A stretch of DNA of 53,143 nt, the filler included, from Streblomastix strix (lineage: Eukaryota), in assembly GCA_008636045.1 (NCBI GenBank). It is 2 parts of 2 records of this genome, joined end to end, with 100 filler letters (N's around TTAATTAATTAA, not from the genome) between each part and the next. Parts side by side here need not be neighbours in the genome. Positions count along the whole stretch, not along the records: positions 26,661 to 53,143 come from SNRW01000164.1; 1 more part is not named here. The stretch is one strand, 5' to 3'. Each line of letters starts with the position of its first letter. Within the stretch, counting starts at the first letter, position 1. The position numbers and the translations under genes are program-made. Under the pieces are notes generated by a model that was given only the letters and a program-made list of their open reading frames with translations, ran no database searches and was not told where the DNA came from. Of the stretch, positions 1-53,143 are shown piece by piece.

Positions 1-3000
1 TGGCTTGTAAATGTATTCTGACTGCAGAATCTCAATGGTTATCTAGTTACTTTGTATTGCGTTGTCTGTCATGCATATTAATGTTTGGATTCTGCATGTT
101 CTATATTATGTGGATGCAACCGTATCACTCATTGCACACTAATGTCTTTGCATCTGCACAATATGGATGGACATTGACATCATCATTCTATTCATGGGTA
201 GCGCTCTATACAGAAGGAAGTGGTGCTTTTGTTATTGTACTATTCTGGATTACATATGTTGCTATTTCATTCTTCTCTACATTCTTTGTTGCTGTATATG
301 CGAGGAAGATATACTTGGCCAGATGTGCAATCACATACAACTTCAAAATACCTGTGAGACCAGGAATTAATTTCAGAGGGAAATAAAATCCATTTTATTA
401 GGAAGTAACTGATTGTGCATATTCAACTTATAGGGGATTTGTATATGAACCTCGATTAACAGAAGATTAATAGAGGAAATTAGATGCACAACAAAAAAAT
501 AAGGAAATAGAAAGAGCTAAAATAGAAAATCAAAATAATATTATAAAGAAACTTAAAGACGAAAAGAAATAATTATTAGAACAGAAAAACTAAGATAAAT
601 TAAAAGTAAAATCCAATGTAGATTAAAATGATATATCTGTCATTAGATAGAATTAACTTCATCCTCTTCTTATTAATCCCTAACCACAAACTGATTAATC
701 TAATTAATAACTTGAAAATTAAGGGAATTTTAAGTTAAATTTATAATTGCCAAAACAGCCGATAAGATTCTCAGAAAAGCTTGAATAATTTGCGAAGTCG
801 GACAGAGCCAAGGAAGAAATATTATCTTCAAATAGAGAATCTACAAAGAGGACTAAACTAAATAATAAATAATCTGTTCTCCAGAAGGTTTTTGAAAAAG
901 AGGCATCAAAAAACGACAATACACATTAAGCCAATGCTAAAAATATAAGTATTTAGTTATAAAAACCTCATAATAAGATTTGGAATATATTGGGTTAAAA
1001 TGTAGGAGGGTTGGCATAGAAGTCTTATAGAGAATAACAGCTAATGAAGAATCTTCGTTCAACTCCTCCATATATCTTACCTAAGATAAAGAAAGTATCG
1101 AATATAGATGCAGCAGTTCGCTTTGTTTGGAACAAATAAGTTCGTAGACGGAAACCTTACATTGATTTTGCTGATTATATATATTAAGAAGGATTGAAAA
1201 GATTTCCCAAACATCCAACACTTAGAACTCACTATGCTCTCTTCCTATGTCATTACTAAAAAGATTGGGATGAAGCCATGAAATAATTCACACTTGCACA
1301 TCAATTGGGGGCAACTATAGACAATAGATGGATTATATTCTACATGTCTAAGATATATGAGTAAGAAAATTCAGGTGCTGATTTAAAGAGTGCAGATGTT
1401 CTTTCTCTGTTTCGATATAAGAACCATTTGAATTCTGCCGAAACAAATTACAGAGAAGCAAAAGAGAAATTTAATAGTGTAATGACAATGCTTTCATAAG
1501 ATGATGATGATGTAATGGTAATATCCTCACTTGTAGATTAATTGATTGACAATGAAAAAGCAGCTGATGATCATTATCAAGCCCTTCTTGAAACACATCC
1601 ATTCTCTATTCCTGTGTTAAGGTATAGTATTATTTATTTGATATGCATATCATATATATTGTACTCTTTATATTTATATTTAATATTATTACATTCAAAT
1701 TCTTATTATTATAGGGGTTATGCATCACTTAAGACTGATATATTCCGCTATGATGCTGAAGCTGAGTTGATGTATAAGAAAGCCAATGAAGTTGAAGCTG
1801 AATTTATAAGGAAGAATCCAAAGACCTATGTTAGTGTAGGAAGGAAGAGAGGAACTAAGAATTCAGTTGGTGCAAGAAAGAATAGAGTTGGCAATGCTGC
1901 TGTATCTGGAGATGATAAGAATAAAGGATAAGGAGAAGAAGGATTAAAAGGAATGTTTACTGGTGATAGAGATATATGGTTCTTAGTTCTTAAATATGTG
2001 GCACCTTTCTCAGTTGTTATATTTCTTGGATTGGGAATTGGACTGTTTGTATCATGCTTATAAAATATTGATAGTATGGAGTCACATGTCATCCTTCTTC
2101 ATGATTTGTGCATTGCTAACAGATTGAATAACGAACTTGCTTATTACACTAAACTGTATGATATATATGAGTTTAGGAGTAATACTTTTCTATAAGACAA
2201 TAGTTACTTAACTCATGATGAAATTGTTGAGAGGATTTCTCAATGTGCAACTCGGCTGCATGATATAGCTATTGTAGGCATTTTCCAAAAACAAAGCAAA
2301 TTCTTAGATTGGTAGAGCACATAACTTACAACATTCTTGATGATACATTAAAATGACATTCTTACATATCAATGGGCACAGAATTAGACACTTGTGAATG
2401 CAGTTAATGGATATGCAACAGATCTTCTCTTCTTGTCAGGATTGGGGGACCGCCTTCCAAGAGATGCAATGAGAGACATTACATCTCAATGCCTAATGAA
2501 TGGACCTACATCTATTGACCAGGGATTTAAGATTCAGATCATTCAACTGAGCAGGGAACTTGCAAATTAAAATAATAAGACATTAATAGTTGCGATTATA
2601 CTGGGCATTGTTGGAGTTTTAATGACTGTCATAATTACAGCTCTTGTTTATGTTCTTCTTACTCGGTTGAACACACAAAGAAATGATGCACTTTTCTTCT
2701 TCCTTGCAATTAAGAAAGATGTGTTGCATAATCTTCAAGAAAGATTAATGGCCTCAGAAGAACTTGATAGAAACGAACTCACAGAAGAAGAGAAAGAAGC
2801 AGAAAGACTCAAAAAAGAAAAAGAAGAAAGGGAGAAAATAGAGCAATAAGAATTATATCAGTAACTCATGATGCTTTTAGCTGCATTGGGATATGATTAG
2901 CCTCAAGACCTCGTATCTCCAGAAAGTTTATCAAAGAATTCTAATAGTTTGAAGTAATTAGTATAGCTACTAACTGCTCAATTCGGATAATTGCTTATTC

Positions 3001-6000
3001 AATCATCTGATAGTAATTAAATGCTTTATCCTTCAACTTCATAAATGCCTTATGGAATGCAAAGTATTGGTTAACTCAATCGCAATTACAGCTCATAAGC
3101 ATTCTAAAATATGCAATCATTATCTGCTTCATAGTCTCCAACATAGAGAAGCTTATCCAGGAATGCAAGCGCATATTTGTAGACTCAGGCTATAATGAGA
3201 TCTATTAACAATGCAAGTAGATCTAATTTGATGTTGCATAGTCCAATGTAAAGTATAAATCCTATTCCTATTGGAAATTTAAGACAACCTTAAGGAATTC
3301 ATTCATAATAAAAATCTCCCAGAGATAACTAAACCATTAATATGCACGGAATGTCTGGATTGCGAAATTCACAGGGAATGAATGTAAATTAATCTAGTCA
3401 ATATTTCTATAATTAAACAGTGCAAACACCATCAAAAATGGGTTAATAGTTTGAAAAATAAAACGATAATTTTCAAAGTCAATCAAATCATCAGATATCT
3501 AGAGAAAATAGTGTAACTAATTTTGCAAGTCGAGTTCATTAGCTTTCTTCTATGTTAAAAGACACAAAAGATGATCTTTCACTTAATGAAAGTGAGAGTC
3601 TTAAAGAATAAATTAGTAGTAGGCCTTGGATAGACTCACGAGCATATTCCGAAAGCAATTAAAATTTAGCGAGTAATGCAAGGTTATAATTATAATCACC
3701 TTATAATTAGTATGGAGTAGGAAACGCAGCAGTTGGTTTTTAGAAATAGAGTTCTACGGAGCATTCTGCTGTTAATAGCGAGCTTGAACTCGAATCATAT
3801 AATGGAGCTACAAAATTATTTGGGAGCATTGTTCGAACTCTTTCATAGAAAAAACTATTTTCTAATTAAGATACATCAAATTCTCAACATAGTTTACACT
3901 CAAAAGAATCAATTAGTCAACATGGATCTCCAAGAATCATTAATTAGCAATCACAAAAAGGAGGTAATTCTTTATATCAGCATGGAATGAAATCTCCAGT
4001 GAAAAAGGAATCCATAGAAAATAGTCTAAATGGGAAGGTGACTTCTTCCCCATTAACTGAATAATAAACTGATTAGATGATTAATTAGTAAAAACTTTAT
4101 AGAGAACCTACTACTCCATCTTCTCAAAATTATATTGATGCTAATTTAAATCGTTTTAGAGAGAGTTCAAATACAGGTACGTAGAATATATCTGATGGTA
4201 GTTAACATCCATTAAGAGAAAGTGCAATTTCTACATCATAAAGACAAGATGATGGAAGTCAAACATTATAGCGTTTATCTCTTCTCAGAAAATAATCTTA
4301 AAGTAGTATAGTACCAGATACAACCAATCAAGTTGATGATGAAATTGCAAATATTTTAGATAAAATGATGGGATAAACATCGTCAAGTGTAATATAACCA
4401 TCTATTTACTAATAGTAGTCTTCGTAGATGTTTGCGCTTAAACAGTAAATTCATAAATAATAATCAGCTTTATTTGGATAACAATCATCTTTACTTGGAT
4501 AATAATCATCGTTGCATGGATAATCAACTTTAATTGGATAGTAATCATCATTGCATGGATAATCATAATCATTAGTTTAACCTAATCTTAAATCATAGTA
4601 ATCAGGAGCAATAATTCATAATAATTTGGAGAGCCATAATTTGTTGGATGGAAAAGTAACATAAGATACAAATAATAATTAGGTTAATTAAGTTTCTTCA
4701 GCTGTTGATAATGAAGGTTAAGTTAAGAATAAAGTTAAACTTACAGATGAAGAATAATTGAAGTAGGAAAATATAGATCATTTATATGAACTTGAAAAGT
4801 AGCTTAATCCTAAAAATCATCCAGTTCTTTTAATATCCAAACCTGAAATCAAGCGCAAACGTCGAGTATTCCAAAATGCTGTTCCAGTGAAAACAATCAC
4901 GTTGATAATGGGTATGTATATAGTTCTAGTGGTAGCATTATTAGGAGTTACAGGAATTGATATAATGACAACATATATTATTAAACCTTGGCCAACGCGG
5001 CTTGGTCTTGCTGGGCTACGTGCAGCTTCAGCGCAACTCCTTCATTTCCTTTCATTGCACTTACTTATTGAGTCTGAAGGAGTTCTTAATGATTCTTTTA
5101 ATCTACGCTCTTCTCCAGGTTGGCGTGGATTGGAGCATTTGAATGTTGATCGTGAAATTGTGATGCAAGTATTTGGCAACTTCACTGAATATCTTCGCCA
5201 TCTTCATGATTTATCACGATTTGGTGAAGTTGTAGAAATTGGAGATGAAATTCTTGATCCTGCAATTGTATATGATACTTTTGGGATAAAAAATGTTCAC
5301 GATACGCTATTTTCTCCATCAGCATGCTTTATGAGCAACTAAACAATATGTGAGTAACGTCCTGATCGTATGCCTACTACATCAATGGGATAAGGTGTTA
5401 TGATTAATGGAGTTGAACAAATGATGTAGTAACTTTTCCGTTCTGCTGAACTAATTCTTCTACGAGGCATATAGGAATTAAATTCAAAACAATCTGCACT
5501 AATATACATAAATACAGCTTTATCATTTGATCTTGGTGATGGATTAGATAAAATAGCTGATGTCCTTGCATCTGATGGTACAAGCAAAGTTAGTACATAA
5601 CGCATTTTTTTAATAATAGTAAGTGTAGCTGATATGCTAATAATATTAATAATCTTTGCATATATCTTTTTTCACATTCAATCAAAACTCGATCATGTTT
5701 CCTATAAAACTGGTCGGATTCGCGAACTAATTCCAATGGAAGAAACTATGGCAATTCGTTGGAATAAGCTATTTGTTCTTGGAGAAGCTAAAATGGATGA
5801 TTTGCATTAAGCTGTTGTAGAGAATGCTGGTGAAATGATGTCCCATATGATTAAAGGAGAAGATCGCCTGGTATTAAACATTGCAGAATAATCCTTGCGT
5901 GCTCTTCAGTAGCACAGAGAATATGAGTTAAAGACTTTTCCTTCAGACCTTGGAGATGATTTTCTTGAAGGACATAAGCAATTATTGCTTGAAATGGAAA

Positions 6001-6212
6001 AACAATTTGAATTTCTAATGAAAATGTTTGAAGATGGATTTGATGTGAAAGATGGAATGTCTGCACTCTTCTCTCACTTCATAGACATACACATTAATGA
6101 GGATGATAGGATAATTCTTGAATATGGGAAACTTTTAGCCAGTGAAGGCATTTCAAAGGGAGACATTAAGAAATAGAAAAATGAAGAAAGTAAAGATGTT
6201 GATATATCTTGA
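1..6212 (+). CDS. TmcB/TmcC-like multi-pass membrane protein with TPR region, Q/N-rich linker and C-terminal hemerythrin-like domain (5'-partial)
   Basis: With TAR=Gln one frame links the ORF pieces at 57, 1542, 2622, 4887 and 5985 and ends at TGA 6210-6212. It has N-terminal TM helices, a TPR-like segment (ADYIYQEGLKRFPKHPTLRTHYALFL), further TM segments, and a C-terminal W..G..MDDLH..HREYE..H..HINEDD pattern. One intron at 1622-1714. The family name comes from my recognition of the architecture. Confidence 0.8.
1622..1714 (+). other. spliceosomal intron, 93 nt, in-frame and stop-free
   Basis: GTATAG...TATAG, very AT-rich; removal joins PVLR|GYASLK. Confidence 0.75.
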
Positions 6213-6406
6213 ATTGCACAAATAGTATCAGCTTATAGCACCAGCATCTTTTTATTTATTTTTAATAATAAAAGAAATAAAATAATGAAATTAATAATAT
6301 TTTTTTATTTAGAAGTTACTAAAATACAATTAGTCGATTTAAATAACAAGATACCATATGTTTAATTCTGAATGTTTGAATTCAATTCAATGAAAGTATT
6401 TACTCA

Positions 6407-7627
6407 TCATTCATCATTGAAAATTGTTTCTAATCCTGATTATTATGAACTTTTAAATTTTGGATCTCCTTTATTATGATTTAAAATTTGAATTTATTTT
6501 TAAATAAATCTCGATTTTTCTATAATTTCCTTTGTCTGTTTCTTTTATAATATATTATTATGAAAGGATTTTTTTGACTTTTGTTTTTAATTCTTATTTT
6601 TTTAGTTATTTTAATAATTATTTATACTTTAATTTATGTTCATTATTGTTTATTTCTTTTCTCCACTTTTAATTGGTTAAATCATGGATTATGTATTCTG
6701 TATATTTTCTAATTATTATTCATTATTTTTGATGTATGCAATTTCAAATAAATGAATATTTTTCTTTTCGTTTATTTCTGGAAAATTATTATTTATTAAT
6801 TTTATATTATTTTGCTATTAATTAATTTATTCTACCTCAATTTAATTAGAAATTTTGTTTTCATGATTAATTTATTTTTCCAAATCTAAATCTTTCTTTT
6901 CATTTTTCGACTCTAATGATCCAATTTCTTTAATTTTTAATTTATATATATTTTTCTCATTTTTATTCCTTTTTTCTTCAATTTATTCTTAATAACTGTT
7001 TTCTGATTCTATACTTAATATTGAAGAAATAGATGAAAATGATTAAATTGATGAATTGAGTGATAATATTTCAATTGATTATCTCTTCATAATTTCATCT
7101 TTCTATTACTTCTATCCTTTTTGTAAATTTTATTCAAGAAAGTCAATTTAAATTTATTTCGAATTAATATCTATTATTCTTTTAAGCCTTTCATTTTCAA
7201 TCATAAGTTGATGATTTTTTACTTTCTCAGATTCAAAATCTGCATTTATCTTAGTTATTTATGTTTATAAATTCTCTATTACTGAATACAGAATAGAAAT
7301 CTAATCTTAATCATTTATTCATAATTATTATTCTTATTAAATTAGTCCTTTCGTTTGTTTTCTTTTATTATCAGGTTTTTATTTTTATGATAAAGCAGTT
7401 TATAATAATTAAATTTAATATTTCAAAGATTTAATTTGATTATTATGATTAGTAAGATTATTTATTGTATTCTTCTTTTCAAAATTTATTGATTAAGTCA
7501 AAGATTATATTAAATGATCTTTTTCTTCTATATTTAATAATAAATTTTATTATTGTCTGATTTTTTACTCTAATTCCCATCGTAACGCTTCAATTTCTAT
7601 TTTTAAAATTTGATTTTCACTATGCAT
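6407..7627 (-). CDS. hypothetical coiled-coil protein (~406 aa)
   Basis: ATG 7627 (MHSENQILKIEIEALRWELEQK) and TGA 6409-6407 are in the same frame with TAR=Gln; K/E/Q/N-rich, heptad-like composition. The interior was only spot-checked. Confidence 0.65.
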
Positions 7628-8266
7628 TGTCTAATATTCATAAATAAAAATAAAATAAAATTTTATAATTTTATTCTCTTTAAAGTTGTTAATATATGTG
7701 TTTAAATTGCAATTTTGAGTATTATAATAGAATAACTACATAATTACATAAATAATAAGCATTAATTATATCTATATCCTGCGCAGCGATAAGATTAATA
7801 AAAAAAATTTAAAAAACATAATAAAAGATTTATATCTAAATGTTTATATATATAAACATATAATTTGGGGATGCCAGAAATGTCTATCTCATTCTCCTCA
7901 AATCATGCCCCCAATTTTCTTATTGCGCCACTTTATTGAAAATTAATAAAAATAAATAAAAATAATTTCTTTATAAATAAGTTCTATATTTTGTTAATAT
8001 TACATTATCTGTATTTTAATTAATTAATATGAATATTTGCTAGCATATTTGAATATAATTATTAATACTTAACATATATCAGACGAAATACGCGAATTTT
8101 AAATTTTTTCATTTTACCAACACCTACAATATAATTTGCACAAAATAATTATTACATTCTTTTATATATCATAATATTTGAATTTTAATTTTCAATTCAA
8201 TATAATTTAATTACGAATAAACACAAAAACGATTTTCTAAATAGTTTTTTTTATATAGATTTTAGA

Positions 8267-10771
8267 ATGGATGAATAAGAAAATAACAGACAAGAGATTG
8301 TTCGCTTAGCATTTAGCGTTCCAAGCATTATTGCAGAATAAATTATAAAATAAAAATTAAATGAAATTGATAACTCTGATGAAGAAGAGAGAAATTTTTT
8401 GATTGTCTTACTTAGAGCAATCCGACCTACGCGAAGAATGAGACTTCCATAATATTAAACATTTGATGATGTATTCAATTATTAAACCCTACCATATTAT
8501 TTAATTTATTTCTAATATTATAAAAAATATATATTCTTATAATTCTTTTGCAAGGCTGTTGATCTTATTAGAAATAGCAAACGTATAGTTGTAATTGTAG
8601 GTGCTGGAATAAGTGTTTCATGTGGAATTCCTGATTTCAGATCTAAGGGAGGTTTTAATAAAAAATATTTTAATTAAATTTAATTATTACTATGTTTATA
8701 TTTTAGGATTCTATGAAATGATAAGGAAGCATGGGTTAGATTAACCAGAACTAATATTTGATTATTAATTTTTTTAAAGAGATCCATCATTATTCTATCA
8801 TTTTGGAAAATCTGTACTCCCTTCAAACTTCATTCCCAGTTTCACACACTTCTTTCTCTCTTGGCTCGACTAAGCTGGAAAGATTCTGAGGATATTTACT
8901 CAGAATATTGACAATCTGGAGAAGAAGGCTGGTGTTCGTAATGTAGTTCAGTGTCATGGGTCAATGGGAGATGCTTCGTGCTTGCGATGCGGTCATCGTG
9001 TGCGAATCGAAGACATTCAAGATAAATTAGAAAGGGAAGTATTTTATATTCAAATATTTTTAAATTCTTTATCATAAATTTTTTTTAGGAGATTGCATAT
9101 TGTCGAATATGTTGTCCAGATGGTAATTTTACAAATAAAGACGATTATAATTTTCTTTATAATTCTTAAAAGGAAATTAATCAAGGAAATGATAATTTAT
9201 TGAAATTGAATCCTGAAAAAATGAAATTTTAAGAAATAGATAATGATGATAAGTAAAGTAAAGATTCAGATTATATTGAGAATATAGAATCTGAATATGA
9301 GAACAAAATTGATGAACACATACTTAAATCTCTTCCTCCAATTCCATAAGAGCGATTACCAGTATATAAACCATCAGTTGTATTCTTTGGTGAATAATTA
9401 CCTCTTGCATTTCATTATACGCGTAGTAAATTATTGAGAAACCTTAGTTAATATAATATTGAAAATTTGCTTATTGATGACGAAGAAGATTTACATTCAG
9501 ACGCAAATATTGAAAACGAGAATGATGCAGATTAAATAACAGATAAGGACGTATGTGATTGCCTCATTGTAATCGGCAGCAGGTTTGCATCCCCCCTTAT
9601 TTTTAAAGATATTATATATATTTTTTTCAAGTCTTGAAGTTAAACCAGTTTGTACATTAATTTATGAGTTTGACGAGGTTTAAGAACTTTCTAAAACTGG
9701 TTAAGAAGAACAAGAAAATGAAGATGAAATGAATAGATAAATAATTCACAAATAGATTCCACAAATTCTAATAAATCGAGATATTGTTGGTTAGCGCAAC
9801 CACTTTGATATTAACCTCCAAGGAGATTGTGACGATATATGTCTTGAAATTGCTCGAAGTTTGGGAATACCAATAGGTTCTCTGGAAAATGAAAGAAAAA
9901 TAGAAATGATAAAAGATATGGAAAAGGATAATATTGAAAGTACAAAAGAATAAGAACAACAAAATGATGCATATAGCCGAGCAATTCCATTCACACTCTA
10001 AGAACGTAAAAGAGAAATATTGAGAATAGAAAATGAGTATAGGCAGAGACATGGATTAGAGGTTTTATAATAAGAAAGTATTGATAATTAGATTAAGAAA
10101 GAAGATAGTAATTAAAAGGAAACTAAAATGATTAGATAGAAGGAGAAGAAAGAATCATATGAAGGTACTATATATATTGATGATGAAGAAGATGAAGACT
10201 AAATTATGAGGATTTAATTATCATCAAATACAACACTCATCAAAAAATTATCTGGTATTTTAAGTAATATTTTTAATATTTTCATTTATTTTCTCTTTAA
10301 TTCAATAATTTTATTGATTTAGATATGAAGAGGATGATTGAAATTGAGAATGATGAAGAAGAAATTTAGGAAGAATTGAATGAAAAAGAAGAATAATTAG
10401 CAAAAGAAAAGGAAGAGAAATAGAATAATTTGCAAAGTGAAGTAGAAGGTATGGCTGGTAGTGATAATGATGGTGAAAATGAACATTTCAAGCATCATTA
10501 GGATCTTAAGCGAAGTAAAGGAAATACTAAAAATTAGTAACAAAGTAATATGGAAGATTTTAGTTAAAATAAAAATAAGAATAAAAAAGATTTGCTACCT
10601 GTTCTTGGAGATAGACATGAAGGATTGAGTAGATCATTTGTCCTTGCAACTTCATGTAAAGGATAAGTAGAAGTAACTGAATTTTCTGATTCCGACGAAT
10701 CGCAAAAAATGAAAAATATTATAAAACCCAATTAGCATAAGTAACATCATCAGAAAAAGCCTGGTAATTGA
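8267..10771 (+). CDS. SIR2: Sir2-family NAD-dependent protein deacetylase (class I, SIRT1/Sir2-like)
   Basis: Motifs [28 protein letters not shown], Zn ligands [36 protein letters not shown] introns at about 8471-8554, 8652-8706, 9039-9088, 9583-9631 and 10255-10322. TGA at 10769-10771. Confidence 0.92.
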
Positions 10772-10886
10772 TTTTATTATAAATAAATAGTTAAAAGATT
10801 TGCAAATTTGATTATATAATTACATTTTTATTTAATACGAAGTTCAAATTTAAGTAGTGAAACTCATAGGTGCGAATTATCAAATT

Positions 10887-13800
10887 TCATGTTGTATTCA
10901 AAATGGATTTTTGATTTATTGTCTGTTTCTTTGAATCCTTCATAATGCGTAATTCGTGTTTCTTCTTATTCATCAAGTACATTCCCTTAAAAGTATCCCC
11001 AGATATACTTATATCGTCAGAGCGGACGGAGAAACCTCTAATTGTACGAATGATATTAGGAAGGAGCCAGCAAATAGTTGATAAAGAACCTATCAATACT
11101 TCTATTACAACAACAAAGACGTATATTAAAGTGGCTTTCAATATTCCTTGACGAGCCAAACCAGTAATCATTTGTTCCCATTGTTCCATCATTGAAGGAA
11201 GTGCTCGTTGTATATCAGAGGAATAAATCATCACAAATGATGAATGATTCATCAATAAATTCTCATCGTCTTTGTTTCTTTTACTTTCATTTAAATGCGA
11301 CGTAGTATTATTTAGATCTTATTCCTAATTTATGCGAGTTAATGAAGATTCATATTAAGCTATTTGTAAATCAAGTTTTGATTCTTCAATTTGTAATGAA
11401 TCAAAGATGAGATCAAAGGTGCTTTCAATAAAGGCATCAAAAAGATCATTAAGTGGAAGAGAGCCTGAAAGTTCTTCGTTTAATCGGTCTTATTCAATTT
11501 ATTCTTGTTCAGTTTGCTATGCGAGTATATCCTGAAGACTTGGTTCATTTGAAGTTAATTACATCTTATTTTTAGATTCAGAAACAATAATATCTTTAAG
11601 TTAATTCATCTAATTCATTTTTCCTTAAAAGGATTATTCTATATAATTCTATTATTAACCAATTTCATCTTATTAAGCAGATTCATCACCATTATCCATT
11701 GAAAAATCATCCAAATTATTTCTAAATTTACGAAGTCCTCGAACAATAAATTTATCAACTTTATTGTCACCAGTAAGTGGAAGTAAGGAAAGTAAAATAG
11801 ACTGATCTGAAGGATAGTTGACTTCTTCATCTAAGAAAAAATTTGATTTAGTTTTGAATCCAATATTATTTAAGTCGGACAGGTTTAATTTAGTCTTTAT
11901 AAATTATTCCCAACGCTTATCTAATTTTCTTTAGCGATCCATTGCCTATTATCCTCGGATAGCTCCATTAATCATTGAAGTTGTTTAAGTTTCCTTTTCA
12001 TCTCGGTTATTGATTCTTTTGTTCCCAAAACGAATAATGTGATGAAGGACATAGAGGAATTGATTGTTCTTAATCAGCAACATCCTTAGTCTGTTATTAT
12101 TGTCTTAAACGTGAGCAAGAAAGTCCCTCTTCAGTGGCGGCCGTATTCCTGCTCTCTCAGATTGAATAGGATCAACACTTTCAGACCCACTTAGCTCTGT
12201 TATATTCCAGACTGGTGATGAGCAAATCCCTCCTCTGCAAATGTCCCGTTTCTTTTCAGCATTTCCATAGAAAATATCAAATCTACTAAAAAAATCTTAG
12301 TCATAATTCATTTATTCTTCATTATTTGATGAAGTAAGAGGCATAATTCCGTCTTAAAATACATAAGCATTTGCAAAAATAGGGAAACTGTTCAATACAA
12401 GTTATTGAGATAAGAAAATAGAATGAAGATAAGAAACTGAACGCAATGAACCAGCAAGAAGCACAGATGTCAATGATGATGTGGATGATTCATCCTCTTT
12501 TGCATCAACAATAATTGGTTTCTTAGAAGTTGGAATTGTGTCTGAAAGTGGAACATTTCGAGGCTTAATTTGGTTTTTCATTTGTGGTGCAGAATCGGAT
12601 ATAGCTATATACATCGTTATTACAAAGGCTATAATAGCTGAAACTAGAAAAAACCCAACTAGAATCATCTTTAAGTCAATCATTGTTCGAGGCATCAAAT
12701 GGTCGAGTGTATTTGGCAGGCGAGATGTAAATTCTTCATCCAAATCATTTCCTTTAACTTTAGGCTAACCTCTTGAAACATTTTCCTAATTCGCTTTATC
12801 AGTTGCTTATTATGTTACATTTTTCTCGTTTATTTCATTTTTTTCAGTTTATTAGCCGTTTATTATGACTGTATTATTTTAAGAGATAAAAGAGTCATCA
12901 ATAGCATTTAATGATTGATTTGAACTTAAGAGATTGATTTAAGATAAAAGAGAAGAATTTCTAGCTTCACTTTAAGGATAATTTTAATTTTAATTATTAT
13001 TATTCTGAATTTACAATTCATTTTGTGAAAGTTTATGAGAATTTAATTAAATTTTAGAATTATTATTTTAATTGTTTAAAAATTTACCAATTTAACTTAA
13101 AGATTATTATATTTGTAGTCCTTATTAGTGAAGTTACTTAGGAGCATGTGTAATTGATGGTAATTGTGCATTATTTAACAATTCCAATTCATTTTTATCG
13201 AACAAATCATTTCCAATCTCTTATTAAAGTTATTATATTGTAATTTGCTATTTATTAATATTGTCCATATTCTAAGTCTGATCAAGGATTTCATTTTCAT
13301 CTTCATTAGCATCATTATCTTCAAAACTATGGGCTATAAACTCTTGAATTGTGTGGCATGAAGCATCAGCAGGTGTATATATAACTCTTTCCTCAGCAAG
13401 TTGTGTAATTTCTTAGGTATTGAATATATCTGCAATCTCTCTCAAAGCAGTCATTCTCTCATTTAATAATGACGTCTTTGCCAAATATGTGGATGTAATA
13501 AGGAGAATAATCAGTGCAACACTCCCAACAATACTAATAATAATCATTATAGTTATTCCAAGGTTAGCTAATAGCTGCTATTTCTCAACAATACGAACCA
13601 TTTCAGATTTCAAAGCTTCATTTGCAAGAATTGCTGTATTTAGCCAAATATTGATACATGAAGTGAGAAAATGGTGTTTGGTTGAAGTTAATAAATTAAA
13701 TTAATCATTTGCATCAATGAAATAGGAATTATTGTTTTATTTTGAATCTGTTTATTAATTAACAATATTTAATGGAGATGATGATTATTTCTTATATTTT

Positions 13801-16800
13801 ATTTCATTATTAACCATTTCACTATTTTATTTTTCATTTTTCACACTTTCTTCTTATTTTTATTATCTTAAAGAAGAAGAAAATTATGATAAAAACTATT
13901 CATTTTAATTCAATTAAAAGTTGACTGATGAATTTTGATAGCTAAGAGTCAAAATACTATCTCTAATATCAGATGCAGAAGAAGCAGTTGAAATTATTAG
14001 ATTATATAGAGATATTGGAGACCAATATAAACTAAGGATATGATTGTTCCAGTTGAATTAATCTCCATTTTCCATTTATGAGGGTTCTTTATCTCTTAAG
14101 TAATGATTGTTTTATTATTCTAAATTATTTTAACTATTTTTTAATTAAAACTAACCATGACCATCATTATTACATTCTAAATTTGTATCCATCTTCATAT
14201 TTAATCTTGATCTTATTGTCAATAAAGTATGTTGTTCCCATAATTATTTATTACTTTAATAAAATTAATTTGATGCAAGTTTCTTCATTTATTCAGCAAT
14301 TGAAATCAAATTATCTGTGAGACTTACAGATGCAAATGTGATATTTGTTAGAGAATTAAAGAATTAATCATCCAAACTACCAATTTTTTCTTTTCTAACA
14401 ATAATAAGCTCAAAAAGATCTCTGACTGATACTTAAAGCCCTGCTAAATTTCTTGCTATGCGTGATACAGTTTACATGTTATCATACATTGAATTAGAAT
14501 ACGTAAAGTAGTATCCCGTGTAACTTGTGAAGATAGTGAAAGTTACAATCATTATAAGAAAAGAAATTGTTTGTGCTACAATTAAAAAGTTGTATGATTT
14601 GCGAACGAAGAGGAATATATTTGCCATAGAATAGTTTTCTGAATTATTCATTCTATCTTCTTAAGAATCTGATTCTCTCAAATTATTATTGTTATCAATA
14701 TTAATCATTTGAGTTATAATATGATTTTCATCTTCTCTGACTTCCTACAAAATTTATTCCTAAAATTTATCCTCTTCAAATCTATCATGTTTTTCATCTT
14801 TTTAAACTTTATCAATTTTTTCATCATAAATAATTTCATCATCTTCTGCATTATGATTCTTATGGTTTTAAGTTTTATTCATATTCTTTTTTTCATCATC
14901 CACATTTCCTCCTTCAGAAATTGACGACGAATGATATTGTCTCATTCTTTTTGTTTTAAGTATTTTCCAGCGGCGGTTTAAATCAGCTCCAATTGAAAAT
15001 CTATTCTCTAAGTCGATAGCTATATCCTACAAAAGTCGGCTTCTTCTTTTCTCTCTTTATTTCCTATTGAGGCCGCTGAATATATATTCACGCTCTGTGT
15101 GTATGACTTGATCCATACGCTGCTGTTATTCCAGTTTCTTCTTTTCCAGAAGTTTCTCTGTTTCTGATTAATATTTGTTTCTTTCTTACAATTCTTTATT
15201 TTTTTATTCTAATTCTTTTTATTCTGTTTTCTCTCTTTAAATTCTTTGTTTTTATGACTCATTTATCAATAACATTCTTTTATTATCTTCATTTTAAATC
15301 TTAATTTCTTCCCGAATTCTTTATTATTCATCATACTCTTCAATATCTAACTCACGAACTATATCCAATAGTCCGAGGATATCTGAATCTTCACATGCTT
15401 CTAATGTCCATATATTTATAACTGGTTATGGAGATTGTCTCACAATATCAAGTTGATGCTAGGCATTTTCTAGCTTAACTTCTGCAGCTTTCACTAATAT
15501 ATCTGCTCCAACAGTATTGGCTGCTGCAACTTTAGAATCAATCACAGCTTATTTATATTCATCAACAGAATTGGCAGCGTTTTCCTTCATCTTCTTTAAT
15601 TTTGATCCAAATGCTATTTTTCTCTTTTATCCATTATTAGCTTGAGTTTTCTCTTACTCTTTTTAAACAGCTTCTCTCGCAGTTTCAGCTAATTTCTATG
15701 CTTTAGTTAATTCATCTTCCATCTCATTTTACACTTTGCGAGCTTTTTCAGCTTCGTTTATTGCGTTTTTCAATTCAATTTCTGATTCTCTAACTATTTA
15801 CTCTTCTATTGCAAATTCATCAAATTCAAGTCTTTATAACAATTATTATTAAAATTTTGTTATTTCTTTTTCTTCATCATTTTTACCTAATGAATTATCA
15901 TTGATCATTTTATTTCTTCTTTCATCTTTATTTTTCATTTTTTCTCCTTCATTATTCTTCTTTCCATTTGAATTGATATCGTCATCAAGTTATTCTTATT
16001 GAGATTCAAATTTTGAATTCTTCTAAAATAGTATGTTTGATTTGAGCTCTTCTGTACCCATTTCGCTACATTTTAAAGACAATATAGAAAGAATCACCAA
16101 TAGAATAGCATCATGTCGAAGAAGTTGCTTCTTTGAGGCTCCGCGTTTTTTTATTTTTTTCTTTCGTTATGAATTTGTCTGCATCTCCGAACTTTGCTAT
16201 TCGTTTTCTATTATTTCATAATTATCATTGTCTTTTTCTTTCACTAAGTTTGTCTGAAGATTTGCATTTAATTAGTTTTTTGGCAATTCATTAGAATCAG
16301 GATTGGCCTTTTTCTAATTTTCATTGTTTTCTAATTCCAATTAAATAAGCTTTTCCTTGTCTCTTTATTACTTTTCAATATCTTTCTCTTCATCTGTTTA
16401 TATCCACCTTATTAAAACAGCTGTTGTTTCTGCTAGGAGTATTTGAGTATGTGTGTATACATTCACACATCTATTAAAATAAAATCCATTTAATTATGAT
16501 GTCATTAATTTATTTCGCTTAACTGATGTGATATTTTGATTAAGATTTTTTAGTCCTTTCTTAAGAGATGTCGTTGAAATTTACTAATTTATATCTTCAG
16601 TATGTACAACATTAATGTCTTCAGATTATTATGAAGAATGAATTATATCTCCATTAGAAGATTTTGAAAGCATATCAATCATTGCACCCATAATTTCATG
16701 GGTATAGTGAGTCAGTATTCGAAGTCTAGTTAATAAGAGAGATGGATTTCCATGGTCTGCATTATCAATTGACTATTATAAGTCTGGCAAATGTCTTGAT

Positions 16801-18180
16801 CCAGCATCAAGCATCTTAGATTGTATTATTCTGAGTGAATATGGAGCAGGAGGAGGTTACTCTGGTGGAAGGGGTGGAGGATGTGGTGCTTAAATCTTTG
16901 CCACAATTCTCTTCTTCTTTGAATCTTTCATTTGTGAATCTTTTGGTTTCTTCTTTGGTACAATGCAAAGATGGCCATCAACTGATTCATTATCAGATTT
17001 AGATATGATTTCTTCAATTATTATTTTCTCTTATTATTGTTATTGTTATTATTGTTATTGTTATTGTTATTGTTATTATTATTATTATTATTATTGTTAT
17101 TATTGTTATTATTGTTATTATTATTATAGTTATTATTATAGTTATTATTATTGTTATTTTTGCTATTATTATTGTTATTATTTTTACTATAATTACTATT
17201 ATTATTATAATTATAATTATTATTATTATTATTACTACTACTACTATTATTATTATTATAAATTAATTTATTATTATCCGAATGATTAAAGACCAGATTT
17301 GGAGTTTTAATAAATCATTCTTTATTATGGCATATTCTAATTCATTTAAGTTATATTCAAATTATTTAATGTTGTTATTTTACTTAACCTTTTTAAACCA
17401 CTCATAGAATTAATATCATTTATTTTCATAATTCCAAGATTAATATTACTTCCTTTTTATTTACTTATTGAAGAATCAAAACCAACTTAATTTTTCATTT
17501 AATTTAGTTATTGATTCTTTTATTACTAAACTAGTTCAACAATGGACTATCCTCCAGCTTTAAGTGCAAAATCTGTATCAAAATGACCCAATTCTTAATA
17601 TCGATCTGAAATAGCTGGAGAATATGGAGTTTTAATATTTTCTTATATTTAACTATCAGGTTATAATGGATGAAGATGAGCACTTGAATAATTTTTAAAT
17701 TTTTAATTTTGATGATTGTTTTGTAATCTATTTTATCTTATAGCTTCCATCATAATCTAATCGTTTTCATTTATATTATTACTTTAAGATGTTGAAAGTT
17801 TATGAAATGGAATTTAATTCTATTGTTAATAGGATTAATTATCAGAAATGAGAGCTTTACTAGAAATGCTATTTGATCTTTATCTATTTTTTATTGGATT
17901 AATTTATTTCATCCCCCCTCCAGTATTTTGTGGTAATTTACTAATTTATTAAAAGCTACTTCCTTTATTATTTATTAATTTAGAAGGTTTATGTTATAAC
18001 GATTATTATTATTAATTATTCAATCTTAATTAAGAGTTGTTTTATTCTCGATCTGAAAGAGAGAAAGACTAATTATTAACTAATTATATTCCTTATTATT
18101 AAAAATTTAATTATTATAATTCTTAATTTGATGATATTAATAAACTTTTGCTAAAAGATTAATTCTTTTATAATAATTAA

Positions 18181-18252
<72 letters not shown>

Positions 18253-21200
18253 ATTAATGATTTATTATCATTATGTAAATCTCCTCCATTTCCATTGGAT
18301 GATAAAATATTTTTAAATTATAATGTATCAGCAACTTTAATATCTCTTTCATCTTTTTATGAAACTATGCTATCTTTTGAAATCTATTGATTAATTAAAC
18401 TTTCTTATTAAATGACCTAGGTATTAGTATCTAATTATTATTATTGATGTTATTATTATTGTTCAATAAATTAATTATTCATTTGGTTTATTTATGAAGG
18501 AGAAATTGGGAATTACAAATTATTTTCCATTTCTTAGCTCTAACTAATTTATTATTATCCCAATCCACTCATTTATACTAATTATTAATTTTGTTACACA
18601 TTTGCATCATCTTGAAAAGGACTCAATCAACTTTGAGTGTTTCTTCTTCCAACGCTAATTATACTATGCAATTAAGAATTAACTTTCTTGTCTTTTTCTG
18701 GTCTTTCATCATCTTCGTAATCTTCTTCCTAATCCACATTTTCTTGTTTAACTAAATTATTTCTATTTATTTTCTTTTTTTATGGATATTTAATTTTTTG
18801 TTATAATAAATCTTTATTAAATTGCATATCTTGTTTCTGTTACTCTCTTTCCCTTTGCATTCGAACTATTTCCTCTTCCTTCCAATCACATATGCAACGA
18901 TAAATAATCCAGCGGTCATATATAAATGGATAAAGTTAGATTGCTTCTAAAAGCCTTCTCCAAGCTTCGTATTCTTCCTATTAGACAGCTTTAGTATTGG
19001 CATACATATCATATTCATCATCTATAATATCATCTTCTTCATTCTCTGTATTCGAAACTTTCATGTCTTATTTAATTAAATTATGTTTTGAAATTGTTGA
19101 TTTAGAAGTTTTATTATTTTTCCCATTTTACTTCAATTATTGGAAACTCTTTGAATTATTATAATTTATATTTCCCAGTTCTTATGCATTTTAACTTGGA
19201 AATACAACAATGCTGGGCTATTTCTTACTCAATTATAACTTTGCATCTTGCTCTTACTTCAATCTACGCATTCTAACAGCATAGTCATGAAGAAATAAAG
19301 CTAATGAAACTCTTAATCCTGCATGTGCGGGATATTTGAAAAAAGTTCCATATCTCAGAATTGATTCAGCTAGTTTAAAGAAATATAATTTATGACGTAT
19401 ATTTTTACTAGATGTAAAATACATTAATGATCGTGTGATCTCATCTGGAGATTTGAATATATCTTTATTCATTAATGGAATTTAAATTTCAGGATTTCCA
19501 TTTATATTTGGTTCTTCAATTTATTTATATTCTAAATTATCTTTATTTTATTGAGTCATGGTCATATTAATTGTTTCCATATGTGCTACACTCATTCCCA
19601 TTTTCTATAAATTGAAAATACTTTTCTTATGAAATCTATTGTTTTACTATTATTCTAAATCTGGTTATTATTATTATTAATTTATTCCAGACTTTATTAG
19701 ATCTTTTGTTTATAAAACAATTGAAGCTTATGATAGCATATCATTAATGTTAGATAATTGTTGAATGTTTGATTCCGGTAATGCATTCGGAAAATTAAAT
19801 TTTACCCATCTTTGCATTTTTTAATACATTTAAGGTATTGAAGGTAATAACCTCATCTTCATTTTCATAGTTTATTAAAATATTTCTTAATAAGAATAGT
19901 TTTATAATTTAGACATATTAGCATCTTTTAATTTAGATTGGTGAGAATCTTATGATTAGCCTATTGCGAGTTTGTTTATTGATTATTCTAATTCATTAAA
20001 ACTATTTTATTTATTAATCTTAGATGAATCAATGGCTTCAATCTAACTTTTGGAGTCCACAGCATCAAAATTTAATAGAGATTTGTTATTTTCATATTCA
20101 ACATACTTTTCATATTCAATTTCTAATTGTTCTCCGTCTTCATCTGTCAGTTGATACATATATACTATAGCCCAACTCTTTTTTACAAGAGTAAATGATA
20201 AAATTCCAAAGAATAATGGAACGCATATTACAAGTATGACAAACAGAAACCAATATAAGAACATCATTCCTACTGATGAATATGCGGTTGGGGGAATAAA
20301 TGCTTTCTCTTGTGAAGAATAAGATTAATTAAGATTAGAAGCTTGAATTTATGGTTCCATATGATCCGTTGAAGAATTTTATTTCTATTTAAATCTTACA
20401 TTATGAATATTTTAGTTTATTTTTGAGTTAAATATTTATGTTTATGAGGTGTAATGTGTTTTATCAGTTTATTATGTATTTTAAGAGTGAAGTGTATAGT
20501 TGAATTTGTTTGTTGATTTCATATTAATTGGTTATTAAATTATTGTAAAATGACTATGACGTTAAGAATTCTCTTTTAAAGGCTAATCTATAATTTATTT
20601 TTTAATTTTTGTACGCTTATAAATCGGTTCTTTGAAATTAGGCTTTTTAACCTTTTGCTGAGAATATTCTTTAGATCTATCCATATTATTATAAACTACT
20701 TTTTCTCTATCATAATGATTATCAAGTTTTAATTCTGAATATGAAATATAATTTTAATGTTATTACCCAACAAAATCTTATGTTTCTATTTGATATGGTT
20801 CTTTCCAAAATATGTTTAATTATCCAATAAATCCAATTAATGAAATGCCAAGAAACAAAGCAACATAAAATGTCATAGCTGCATTGCTTATTATTCTCGA
20901 AAAAGGAAGTTTGATTAAAAGCAAATATAATAAAATGATTAATATTATTGAGGATATAATAAGATAAGGCATTAATTCATTAAATGCCTTTGGAGTGTGT
21001 GAAGAGAAACCTTATTCATTTAATGCATAACTTTAATGTATTTGTGGGACTATAATATCGCATCCAATAGTTAAGAAAATTATAATAGCAATCATAATTA
21101 ACTTCAAATAGGGATATCTTGCTCCATTTAGACTTCTTCCTTTGAATCTGTGGTCACATAGAAATGTGTTATTTGCCAATATTAAGAATATGTGCATAAT

Positions 21201-21877
21201 AAGAAAGATTACTGAAAAGGAATAAAGTACAACATGTGGACTTTTGAAACAAGCAACTTTGTCTAAATAAACATTATATGATATTCCATCCTCTTTTTTC
21301 TCACAAGCTAAAGGTACCATAAGAGCATGAATAAATGGTATTGCACATGGACCTATAAAGAATCTGACTAAAGAAAATAAAGAAACGTGGACACTCTTAT
21401 TCAGTCCCCCTTCCGAATTATATTTTATGATGATGAACATAGATATTCCAATAGCAATCATTATTCCTAATGCCGACGCAATAAATCCAAATAGCATAAA
21501 AAGTCTAGACTAAGTAACTATTGTAAATCCAGTAAATGTTCCAAAAAGCTTCGCTACGCTAAGTGGATCACCAGACGGCATGGGTATAGTTTGAAATAAA
21601 GTGAATAAGAAGAAGATTATAAGTGATATCACCACAAAAAATTCATAATAAATGCTATCTGATGTGCCCTGGTTATTCAAAATAAAGAAAAGTTACGGTT
21701 TAATCAATAAGTGTATACTTTAGCAAGAGAATAAAGCAATGCAAATAATCTGATCGTACATAAAATAAATATCACAACTTATGTAATAAACTAAGGTTAA
21801 ACACACTTTCTGTCGATAGGATTGAATTTTACTGACTGAAGAGTGATTCGGCTGATCGTATTTCTATCAAAAATCAT
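10887..21877 (-). CDS. giant TmcB-like multi-pass membrane protein with TPR region and long Q-rich insertions (~3600 aa)
   Basis: ATG 21877 (MIFDRNTISRI...), two short 5' introns, an N-terminal TM bundle with C-x-C loop (LACEKK...VACFKSPHV), TPR-like KLAESILRYGTFFKYPAHAGLRVSLALFL, paired downstream TM segments (13420-13560, 12600-12690, 11070-11140), and TGA at 10889-10887. Internal continuity was not checked codon by codon. Confidence 0.72.
17031..17262 (-). repeat. poly-glutamine tract encoded by mixed TAA/CAA/TAG codons
   Basis: The plus strand shows tta/ttg/cta triplets in one phase, which read TAA/CAA/TAG on the coding strand. Confidence 0.85.
18183..18250 (-). repeat. (TAA)n microsatellite encoding poly-Q
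   Basis: Pure (tta)n of about 22 units, in frame after ...KSLIE on the minus strand. Confidence 0.85.
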
Positions 21878-22263
21878 TTCTATATAAATAAAAAAGTAAA
21901 GAAAAAATAAATTTCAAAAATAAATTTAAAGTATAAAATAAGGCAGTAATTGTAGTTCTTTCATCATTTTTTCTTATTAAATCAAATTAGAAGGCTCATG
22001 TAGTATTTTGATAAATATTCTGAAAAAATACATTTTTTCATGAAATTTGCGCATTAATAAATACATTGATTTCATAAACAGTAACTAATATATAAATTTT
22101 TTTTGAAAAATCTCTACCTTCGAATTTTTGAAAGGATTTAAGATTAATGTGATTATATAATTATTATAATTAGTATATATAGAACTTTGGGGAATATCTA
22201 TTTGCACAAACCACTAACATCCAGATTAAATTAGAAACCTCATAAGTCCTCAAGTAACCATGG

Positions 22264-23127
22264 CAGTAGTGGGAGTATGGAGTTTTAATTTGTAATGTTA
22301 ATAATTTGATATCAAATAATATTGATTATTTATTAAAAATTTGATGTGATAAATATCGATAAAAATGATGTTAAAAATGGGTTTAATATGTGGACACGAG
22401 GGACAGGACTGGACATGGTCTGTATTTTCCTGAAAAAGAGGGTTTTAACAAGTAAAAATATTTTGTTAATACCCAGTCTTTTTTATGGAATAACATGAAA
22501 ACTAGAAAATAATTAAAAATTGAATTAATTATTTCCATAATTGCTAGTTTCCTTGATATTTGAATCATAATAATATATGAAATTGAATAAAATGGAAAAA
22601 ATAATAAGTCAATAAATTCAATTTCTTATAAAATTGGATTATTTTACTAATAAAGTAATTTATTTTTATATTAATTCATTTATAATTAGATTTCTTAATA
22701 TATTTATTAATATAATTGATAAACTAAAATAAAATGATTTATTAATATTCACGTTTTCTAATTTCCTTGTTATTATTGATATAATAATATGTAAAATTAA
22801 TCAAAATTGATATTTATTAATAAGACAGGTTTATTAAATTAGCATATTTTCCAATAAAAATATTTTATTATTATATGATTTAATTTATTAATTATATTTT
22901 TAAATATATTGATTAATATCTCTGTTAAACTAAAAATAAATGATTTATTTATAATCATAATTGTAAGTTTGTTGGAAATTATAGTTACAATATTATAAGA
23001 AGTTGATATGAAGAATGATTTACGATAGGTATGATATTTATCACATCAAATTTTTAATAAATAACCAACATTATTAGATATTTAATTCCTTAACATAATA
23101 AATTAAAACTCCATACTCCCACTACTG
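22264..23127. mobile_element. non-autonomous TIR mini-element (MITE-like), ~95-bp imperfect TIRs starting CAGTAGTGGGAGTATGGAG
   Basis: 22264-22358 is the imperfect reverse complement of about 23033-23127, with the first ~28 nt identical. The interior is non-coding with degenerate ~205-bp direct repeats. No target-site duplication is visible. Confidence 0.8.
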
Positions 23128-23605
23128 AGTTTGCTTAGTGATTCTTCTTATGAAAACAGAATAAATACTGCGAATTCATATATTTTCCTGAATGATAATT
23201 GATTGATGATGATATGTCATTAACTATCTGTATAGTTGTTGATGAATTATTAGTGTCAATGTTAAGAAAGTTCTTTAGAAATTATGATAAGATTGTTATG
23301 AATATTATTACATATCACTATCCAATGATGTATCAGTAAGATATCTATGAGATTAATTAAATATATTAGATGCATAAGTATGATATTAATGAATATGATA
23401 TGTTATTGAAACTATAGTGAATTAATAAACCAAACATGAGAATGATATTATATAAGAAAAATAATGGAGAGATATTGTAATTATATATTTAATTTAATAT
23501 CATGAATAGATTGTGAGATATATTTTATTAAATAATTAGGGAAAAAAATAATTAATAATTAATAAAAATATTGAATACTACTATATAATACAATCAATAC
23601 ATATA

Positions 23606-24223
23606 TCAATCAAGATCTCTTATTTTCTTGAACTTATTCAGAGTAATCTTCCTTCTTTTATTATCTACATCATTTACAGAAACGTAGAGAGATCCACCTT
23701 TCTATTTACTAAGATATAATTTTCGATATTAGACACCATTGTAATAATAAAAATTATTGTTATGATAGTATAAATTCTCGAATTAATAACCAATATATTC
23801 CTCGACAACAATAGATTCATCATCAATTTCATCAAAATATTCAGATACATGACCTTAATACACAGATAAATTCATATTGTTTTAACTTTTGGAAACCCAT
23901 CTTAAATTGACTATTCTATTATCTTTGCTATTTCTATTCTTATGATCAACTTCATTATATAGTAGTGGATTAGGATTAGTTATGTATTACAATGCAACTA
24001 ATTTATGAATGTATACAGTTTTCTCTTTTATATGTGAGCGATAATAATTACTATTGAAATAAATATTAGGTTCGAATTTGTCTCGTATTCTTCTTACTCT
24101 CCATGGTTAAATATCATCATCTTCATCATATCTAATTTCAAAGTCATTGTCATATTTTAATATTTACCATTCAATTATATCATTCAATTCAGTTTATTCA
24201 GATTATTCTAATTCTTCAGTCAT
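23606..24223 (-). CDS. HNH endonuclease (HNH_3-type), 205 aa
   Basis: Intronless ORF with TAR=Gln containing IHKLVALQYITNPNPLLYNEVDHKNRNSKDNRIVNLRWVS; ATG 24223 to TGA 23608-23606. Confidence 0.88.
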
Positions 24224-24365
24224 TGTTTTTGTAAAAATAAGAAATTAATTATTTTTATAAGAAAATAGATATAAAGAAAAATAAATATAAAAATAAGGAA
24301 AATTAATGAAATATTAGAATATTAAATATAATATACGAACATTAATACATATCATCATTATATAA

Positions 24366-24983
24366 TCAGTTAAGATTCATTATCTTCTTGAATTTATTCA
24401 ATGAAATCATCCTTGATATACCATGAGTATCTGTTATATTAGTATGAAGTGTATTACCTTGTTTATCACTAAGATATAGTTTGCGATATTGAATGCCATT
24501 AAAGAAATAGAAATTATTGTCATGATAATACAAATTCTCAAATTAATGACCATTGTATTCATTAATAGCAATAGCCTTATCATCGATTGTATCAAGATAT
24601 TCGTATTTACGCCTCTTATAACCTGACTTATTCAATTAATTTTACTATTTAGTACAGAATTGTAAGTTCGTTACTCTATTATCTTTACTATTCCTATTCT
24701 TATGTACAACTATGTAATATAAGTATGGATTAGGATTCGGAATATATTGAAATGCAACTAGTTTATGAATGAATTCTTAAATCTTATTGATATATATAAG
24801 ATAGTATTGATTATGTAAATAAATACCAGGTTCGAATTTATCACGTATTCTTCTTATTCGCCATGGTTATTCATCATCTTTATTATCGAATCTAATTTCA
24901 AAGTCATTGTCATATTTCAATACTTACCACTCATTTATATCAATCTATTCAGTTTATTCAGATTATTCTAATTATTTAGTCAT
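24366..24983 (-). CDS. HNH endonuclease paralog, 205 aa (DH changed to VH)
   Basis: IHKLVAFQYIPNPNPYLYYIVVHKNRNSKDNRVTNLQF; same length and similar upstream sequence as the neighbouring copy. Confidence 0.85.
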
Positions 24984-25651
24984 TGTTTTTGTAAAAAATA
25001 AGAAATTAATTATTTTTAATTAGAATTAGATATAAAGAAAAATAAATCAAAAAATAAAGAAAATTAACATAGACACGAGGACAGTCTGGACACGAGTTTA
25101 AAAAACCCCTATTTTTGCTTTTTTCTAGAATATTCCATGAAAAATAGCTAATAAATTAATGATTATATTTTCATCATGAATATTACAATAATACATATGA
25201 ATCATATAGTAAATACTAATTAATAATACAATCTCACACTAAATTAATAATATTAATAATGTAATAATTACATATAATAAATTAATAGAAATAATATATA
25301 ATCTTATTCTATATGAATTTGTCAATACAAAAACAAGTAATTAATATATAGAATTGAATACTAATACTAAATCAGAAAGTAAAACTGAAAATCTAAAGTT
25401 AATTCATATAATGAACAAGATAAAGATAATAAAATAATAGTATATAATCATTGATTAGTATATGTCATAATAATAATAACAATAACGATATTCCAATAAG
25501 AAGTAATATATTCATGCAATTTACTTAGCTTCAACTAATTTTGTCGGGAAATTAGATGTAGTAATAAGTATATTACATGTATATAATAAGAATATGTATA
25601 AAATTTGAAGATATAATATATTGATATGCAATTCATAATATTCATATTAAC

Positions 25652-26560
25652 TCATTGATTAATTACATCTCCATCTTAATCATTTGGTAATATTTTTATA
25701 TTTATATAATCTTCTTCTTCATTATCATCATCATCATTGATTTCATTCTCTTCATCTTTCATTGATTCATAATCTTATATTAATCCAGGTTTTAACTTAT
25801 AATAACCAATCTTCTTCATACCACTACATTTAGGAGCATTCTTACGTTCATAATCACAGATAGCTTTGAGTTAAGCCTTGAATTAGAACTCAGTTAGCTC
25901 CTTAGGTTTGTAATCTATTGCTTAGTTACATTCCATTCCTTATTTTAATTGCTTCAGATATTTAACAACGAAGTTCTCAACTGGTGATTTACTTACTTTT
26001 TAGATATCTTTCTTAGCATCAGTCATTGGAATTACTTATAGATTTGCCTAAGATATATCACGTTTCATGAAGAATGTTAAGAGATTGTCATAGAAATCAG
26101 CTTATTTAATAGCTTAGTGTATCTTATCGAAGTATTCAAAGTTATGTCTATGTGCATCAGGAGTTTAACAAACTAAGTATCTTCTATCTGTAGCTTCAAT
26201 CTTCACTGGACAGTAATTATTAGATATAAATATTAGATTTGCAACATTCTATGAATCTCTACGTGCAACGAACTTTTCATTGATTCGTTACACATCATCT
26301 GTAATTACAGATTTCAAAGCGTTACTGTTTAAAGCTCTTTACTCTGTGAAGTTCTTCAATTCATTAAGTATAATCAATGATTTATTTTCAATAACTGAAT
26401 TGAAATTACCAGTTATTTCTTCGATATCTGTAATATTCTTTGCTGAATATCCAGCCATTAGATCACATAATACATCAGTAAATGTATTTTTACCTGTTCC
26501 TTATACTCCACGAATAACGATAGCAACTCTCGATTTAACACCAGGATGTTATATAATGAA
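25652..26560 (-). CDS. SF3 / D5-like (primase-associated) helicase, C-terminal part, truncated by the assembly gap
   Basis: Walker A GVQGTGKN, Walker B LIILNE, KSVITDD..INEKF, motif C IFISNN, DRRY, acidic tail, TGA 25654-25652. Intronless and uses TAR=Gln. Confidence 0.85.
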
Positions 26561-26660
26561 NNNNNNNNNNNNNNNNNNNNNNNNNNNNNNNNNNNNNNNN
26601 NNNNTTAATTAATTAANNNNNNNNNNNNNNNNNNNNNNNNNNNNNNNNNNNNNNNNNNNN
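26561..26660. other. assembly gap with artificial TTAATTAATTAA linker
   Basis: 100-nt N block with a six-frame stop spacer at 26605-26616, so adjacency across it is not assured. Confidence 0.95.
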
Positions 26661-27570
26661 ATTGAGGATGTGAAAATTGAGTGATGTTAGACAGTACGTG
26701 AGTTTAGGAGTGATGAGTTAAGGTAGTGAGATCTCTTTCAGGAATACCTAGATTTGCAAGTTCTGTTGTTGCTGAGTATCGTATTGATTATGCTGATGCT
26801 CCTACTATCTTCAGTTCTCTTAATAGTTTTGTAAGTTGTAGACTGATATCTTTTGTAGTTGTTGTTTTATTAAATTCTTCATACCCTAATTAAAATTCTG
26901 TACGTTTTGGAAATTGCTTCTTTAGTCTATCAATCGATTCATACATTTCTAGCATCATGCTTAATTTTTCATTGTCAGTTTCATATGTTTCATTTGTTTA
27001 TATTGCGTTTACCTGTTTTGGTGTTAGTCTTAATAATGCTTGATTCTCTGTTTTGTTAACATTTGAGAATTTTAGTCATATTTCTGCTATTTCATTTGGT
27101 CTGAAGAAACATACTGACATTAGTAAACAAGCTATTTTTAATTGAAAGTCATAGTTCTTTAAGTATTAATTTTGTTTTGATTATCTCCAATGGTTAAATA
27201 ATATTTGAAAGTTCCAAATGTTTTAATATCTTCTATGTGGTATAGTTGCATTTGCTAATGTTTTATTAATTTGTTTTGAGGTTGTTGAGGATGCTAAATT
27301 CTCTTTATTTATAAGAGATAACATTGTAGTTAGACAAGCTTTATGTGATTTAGCTGATGCGACTGAGTTATTCTGTCTTGTTTGGAAGGCAAATACTTCT
27401 GTTAATATTATTTTTGCGTCTCTATTCATCATTTCTTCTATTATTATTCTTTCAATAATTATCCAATCCTATAATAATGCTAGGGAGTAAAAATCTCTCT
27501 TGACTGTATTAAATCTTTGTACTTTGAATAGCAAGTTAACTCCATCTTCTGAAAATCTTCTCATTTTCAT
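26661..27570 (-). pseudogene. DIRS tyrosine recombinase (disrupted)
   Basis: KIACLLMSVCFFRPNEIAEI* (catalytic Arg box followed by TGA) and SAQSIRYSATTELANLG..THHS (degenerate HxxR box). Frameshifts near the 3' end. Confidence 0.8.
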
Positions 27571-27589
27571 GCATTTAATTAGTTAGTCT

Positions 27590-29520
27590 CTCTCTACATC
27601 TGCGACAGGTCCAGAAGGAAGGCGCCCACATTGCCTGGTAGAAGTTTTTGATCCATATCTTTCATTCTCTGTCCCATCTACAGAATCTTATCTGCTTATC
27701 CAAGGAAAAGGAATTTAGTGGATAAAATCTTTAGTTTGGTTAACCACGATTGTCCAGGCCAAATCGGTTCTATTATTATTCCCTATGCTTTGTCTTATTT
27801 TATTTTATGTAATACTCTATTTTATACTGGTATTGGTGGATGGATGTATAGTTTAGCTTTACTCCATTTGTAATTGAACACTTTATGGAAGTGTATACCC
27901 ATATTGTTGAGATCTACTGTAACATAGTTATTTGAGTAGTTTGTTATACTGCGTTGCGAATATTTATATCTGTGGCATGAAATTCCATGTGTTACAGATC
28001 ATTTAAAACATTCCGTCCTTCAGTGTGTAGTCTCTTGATCTGCATAGTCTCGAGAGTGAATATATCGTTGAATTCAGTCTTTTTGGATGTGGACTGCAAT
28101 GATTTATAGTTAAAATCTTTTCACTAGGTATAATACATGTTTTATTCTTTCTATCTGGGATTCCATCCCTTTCCATTTCCCAATATAGTAGACTGCTGTT
28201 TTGTTTTCTGAACATTACAAGAAAGCCTGATATTGCTTCTTCTTGAAGATTTGCTCGAAACGGAGTTGCTCCTAATAAATAGCTTTTATTTCTTTAGCGT
28301 TACTTGCCATTTCTGCTTCCCTTTCGCTCCAACAGTCGTGTTGTATCAATTCTATATAATTTTCCTGCACTAATGATGTTCCCCAGCCTTGTGGTGACGC
28401 GTCTGTTTTTAACATGCATGTTATTGTTCTATTAATCAATGACTCTGGTTGGTTATCCCCTATTCTCCTTATCGACCACTTCAATTCATTGATTACCGTT
28501 TTATTTACTATCGTAATATCGTCCCATGGTATTGTTTTCAGTATTTGTGTCTTCGCTTTATCTAGTTCCATTAGGTACAGAGACGCTTCTTTTATCTGGT
28601 GTCAATGGAAATTCAGCCTACCTATCAACGCTGCTAGTTATCTTATTTTTTCACTATCAGTCTTAAATATTGCACTGCGCCAATGCTTCAATGTTTGTAT
28701 CATTTTCAACTTTCTTTCATCTGACAATCTTTTATTCATCTCCTTCAGGTTTTATATCCATCCCACGAATGTTATTATCTATTTCGGTTCTGTTTCGCAT
28801 TTCTCTGCTGATATTATCCATCCGAACTATTCCAATGTTTTCATTATTTCCATTGTTTATGTTCTAAGAATTTGTTTATTCTGATGGATTAGAAGTATAT
28901 CGTCGCAATAGTTTAGATTTTTAATTTCTGAATTTATTCTTATTTGTCTAAAGATTGATTCTATTGCTTCTGCGAAGAAGATTGGGCTATGTTTGGTCCC
29001 AAACTGCATTGTTTTGTATGCGTAGTTATTATTATTAAAGTTAAATGCTATGTATGGTATTGAGTTTGGAGATACTGAGATGAGGAGAAATGCCGATTTG
29101 AGGTTGAGAGACGTTACGTTATCCATTAAATTCGCAAGGTATTGTACTTTTTCCAGACCATGCATCTTGAAGTGTAATTTCTCTATTTCTTTATTTAACT
29201 TGCTCGCATCCAGAATCTTTCTCCATGTTCCATTGAGTTTCTTTATCAGGAATGTATGGTTTCACCATTTCACTTGATCCTGTTAAATAGGCATTATTAT
29301 TCCTTCTTCCAATTCTTCTTTCAACATTTCTTGGTAAGCTTTCTTCTCTTCTTATGTTCCTCTAAAAGGGTATTATCACTATATTCTCTTCTAATCTCTA
29401 TTAATTTTCATAATCTTTAAATTTCAGATAGAATCTGGTATTTATGAAATTTTCTTTCCCTATCTGTTTCCATGCTTATATGAATCTTTTAGTCTTTCCC
29501 CTTATTCCATTGTCTTTCTC
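27590..29520 (-). pseudogene. DIRS reverse transcriptase - RNase H - methyltransferase-like ORF (disrupted)
   Basis: WRKILDAS, SLNLKSAF (catalytic D changed to N), MQFG, YCDD, RNase H TDAS..GWG..SNAKE, MT-like YIHPPIP/WPGQSW. In-frame TGAs, for example 29264-29262. Confidence 0.88.
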
Positions 29521-29549
29521 TTTATATATTAATTCTCCAATCCTTTTCT

Positions 29550-32500
29550 CCATCTCCTGAGGAGCCATCGTCATCAGCGCGCTCCTCTCCTCTATTCCAG
29601 AGGGAGATCTCAACGCTGATCTCCCTTGGTTGGAGTGTCCCTGCCCGATCAGGGGCTATCTTCCTCCTAGCCCTCGTTGTTAGAGTTTTTTGGTTCGGGA
29701 TTAACCTATTCAGATTTTTTCTTGCCTCTATTGGGCGCAGCTTTATGTTTTGGAACTTTGGAAGTTGTTTTTGTTTGAGTTAGGGCATTGCTGCCCTAAC
29801 TTTCCTCGGAGGCATTCAAGCCTTCGGTTTTTGATTTTCTACTTCTTTTTCTTTACTCAGGCTTCTCCTGTACTCCGACTAGAGCAGGGCCTGAAACATC
29901 TTCTTCCATTTAACTCAAGGCATTTAAAATCTGGTTGTCTTATGGCTATGTGCCTAGATTCTCTAAAACTAGGGTCTATGAGATTAAATTAGCTCTATTA
30001 TCTTTAATTTGGTTTAATGGTGCTTCATCTGTTTACTCATCTTCTTCCTCTTCAGCATTATCCTCATTGCTTTCATTTATTTACGGATCTGTACTTTCCC
30101 TATTACTGTCTGATATTAATCCCGCTTCCATTAACCTCGGCCCTGCATTTAAGCCTGGGCTCCAGACACCAGAACTCGGTTACAAACCAGTTAGCTGTCC
30201 AACAGTTCCCTGAATATCAGGTAGGTCAACATTTATATTGTTGAGATCATTATTCTGTTATTATTGAAGTTATTGCTTTAGCAATTATTATTTCAATTTT
30301 CTCTCAGCTTTCTTTAGTCTTTATTTAGCTCCTCTTCTATGAGTTGATTTCTTTGCTGAGGTATAGAGTAGCTATATTTAGCTGTTTAATTTGTCTCTAT
30401 TCATTCCGGTATTAATCATCATTGGTAAAAGTGAAATTATCCATTATTAGGTTTTTGGACCAGTTTCCTACTATTATTATTTAGTTATTTCCCTGAAGAT
30501 TCATTATTAGATCATTTAATGTAATTGTTGTGGGGCTTATTTAGGTGTTAGGTTATTATTATTGTTTATCACTCCAATTTCTTGTTGCCATTCATTCTCT
30601 GAATTCGATATGCTATACTATTCTTTCTCCCTTTATAATGCAGCTAACTTCTCCTTTAGTATTTCTTATTCATCAATGTCATCTTGGCTCGGTGGTTAAT
30701 CTTTTCTCCCTTTCTATTTTGGTGCCTGGGTTAGAATTTGTTACTTTGGTTGTACATGTATTTGTTGTTCTCTTTATATTTAATTGGGTAGGTTGTTTGA
30801 GCTATGATGTTGTTACCTGATGTTAAGGGACCTCATCTTCCGTCCAGGTTGAGTCTCAATCACTATAGTTCTCTAGGTCTTTCTGCATCTGTGTGCGTTT
30901 TGTCCAATCATCATTTGGATTGCCATCCCAGCCTTCTTCTCTATTCCTGTTTTCAAATTAATGTGTTCTGTTCCGGTTTATCGGGTTCTTTGTCTTGTTA
31001 AAGACTTACATGGTACATGGGTCATATTTTTATGCTTCTCTATATCTCTCCTCTTAATTCGATTAGTCTCTATCTTGATAACTCTGTATTCTTCCTTAAT
31101 AACTATATCCTCTTCCTCTATATGATCCTCGGCCTCTACCCCTTGACTCATTTCTTGTTTCAAATCCATTATGATTTCTATCAACATCCATTCTAGTTTC
31201 TCTTGGACTTTAGTAGTCTGTAGACCTTGAATAACTCCTTGATCCTGATCGTTCTCTCGATTCACTTCTTCTGTCGGGAGGGTCATATCTTGATCTCTTG
31301 CTGTGCGGTGATAAGGACCTATTTCTATGTCTTCCAAATCTGGTTTTGAATTCCTGTATTATTGTTTTGGCTGGTTATAATGTTTCTGAGTCATCTTCTG
31401 AATCATATTCTTTCCTCACACATGCTACTCTCAAATCAAAATTAAGTTCTCTACAGAATGATCTAACAGCATCTATAGAAGGTGTCTAACCCTGTTATTT
31501 TGACTATCTCTAATCTGTCGCATGCGGTACATCTGGACCAAATCCCGGCCAACATTATCCTTCATCATCTTTGCCTACTAGTATTAGATCGAATCCTTTT
31601 AACATCCATCTACGCATCTGGTCCTTGATAGTTTCTTTTGTCAATTCGTTTGGAATTCCTGGAATTTCTTGTTCTGCGTTCAAAGCAGGAGGGAAGATTG
31701 TTGACTATGGTATTACTGCATTTCTTTGTGTACATAGTCCATGATCTGGTGGAGACCAGTCTCTAGGTCCTGCGTTTGGTGGTGACATATCGTTTTGTGT
31801 TCTCGCAATCTAAGCTTCTTAGTTCAGTTCGAAGGCTTGGCTCTCGTTTTAATTCAGCACTGGCCTCTTTATTTGATTCCAGATCGCTGATGGTGTTAAT
31901 TAGCGAAATTTCTTAGTTTTGACTCCTTCTTTCGCAGCTATTGAATTCCTAACAACAAATTCGTGATTCCTATCGCATCTTTGTTCGCTGTGTCGCTCCT
32001 TGCAATGACCTGCGCTCCCAGCATGTGCGATCCTGCTTCGCTATTTAAGTGCGAGTTATTTGAATTCGCAGCTAAATTAAAATAGTTTGCGTTGGTTCCG
32101 TTCTCGTTCCGTGCTCTTGCAAAATGCGTTCTCTCGGCTTCTCTTAAATTATGAATCATCTAGCTGAGTATGTTAATTGCAAAATTATCTTCCTGTTGTT
32201 CACACAAGTGTGCCAGCATTCCTTGGCCTATTCTGAAGTTGTATAACTCCAGTGCTTGCTCTCTCTGCAAAATTTTGTCAATCGGACTGCGCTTCGAGTC
32301 TAGTACTTCATCTGATACTGGTACCGATGTAATTGGCAATAGCTAAGGGCATTGTATCTATCTTCTCCGAGCTTCACCATTCTGTTCGTCTAGGATATTC
32401 GTTGCCCAGAAATCAATCTCGCTCGCTTGCACCCCAGTCGTCGCCTCCAAGATCTTTGCCATAAGCGCTTGCGTTCTCTCACTGACCGCCTGCCTCGGAG

Positions 32501-32621
32501 TTAGTTATCGCTCGATGTCTTGCAACGTTGGCTGCAGCTCTGCCTAAAGAAACTTTCCGATCTCGTCTCCCATCTCCGGTTGCTCGACTGCGGTCGCGAC
32601 GGGTGTTTTTGCAGTGAACAT
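29550..32621 (-). pseudogene. DIRS ORF1 (gag-like, low-complexity)
   Basis: One frame joins the 32544-32852 and 31938-32159 ORF pieces with TAR=Gln. It lies upstream of RT. The 3' boundary is approximate. Confidence 0.55.
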
Positions 32622-32840
32622 TGGTGGGTCGAAATTCACAACCAGTCCCAGCTCTGACGGTTCCGGTTTTATTGAATTCTTTGAAATTTTTGAAAAATGG
32701 CCACCCCATAGATCGGATTTCTGTTCACGAACCGACCGTATTGGAGCCACAATGGTATCACAATAAAGAGATGAGATAAGGAGAGAAGATGGTAACCAAT
32801 TATTATCCTTGTCTCCCTTGGAGACAGGATACTCTCTAGG

Positions 32841-32990
32841 TAATGGTGGCAATAGAAGAAAGAAAAATATTTGTGGGAATAAACAGATGAAGGGAAGAAA
32901 TATTTGATGGAGAAAAGAGAAAAAAAGAAAAAGATTTGATTTACTAGTTACTATAGAAAAGTAGAATATACCTTCACAAAAGTAAATTTA
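32841..32990 (+). pseudogene. 3' remnant of a paralog of the 45784+ gene, cut by the DIRS insertion
   Basis: QWWQQKKEKYLWEQTDEGKKYL matches QWQQWMEEKDLWEQTDEGKKYL at about 47277-47345. Confidence 0.7.
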
Positions 32991-33468
32991 TTCTAATTTT
33001 TATACATTTGTACATATTATTAAGTTTTAATTATATTAATTTATGTTAAACATTTCAAATATTAAATATAAAATTGAATAATAAATTTATGACACTAATC
33101 TTCATATTTATTATTTATTTATTAATATTGATAATGATTAATAAATTACTACTGGAAAAGACATTAAGTCAGTTGAATTATTATATATTTGATGTGAAAT
33201 TGAAAATTTTGAAGTTTATCAGAAAATAATAAAATATAAATAGTTAGAGATAGATAAAATAAAAGATAAAATAGAGAAAACGATAAGAACAGAGAAAAAT
33301 AAATAATTTATGGAAAATAAAATAAAAACTGCTAAACAAAATGGATTTGAATTGAATTGAGAGATGAATATTAGAAGGTGAATGAAATGGAATGACAGTA
33401 AAACCTTTTCACTCATAATTTTATAGTCATGTTCCATTTCATTTTTTGATTGATGAAGAAGATTATAT

Positions 33469-36400
33469 TCAATTAGTTAAACGTTAGGCAATTTCTTGAT
33501 ATTCAATAATGTCATCAATTGTGAATCGCTTTTAGACATCCTTTATTATATATATAAAAAGAAATAAATTATAATTATTATTTTATATATTATTTTTACA
33601 AAAAATTATTAATTATATATATTAAATGAAAATAAAATATATTTTAAATAAATATACTTTAATAAGCATTTTCATAATCAGATTCTTTATCCTATCTGAA
33701 TATTGAAATGGAAGTTCTTGTGGATTTGATTCTGTAATAATTTTAATCAAATCATCCAATGTCACATTATCCTTATAAATAAATAAAATAATTTAATATC
33801 AAAAGATAATATTAAATATAAATATATAACGAAAAAATGACTAATTATATACCTTATTATTTACAAAAGGATGTTTCTATGCCAGAATTTCATAACAAAT
33901 TACGCCCATTGCCCAAATATCTGCTGCCTGTGTTTGGATAATTTTACTTATAGAAGAAATATAAGAATTTAGATAAAACAAAATATTAAAGTAAAATATA
34001 TTTTTTAAATATAATATTTTTTACCTTCTTTCTCCTTCATTTGAGCGCTTTAATAGTTCTGGAGATTAATATAATCTAAATTATTTTAAAAAGTGATTAA
34101 TATAAAAATTAATATAATATTAAATAAAAAAATAAACCTTTTATTAATTATGTTTATAAATTTATAAATTACTAATATTTAATATCTAATTAGCAAACAT
34201 TGTGCCAACTTGCATTGTTGTATAATCTTTTCCAAACTATAATTGCCTAGTTAAAGCAAGGTCAGCTGTAATTATAAACAGTAAATATAAATAATTAATT
34301 AGTTAAATACATATATTCAATTATTATTTATACCTAACTTAATTTTCAACTCATTTGTCAAAAGCACATTTTCACATTTAAGATCTCCATGTATTCTCCT
34401 GGTTGAATGAAGTTGATAAACAGCACAAGCTAATTCAGTAATCATTGCCCAAGCATCCTAAATGATAAATAAATAAAAATAAGTAAAAAATTATATTAAT
34501 TTAAATTAATTTAAATTAATTTAAATAAATTGAATTTATAATATAAATTAAATAAATCTTTAAACTTCTTCATTAATCATTTTTCCATCATTTTTCAAAT
34601 TGTTAATAAACTTCCTCAAGTCACCTCTTTCACAATATTCCATAACTATGTAAGATATAATTCCATCATCACTTAAGAAGAATCCCAATGGTTAAACCAT
34701 TCTAATTATTTAATTTGGGAAGTTAAGTTTAATCTCATCATATGTATTTTTTAGATTTTCTCGTTCTTTATTTACAAATAATTTCTCTTCATCAGAATAA
34801 TAACTCATTTATTTCCACGCAACAATATTTCCTGTTTTTATATTAACTGCTTTCCATACTTCACCAAATGCACCTTTACCAAGTCGTTCCATTCGATTGA
34901 CTAATATTTATAAATTAATAAATATGATTAAAAAAAAATAAAATTTGAATTAATAAAATTAAAATAAATATATTATTAATTTTATTTATATGTATAAATT
35001 TAGATAAAAAAATCATTATAAAATAGAAAATTAATAAATTTAAATAATTGTATTAATATTTTTAAATAAATTATTATTTAAATAAGATTGTATACAATCT
35101 GTTTGCTTCCAATTTACAGTATATGTATTATTTGAATTATGATTTTTATTCTGTGAAGATGAAGAAGAATTTTGGTTTATTTCTTACATATTATATTCCA
35201 ATTATTATTATTATTTAATTATTCTCTTTCTTTGTTATTTTACTTAATAATTATTATATCCCCTTGAGCAATTAGATTTACAATTAGAACAACTATCGGA
35301 AAATTTACAACATAAACATATAATGATTATCAATATTAATGCAAGAGAAACAGATACAATTAGGAATATTATCCACTTGGGGAAATTAGATTTTTATGTC
35401 AAATCTTATTCAAAATCATCTTTATCTTAATCCTTTTTACAATCATCTCGTGGATCATTTTCAATGCAAGCACAATCTTATTCAGTCTTTCCTGTTACAT
35501 CTGTGCAGTCAATTGGTACTGTGCAAATATCAATTCTTGGATCATTTTCAATACATTCACATTCTTATTCAGTCTTACCTATTACATCTGTGCAGTCAAT
35601 TGGTACTGTGCAAATATCAATTCTTGGATCATTTTCAATACATTCACATTCTTATTCAGTCTTTCCTGTTACATCTGTGCAGTCAATTGGTACTGTGCAA
35701 ATATCAATTCTTGGATCATTTTCAATACATTCACATTCTTATTTAGTCTTACCTATTACATCTGTGCAGTCAATTGGTGGTGGGCAAATATCAATTCTTG
35801 GATCATCTTCAATGCATTCACATTCTTATTCAGTTTTTCCTGTTAAATCTGTGCAGTCAATTGGAAATGGACAGTTAAATTTATTTTCATCAATATCTTC
35901 ATTCCAAAATTATTCAAGTTATTTTTATTATTATTTAATTTATTCAATAGGTGAAAAATTGAAAGTTGTGAAATTAATTGGAATTCCTTCAAGTTCACAT
36001 AAGTATGATGTAGAATCACTATAATTCCCTTTAACATATTCTCCTTTAATTCCATATTGACACCATTCTTATAATTTAGTCATTACTAAATACAAACTTT
36101 ATCCTCCATTTGATGCTGAATTATTGTATATTTTCAATCCTCTAAAATCTAAATCATTTGAAGATGGATCATAATCTCCTTCTCCAGCAAGAAAGATTCC
36201 ACCGCCAAATCCTGTTGAATAAGATATTGATTAATTTGAAATTGCTTAACACCCCTTGATTAAGATATCATCTATAATAAACTGATTTTGAGTAGTTAAA
36301 TTAGCATTAATATATATTCCACCACCATTTGGAGCTCTGCAATTATTGATTGTTATGCTACTAATTGAAATTGATTAATTATTATTAATATAACAGTATA

Positions 36401-38585
36401 TCCCACCACCACTGTCAGATGCAGAACAATTATTTATGAGAATTTAGTTGGATTAATTTATAATTATACTATTATTATTGTAATTAATATATTATCCAAT
36501 ATATATTCCACCTCCATATGTAGCTTTACATTCTTTGAATATAAGATTGTTTGATGTAATTTCAAGAATGTTATTCTTAAAATAGCAAATATAATATATC
36601 CCACCACCATTATAGGCTGAACAATTAAAGAATGTCGTATTAATAAACTCCAGAGTACTATTATTATTATATTCCAAGTATATTCCTCCACCATAATATG
36701 AAGCACTACAACTGCTGAATGTTAATCCATTAATAACTTATTATGTTGGACTAGACATATCTAGAAAGATCCCACCACCACCATTGCTACTGCTGCAATT
36801 CTCAAATATGACTTTGTTCAATTTAGCAACACCATAATTTTCACAATCAATAAGCATTCCCCCACCAGCAGAATAAGATTGACATCCTTTGAATAAACAA
36901 TCTTCCAATCTGAGTAAACTACTGGAACTGTAAATCCGAGCATAAAGCCCACCACCATTAACAGCATAACAATCTATGAATTAACATTATCCATCAATTG
37001 ATAATTTGGATCCTGAATCTATCTCAGCAAAGATTCCACCACCAATAACTTCAGATTTACATTCTTTAAATGAAGAATTAGAAATAGAACCCTGACTTCC
37101 ATTATATATTCCTAGAAATAAAGCTCCTCCATATGAATTGTATGAACTGTTTGAGTTTATTTCACAATAAATGAAATTGCAGTTACTTATGTATAATCTA
37201 CTAAATGAATTATTCAATGTTATTTCCATAACTCCTCCATATCAATTATTATATGAATAATTATTATATTTTGAAATGTTTTCAAAGTTGCAATCATTTA
37301 TGTTAATAACACTTGTAGAGCTATTAATATAGATTGAACTGGAATTAGATTAAATATCTTTGATATTCAGATTAGAAATTGTAAGATTTCCATTATCTAA
37401 TCTGAGAAGTCTCTTTTGAATTGTTATTCCTGATTAATTCGTTCTCATTTAACAATCGTTCAATTCAATTGAAGTTGATAATCCTTATCCGAAAATAATA
37501 TAATTACCAATTGTACTTCCAGATGATACAATGAAATTGATATTTTCAAATAGAATTGAACCAGAAACATTGAAATATGTGCTTGTTTCATTAATGATTA
37601 AATCACTAAATGAAGAAAGACTTGTTAAATCCTTTGCAAATCTTCTTACTTGAGATGTTTGTGTTATTGTAAGTGTAGATGGAAGGGTTGATTTATCATA
37701 GATATAGACATTGTAATCATTAACTGTATTAATATTATTAACAATTGTATTTGCATTGAGTGTCTTACATGGATTTGATGATGTGCATGTTTGTGTATCA
37801 ATTCCAGATTCTCTCACATAATAATCAAGACAACTGACATCTAAGAAACTAATTGATGATGAAAAGATTAGAAGAATTATGATGATAATTGGAAAGTTCT
37901 TATTCTTATTAAATTTTAGTTTATTATCTATAATTGATTATTCATTATTGTTGAGATATTGAATTACTACTGAGTAAATGAAATGTGTAACAATAGAAAT
38001 TACTGTAATTAATACTATCAACTGAGAAATGTGCTGACAAATGAAGTTTAGAAGATCTTACACATTATTATGATGCTTTACTTCAAATTAGTTAATTTCT
38101 ATTAATAATTAATGATGATTGAGCTAAGAAATTGGTTCAGTATATCTTTATGTGGAAGAAATAGTGTAGTTAGAATAATGGTCATACATCGACAATGAAT
38201 TATCCAATATGTAACAGATATAATTCTCATTATTTATGAAAGCTTAACATCTCATAGGCAAATTGTAAATGAATTAATCAATAGGAAATTTCGAATTTGG
38301 CAATTCAACAGTATTTTAGTTCAATTAAGTTGCAACGATTTACGGATAGTGACACTGACCAAGTTTCTCTGGGTATTATACCAATCCAATAAAAGGATGT
38401 GAAGCGCTGTTCAAAATATAGCAGTTGATTTTGATTGCTGCATTGACGTCTATAGGTAAAATATTTGGCAAGTTCATCATTTTTATTGCCAATAATGTAG
38501 CCTATCCAAGCAACAAAGAACAGATAGCTGCAAATGAAATGCGGTACGTGGAGAATGACGATTGGAACTTCAGCGAGTTTTTCAT
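33469..38585 (-). CDS. receptor-like protein kinase: leader, GG-repeat (Pmp/beta-helix-like) ectodomain, Cys-rich stalk repeats, TM, NEK-like kinase; one in-frame TGA
   Basis: ATG 38585 (MKNSLKFQSS...), repeated FxxCxAxxGGGIY, TM WIIFLIVSVSLALILIIIICLCC, kinase motifs GKGAFG, VAWK, MEYCERGDL, HGDLKCEN, DLA, SPE, DIWAMG split by several GT-AG introns, stop 33471-33469. In-frame TGA at 37244-37242, so it may be a pseudogene. Confidence 0.82.
35450..35875 (-). repeat. ~5 tandem 87-bp repeats encoding CTVPIDCTDVTGKTEQECECIENDPRIDI
   Basis: Near-identical 87-nt units, in frame in the receptor stalk. Confidence 0.9.
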
Positions 38586-39220
38586 GCGTGAATCTATTTG
38601 TATAATAAATAGTTATAGATAAAAATATGCGCTAATTTATTTATTGATCTATTAAAATGCATTTGCAACAAGTTATATAATGGTAGTCGAACAGAAAATG
38701 CTTTTTTATAAAATATTATTCTAAGTTCTTAGATATGCAATATTTTATATTAATATTATTATTAAAATATCTATAATATTGAATTAATTAATAATTCAAT
38801 ACAAATATTCACTAATATTAATTGGTTAAGACGATAAAAAAAACTTTCTTTTGATATGAATATCTTCATAGATAAAATAATATATTTTGATTTGGTTAAA
38901 AAATTATTCAAATATATTCATCTGGATCATCATAAGAACATAATATTTACTAATTTTAACTATATAAAAAAAAATTAATTAAAGTTGAAAATAGTTTGTT
39001 TTTTTTAAAAAAAAAATATTTCAATGTTGTTAATATATAATAATATTGCATATAACAGATTTGTATCAATTATATCAATAACAATAAATAAATATTAAAA
39101 TGAAAAAATAAGAAAATCAAGAAAAAAAGTTTAATTAAAAAAAATCACTAAAAAAATAAAATAAATACTTAAATTTGATCGACAGTAGTAATATTTAATT
39201 TTGATTGATAAAAGCAATAT

Positions 39221-41829
39221 TCAATTTGCATCTTCATCTTAATCATATGGATGATCATTATCTTAATATGAATCAACACTATCCAAATCAAGATTTAATT
39301 CTTCTCTTTCATCTTCATCGGGTTTCAATTTGTCTTATTTCTTCTTTTATTTTTGCTTTTTCTTGTTTTCTTTATCCTGTTGCTTCTTTTTGTCTAATAA
39401 TGCTGGTAAATCAACATCATCTTCTGATGTTGTGTATAAGATACCAAATAAGACATCTCCTAAATGAAGGAATTCATCTGCACCATCTTCTTCAATTTCA
39501 CGCAGTTGTTCTTCTGGGTTTTCTAAGTTTGACAAAAACTATAAATGTGTAATATAGTAATAATAAATAAAAATTAATATATTAATATATTAAAATATTA
39601 ATAAAATTAATATAATTCATATTTAAATAAATTTAAAATAATCTGTTTCATATTTTACTAAATAAATTGCAATAATTGATGTTATTATTATTTATTTCAC
39701 ATACTGGAACAAACATTTCTCCAATAGGTTCATCCCAAAGAATTTTGTCCTAATCCCAGACTTCAAACTTAACTTCTCGATCTTTAGTTTTCTTAGGATC
39801 AAAATCAAACTTATATTATCTGTTATAAACTGGATGCAAAGTCTTATGTGCAACTTCAGTTCTAAATTCTTATCCTCCTAAATTAAGCACAACATATGGA
39901 TCAGATTTACCACCAACATCAAATGGGATTAGATCACTCAATTCCTCTAAATATATATAAACATATCCAGGTACAAAATAAGTTTCATTCATTTTTATGT
40001 CTTCTGTCAGTTTCTTATTCTCTTCTCTCACGTTCTTTGACATGTGCAGCGATGGCTTCAGGAGATGGAATCTTTAATCTCGCAGCTTCACGGAGTGCTT
40101 TGATGGTTCTCTGACCTTGTGGAGGTTATGGTGGTTTGTTTTTTAGTTTATTTTCAAAATCTTTTTTGGCTTTTTCTTTTTCTTAATCTGGTTTGTTTTT
40201 ATCAGGAATTTAATTCTTTTTTCTTTCTTTTTCTTTTTGTTTATCTTTTGGATCTTTGCATTCATCATCTTCCTCATCTGATGGATAATCTTTTTATTTT
40301 GGCTTTCTTTATTTTTTATTTGGATCTTAATATTAATCATCTTCATCTTCATCTGGTGAATATCTTCCTTTTGAGGGTCTTATGCTTTTTGATTTTTTAA
40401 TTGGATCTTAATATTAATCATCTTAATCTTCATCGGGTTTCAATTTGTCTTATTTCTTCTTTTATTTCTATTTTTTCTTGTTTTCTTTCTCTTGTTGCTT
40501 CTTTTTGTCTAATAATGCTGGTAAATCAACATCATCTTCTGATGTTGTGTATAAGATTCCAAATAAGACATCTCCTAAATGAAGGAATTCATCTGCACCA
40601 TCTTCTTCAATTTCACGAAGTTGTTCTTCTGGCTTTTCTAAGTTTGATTAAAACTATAAATGCGTAATATAATTATAATAATAATAACAATTAAAAATTA
40701 ATAAAATAATTTATATCATATTTAGTTAAATTAATTATAATAATTAATATTAAAATATTTCACATATTGGAATAAACACCTCTTTTACAGGTTCATCCCA
40801 AAGAATTCTGTCTTAATCCCAGACTTCAAACTTAACTTCTCGATCTTTAGTTTTCTTAGGATCAAAATCGAACTTATATTATCTGTTATAAACTGGATGC
40901 AAAGTTTTATTTGCAACTTCAGTTCTAAATTCTTATCCACCTAAATTAAGCACAACATATGCATCAGATTTACCACCAACATCAAATGGGATTAGATCAC
41001 TCAATTCCTCCAAATATATATAAACATATCCAGGTACAAAATAAGTTTCATTCATTTTTATGTCTTCTGTCAGTTTCTTATTCTCTTCTCTCACGTTCTT
41101 TGACATGTGCAGCGATGGCTTCAGGAGATGGAATCTTTAATCTCGCAGCTTCACGGAGTGCTTTGATGGTTCTCTGACCTTGTGGAGGTTATGGTGGTTT
41201 GTTTTTTAGTTTATTTTCAAAATCTTTTTTGGCTTTTTCTTTATCTTTATCTGGTTTGTTTTAATCTGGTTTGTTTTAATCTGGAATTTAATTCTTTTTT
41301 CTTTCTTTTTCTTTTTGTTTATCTTTTGGATCTTTGTATTCATCATCTTCCTCATCTGAAGGATAATCTTTTTATTTTGGTTTTGATCTTCTTTATTTTT
41401 AATTTGGATCTTAATATTCATCATCTTCATCTTCATCTGGTGAATATCTTCCTTTTGGAGGTCTTAAGCTTTTTGATTTTTTATTTGGGTCTTAATATTC
41501 ATCATCTTCATCTTAATTTTCATCTTAATCTGGACTTTTTACACTTTAATTTGGATTTCTTGATTTCGGTTTTTCTTTCTCTTATTCCAATTATTTCTAT
41601 TTTTCCTTATCAATCATCTTATTATAATCTTATTGTGGTAGATATACTATTTCTATATACATATCTCCTGCTGCTTCATTCTGACCTTCATCTTGATCAC
41701 CAATTAGATTAAGATGAAGTTTTTATGGGTTGAGGAAGTAACGACCAAACTATGAATGGAAATAAATATATAAGAAAGTAAATTGTAAAATTACATATAA
41801 AAGTAAATAATTATATTTTAATCATTCAA

Positions 41830-41861
<32 letters not shown>

Positions 41862-44800
41862 GATATAGATATATAAATACATACAAATATAAAAAAATAA
41901 AAAATAATATGCAAACCGGAATTGCAACTCATCCAACAAAAACTTCATCTTCATAATCATAATCATCTTCATCACTTTCATATTCTTCATATTCTTCCTT
42001 ATCATATTTCTTCTTCTTTCTATCCAAGACTTCAATAAACAATTCTCTTTCATTTGTCTTCTCGGGATCAAAGTCAATATCAAACAGTTCATCAAAATCA
42101 ACATCAATTGCTTTGTTGTATGTTTTGGTTTCTTTCTCTTCTGCGCCAATAATTAATCTCGTAAATGGATTGGGTTTCCGTTTTGGTTCGTTTTGTGCTA
42201 AATTGTTCAAATCGAGAACTTTAACTCTGACAACTCCAATCACATATTCAGATTCATCAAGTTCTCTTCCTTAAACTTTCAATGGATCAAAATAATCAAA
42301 GTCTTTTTATTTATCATCTTTTTTCTTTCTTTTCATATCTTTCTTCTTCTTTTCATCGTCATCTTTCGGATTCTAATACAATTCTCTCAAATTTTATTCT
42401 TATTCTTTCTGCTTCTTTTTGTTCTCTTCATCAATCTTATCCTGGATATATTTCTCTTCTGATATGTACATAAGAGAAAAACAAACTTTCCCGCAATTCT
42501 TCTCTTATTCTTATCTTTACTTCAGAGATAACTTAGATTGTGAATGATTGTATCCTTCAGTATCTTTCTTCTTGTATATGAAGACTTCATTGTAGATCTC
42601 ATGTTCAAATATTGGGAGGATCTAATAATAATAAAATATAAATAATAATTATCAATTTAAATAAATTTATTAAATATTTCAAATAAACTTAAATAATCAA
42701 TAATAAAAATAAATATATTTCATTTATATATTTTCAATTACATATAAATTCAATCTATACAAATAAAAACCTCCACAATTCCAGCTCCAATCAGATCATT
42801 GCTTCCAATTCTATCATAATCCCAAACTTCAATATCGATTTCTTTCCTTTCCTTCATCTTATTAGGAATATATAATAGCTCAAATTATTCACCAATATAA
42901 TCATAGTTTTATGTGTTATGAGCAACTGATGTTTATTTTGATTCATCAGCACCAAGTTTGAATACAACATATGGATCGAATTTGTCCATGAAATCCATTT
43001 CAGGTAAATCTCGAACTTTGACATTTCGGATCTTAACTACTCCTTTGATGTATTTGGAATCATTTTCATCATATTTCATTTTTTTGGGATCTTTTTTGGA
43101 TTTATTTTTTGAATCTGGATCTGATTCATCACTTGATTCATTATCTCCACTTTTATCTTCTGAATTTGAGTCTGAATCATAATCTTTTTATTTGGGTTTC
43201 TTTCTTTATTTTAATTAATTATCTTTATCTTTATCTTTATCTTTTGGTTTATTATATTAATCTTCATCTTCATCAGATTAATCCTTTTATTATTGTGGCT
43301 ATCTTTTTCTCACTTTTTCTTTTTCTTTATCTTATTATTTAGGTTTATTATCTTCATCTTCTGAGTTTGAGTCTGATTCATAATCTTTTTATTTTGGTTT
43401 CTATCTTCTTTTCAATTCATTTTCATTTTCTTTATCTTTTTCTTATTATTTCTCTTCAGGTAAATAAATCATAGTAAATTTGATTATTCCATTGTTTTTA
43501 TCTGGTTTATATTATGCGAGATTTGATTTCAGTTTTGATTGATCCTTCTTCTTATCAGGTTTTGGTTGTAAATACAATTCAAAATCTATTTCATGTTATA
43601 GAGCTGGAAGTATCTGTTGTAGGATAAGTAAATAGAAATGAATATGAATTAATATGAATAAATTAAATATAATAAAATAAATAATATGTGCTTTATATAG
43701 AAATAAAACAAATTATTAATATAATTTATTTATAAATATACAATAATATATAATAAACAAAATATAATAATATATACCTCCACATTCACAGATCCAATCA
43801 AATCATCCAAACCAACTTTATCATAATCCCAAACTTCAAGAGTAACATTTCCATCTCCTTTCATTATACTTGGATCATAAATCATCTCATATTCTTCACC
43901 TTCATACAAATGATTCAAAGTATTCTTAGCTACTGAAGTCTGCTTCTCATCATTTCATAATCGTAATAAAACATATGGATCATATTTTCCAATTAAATCC
44001 ATCTTAGGAAGATCTTCAACTGATATGTTACTCAATATAACTTTGCCTTTCACATATTTCAGACTTTTCGCTTCTTTCATTTTCTTGTCTTTTGCATCTT
44101 CCAGTTTATTGATCCTATCCTGCATCTATTAAACTGCTTCATCTTCTTTTTTATGTTCTTCATCTTCTTTTTTTTTTATTATTCTGCAATTATGGGATAA
44201 ATTCAATTGTTAAATACGCAATTCCTGTTGGTTCATCATATTCATCTTGAATTTTGACTTCTTTGTCTTGTTTGTTGTTCAGGAAGGGAAGGATCTATGA
44301 TTCAAAGGATATATACAATATATGAATAAATATATACAAATAACAATAATTTAATTTAACATAAAACAATTTCAGTATTTAATAATATAATCACACATTA
44401 ACATTCGCTCCGCCGATCTTATCATCAGAAGCATAGTCATCCTTATCCCAGACTTCAATCTTCATTGAATCTGATTAATTTGGATCAAATTGATACTCAA
44501 ACTCAAATTATTCATTGAATTCTGCATCAGTTGCTCCTTTTTTAGGTTTAGTTTTCTCTATTTAATTCAGAACCAACAAAGTAACATAAGGTCTTTTTTC
44601 AGCTTCGGGATCATATGTTACTAAATCACGCACACTATGCACAGTTATTTTCAATATTCCTTTCTTGTTCTCATTTTCGGATTATTTCGCTTTTTGTGCT
44701 TATTTCTGTCTTTTAGCTTTCAGTTTCGAAAGAAGATCTGCTATAGCTCTTTTAAGCTCATCTATTTCACGCTGAAGGTATTCCAACATTTTGTCTTCTA

Positions 44801-45054
44801 AGGCAACTTGTTTCAGATGTTGTGTTTTAGAAAGATCTACTTCGTTGTATTATTGTTCTTTTTAATCAATCGCGATTTTCATTTCTTCAATAAGTTTATT
44901 GACATCTACGGTATTTAAAGTCTAACCATCTTTTATATTTGGGGTATTTTTTTCGTTACCTCTCAATGCTAGAAGGAGAAATGGCAGTGACTTCTGGCGA
45001 ACTCGTAGAATCGAATTTTACTCGTTTTGCGCCTGAATCGCCGCTTCTGCTCAT
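39221..45054 (-). CDS. multi-C2-domain protein (about six C2 domains, charged linkers, several introns)
   Basis: C2 motifs such as DLPKMDLIGKYDPYV...EVWDYDKVGLDDLIG, DLPEMDFMDKFDPYV...EVWDYDRIGSNDLIG and EVWDQDKILWDEP. TGA at 39223-39221. The 5' end needs a one-base shift at an A-run near 44950. Confidence 0.78.
39311..41520. repeat. intragenic tandem duplication (~1.1 kb) of a C2 module
   Basis: 39311-40425 matches 40426-41520 with near-identical exons (for example ORFs 39896 and 40959) and diverged introns. Confidence 0.88.
41836..41872. repeat. (TA)n microsatellite in an intron
   Basis: Directly visible. Confidence 0.9.
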
Positions 45055-45783
45055 TATTCATAATTCTGTATATTATTTTGATAAGATAAAATCAAATATT
45101 AAATAATTATATTTCAATATTAAAATAATGCAAAAGATTTAACAAGTAAAATATAGTTAATTGCAGAAAAATTTCCTTTTTGTATTTCGACTCAATTATA
45201 TAGAAAAAATCATGTCTATTTAATAAAAAGGATAACATGATATATAATAGTTCGATAACAATATTTTATAATTGAATAAAATTGGAGAAGCGACTACACA
45301 CAAACAAACAGCCTGAAATTTTGTAGAATTTGCTTAAGTTCGCAGATGATATTTTGTGAGTGTATCAAATAGAATATTTGATTGTAGAATTAATAAATTA
45401 CTTTTAAATATGGTATAGTATGTATTAGAAATGTTTGTCAAGCTCAGAACAGTCACAATTTTGGTTCTATGCTCGATACACCATTGAAACTTTCGTATAA
45501 CTATTAGTTTTATCATAAATGTATTCGTTCTAACTAAATTAATTGTTTTAAAATCAAACACCTCCTATTTAAACTGCCTAACTTGAATTGATAATCTGAA
45601 TTTTATTTTTCGTTTTTCTGCACGCATTAAAACAATTAATTAAAATAATTGTATTTATCGTGCCAATATTCTGAATATATTTAATAAAATATCTTTATTT
45701 CTTAATTTTGTTAGTAGACTAATATTTAAAATAAATATTAATTTTTCATTTTTCTATGCCATTAAGATAAACTTACTGTTAGA

Positions 45784-47400
45784 ATGAGTAGAAACCTCTT
45801 AAGTTTGCTTCGTAATCAGTCAGAATAAAAGTTAGATAGTTAACATCCACCGATCCCTGTAGACCCGAACGCATTCTAACACCAAACAATTATTACAGAT
45901 TTTCATAAACAAACTTCAACTCCAAATTATGCATCATTTTCATCCAACCACAGAAATTATAACAATTAGCATTAATATAATTCTAATTTTACTCCCCAAT
46001 AAAACTAATTTGGGCAATTCAATCAATAGAATTCTGGATAGTCTGAAAGAATTGTTAGAAAACCACTCACTTCACTTTTGTCCTCAGCAAAAACAGAATC
46101 ATTCAATAATCAGAATTCATTATAATAGTAATATTAACCCAATTAATCTTCTTATTACAGGCTAGATACAAAACCTCCATAAAACTAATAATAATCAAAT
46201 AATTTACAATAATTCAATCAAAATCCAGAATTGAATCGATCATTTTCAGATACGTTCACAAATCATACACTTCAAATTAGCAATATTCCTTCAAATTAAA
46301 TATTTCACCGAACTTCGCTCCTTTCAAAACTCCAATAAAATCATTTAACAGAATAAATATCTAAATTTAACTCCATTGATTAAAATAATAATTAAAATAA
46401 TAATATTATAAAATAAAATAAAGAACCCGAAAAGAATAACATTATTAAATTTGAAAACAATAATTTTATTAAATTTAATAACAATAATGATATTGAAAAT
46501 ATTGATCCTTCAAATCCAATTTAATAATCTATTAAACAAGAATAAATTGGATTTTCAGAGAATGAATCAGAATAAAACGAAATGAATGATTAAATTCAAA
46601 TCAAATAAACAACAAAAGTTAGAAAGAAAAAGAAGAAACTCACTTCAGAAGAAAAAAATTAACAAAAAATAGAAAAGAAACAAAAAGAAGGAAAAAAACA
46701 ATTAAAAGAAAAAGAAAAATAATAAAATAAATCATCAAGATCAAAAAGTAATACAAAATAAAGTAATTCAAAATAAAAAGATAATAATTAGAAAACTTCC
46801 AGGAAAAGAAGAATAATTAAAATTAAAGAATAAAAACATCTCTAAAATAATTTCATATTATTCATGATAATGACGATGAGGATGATGAAGAATAATTTAA
46901 TTAAAATTATAATATAAGTATTCCAATGGGAAATTAATATTAATAAACAAACGATATAGTAAATAGAAAAGTGAAAAGAAAAAGAGAAATTGAAGAAGAA
47001 GAAGAAGAAGAAAATATCGCCGATGGTATTAATAACTAGAACTAACAATCAAATAAATATAGTAAATTTGATAATTATCTTAAAGATGATGATGAATAAT
47101 AATATTCTGCATCATCTTCATCATCAGAATCAAGCAGTTCCAATTCAAAAAACAAATCCAATACCAAACAAAGAGGATCTTTCAGAGGAATATACTTTGG
47201 AAATTGCATTTGAGGAAGAGGAAGAGGAAGAACAAATAGAAATTAAAAGATCAGAATTCCAAAAAGATTCTCATAATAATGGTAGCAATGGATGGAAGAA
47301 AAAGATTTATGGGAATAAACAGATGAAGGGAAGAAATATTTGAAAGAGAAAGCATAAATGAAAAAGAAGAACAAATTTACTTGCTACAACAGAAATATAT
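45784..47400 (+). pseudogene. low-complexity N/Q/K-rich hypothetical gene with RG-rich C-terminal part; frameshift and TGA
   Basis: ATG 45784 (MSRNLLSLLRNQ...). Apparent frameshift near 46810 and TGA in GNCI*GRGRGR at about 47211. The C-terminal motif is conserved with the 32841 remnant. The lesions could be assembly errors. Confidence 0.55.
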
Positions 47401-48309
47401 AATATAATATCATAAAAGTTAATTTATTCTTATTTTAATTCATTTGTACATTTAATTAAGATTTAATTATATTAATTTATGTTAAACATTTCAAATATTA
47501 AATATAAAATTGAATATTAAATTCATGGAATTTATTTATCTTAAAAGTTTCTTATTTTTTATTTCCTATTATTGATAATGATTACTAAACTACCACTGGT
47601 AAAGACGTTTAAGTCAATTGAATTATTATATATTTGATGTGGAATTGAAAATTTTGAAGTTTATCAGAAAATAATATATAAATATAAATATAAATAGACA
47701 GAGAGAGAAAAAATAAAAAATAAAAAAGAGAAAATGAAAAGAATGGAGAAAAATAAACAATTTGTGCAAAATAAAATAAAAATGTCCATCAAAATGGATT
47801 TGAATTGAATTGAGAGAAGAATATTAGAAGGTGAATGAAATGGAATGACAGTAAAACCTTTTCACTCATAATTTTGCTGTCATATTCCAATTCATTTTTT
47901 GATTGAGGAAGATGATTGTATTTTGTGTTTCAATTATATATGTTGATGATTATTGAAAAATTCATGAAGAAGAGAATGAATTTGTTTAATTGGAGATATA
48001 AGATAAAGGTGTATGAAATAATAACAAATGATTTACAAGACGAATTTCACTAACTTTGAGCCTACATCATAAAATAATAAGAACTCATTGTGAAATAAAT
48101 TAATTACTTAATTATTTATTATTTAAAATATTAAATTAATAATTTCAAACCTTATTTGAATTAGAATTGAGCCCTCCTCTTGCTAGAAGATAACTTAATT
48201 CATTTACATAATGATTACGGAAGAAGGGGTAAATGATGAGATGATATATAAATAAAACAGTGAAATTTATTCAAAATCTTTAAGTTATATTCATTTATCA
48301 ACTTAATTC

Positions 48310-51300
48310 TCAAGCATATTCAATTTTCTTCACACGATTCGAATCATAGATCACATATTCTGGCAAATTGAGGTTGGTATTCATATAGTTTGCAGGAAAA
48401 TAAACACTATCATATCCTTATTTCTTGAGCTATTCTCCAGTTAACTATGGTTCCATCTACTTCATGATCTTAGTTCTTCCAATATCAACTTAGCATTTAA
48501 GAATGACTCCCTTTTGATGTGCTTTTCGATTTGTATCTTCAACATTGAGAGCGAAATATATACCACCTCCTGCAATTCCACCTGTTCCAGGTCTAAATCC
48601 AGTTTGTATGATCTATCTTGCTGCTTCGCGAGATGTTTAATGATATCCATCAACGATATTAATAGCTTTTACTGATTATGGTGGTGGATAATTTTATTTA
48701 TTAATATATGAAGATGGTCGATAAATTTTCTTATCAGAGCATAATCTTGCGCAATTTATACAACAATTTGAACATCCTTCAGTACAACTTGAACAACAAT
48801 CAGAACATCCATCAGTGCAACTTGAACAGCAATCAGAACATCCTTTAGCACAACTTGAACAACATCCACAGCAGCATAAGATTATTGCTACCAAAGCAAG
48901 AGAAACAAATACTATTAGAAATATTGCCCACCAAGGTAAATTAGATTTATTCCAATATCTCTCTAAATATTATTATTGATGCATAATTTTATCAATTGAT
49001 AATGAATAGAAAGTGTTGAAACTTAATTAAATTCCTTAAAGTTCATTTTCATTTGATGTAGAATCACTATAATTCCCTTTAACATATTCTCCTTTATATC
49101 CATATTAACACCATTCTTATAATTTAGTCATTACAATATACAAACTCTATCCTCCATTAGTTGCTGAATTATTGTATATTTTCATTCCTCTAAAATCTAA
49201 CCCAATAGAATTGAAATCATAATCTCCATTTCCAGCAAGAAATATTCCACCTCCAAATCCAAAATGTGATTTATTTGAAAATGCTTGACATCCTTTAATT
49301 AAGATATCTTCAATAATAAACTGAATTTGAATAGAAAAATTAGTATTAACACATATTCCTCCACCATTTGGAGCTCTACAATTATTAAGCGTCATGTTAC
49401 TAATTGAAATTGAACTATTGTTATATTAAATATCACAGAATATTCCACCACCATATACATCTGCAGAACAATTGTCTATAAGAATCTAATTTGATGAAAT
49501 AAAAGATATGCGATAATTATAAATGTAATCATAATAATCTAAATCAGTATATATTCCTCCACCATATGAAGCTGAACATTCTTTGATTATAAGATTGTAT
49601 GATGTAATTGTTAGGGTATTATTATTAAAATGGCAATAAATGTATATTCCCCCACCAAAATATTAGGCTGTACAATTAAAGATAGTAGTATTAATAAACT
49701 CCAGAGAATTATTATTTCAAAAAGAAATGCATATTCCTCCACCACGATTAGCACTACAACTGGTGAATGCTGATCCATTAATAACTTAATGTGTTGAATA
49801 ATACATATCCAGATAGATTCCGTTACCATAAGAACTACTGGAATTCTCAAATATGACTTTGTTCACTTAAACAACACCTTAGTCATATAAATATAAGTAT
49901 GCTCCTCCACCAGAATAAGCTTGACATCCTCTAAATAGACAATCTTCCAAGCTGGGTTAACTACTGGAATCATAAATAGCATAAATTCCACCACCATCTC
50001 AATGAGCTTTACAACCTATGAATTAACATTATCCAGTGATTAATAATATTGATCCATTAGCTATATTTACATAGATACCACCACCATTATCAGCATAACA
50101 ATCTATGAACTAACATTAACCATCGATTGTTAACTTGGCCCCATTATATATAAATGCATAGATTCCACCACCAATATCACCAGCTTAACATTCTTTAAAT
50201 GTTGAATTAGAAATAGAACTTTGACTTCCATTTGATAATCTAAGATATAAAGCTCCTCCATATGAATAGAGTGATGATGATGATATTTCACATTTAATTA
50301 AATTGCAATTTCTTATATTTAGAATGTTATATGAATTGTTCAATCTTATTTCCATTACTCCACCTTCATGATAACTATTATTATATTTTGAAATGTTCTC
50401 AAAGATGCAATCAATTATGTTAATAGCACTTGAAGAACTATTTATATAGATTGAGTTGGAATTAGATTAAATATCTTTTATATTTAGATTTGATAATGTT
50501 AGATTGCCATTATTTAATTAAATAAGTATCTTTTGAATTGTTATTCCTGATTAATTCATTCTCATCTAACAATCATTTAATTCAATTGAAGTTGATGATC
50601 CTGATCCCAAAATAATATAATTACCAACTGTTCCTCCAGATGAAATAATGAAATTGATCTTTTCAAATAGAATTGATCCAGAAACATTGAAATATGTGTT
50701 TGTTTCATTAATGATTAAATCACTAAATGAAGAAAGACTTGTTGAATTCTTTGCAAATCTTCTTACTGGAGATGTTTATGTTATTGAAAGTGTAGATGGA
50801 AGAGTTATTTTATCAATGATATAGACATTGTAAGCACTTGCTGTATTAAGATTATTCTTTATTGTACTTGCATTGAGTGTTTTACATGGACTTGATGATG
50901 AGCATGTTTGTGTATCATTTCCAGATTCTCTCACATAATAATCAAGACAACTGACATCTAAGAAACCAATTGAAGAAATGAAGATTAGAAGCATTATGAT
51001 GATAATTGGAAAGTTCTTATGATTATTATATTTTAATTTATTATCAATAATTGATTATTCATTATAGTTGAGATATTGAATGAGTAAAGAGTGAATGAAA
51101 TTAGAAACAATAGAGATAACTGTAATTAATCCAATCAACTGATAAATGTGCTGACAAATAAAGTTAAGAAGATCTTATACATTATATTGATGTTTTTATT
51201 CTAATTGGTTATTTGCTAATAATAATGAATGATGATTGAGTTAAGAAATTGGTTCAGTATATCTTTATGTGGAAGAAATAGTGTAGTTAGAAAGATGGCC

Positions 51301-51702
51301 ATGCATTTACAATGAATTATCCTACTTGTAACAGATATAATTCTCATTAATGATGAAAGCTTAACAGTTTATAGGCATATAGTTAGTGAATAGTTCGAAA
51401 GAAAGTTTTAAGCTCGTCAATTCAACAGTATAAAAGTCTGAATAAGTAATAAGGACTTGCAAATCATGGAATTGATCATGATTTTATGGTTATTATACCA
51501 ATCCAATTAAAGGATGTGAAGCGTCGTTCAAAATATAGCAGTTGATTTTGATTGTCGCATTGACGTCAATAGGTAAAATGTTTTGCATGTTCGTCACTTT
51601 GATTACGCTTAAAGTAGCCGCGTCAAGCAATAGAGAACATATAACAGCAAATAAAATGCGGCACGTGGAGAATGATGATTGAAACTTCGGCGAGTTTTTC
51701 AT
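48310..51702 (-). CDS. receptor-like ADP-ribosyltransferase: leader, GG-repeat ectodomain, TM, Cys-rich juxtamembrane repeats, PARP/Gig2-like ART domain; two in-frame TGA
   Basis: A single intronless frame of 1131 codons runs from ATG 51702 to TGA 48312-48310. TM LPWWAIFLIVFVSLALVAIILCCC. C-terminus GYHQTSREAARQIIQTGFRPGTGGIAGGGIYFA...ILKCQVDIG...GYDSV...PEYVIYDSNRVK. TGAs at 50001-49999 and 49719-49717. Confidence 0.8.
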
Positions 51703-52335
51703 GTGTGAGTCTAATGTTATAATATAATAATAAAGATAAAATTATGCGCAAAATAATTATATGATTAATCGGAATGTATTTGCAACAAGTTATATAATTG
51801 TAATCGAACAGAAAATGTTTTTTTCTAAAATATTATTCTAAGTTCTTAGTTTAGTAATATTTTAAATTATCATTATATTGAAAATATATGTAATATTGAA
51901 TTAATTAATATTTCAATACAAATATTCACAAATATTAATTGGTTAAGATGATAATAAAAACTATCTTTAGATATGAATATCTTCATAGATAATAAAAGAA
52001 ATTTTGATTTGATTAAAAAATTATTCAAATATATTCATCTGGATTATCATAAGAACATAATATTTACTAATTTTAACTACCTAAAAATATTTAATTAAAG
52101 TTGAAAATAGTTTGTTTTTTTTTTAAAAAAATATATCAAAGTTATTAAAATATAATAATATTACATATAACAGATTTGTATCAATTATATCAATAAAAAT
52201 AAATAAATATTAAAATGAAAAAATAATAAAATCAAGAAAAAAAGTTTAATTAAAAAAAAATCACTAAAAAATAAAATAAATTCTTAAATTTAATTGACTG
52301 TTGTAATATTTAATTTTGAATGATAAATGTAATAT

Positions 52336-53143
52336 TCAATTTTCATCTTCATCTTAATCATATGGATGATCTTTATCTTAATATGAATAAACACTATCCA
52401 AATCAAGATTTAATTCTTCTCCTTCATCTTCATCGGGTTTCAATTTGTCTTATTTCTTCTTTTATTTCTGCTTTTTCTTGTTTTCTTTCTCCTGTTGCTT
52501 CTTTTTGTCTAATAAAGTAGGTAAATCAACATCATCTTCTGATGTTGTGTATAAGATACCAAATAAGACATCTCCTAAATGAAGGAATTCATCTGCACCA
52601 TCTTCTTCAATTTCACGCAGTTGTTCTTCTGGCTTTTCTAAGTTTGACAAAAACTGCAATGTGTAATATAATAATAATTAAAAATTTGATATAAAATGAA
52701 TATAAAAAATATTAATTGTTCCATATTTAAATATATTAATTTTAATAATTAATATTAATATATTTCACTTACTGGTACAAGCAACTCTCCAACAGGTTCA
52801 TCCCAAAGAATTCTGTCTTAATCCCAGACTTCAAATTTAACTTCTCGATCTTTAGTTTTCTTAGGATCAAAATCAAACTTATATTATCTGTTATAAACTG
52901 GATCCAAAGTCTTATGTGCAACTTCAGTTCTAAATTCTTATCCTCACAAATTAAGCACAACATATGGATCAGATTTACGACCAACATCAAATGGGATTAG
53001 ATTACTCAATTCTTCTAAATATATATAAACATATCCAGGTACAAAATAAGTTTCATTCATTTTTATGTCTTCTGTCAGTTTCTTATTCTCTTCTCTCACG
53101 TTCTTTGACATGTGCAGCGATGGCTTCAGGAGATGGAATCTTT
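52336..53143 (-). CDS. 3' end of a second copy of the multi-C2 gene (partial)
   Basis: Near-identical to 39221-40075, with TGA at 52338-52336. Confidence 0.85.

Follow-up and report, generated by a model that had tools for sequence, protein, structure and literature searches.

How a surface-protein gene comes to carry one cytoplasmic enzyme in one copy and a different enzyme in the neighboring copy is the question raised by a tandem duplication in the termite-gut protist Streblomastix strix. The duplicates, genes A and B, both lie on the minus strand of a 53,143-nt stretch of DNA (hereafter the window), which we translated under code 6 with the focus on positions 33469..51702; their neighbors in the window are C2-domain genes, a low-complexity gene, and a retroelement.

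Layout and breakpoints of the duplicated locus

Self-BLAST recovers four homologous segment pairs, namely 36941-40075 versus 50070-53143 (86%), 35898-37047 versus 48946-50089 (77%), the TM region at 35320-35393 versus 48876-48948 (78%), and 32841-33469 versus 47277-47922 (84%). Together with the translations, which contain both TM stretches quoted in the initial annotation for genes A and B, these bear out its proposal that the copies are collinear from the start codon through the ectodomain and TM; the collinear part takes in the N-terminal membrane domain, the beta-helix ectodomain, and the last TM helix (Table 1). The alignment through the ectodomain covers 884 codons, of which 629 specify the same residue in both genes. 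The further claim of the same ectodomain in both genes holds for collinearity but not for identity: B lacks the stalk repeat and has an extra rung, and the rungs are only 75-82% identical at the DNA level. Gene A comprises 8 exons, with 7 GT-AG introns of 68-195 nt, all 3' of the long exon 1, and a stop codon at 33469-33471. Its intron-rich kinase tail, recognized earlier and there called NEK-like, is upheld by these introns and by a Pfam assignment, which goes as far as Pkinase only; the kinase has the motifs GKGAFG, VAWK, and HGDLKCEN, with DLA where DFG is expected. The intronless ADP-ribosyltransferase (ART) tail ascribed to gene B is likewise upheld, by its PARP fold and H-Y-E triad.

Table 1. 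Features of genes A and B and their flanks (positions in the window)
Feature	Position	Strand	Remarks
Gene A exon 1	35096..38585	-	N-terminal domain, beta-helix, Cys-rich stalk repeats, TM, linker
Gene A N-terminal region	37890..38585	-	232 aa; two hydrophobic segments, then a third
Gene A ectodomain	35901..37830	-	Right-handed parallel beta-helix, GG[AG][ILV][YF] rungs
Gene A in-frame TGA	37242..37244	-	Codon 448
Gene A stalk	35442..35864	-	Cys-rich; about five repeat units of 87 bp (29 aa); B has none
Gene A last TM helix	35316..35372	-	Residues 1072-1090; hydropathy
Gene A protein kinase	33469..34900	-	7 exons: 34566-34900, 34334-34457, 34199-34265, 34025-34075, 33853-33946, 33658-33771, 33469-33540
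Gene A downstream flank	32841..33468	.	Homologous to 47277-47922; starts directly after A stop codon
Gene B	48310..51702	-	Single intronless frame, 1130 codons, two internal TGA
Gene B N-terminal region	51007..51702	-	232 aa
Gene B ectodomain	48950..50950	-	Beta-helix; one rung more than A
Gene B in-frame TGA	49999..50001	-	Codon 568; in X1 contig record 7, 0 other letters
Gene B in-frame TGA	49717..49719	-	Codon 662; in X1 contig record 7, 0 other letters
Gene B last TM helix	48868..48924	-	Residues 927-945; hydropathy
Gene B juxtamembrane Cys-rich repeat	48739..48876	-	Upstream breakpoint zone
Gene B ART domain	48313..48666	-	PARP fold; H1021, Y1049, E1115
Segment past ART stop	47923..48309	-	About 390 nt, without counterpart in copy A
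Gene B downstream flank	47277..47922	.	Homologous to A flank

Homology ceases in two breakpoint zones, one in the juxtamembrane Cys repeat (in B, 19 Cys in 46 residues, with an 11-residue unit) and one just past the kinase stop, where, as had been noted, it resumes in the shared flank (self-BLAST and alignment). Between these zones the replaced intervals (~33470-35290 in A and ~47925-48850 in B) are without similarity beyond shuffled controls (best local score 50, maximum over 30 shuffles 46), nor does the interval in B hold a kinase remnant above shuffles. With homologous sequence bordering the replaced intervals at either end, the data agree with the proposed exchange of the cytoplasmic enzyme within a duplicated locus, and the segment that follows the ART stop likely arrived together with the ART.

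Ectodomain, ART domain, and receptor family

The model of the A ectodomain (residues 449-895, pLDDT 86) has VIA Z scores of 20-27 to 50 beta-helix proteins, including the AlgE4 A-module (Z 26.8, rmsd 3.4, 321 aligned), which identifies the fold as a beta-helix; a Foldseek search with the ectodomain gave only weak rows, with no match at E <= 0.001. Its bacterial matches carry PF02415 and PF13229; PF02415 itself matches neither A nor B, and only one of 35 family models (P0042). Over the 884 codons pN (0.161) is below pS (0.271), an order reversed in 0 of 2000 bootstraps, and all 11 alignment gaps in the coding region keep the frame, against 16 of 20 flank indels that are not multiples of 3; both genes have therefore been under purifying selection. 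Change is concentrated on one face of the ectodomain: at outward rung positions only 8 of 30 residues are identical and pN is 0.43, a value equally high in 1 of 5000 random codon sets. The N-terminal 232 codons have neither a Pfam match nor a match among the fetched proteins. That they are a non-coding leader is ruled out by zero indels between A and B and by pN (0.148) below pS (0.28; reversed in 1 of 2000 bootstraps); the alternative Met of gene B, codon 237, falls within the hydrophobic segment that follows this region.

The AF2 model of the B ART (pLDDT 83) matches 280 PDB entries at E <= 0.001 and superposes on tankyrase-2 with Z 11.0 (rmsd 2.5, 113 aligned), placing it in the PARP fold; PARP3 is matched at E 4e-08. 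Its H-Y-E triad (H1021, Y1049, E1115) is intact and aligned with the PARP3 and PARP4 motifs, the Glu being invariant in 28 of 28 alignment rows. The domain scores below the Pfam PARP (PF00644) cut-off (25.2 versus 26.7 bits, E 1.3e-05), and 21 of the 28 members of its family match that model at E <= 0.05. Ten other S. strix relatives are 65-78% alike (3 of 5 matches in one search, 7 of 31 in another); the 11 S. strix ARTs form one group (98/96), and two copies are fused behind cytoplasmic kinases. By sequence, the B ART is a member of a species-specific family expanded in this genome. The wider family of ~120-residue ARTs comprises 537 clusters at E <= 1e-30, and we found no description of it in the accessible portions of the literature. 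Outside S. strix we examined 151 proteins of the family, and in 3 of them, from unrelated eukaryote-type sequences, the layout is likewise signal peptide, ectodomain, TM, and ART, so that the receptor-ART arrangement probably arose more than once. Pattern scans, which are insensitive, gave 56 matches in prokaryote genomes, none confirmed as a prokaryotic source of the ART, and 6 in viral contigs, one of which was confirmed, on a 624-kb contig.

The receptor family itself shows at least four tail types, viz., kinase, RhoGEF-PH, short tails, and ART, in keeping with the earlier expectation of alternative C-termini elsewhere in the family; a second ART-tailed receptor is absent from the 35 other family models, many of which are partial. 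Genes A and B, P0015, and P0012 constitute one ectodomain subfamily (98/98). P0015, the closest paralog, shares the exon junctions of A and 241 of 281 kinase residues, and the distant member P0036 has a related kinase (47 of 124 residues identical), its model ending at about the same exon boundary. B-type Cys repeats recur in another subfamily (P0028, read off-frame) and ahead of yet another tail in run X3. As two other members carry related kinases, the kinase was probably ancestral at the locus. This supports the earlier suggestion that the ART is the later arrival, though the lack of introns on which that suggestion drew proves nothing alone. Ectodomain trees leave the order of events unfixed: in one block B joins P0015 (93/85), whereas in the other it branches outside the pair of A and P0015 (91/90), and neither placement is starred.

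In-frame TGA codons and the integrity of the genes

In both genes ectodomain, TM (topology by hydropathy), and enzyme lie in one frame, which is, however, interrupted by three in-frame TGA stops absent from the initial annotation (codon 448 in A; codons 568 and 662 in B). TAA and TAG encode Gln in S. strix. The two TGAs of B are present in sequencing-run contigs, and the reading frames of A and B are free of frameshifts. Those of B fall within the 84 of 1130 codons (7%) classed as variable, and that of A lies two codons ahead of the first rung, an atypical one; synonymous change is not raised at such sites (pS 0.32 and 0.18 versus 0.36), the site classes having been defined after the stops were known, with n=3. 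Three stops without a frameshift, two in the variable 7% of codons and the third by an atypical rung, fit plain decay poorly. Elsewhere in the window, a Tmc-like long frame is split by an in-frame TGA at 18627-18629, in a linker.

Introns do not remove these codons: A448 has no in-frame GT-AG candidate, and the 12 and 3 candidates around B568 and B662 are 61-71% AT, against 88-96% in the 7 genuine introns of the kinase; splicing out these candidates would also delete beta-helix rungs. TGA as a general Trp codon is ruled out by three further long frames (5727 codons, GC3 ~0.2), which contain 34 TGG.

Could A and B nevertheless be active full-length receptors, with readthrough placing a residue at each internal UGA and such codons tolerated only at unconstrained surface sites? 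UAA and UAG have already been given to glutamine in this protist, neither gene has a frameshift, pN stays below pS before and after the stops, and the placement of the TGAs, including the fourth in the Tmc-like frame, and the synonymous rates would suit such a reading. Against it, ordinary Trp sites use TGG throughout (12 of 12 in A and B, besides the three other frames), TGA is the terminal stop of both genes, the site classes are post hoc, and the Tmc-like TGA could fall in a 54-nt GT-AG intron; the accessible literature yielded no report of UGA readthrough in this species. We regard it as unlikely, albeit the least so of the alternatives considered here.

The other alternatives concern how the tail of B arose. 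An assembly or amplification chimera formed in the Cys-rich repeat would explain the TM-ART join, since TM to ART never lies within one listed contig, the X1 TM contig and Cys-ART contig overlap by 30 bases only, in a repeat shared among paralogs, and run X1 may itself be the source of the assembly. Yet read-derived contigs cover the B junction without mismatch: X1 record 2 (48490-48859) and X2 record 8 (48581-48851) link the Cys repeat to the ART with 0 other letters, and in X3, from another sample, record 13 runs from the TM as far as the Cys repeat's end, and record 12 holds ectodomain sequence together with part of an ART that is 97% identical. As a chimera would also need a second false join into the homologous flank, with the frame preserved, we consider it extremely improbable. 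Scarcely more credible is an ancestral ART with the kinase entering copy A later; within the S. strix ART group that of B branches off first (80/31, unsupported), and one ectodomain block has B outside A and P0015, but related kinases occur on a distant subfamily, and the shared flank starts at the kinase stop, while 390 foreign bases part it from the ART stop. The initial annotation had likened the locus to polymorphic toxins or variable immune receptors. A dedicated cassette system that repeatedly swaps receptor tails, as in those toxins or variable lymphocyte receptors, could draw on the variety of tail types, on the recurrence of B-type Cys repeats, and on the excess of coding pS (0.27) over flank divergence (0.10-0.12), a hint of mosaic exchange. 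The analogy nonetheless finds no support, the window being free of orphan tail cassettes, immunity genes, and repeated recombination signals, and B being the sole ART-tailed case found; moreover, the ART also occurs in proteins that are not receptors, which is the behavior of a domain with general mobility. Such a system thus appears improbable. The sensing of surface bacteria that the initial annotation raised as a possibility is likewise unsupported.

Origin of the receptor-ART and its place among known systems

On balance, we favor the reading that B is a duplicated beta-helix surface-protein gene, whose kinase was likely replaced by a predicted PARP-like ART via ordinary recombination, with the sequenced A and B likely being damaged alleles. 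Ordinary domain shuffling would have made the receptor-ART, the tail being either put in at the locus or copied from another ART-tailed paralog. The beta-helix would lie outside the cell, and the face with the fastest-changing outward residues would bind a ligand that varies and is probably a glycan. Ligand binding might then cluster the receptor protein, whereupon the A tail would phosphorylate cytoplasmic targets and the B tail would use NAD+ to mono-ADP-ribosylate them. Purifying selection probably acted for most of the A/B divergence, and the stops would be late gains of the kind seen when gene families evolve by birth and death.

Plant receptor-like kinases, Toll-like receptors, and Entamoeba transmembrane kinases combine a solenoid or Cys-rich ectodomain, TM, and a cytoplasmic signaling domain, and form birth-and-death families with many pseudogenes. 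Genes A and B differ in the beta-helix ectodomain and a probable extra N-terminal membrane domain, and the predicted output of B is covalent ADP-ribose rather than a kinase or TIR. Bacterial polymorphic toxins have a constant N-terminal part and a variable C-terminal enzyme, with ART among the variants; unlike these, B has no delivery domain, and its enzyme is predicted to face its own cytoplasm. With PARP/ARTD proteins (H-Y-E class, PF00644) the B ART shares the fold and the triad at matching places, but it spans only ~118 residues, has YHQT for HG[ST], lacks PARP regulatory, WGR, or ankyrin domains, and stands behind a large ectodomain and TM. Gig2 proteins may resemble the B ART in sequence. 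As far as the available text goes, those of fish and amphibians are likewise small PARP-like units with lineage-specific expansion and domain duplication, but are described without ectodomain or TM, unlike B (PMC3617106). The accessible part of another account defines the H-Y-E triad and lists TM-bearing PARPs, namely PARP16, a sponge protein, and Rhizaria proteins (PMC4245714); PARP16 has a C-terminal anchor and no ectodomain, unlike B. The trichomonad Pmp-like surface proteins, in the text available, resemble A and B in repeated GG-hydrophobic motifs, a TM near the C-terminus, and an expanded family of varied architecture, but have GGA[ILV] with FxxN where A and B mostly have GGG[IL] with FxxC, and short tails with endocytic motifs rather than enzymes (PMC6701047). 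In the portions of the literature accessible to us, we found no description of a receptor with ectodomain, TM, and a PARP-like domain.

Kinases, phosphatases, and cyclases are all familiar from textbooks as receptor enzymes. A bolder proposal, which we hold to be doubtful, is that microbial eukaryotes repeatedly built receptor ARTs and that the Streblomastix beta-helix family switches kinase, RhoGEF, and ART at a Cys-rich hinge, kept functional by UGA readthrough; were it true, all three stop codons would be sense in this oxymonad, and receptor ARTs would be an undescribed parallel to receptor kinases. The stops weaken the claim for these two alleles. On the reading that we favor, that of tail replacement by ordinary recombination, the locus would capture the birth of a receptor-ART beside the kinase-bearing copy, and its two breakpoints can still be read; the family is a putative candidate for surface recognition by a protist coated in bacteria.

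Collinear ectodomains and different enzyme tails

Long open frames are present in the window under code 6 only (TAA and TAG read as Gln, TGA left as stop). The published S. strix assembly is characterized in the accessible text of PMC10703272 as single-cell and fragmentary, with an N50 of 5.18 kb. Self-BLAST of the window revealed a tandem duplication, its copies offset by 13–14.4 kb and each unit comprising a receptor gene, its downstream flank, and an upstream C2-domain gene; at 32840 the boundary of a retroelement truncates the duplicated stretch, so that the true left end is lost. The first 440 codons of the receptor paralogs, genes A and B, align without gaps, and collinearity extends up to the last transmembrane helix (TM). 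Beyond the TM of gene A, a short patch of Cys and a linker precede a kinase spread over seven exons (GT-AG introns, 88–96% AT); in gene B, a 46-residue stretch with 19 Cys leads through a short linker to an ADP-ribosyltransferase (ART) domain of 118 residues encoded without introns. Homology returns directly past the stop codon of A and ~390 bases past that of B, and sequence comparison of the replaced intervals found no similarity above chance. The self-BLAST, codon alignment, and flank homology bear out the initial annotation's pair of receptors, collinear through ectodomain and TM and with different enzyme tails. The pair is real, its significance lowered by in-frame stops and by the single ART-tailed case. 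In the first contig, the combination of HNH_3 genes and a DUF5906/VapE-like helicase suggests that a DNA virus or a Polinton-like element might have integrated here.

Features of the window
Position	Strand	Feature	Observations
3-6212	+	Relative of the TmcB-like gene	TPR_TmcB match
8033-10328	+	Sirtuin, intron-containing	SIR2 match; another NAD+-consuming enzyme
10887-21866	-	Multi-TM TmcB-like gene	Two successive in-frame frames, 1079 and 2579 codons
18627-18629		A fourth in-frame TGA	Between the TmcB-like frames; removable by possible 54-nt GT-AG intron, 65% AT
23530-26560		Two tandem HNH_3 endonuclease genes; DUF5906/VapE-like helicase frame	HNH_3 genes 75% identical
26661-32840	-	Degraded retroelement	RVT_1 match at 28860-29261; tyrosine-recombinase-looking frame, presumably DIRS-like
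38585-33469	-	Gene A	Kinase tail
39200-45050; 52320-53143	-	Multi-C2-domain gene or genes of the duplicated unit	Lys/Asp-rich linkers; internal duplication 39308-40433 vs 40423-41517 (88%); final 98 bases of contig 100% identical to 39978-40075
51702-48310	-	Gene B	ART tail

The TM-ART join and the in-frame stops

Contigs from three sequencing runs (X1–X3) were compared with 48160-50300. The pieces listed for X1, which may be the assembly's own source, are 48160-48513, 48490-48859, 48830-48951, 48949-49060, and 49171-50300; they contain no differing letters, and none of them spans TM to ART, the TM and Cys-ART pieces overlapping by 30 bases within a repeat common to paralogs. X2, from the same sample as X1, again shows the Cys-ART bridge, and in X3, from another sample, one record connects the TM with the far end of the Cys repeat. 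In X3 record 12 (at 48279-48567), N-terminal ectodomain sequence continues in frame into the latter half of an ART (97% identical); a deletion in the allele, chimeric amplification, or splicing would each account for it. That the TM-ART join of gene B is itself chimeric is unlikely, given that homology comes back on the far side of the ART interval. The layout of gene A is supported by the paralog P0015 on a different contig.

Gene A has an in-frame TGA at codon 448, and gene B at codons 568 and 662, both of the latter inside a read-derived contig with no differing letters. No intron removing these three TGAs fits, and codon usage rules out TGA as a general Trp codon. On the plain reading they are nonsense alleles in a birth-and-death family. 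UGA readthrough is the minority rival: both genes are free of frameshifts though their flanks are rich in indels (20 per 129 mismatches), and the TGAs fall at variable surface sites (2/3 strictly; the class holds 84/1130 codons in B). It stays in the minority because the stops, just three in number, were already known when these site classes were defined, and we retain nonsense alleles as the preferred reading.

Predicted folds and the receptor family

Hydropathy identifies four hydrophobic segments in each protein, from which we infer that a signal peptide is followed by a small outer domain and a helical hairpin, with the β-helix outside the cell and the enzyme inside. The first 232 residues lack a Pfam match but are coding, since they are free of indels with nonsynonymous differences (pN) of 0.148 against synonymous ones (pS) of 0.28. 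The ectodomain is predicted to form a right-handed parallel β-helix (pLDDT 86), recovering polysaccharide lyases, epimerases, adhesins, and phage tailspikes at Z 20–27, a common fold that says nothing on function; Foldseek gave no matches at E ≤ 0.001. It resembles trichomonad Pmp-like proteins, but does not fit the Pmp motif as the accessible text of PMC6701047 has it. The gene B tail has a PARP fold (tankyrase-2, Z 11.0, rmsd 2.5, 113 aligned) with the triad H1021, Y1049, and E1115, and scores 25.2 bits against a required Pfam PARP cut-off of 26.7. The gene A kinase keeps its catalytic Lys, Asp, and Asn, with DLA replacing DFG.

Across the 884 compared codons, pN (0.161) stays below pS (0.271). 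The rung glycines are almost invariant (32/33 identical), and the alternate positions following them, presumably outward-facing, are identical in 8/30 with pN 0.43, a value reached by 1/5000 random helix-codon sets. Their pN/pS of ~1.35 rests on just 14 synonymous sites, and hence only suggests positive selection. Coding pS exceeds flank divergence (0.10–0.12), hinting that coding blocks may have been exchanged between paralogs.

An ectodomain search limited to protein lengths 640–2037 returned 80 proteins, 36 of them from S. strix, including gene A. Pfam scans of the other 35, many being partial or mis-spliced models that make tail counts a lower bound, found kinases in two (P0015, P0036), a RhoGEF-PH pair in one (P0039), and ART in none; ~10 extend to a TM, with mostly short tails. 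Alternative C-termini do occur in the family. In P0039 the β-helix and TM precede a cytoplasmic RhoGEF-PH pair, and P0028 ends in apparent B-type Cys repeats, out of frame. The P0015 kinase is identical to that of gene A at 241/281 positions, and the related kinase of P0036, from a distant subfamily, at 47/124. Ectodomain trees (33 and 19 rows, each row with at least 70% coverage) unite A, B, P0015, and P0012 (98/98) and conflict on branching order within this group. The later arrival of the ART, raised in the initial annotation, is therefore likely: kinase distribution favours the kinase as the older tail, though the trees disagree inside the subfamily.

The ART family, origin, and action

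Protein searches outside lengths 222–620 recovered ten S. strix relatives of the gene B ART at 65–78% (3/5 hits in one search, 7/31 in another), which form one group with it (98/96; 34 rows, 3 short matches excluded); two sit behind cytoplasmic kinases as fusions. A profile search returned 537 clusters at E ≤ 1e-30. Among 151 proteins examined (the best 150 of the matches plus P0007), 125 keep all three motifs, and eight have an internal hydrophobic segment upstream of the ART, three of which (P0007, P0146, P0190, all from outside Streblomastix) appear to carry a signal peptide and a Cys-rich ectodomain ahead of the TM and the ART. Close to the membrane, P0146 has a run of Cys-rich sequence like that in gene B. 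Four further examined proteins join a kinase to ART; no β-helix was found among the examined non-Streblomastix ART proteins with the TM layout or a kinase. Kinase-ART fusions from S. strix and other sources include P0003, P0005 (also with ubiquitin-binding zinc fingers), P0196, P0216, P0235, and P0254. The 800-residue P0006 has its ART between two repeats without Pfam matches, which, by motif, we take to resemble R-S-E class ART domains. Pattern scans located the ART in 90 metagenome stretches and one large viral contig, and in no prokaryote genome; at L001 6001-6324 and L081 3001-3324 it stands alone as a small frame on a 624-kb contig of the viral set. Microbial eukaryotes and large viruses share the ART as a mobile module, and with copies in S. 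strix an in-genome donor is at hand.

As far as their accessible texts go, PMC9503650 covers ARTs in large DNA viruses, PMC4245714 mentions PARPs with TM segments, PMC3617106 and bioRxiv 10.1101/693333 describe Gig2, and PMC6759080 notes kinase expansion in another oxymonad. A literature search, poor in subscription journals, found nothing on this receptor family, ectodomain-TM-ART receptors, or S. strix UGA readthrough.

We propose that duplication came first, followed by recombination within the juxtamembrane Cys repeat and just beyond the kinase stop, whereby the ART and its downstream sequence would have taken the kinase's place, directly or copied from another ART-tailed paralog. Judged by the content of the window, the pair is not a polymorphic toxin system, to which its cassette-like exchange had been likened; its layout would work like that of known receptors such as receptor kinases and Toll-like receptors, with a PARP-like output in gene B instead. 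S. strix carries bacterial ectosymbionts, and bacteria are plausible ligands of the ectodomain. If intact, the gene B protein would cluster on binding a ligand at the surface, likely a glycan, and then ADP-ribosylate proteins of the cytoplasm, where its sibling A would phosphorylate.

What the first reader, a model, noticed from the sequence alone, without database searches (positions are those of the whole stretch)
48310..48940. Transmembrane receptor with a cytoplasmic H-Y-E ADP-ribosyltransferase (PARP/Gig2-like) domain
Seen in sequence: with TAA/TAG=Gln, the TM helix and Cys-rich tail (ORF 48694-48894) continue in frame into a ~110-aa domain: NIVDGYHQTSREAARQIIQTGFRPGTGGIAGGGIYFALNVEDTNRKAHQKGVILKCQVDIGRTKIMKQMEPQLTGEQLKKQGYDSVYFPANYMNTNLNLPEYVIYDSNRVKKIEYA. 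Established knowledge: YH[G]T..I...GF....G.GIYFA...YDSV...EYVIY is the signature of diphtheria-toxin/PARP-type (H-Y-E) ART domains, including the minimal Gig2-like family. All three catalytic residues are present (His codon 48642-48640). Inference: this is a single-pass surface receptor that signals or defends by ADP-ribosylation, a 'receptor ART' architecture I do not know to be characterised in protists. The standard-code ORF track hides it.
Basis: partly seen in the sequence, partly recalled or inferred. Interest (0 to 1): 0.9.

Follow-up and report, generated by a model that had tools for sequence, protein, structure and literature searches.

The report
Receptor kinase swapped for PARP-like enzyme
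A termite-gut protist carries a copy of a surface-receptor gene whose inner kinase was likely swapped for a small PARP-like domain predicted to attach ADP-ribose to targets, but two stop codons in the outer part mean this copy probably cannot make the whole receptor.

Summary
With TAA/TAG=Gln one minus-strand frame (51702-48310) runs: signal-like segment, beta-helix ectodomain, one TM helix, Cys-rich tail, then a 118-aa PARP-fold domain with His, Tyr and Glu in place (Pfam PARP E 1e-5; structural Z 10.4 to tankyrase-2). The domain belongs to a widespread, Gig2-related 'HQT' family (1361 representatives), expanded in Streblomastix and fused there to kinases and zinc fingers. New here: the gene is a tandem duplicate of a beta-helix receptor-kinase gene 13 kb away. 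Upstream block, ectodomain, TM, tail and downstream flank are shared, but the intron-rich kinase is replaced by the intronless ART. They are confirmed by an assembled contig, do not lie in introns and are not conserved-Trp sites. So this copy is probably a decaying receptor-ART, though its ectodomain evolved under purifying selection, a second sample links a 97%-identical ART to the ectodomain, and an unrelated marine protein has a similar layout. Two nicotinamide-pocket residues differ from PARPs family-wide; activity is untested.

The parts
48310..48666 (-). Minimal H-Y-E ART (PARP-fold, Gig2-related HQT family) domain, 118 aa, plus TGA stop; no intron
48640..48642 (-). Triad His (followed by Gln, where PARPs and Gig2 have Gly)
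48556..48558 (-). Triad Tyr of GGGIYFA
48523..48525 (-). Lys at the position of the nicotinamide-stacking Tyr of PARP4/Gig2 (PARP1 Tyr907)
   Evidence: alignments; family counts; role of Tyr907
48358..48360 (-). Triad Glu of PEYVIY
   Evidence: (E in 160 of 163 domains)
48667..48732 (-). Linker; still alignable by eye with the kinase paralog's linker up to the ART start (likely 5' seam of the swap)
   Evidence: alignment
48733..48876 (-). Cys-rich juxtamembrane tail, 19 Cys in 48 aa, 7-aa repeats; palmitoylation or metal binding inferred
48868..48924 (-). Single TM helix (Kyte-Doolittle 3.25); 78% identical in DNA to the paralog's TM
48949..50946 (-). Ectodomain of C-x-x-x-x-GGG[IL]Y repeats, predicted right-handed beta-helix; 28 N-glycosylation sequons versus 0 in the tail
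49999..50001 (-). In-frame TGA 1, in a hypervariable loop
49717..49719 (-). In-frame TGA 2, in a hypervariable loop
49393..49395 (-). Internal ATG used by the public 361-aa model (no signal peptide)
50947..50994 (-). Met237 and signal-peptide-like segment; same start in relative P0201
50995..51702 (-). 236-codon open N-terminal extension with two hydrophobic segments, conserved gap-free in the paralog; coding status uncertain
47277..47922 (.). Downstream flank shared with the paralog (32841-33469, 84%); marks the 3' limit of the swapped segment
35013..38585 (-). Tandem paralog B: same extension, ectodomain, TM and linker, extracellular Cys repeats, one in-frame TGA (37244-37242)
33472..34901 (-). 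Paralog B's intron-rich Ser/Thr kinase, in the place where the ART sits in the studied gene

Best explanation
This gene is a tandem copy of an oxymonad beta-helix surface-receptor kinase gene in which the kinase was most likely replaced, in frame, by an intronless Gig2-related PARP-fold module predicted to act as a membrane-tethered mono-ADP-ribosyltransferase or NADase, and this copy likely no longer makes the full-length receptor because two stop codons interrupt its ectodomain. Shown: the frame, the fold matches, the H-Y-E triad, the duplicate with shared flanks and a kinase in the same slot, the two TGAs. Inferred: direction kinase-to-ART (kinases sit on 5 of 41 ectodomain relatives including the closest; ART on none); a donor from the species' own expanded ART family (tree); type-I topology with the ART inside. 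Inferred mechanism when intact: a variable beta-helix binds an outside ligand, plausibly glycans of gut bacteria; clustering brings the ART domains together, held at the membrane by the Cys tail; the ART spends NAD+ on a protein or nucleic-acid target in place of phosphorylation. Mono- rather than poly-ADP-ribosylation is expected because the domain is bare and has Asp where PARP1/2 have Lys903. The stops are best read as recent nonsense mutations in a large, fast-turnover receptor family.
For: Fold: AF2 pLDDT 81.5 (the other four models scored 35-47); Foldseek top hits PARP2/PARP4 E 2e-5; VIA Z 10.4, rmsd 2.2, 108 aligned to tankyrase-2. Swap: shared blocks 50070-53143/36941-40075 (86%), 48946-50089/35898-37047 (77%), TM 78%, flank 47277-47922/32841-33469 (84%); intact spliced kinase in the paralog, 67% identical in its first part to relative P0198; no significant kinase remnant behind the ART (best E 0.34). 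Donor: ART groups with 9 other Streblomastix copies (SH-aLRT 91), 59-78% identity, next to Streblomastix/Kipferlia zinc-finger ARTs. Promiscuous module: also C-terminal on two kinases and DnaJ zinc fingers. Past function: ectodomain dN/dS 0.56 versus neutral simulations with minima 0.60 and 0.89 in 60 runs each; 3 TGAs seen in the two copies versus 10-12 expected if neutral; 10 of 11 indels are multiples of 3. Stops real: X1 contig 49171-50558 spans both with 0 differences; kinase introns are 4-11% GC, candidate introns over the TGAs at least 27%; aligned residues in relatives are variable, Trp in 2 of 41 and 0 of 41; other genes in the window also carry single TGAs, one opposite a Gly of a sister C2 gene.
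Against: The ART itself is undamaged and keeps every highly conserved family position, and there is no frameshift in 1,130 codons, which fits a working gene as well as a recently dead one. A contig from a second sample (X3) carries a 97.5%-identical ART with the same 3' flank joined in frame to the ectodomain's 5' part, so other alleles or copies exist and may be intact. X1 may be the sample the window was built from, so it is not independent support for the stops. Many of the 41 relatives are partial gene models (only 14 show a TM), so 0 of 41 is weak. Gln and Lys replace Gly863 and Tyr907 of the PARP1 nicotinamide pocket, so catalysis is not assured. The neutral simulation used assumed base frequencies and rates. 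The seam is called by eye in AT-rich DNA.
Confidence: 0.58

Rival explanations
1. A working receptor-ART: full-length protein is made, either by UGA read-through away from the mRNA end (as in some ciliates that also read UAR as Gln; recalled) or from an intact allele or sister copy, and ligand binding triggers ADP-ribosylation inside the cell.
For: No frameshift, intact ART, purifying selection on the ectodomain. All three TGAs in the two duplicates sit in hypervariable loops where any residue is tolerated. The paralog has an intact multi-exon kinase despite its TGA. A 3,660-codon gene has a single internal TGA. Second-sample copy. An unrelated MMETSP protein, P0131, has signal-like N-terminus, small Cys ectodomain, TM, Cys tail and the same ART family; 11 of 146 ART relatives have a hydrophobic segment upstream.
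Against: TGA is not used like a sense codon: 26 TGG versus 4 internal TGA in three long genes whose third positions are strongly AT-biased. TGA sites are not Trp-conserved. Published code for Streblomastix reassigns only TAR; the passages seen do not mention UGA (PMC13002328). Two read-through events would multiply.
Confidence: 0.24
2. Only the short form is made: translation from the internal ATG at 49395 gives a 361-aa signal-anchor protein with a stub of beta-helix, TM, Cys tail and ART, a membrane-tethered ART rather than a receptor.
For: 468-codon open frame after the second TGA; public model P0011; short TM-ART proteins recur in other eukaryotes, e.g. P0078, P0113, P0145, P0157.
Against: The model is automatic; no sign of a separate promoter; no signal peptide; the stub starts mid-repeat.
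Confidence: 0.1
3. The domain keeps the PARP fold but is not a transferase: the family-wide Gln/Lys pocket makes it a binder of NAD+, ADP-ribose or nucleic acid, or a pure NADase.
For: H-Q-Y-T-K-E is the pattern in 115 of 163 domains, against H-G-Y-A-Y-E in the 19 Gig2-type domains; Gly863 and Tyr907 line the PARP1 nicotinamide site; Pfam score is under the curated cut-off.
Against: His 156, Tyr 162 and Glu 160 of 163 are conserved; Gly863 binds through its backbone; a viral DTX-like ART with only the His conserved is active (PMC8120803 passage).
Confidence: 0.2
4. Assembly or amplification chimera joined an ART gene to a receptor gene at the Cys-rich repeats.
For: Fragmented single-cell-type assembly (N50 5.18 kb for the S. 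strix draft, PMC10703272); the Cys repeats occur in other paralogs; no listed single contig spans the whole gene.
Against: X1 contig 48490-48859 and X2 contig 48581-48851 bridge ART, linker and Cys tail with 0 differences; both outer flanks match the tandem paralog in the right order; the junction is in frame; X3 independently links ectodomain 5' sequence to the ART.
Confidence: 0.05

Closest known systems
Gig2 family (fish, lamprey, amphibian interferon-induced PARP-like proteins; PMC3617106)
   Same: Minimal PARP-fold unit with H..GIY..GYDS..E spacing; 31% identity over 114 aa to an Astyanax Gig2-cluster protein; Gig2 proteins are among the top non-Streblomastix hits.
   Different: H-Q and K instead of H-G and Y; outside the Gig2 clade (SH-aLRT 100); Gig2 proteins are one to four tandem units, and 'transmembrane' does not occur in that paper's main text.
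PARP/ARTD catalytic domain (PARP1/2/4, tankyrase; PF00644)
   Same: Fold (Z 9-10, rmsd 2.2-2.9) and H-Y-E triad.
   Different: 118 aa only, no helical or WGR domain, Gly863/Lys903/Tyr907 positions are Gln/Asp/Lys, below Pfam cut-off; fused to a receptor.
Streblomastix beta-helix receptor kinases (P0198, P0207, P0211, P0219, P0224)
   Same: Ectodomain (E 9e-163 to P0198), conserved pre-TM block, TM and linker; tandem paralog in the window.
   Different: Cytoplasmic kinase with introns replaced by an intronless ART.
Membrane-bound PARPs: PARP16 and a sponge TM-PARP (PMC4245714)
   Same: Cytosolic PARP-fold domain tied to a membrane by one helix.
   Different: PARP16 has a C-terminal anchor; the sponge protein has an N-terminal TM; no ectodomain is mentioned for either in the passages seen.
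Metamonad DnaJ-zinc-finger ARTs (Streblomastix P0009/P0018, Kipferlia P0022)
   Same: Same HQT ART family, 52-57% identity, sister group in the tree.
   Different: Soluble zinc-finger fusion; probably the older form from which the Streblomastix expansion came (inferred).

Membership tests
H-Y-E (ARTD/PARP-like) ADP-ribosyltransferase fold | Split beta-sheet ART fold | tested here: met
   AF2 model pLDDT 81.5; Foldseek PARP2/PARP4 E 2e-5; VIA Z 10.4, rmsd 2.2, 108 aligned
H-Y-E (ARTD/PARP-like) ADP-ribosyltransferase fold | His-Tyr-Glu triad at the canonical positions | tested here: met
   Tyr and Glu align with PARP4; His, Tyr, Glu align with Gig2; conserved 156, 162, 160 of 163
H-Y-E (ARTD/PARP-like) ADP-ribosyltransferase fold | NAD+ cleavage and ADP-ribose transfer | not testable with these tools
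   needs an enzyme assay
Canonical PARP catalytic domain (PF00644) | Pfam gathering score 26.7 | tested here: not met
   25.3 bits, E 1.2e-5
Canonical PARP catalytic domain (PF00644) | Nicotinamide pocket Gly after His and stacking Tyr (PARP1 Gly863, Tyr907) | tested here: not met
   Gln and Lys here; roles from PMC4157409 passages
Poly-ADP-ribosylating PARPs (PARP1/2, tankyrase) | Lys903-equivalent and regulatory domains | tested here: not met
   Asp at that column in the PARP2 alignment; no other Pfam domain in the tail
Vertebrate Gig2 | N-terminal stretch homologous to the PARP signature | tested here: met
   definition from PMC3617106 passages
Vertebrate Gig2 | Falls within the Gig2 clade and has H-G/Y pocket residues | tested here: not met
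   19 H-G domains form a separate branch, SH-aLRT 100 (quick tree, 89 of 163 domains)
Vertebrate Gig2 | Conserved Gig2 C-terminal block | tested here: inconclusive
   alignable (GYD..., E..YD) at about 30% identity only
Vertebrate Gig2 | Virus/interferon induction and antiviral effect | not testable with these tools
   no expression data
Streblomastix beta-helix receptor family | Beta-helix repeat ectodomain | tested here: met
   41 Streblomastix homologs among 68 hits; model pLDDT 89.4; VIA Z 12-13 to many beta-helices, rmsd 3-4, a generic fold match; Foldseek gave no hit at E 0.001
Streblomastix beta-helix receptor family | One TM helix after the ectodomain | tested here: met
Streblomastix beta-helix receptor family | Cytoplasmic protein kinase (receptor-kinase subgroup) | tested here: not met
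   ART in its place; no significant kinase remnant
Streblomastix beta-helix receptor family | Uninterrupted frame from signal peptide to tail | tested here: not met
   two TGA codons

The most novel reading that the evidence does not exclude
Protists have repeatedly built 'receptor ADP-ribosyltransferases': Streblomastix swaps kinase and ART cassettes on a diversifying beta-helix receptor scaffold, and the full-length receptor-ART is made (intact sister copy or UGA read-through) and signals or defends by NAD+-dependent modification on meeting gut bacteria; the marine P0131 protein would be a convergent second case, and the HQT family a large, uncharacterised enzyme class with its own pocket chemistry.
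Probability: 0.27. Interest if true: 0.82.

Novelty: new variant of a known kind. Interest (0 to 1): 0.55.

Why it matters
Receptor kinases, cyclases and phosphatases are textbook (recalled); a single-pass receptor whose output is a cytoplasmic ART was not found in my searches. The locus catches the step that makes one: two adjacent duplicates with the same outside part and flanks but a kinase in one and an ART in the other. It gives a small, easily expressed domain for testing a 1,361-cluster ART family with a conserved non-canonical pocket, and a testable idea for how a protist coated in bacterial symbionts (recalled) might sense and control them. The interest is tempered because this copy is interrupted, is the only one of its layout found in the species, and no activity is shown.

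Tried and rejected
Whole-genome search: no genome is held for this window, so paralogs were surveyed only through public protein models and Logan contigs. Expression: no RNA holder listed; X3 is of unknown kind and contigs cannot show ends or level; its cover near 48279 and 50647-51020 was not used as evidence of transcript ends. X3 has no cover over the TGA sites at 95% likeness, and the 82% laying listed no alternative letters there in its cut tables: no conclusion. UGA=Trp as a regular code: rejected on codon counts and residue counts. TGAs inside introns: rejected on GC content and repeat conformity. The X3 joint 50719-48561 as splicing: rejected, its ends are not GT-AG on the coding strand; deletion allele or amplification chimera remain. 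ART in other ectodomain relatives: none of 41; the best score was P0232 at domain E 0.003 on a repeat protein, treated as noise. Metagenome scan: 3 loci of 291 candidates; the two read (L001, L002) are standalone-looking ART genes without a TM-ectodomain layout, L003 not read. Viral scan: 3 weak partial matches of 69, not followed. Foldseek on the ectodomain model: no hit at E 0.001. Bacterial promoter/terminator scan of the 3' region: irrelevant to a eukaryote, nothing above chance. Earlier findings: nothing returned. The careful tree did not finish; the quick tree on 89 of 163 domains has many open forks. Aravind et al. 2015 (PMC6126934) and the S. strix genome paper were not held; either could bear on novelty. 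No supplements were read. No complex prediction was run.

Full report
Observation. His, Tyr and Glu lie at 48642, 48558 and 48360. A profile from 149 non-Streblomastix relatives scores this frame 141.8 bits and nothing else in the window above 1 bit. The frame also holds two internal TGA codons, 50001-49999 and 49719-49717. All 13 hits of the word-based searches are Streblomastix strix records or the window's own model, and the reassignment of TAR to Gln in that genus is published (PMC13002328, passages).

The domain. Pfam gives PARP at E 1.2e-5, 25.3 bits, just under the cut-off of 26.7. The AF2 model (pLDDT 81.5; only one of five models was confident) matches PARP2 and PARP4 in Foldseek (E 2e-5) and tankyrase-2 at Z 10.4, rmsd 2.2 over 108 residues, with PARPs filling the top 11 rows and diphtheria toxin at Z 9.1. 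The full HMMER search found 1,361 representatives at E 0.001 and listed 150; named ones include Astyanax and lamprey Gig2-type proteins, Kipferlia, a dinoflagellate and, in a related cluster, a haptophyte. In 163 aligned domains His, Tyr and Glu are kept in 156, 162 and 160. But 115 of 163, including this one, read H-Q-Y-T-K-E, against H-G-Y-A-Y-E in 19 Gig2-type domains. Gln and Lys stand where PARP1 has Gly863 and Tyr907, which line the nicotinamide site (PMC4157409, passages; alignments). In a quick tree of 89 of the 163 domains the Gig2 type is a separate branch (SH-aLRT 100), and the window's domain groups with nine other Streblomastix copies (91), next to Streblomastix and Kipferlia zinc-finger ARTs. 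So it works like a PARP-type ART by fold and triad, is related to Gig2, but is a member of neither canonical PARPs nor vertebrate Gig2. In Streblomastix the same module ends two kinases, two DnaJ zinc-finger proteins and others.

The receptor part. Hydropathy shows a signal-like segment at Met237, one strong TM (residues 927-945), then 19 Cys in 48 residues; there are 28 N-glycosylation sequons before the TM and none after, which fits the ART being cytoplasmic. The ectodomain has 41 Streblomastix relatives among 68 hits, best E 9e-163. A model of its last 256 residues (pLDDT 89.4) matches right-handed beta-helices at Z 12-13, rmsd 3-4, a generic fold match; Foldseek gave nothing at E 0.001. 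Five of the 41 relatives carry a kinase, none the ART, but many are partial models.

The swap. The window holds a tandem paralog (38585-35013). The two share an upstream block with a C2-domain gene (86%), the ectodomain (77-86%), the TM (78%) and a downstream flank (47277-47922 with 32841-33469, 84%). Between TM and flank the paralog has a linker and a kinase split by AT-rich introns (34901-33472), intact against relative P0198. The studied gene has a similar linker, then the intronless ART and about 390 bases of unrelated DNA; no significant kinase remnant is found. As kinases sit on the closest relatives, kinase-to-ART is the likely direction. Whether it happened by DNA gene conversion or through a cDNA is not shown.

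Is the junction real? X1 contig 48490-48859 and X2 contig 48581-48851 bridge ART, linker and Cys tail with no differences, and X1 covers all 30 bins, though no listed piece spans the gene and X1/X2 may be the source sample. In a second sample one contig carries the ART 3' part and flank (7 differences in 283) joined in frame to 47 bases of the ectodomain's 5' part; its ends are not GT-AG. Deletion allele or chimera, it suggests that ectodomain and ART lie together in a second sample. Another X3 contig shows a paralogous TM plus Cys tail.

Are the stops real and what do they mean? One X1 contig (49171-50558) spans both with no differences. True introns here are 4-11% GC; every frame-keeping GT-AG candidate over the TGAs is at least 27%. 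The aligned residues in 41 relatives are highly variable, Trp in 2 and 0. Three long genes have 26 TGG and 4 internal TGA, so TGA is not an ordinary Trp codon. Single TGAs also interrupt the paralog, a C2 gene and a 3,660-codon gene. Yet the ectodomain shows dN/dS 0.56 between the duplicates against neutral minima of 0.60 and 0.89 (60 runs each, assumed rates), 3 TGAs where 10-12 would be expected, and 10 of 11 indels in threes; the stretch between the stops alone gives 1.11. The simplest reading is a gene that worked for most of its history and was hit recently. Low-level read-through or an intact sister copy is not excluded.

Convergence. Among 146 listed ART relatives, 11 have a hydrophobic segment upstream. 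P0131, an MMETSP transcript, has by eye a signal peptide, a short Cys-rich outer part, TM, Cys-rich tail and the same ART family, and it does not group with the Streblomastix copies. None of the 11 shows a large beta-helix ectodomain.

Mechanism. Shown: fold, triad, layout, duplicate, stops. Inferred: a variable beta-helix binds an outside ligand, plausibly bacterial glycans since many top fold matches are glycan-binding or glycan-degrading proteins; clustering activates the tethered ART; output is mono-ADP-ribosylation or NAD+ breakdown, since the domain is bare and has Asp at the Lys903 column. Palmitoylation of the Cys tail is recalled by analogy, not tested.

Literature. Full-text searches: Streblomastix with ADP-ribosyl gave 0 papers; searches listed nothing describing a receptor-ART. 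Passages read: PMC3617106 (Gig2; notes dinoflagellate and haptophyte ESTs), PMC4245714 (PARP16 C-terminal TM; a sponge protein with N-terminal TM then PARP), PMC3417536, PMC9503650, PMC6759080 (kinases are the largest family in Monocercomonoides), PMC10703272, PMC1266365, PMC8120803, PMC4157409, PMC13002328. No full texts or supplements were read; the 2015 ART review and the S. strix genome paper were not held, so novelty is claimed only against these searches.

Verdict. A real and unusual architecture with a clear origin: a receptor kinase converted to a receptor-ART. New variant of a known kind. Interest 0.55, held down by the two stops, the single instance and untested activity; about 0.27 that a working receptor-ART exists, which would merit about 0.8.

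Noticed in passing
window 35013-38585 and 33472-34901 (-): Tandem paralog is a receptor kinase with an apparently intact spliced kinase but one in-frame TGA (37244) in the ectodomain; named model P0211 corresponds to it and seems mis-spliced and fused to downstream retroelement sequence.
   Followed up: yes
window 48946-50994 vs 35898-37877; 51703-52420 vs 38586-39310: The ectodomain coding DNA of the duplicates is more diverged (79-85%) than their upstream intergenic DNA (88.6%), suggesting diversifying selection or mosaic exchange with other family members.
   Followed up: partly
window 10887-21866 (-): 3,660-codon multi-TM, Gln-rich frame with a single internal TGA at 18629 and no Pfam match.
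   Followed up: partly
window 39200-45050 and 52300-53143 (-): Cluster of C2-domain genes upstream of each receptor copy; one has an in-frame TGA at 43957 opposite a Gly of a sister copy.
   Followed up: partly
window 28074-31415 (-): Retroelement with RT and RNase H matches, interrupted by TGA at 28604.
   Followed up: no
window 8033-9637 (+); 23530-25067 (-): Intron-containing Sir2 gene (another NAD+ user, 39 kb away, probably coincidence) and an HNH endonuclease gene with a nearby 75%-identical repeat.
   Followed up: no
proteins P0012, P0014, P0042, P0058, P0144, P0077, P0093, P0067, P0096, P0153: The HQT ART module is also fused to kinases, inserted into MOV10-like helicases, and fused to ubiquitin-like domains in various eukaryotic or unnamed records, a pattern that suggests defence roles.
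   Followed up: partly
proteins P0007, P0008, P0010, P0013, P0014: Several Streblomastix ART models lose the YHQ motif at the same point, hinting at an unrecognised intron there; the window's ART is continuous at that point.
   Followed up: no
window 50719/48561, run X3: One contig joins the ectodomain 5' part to the ART 3' part in frame, skipping 2,157 bases including TM and His; deletion allele or chimera.
   Followed up: partly
window 26561-26660: Two runs of 44 N: a scaffold gap, about 6 kb from the duplicated region's nearest edge.
   Followed up: no
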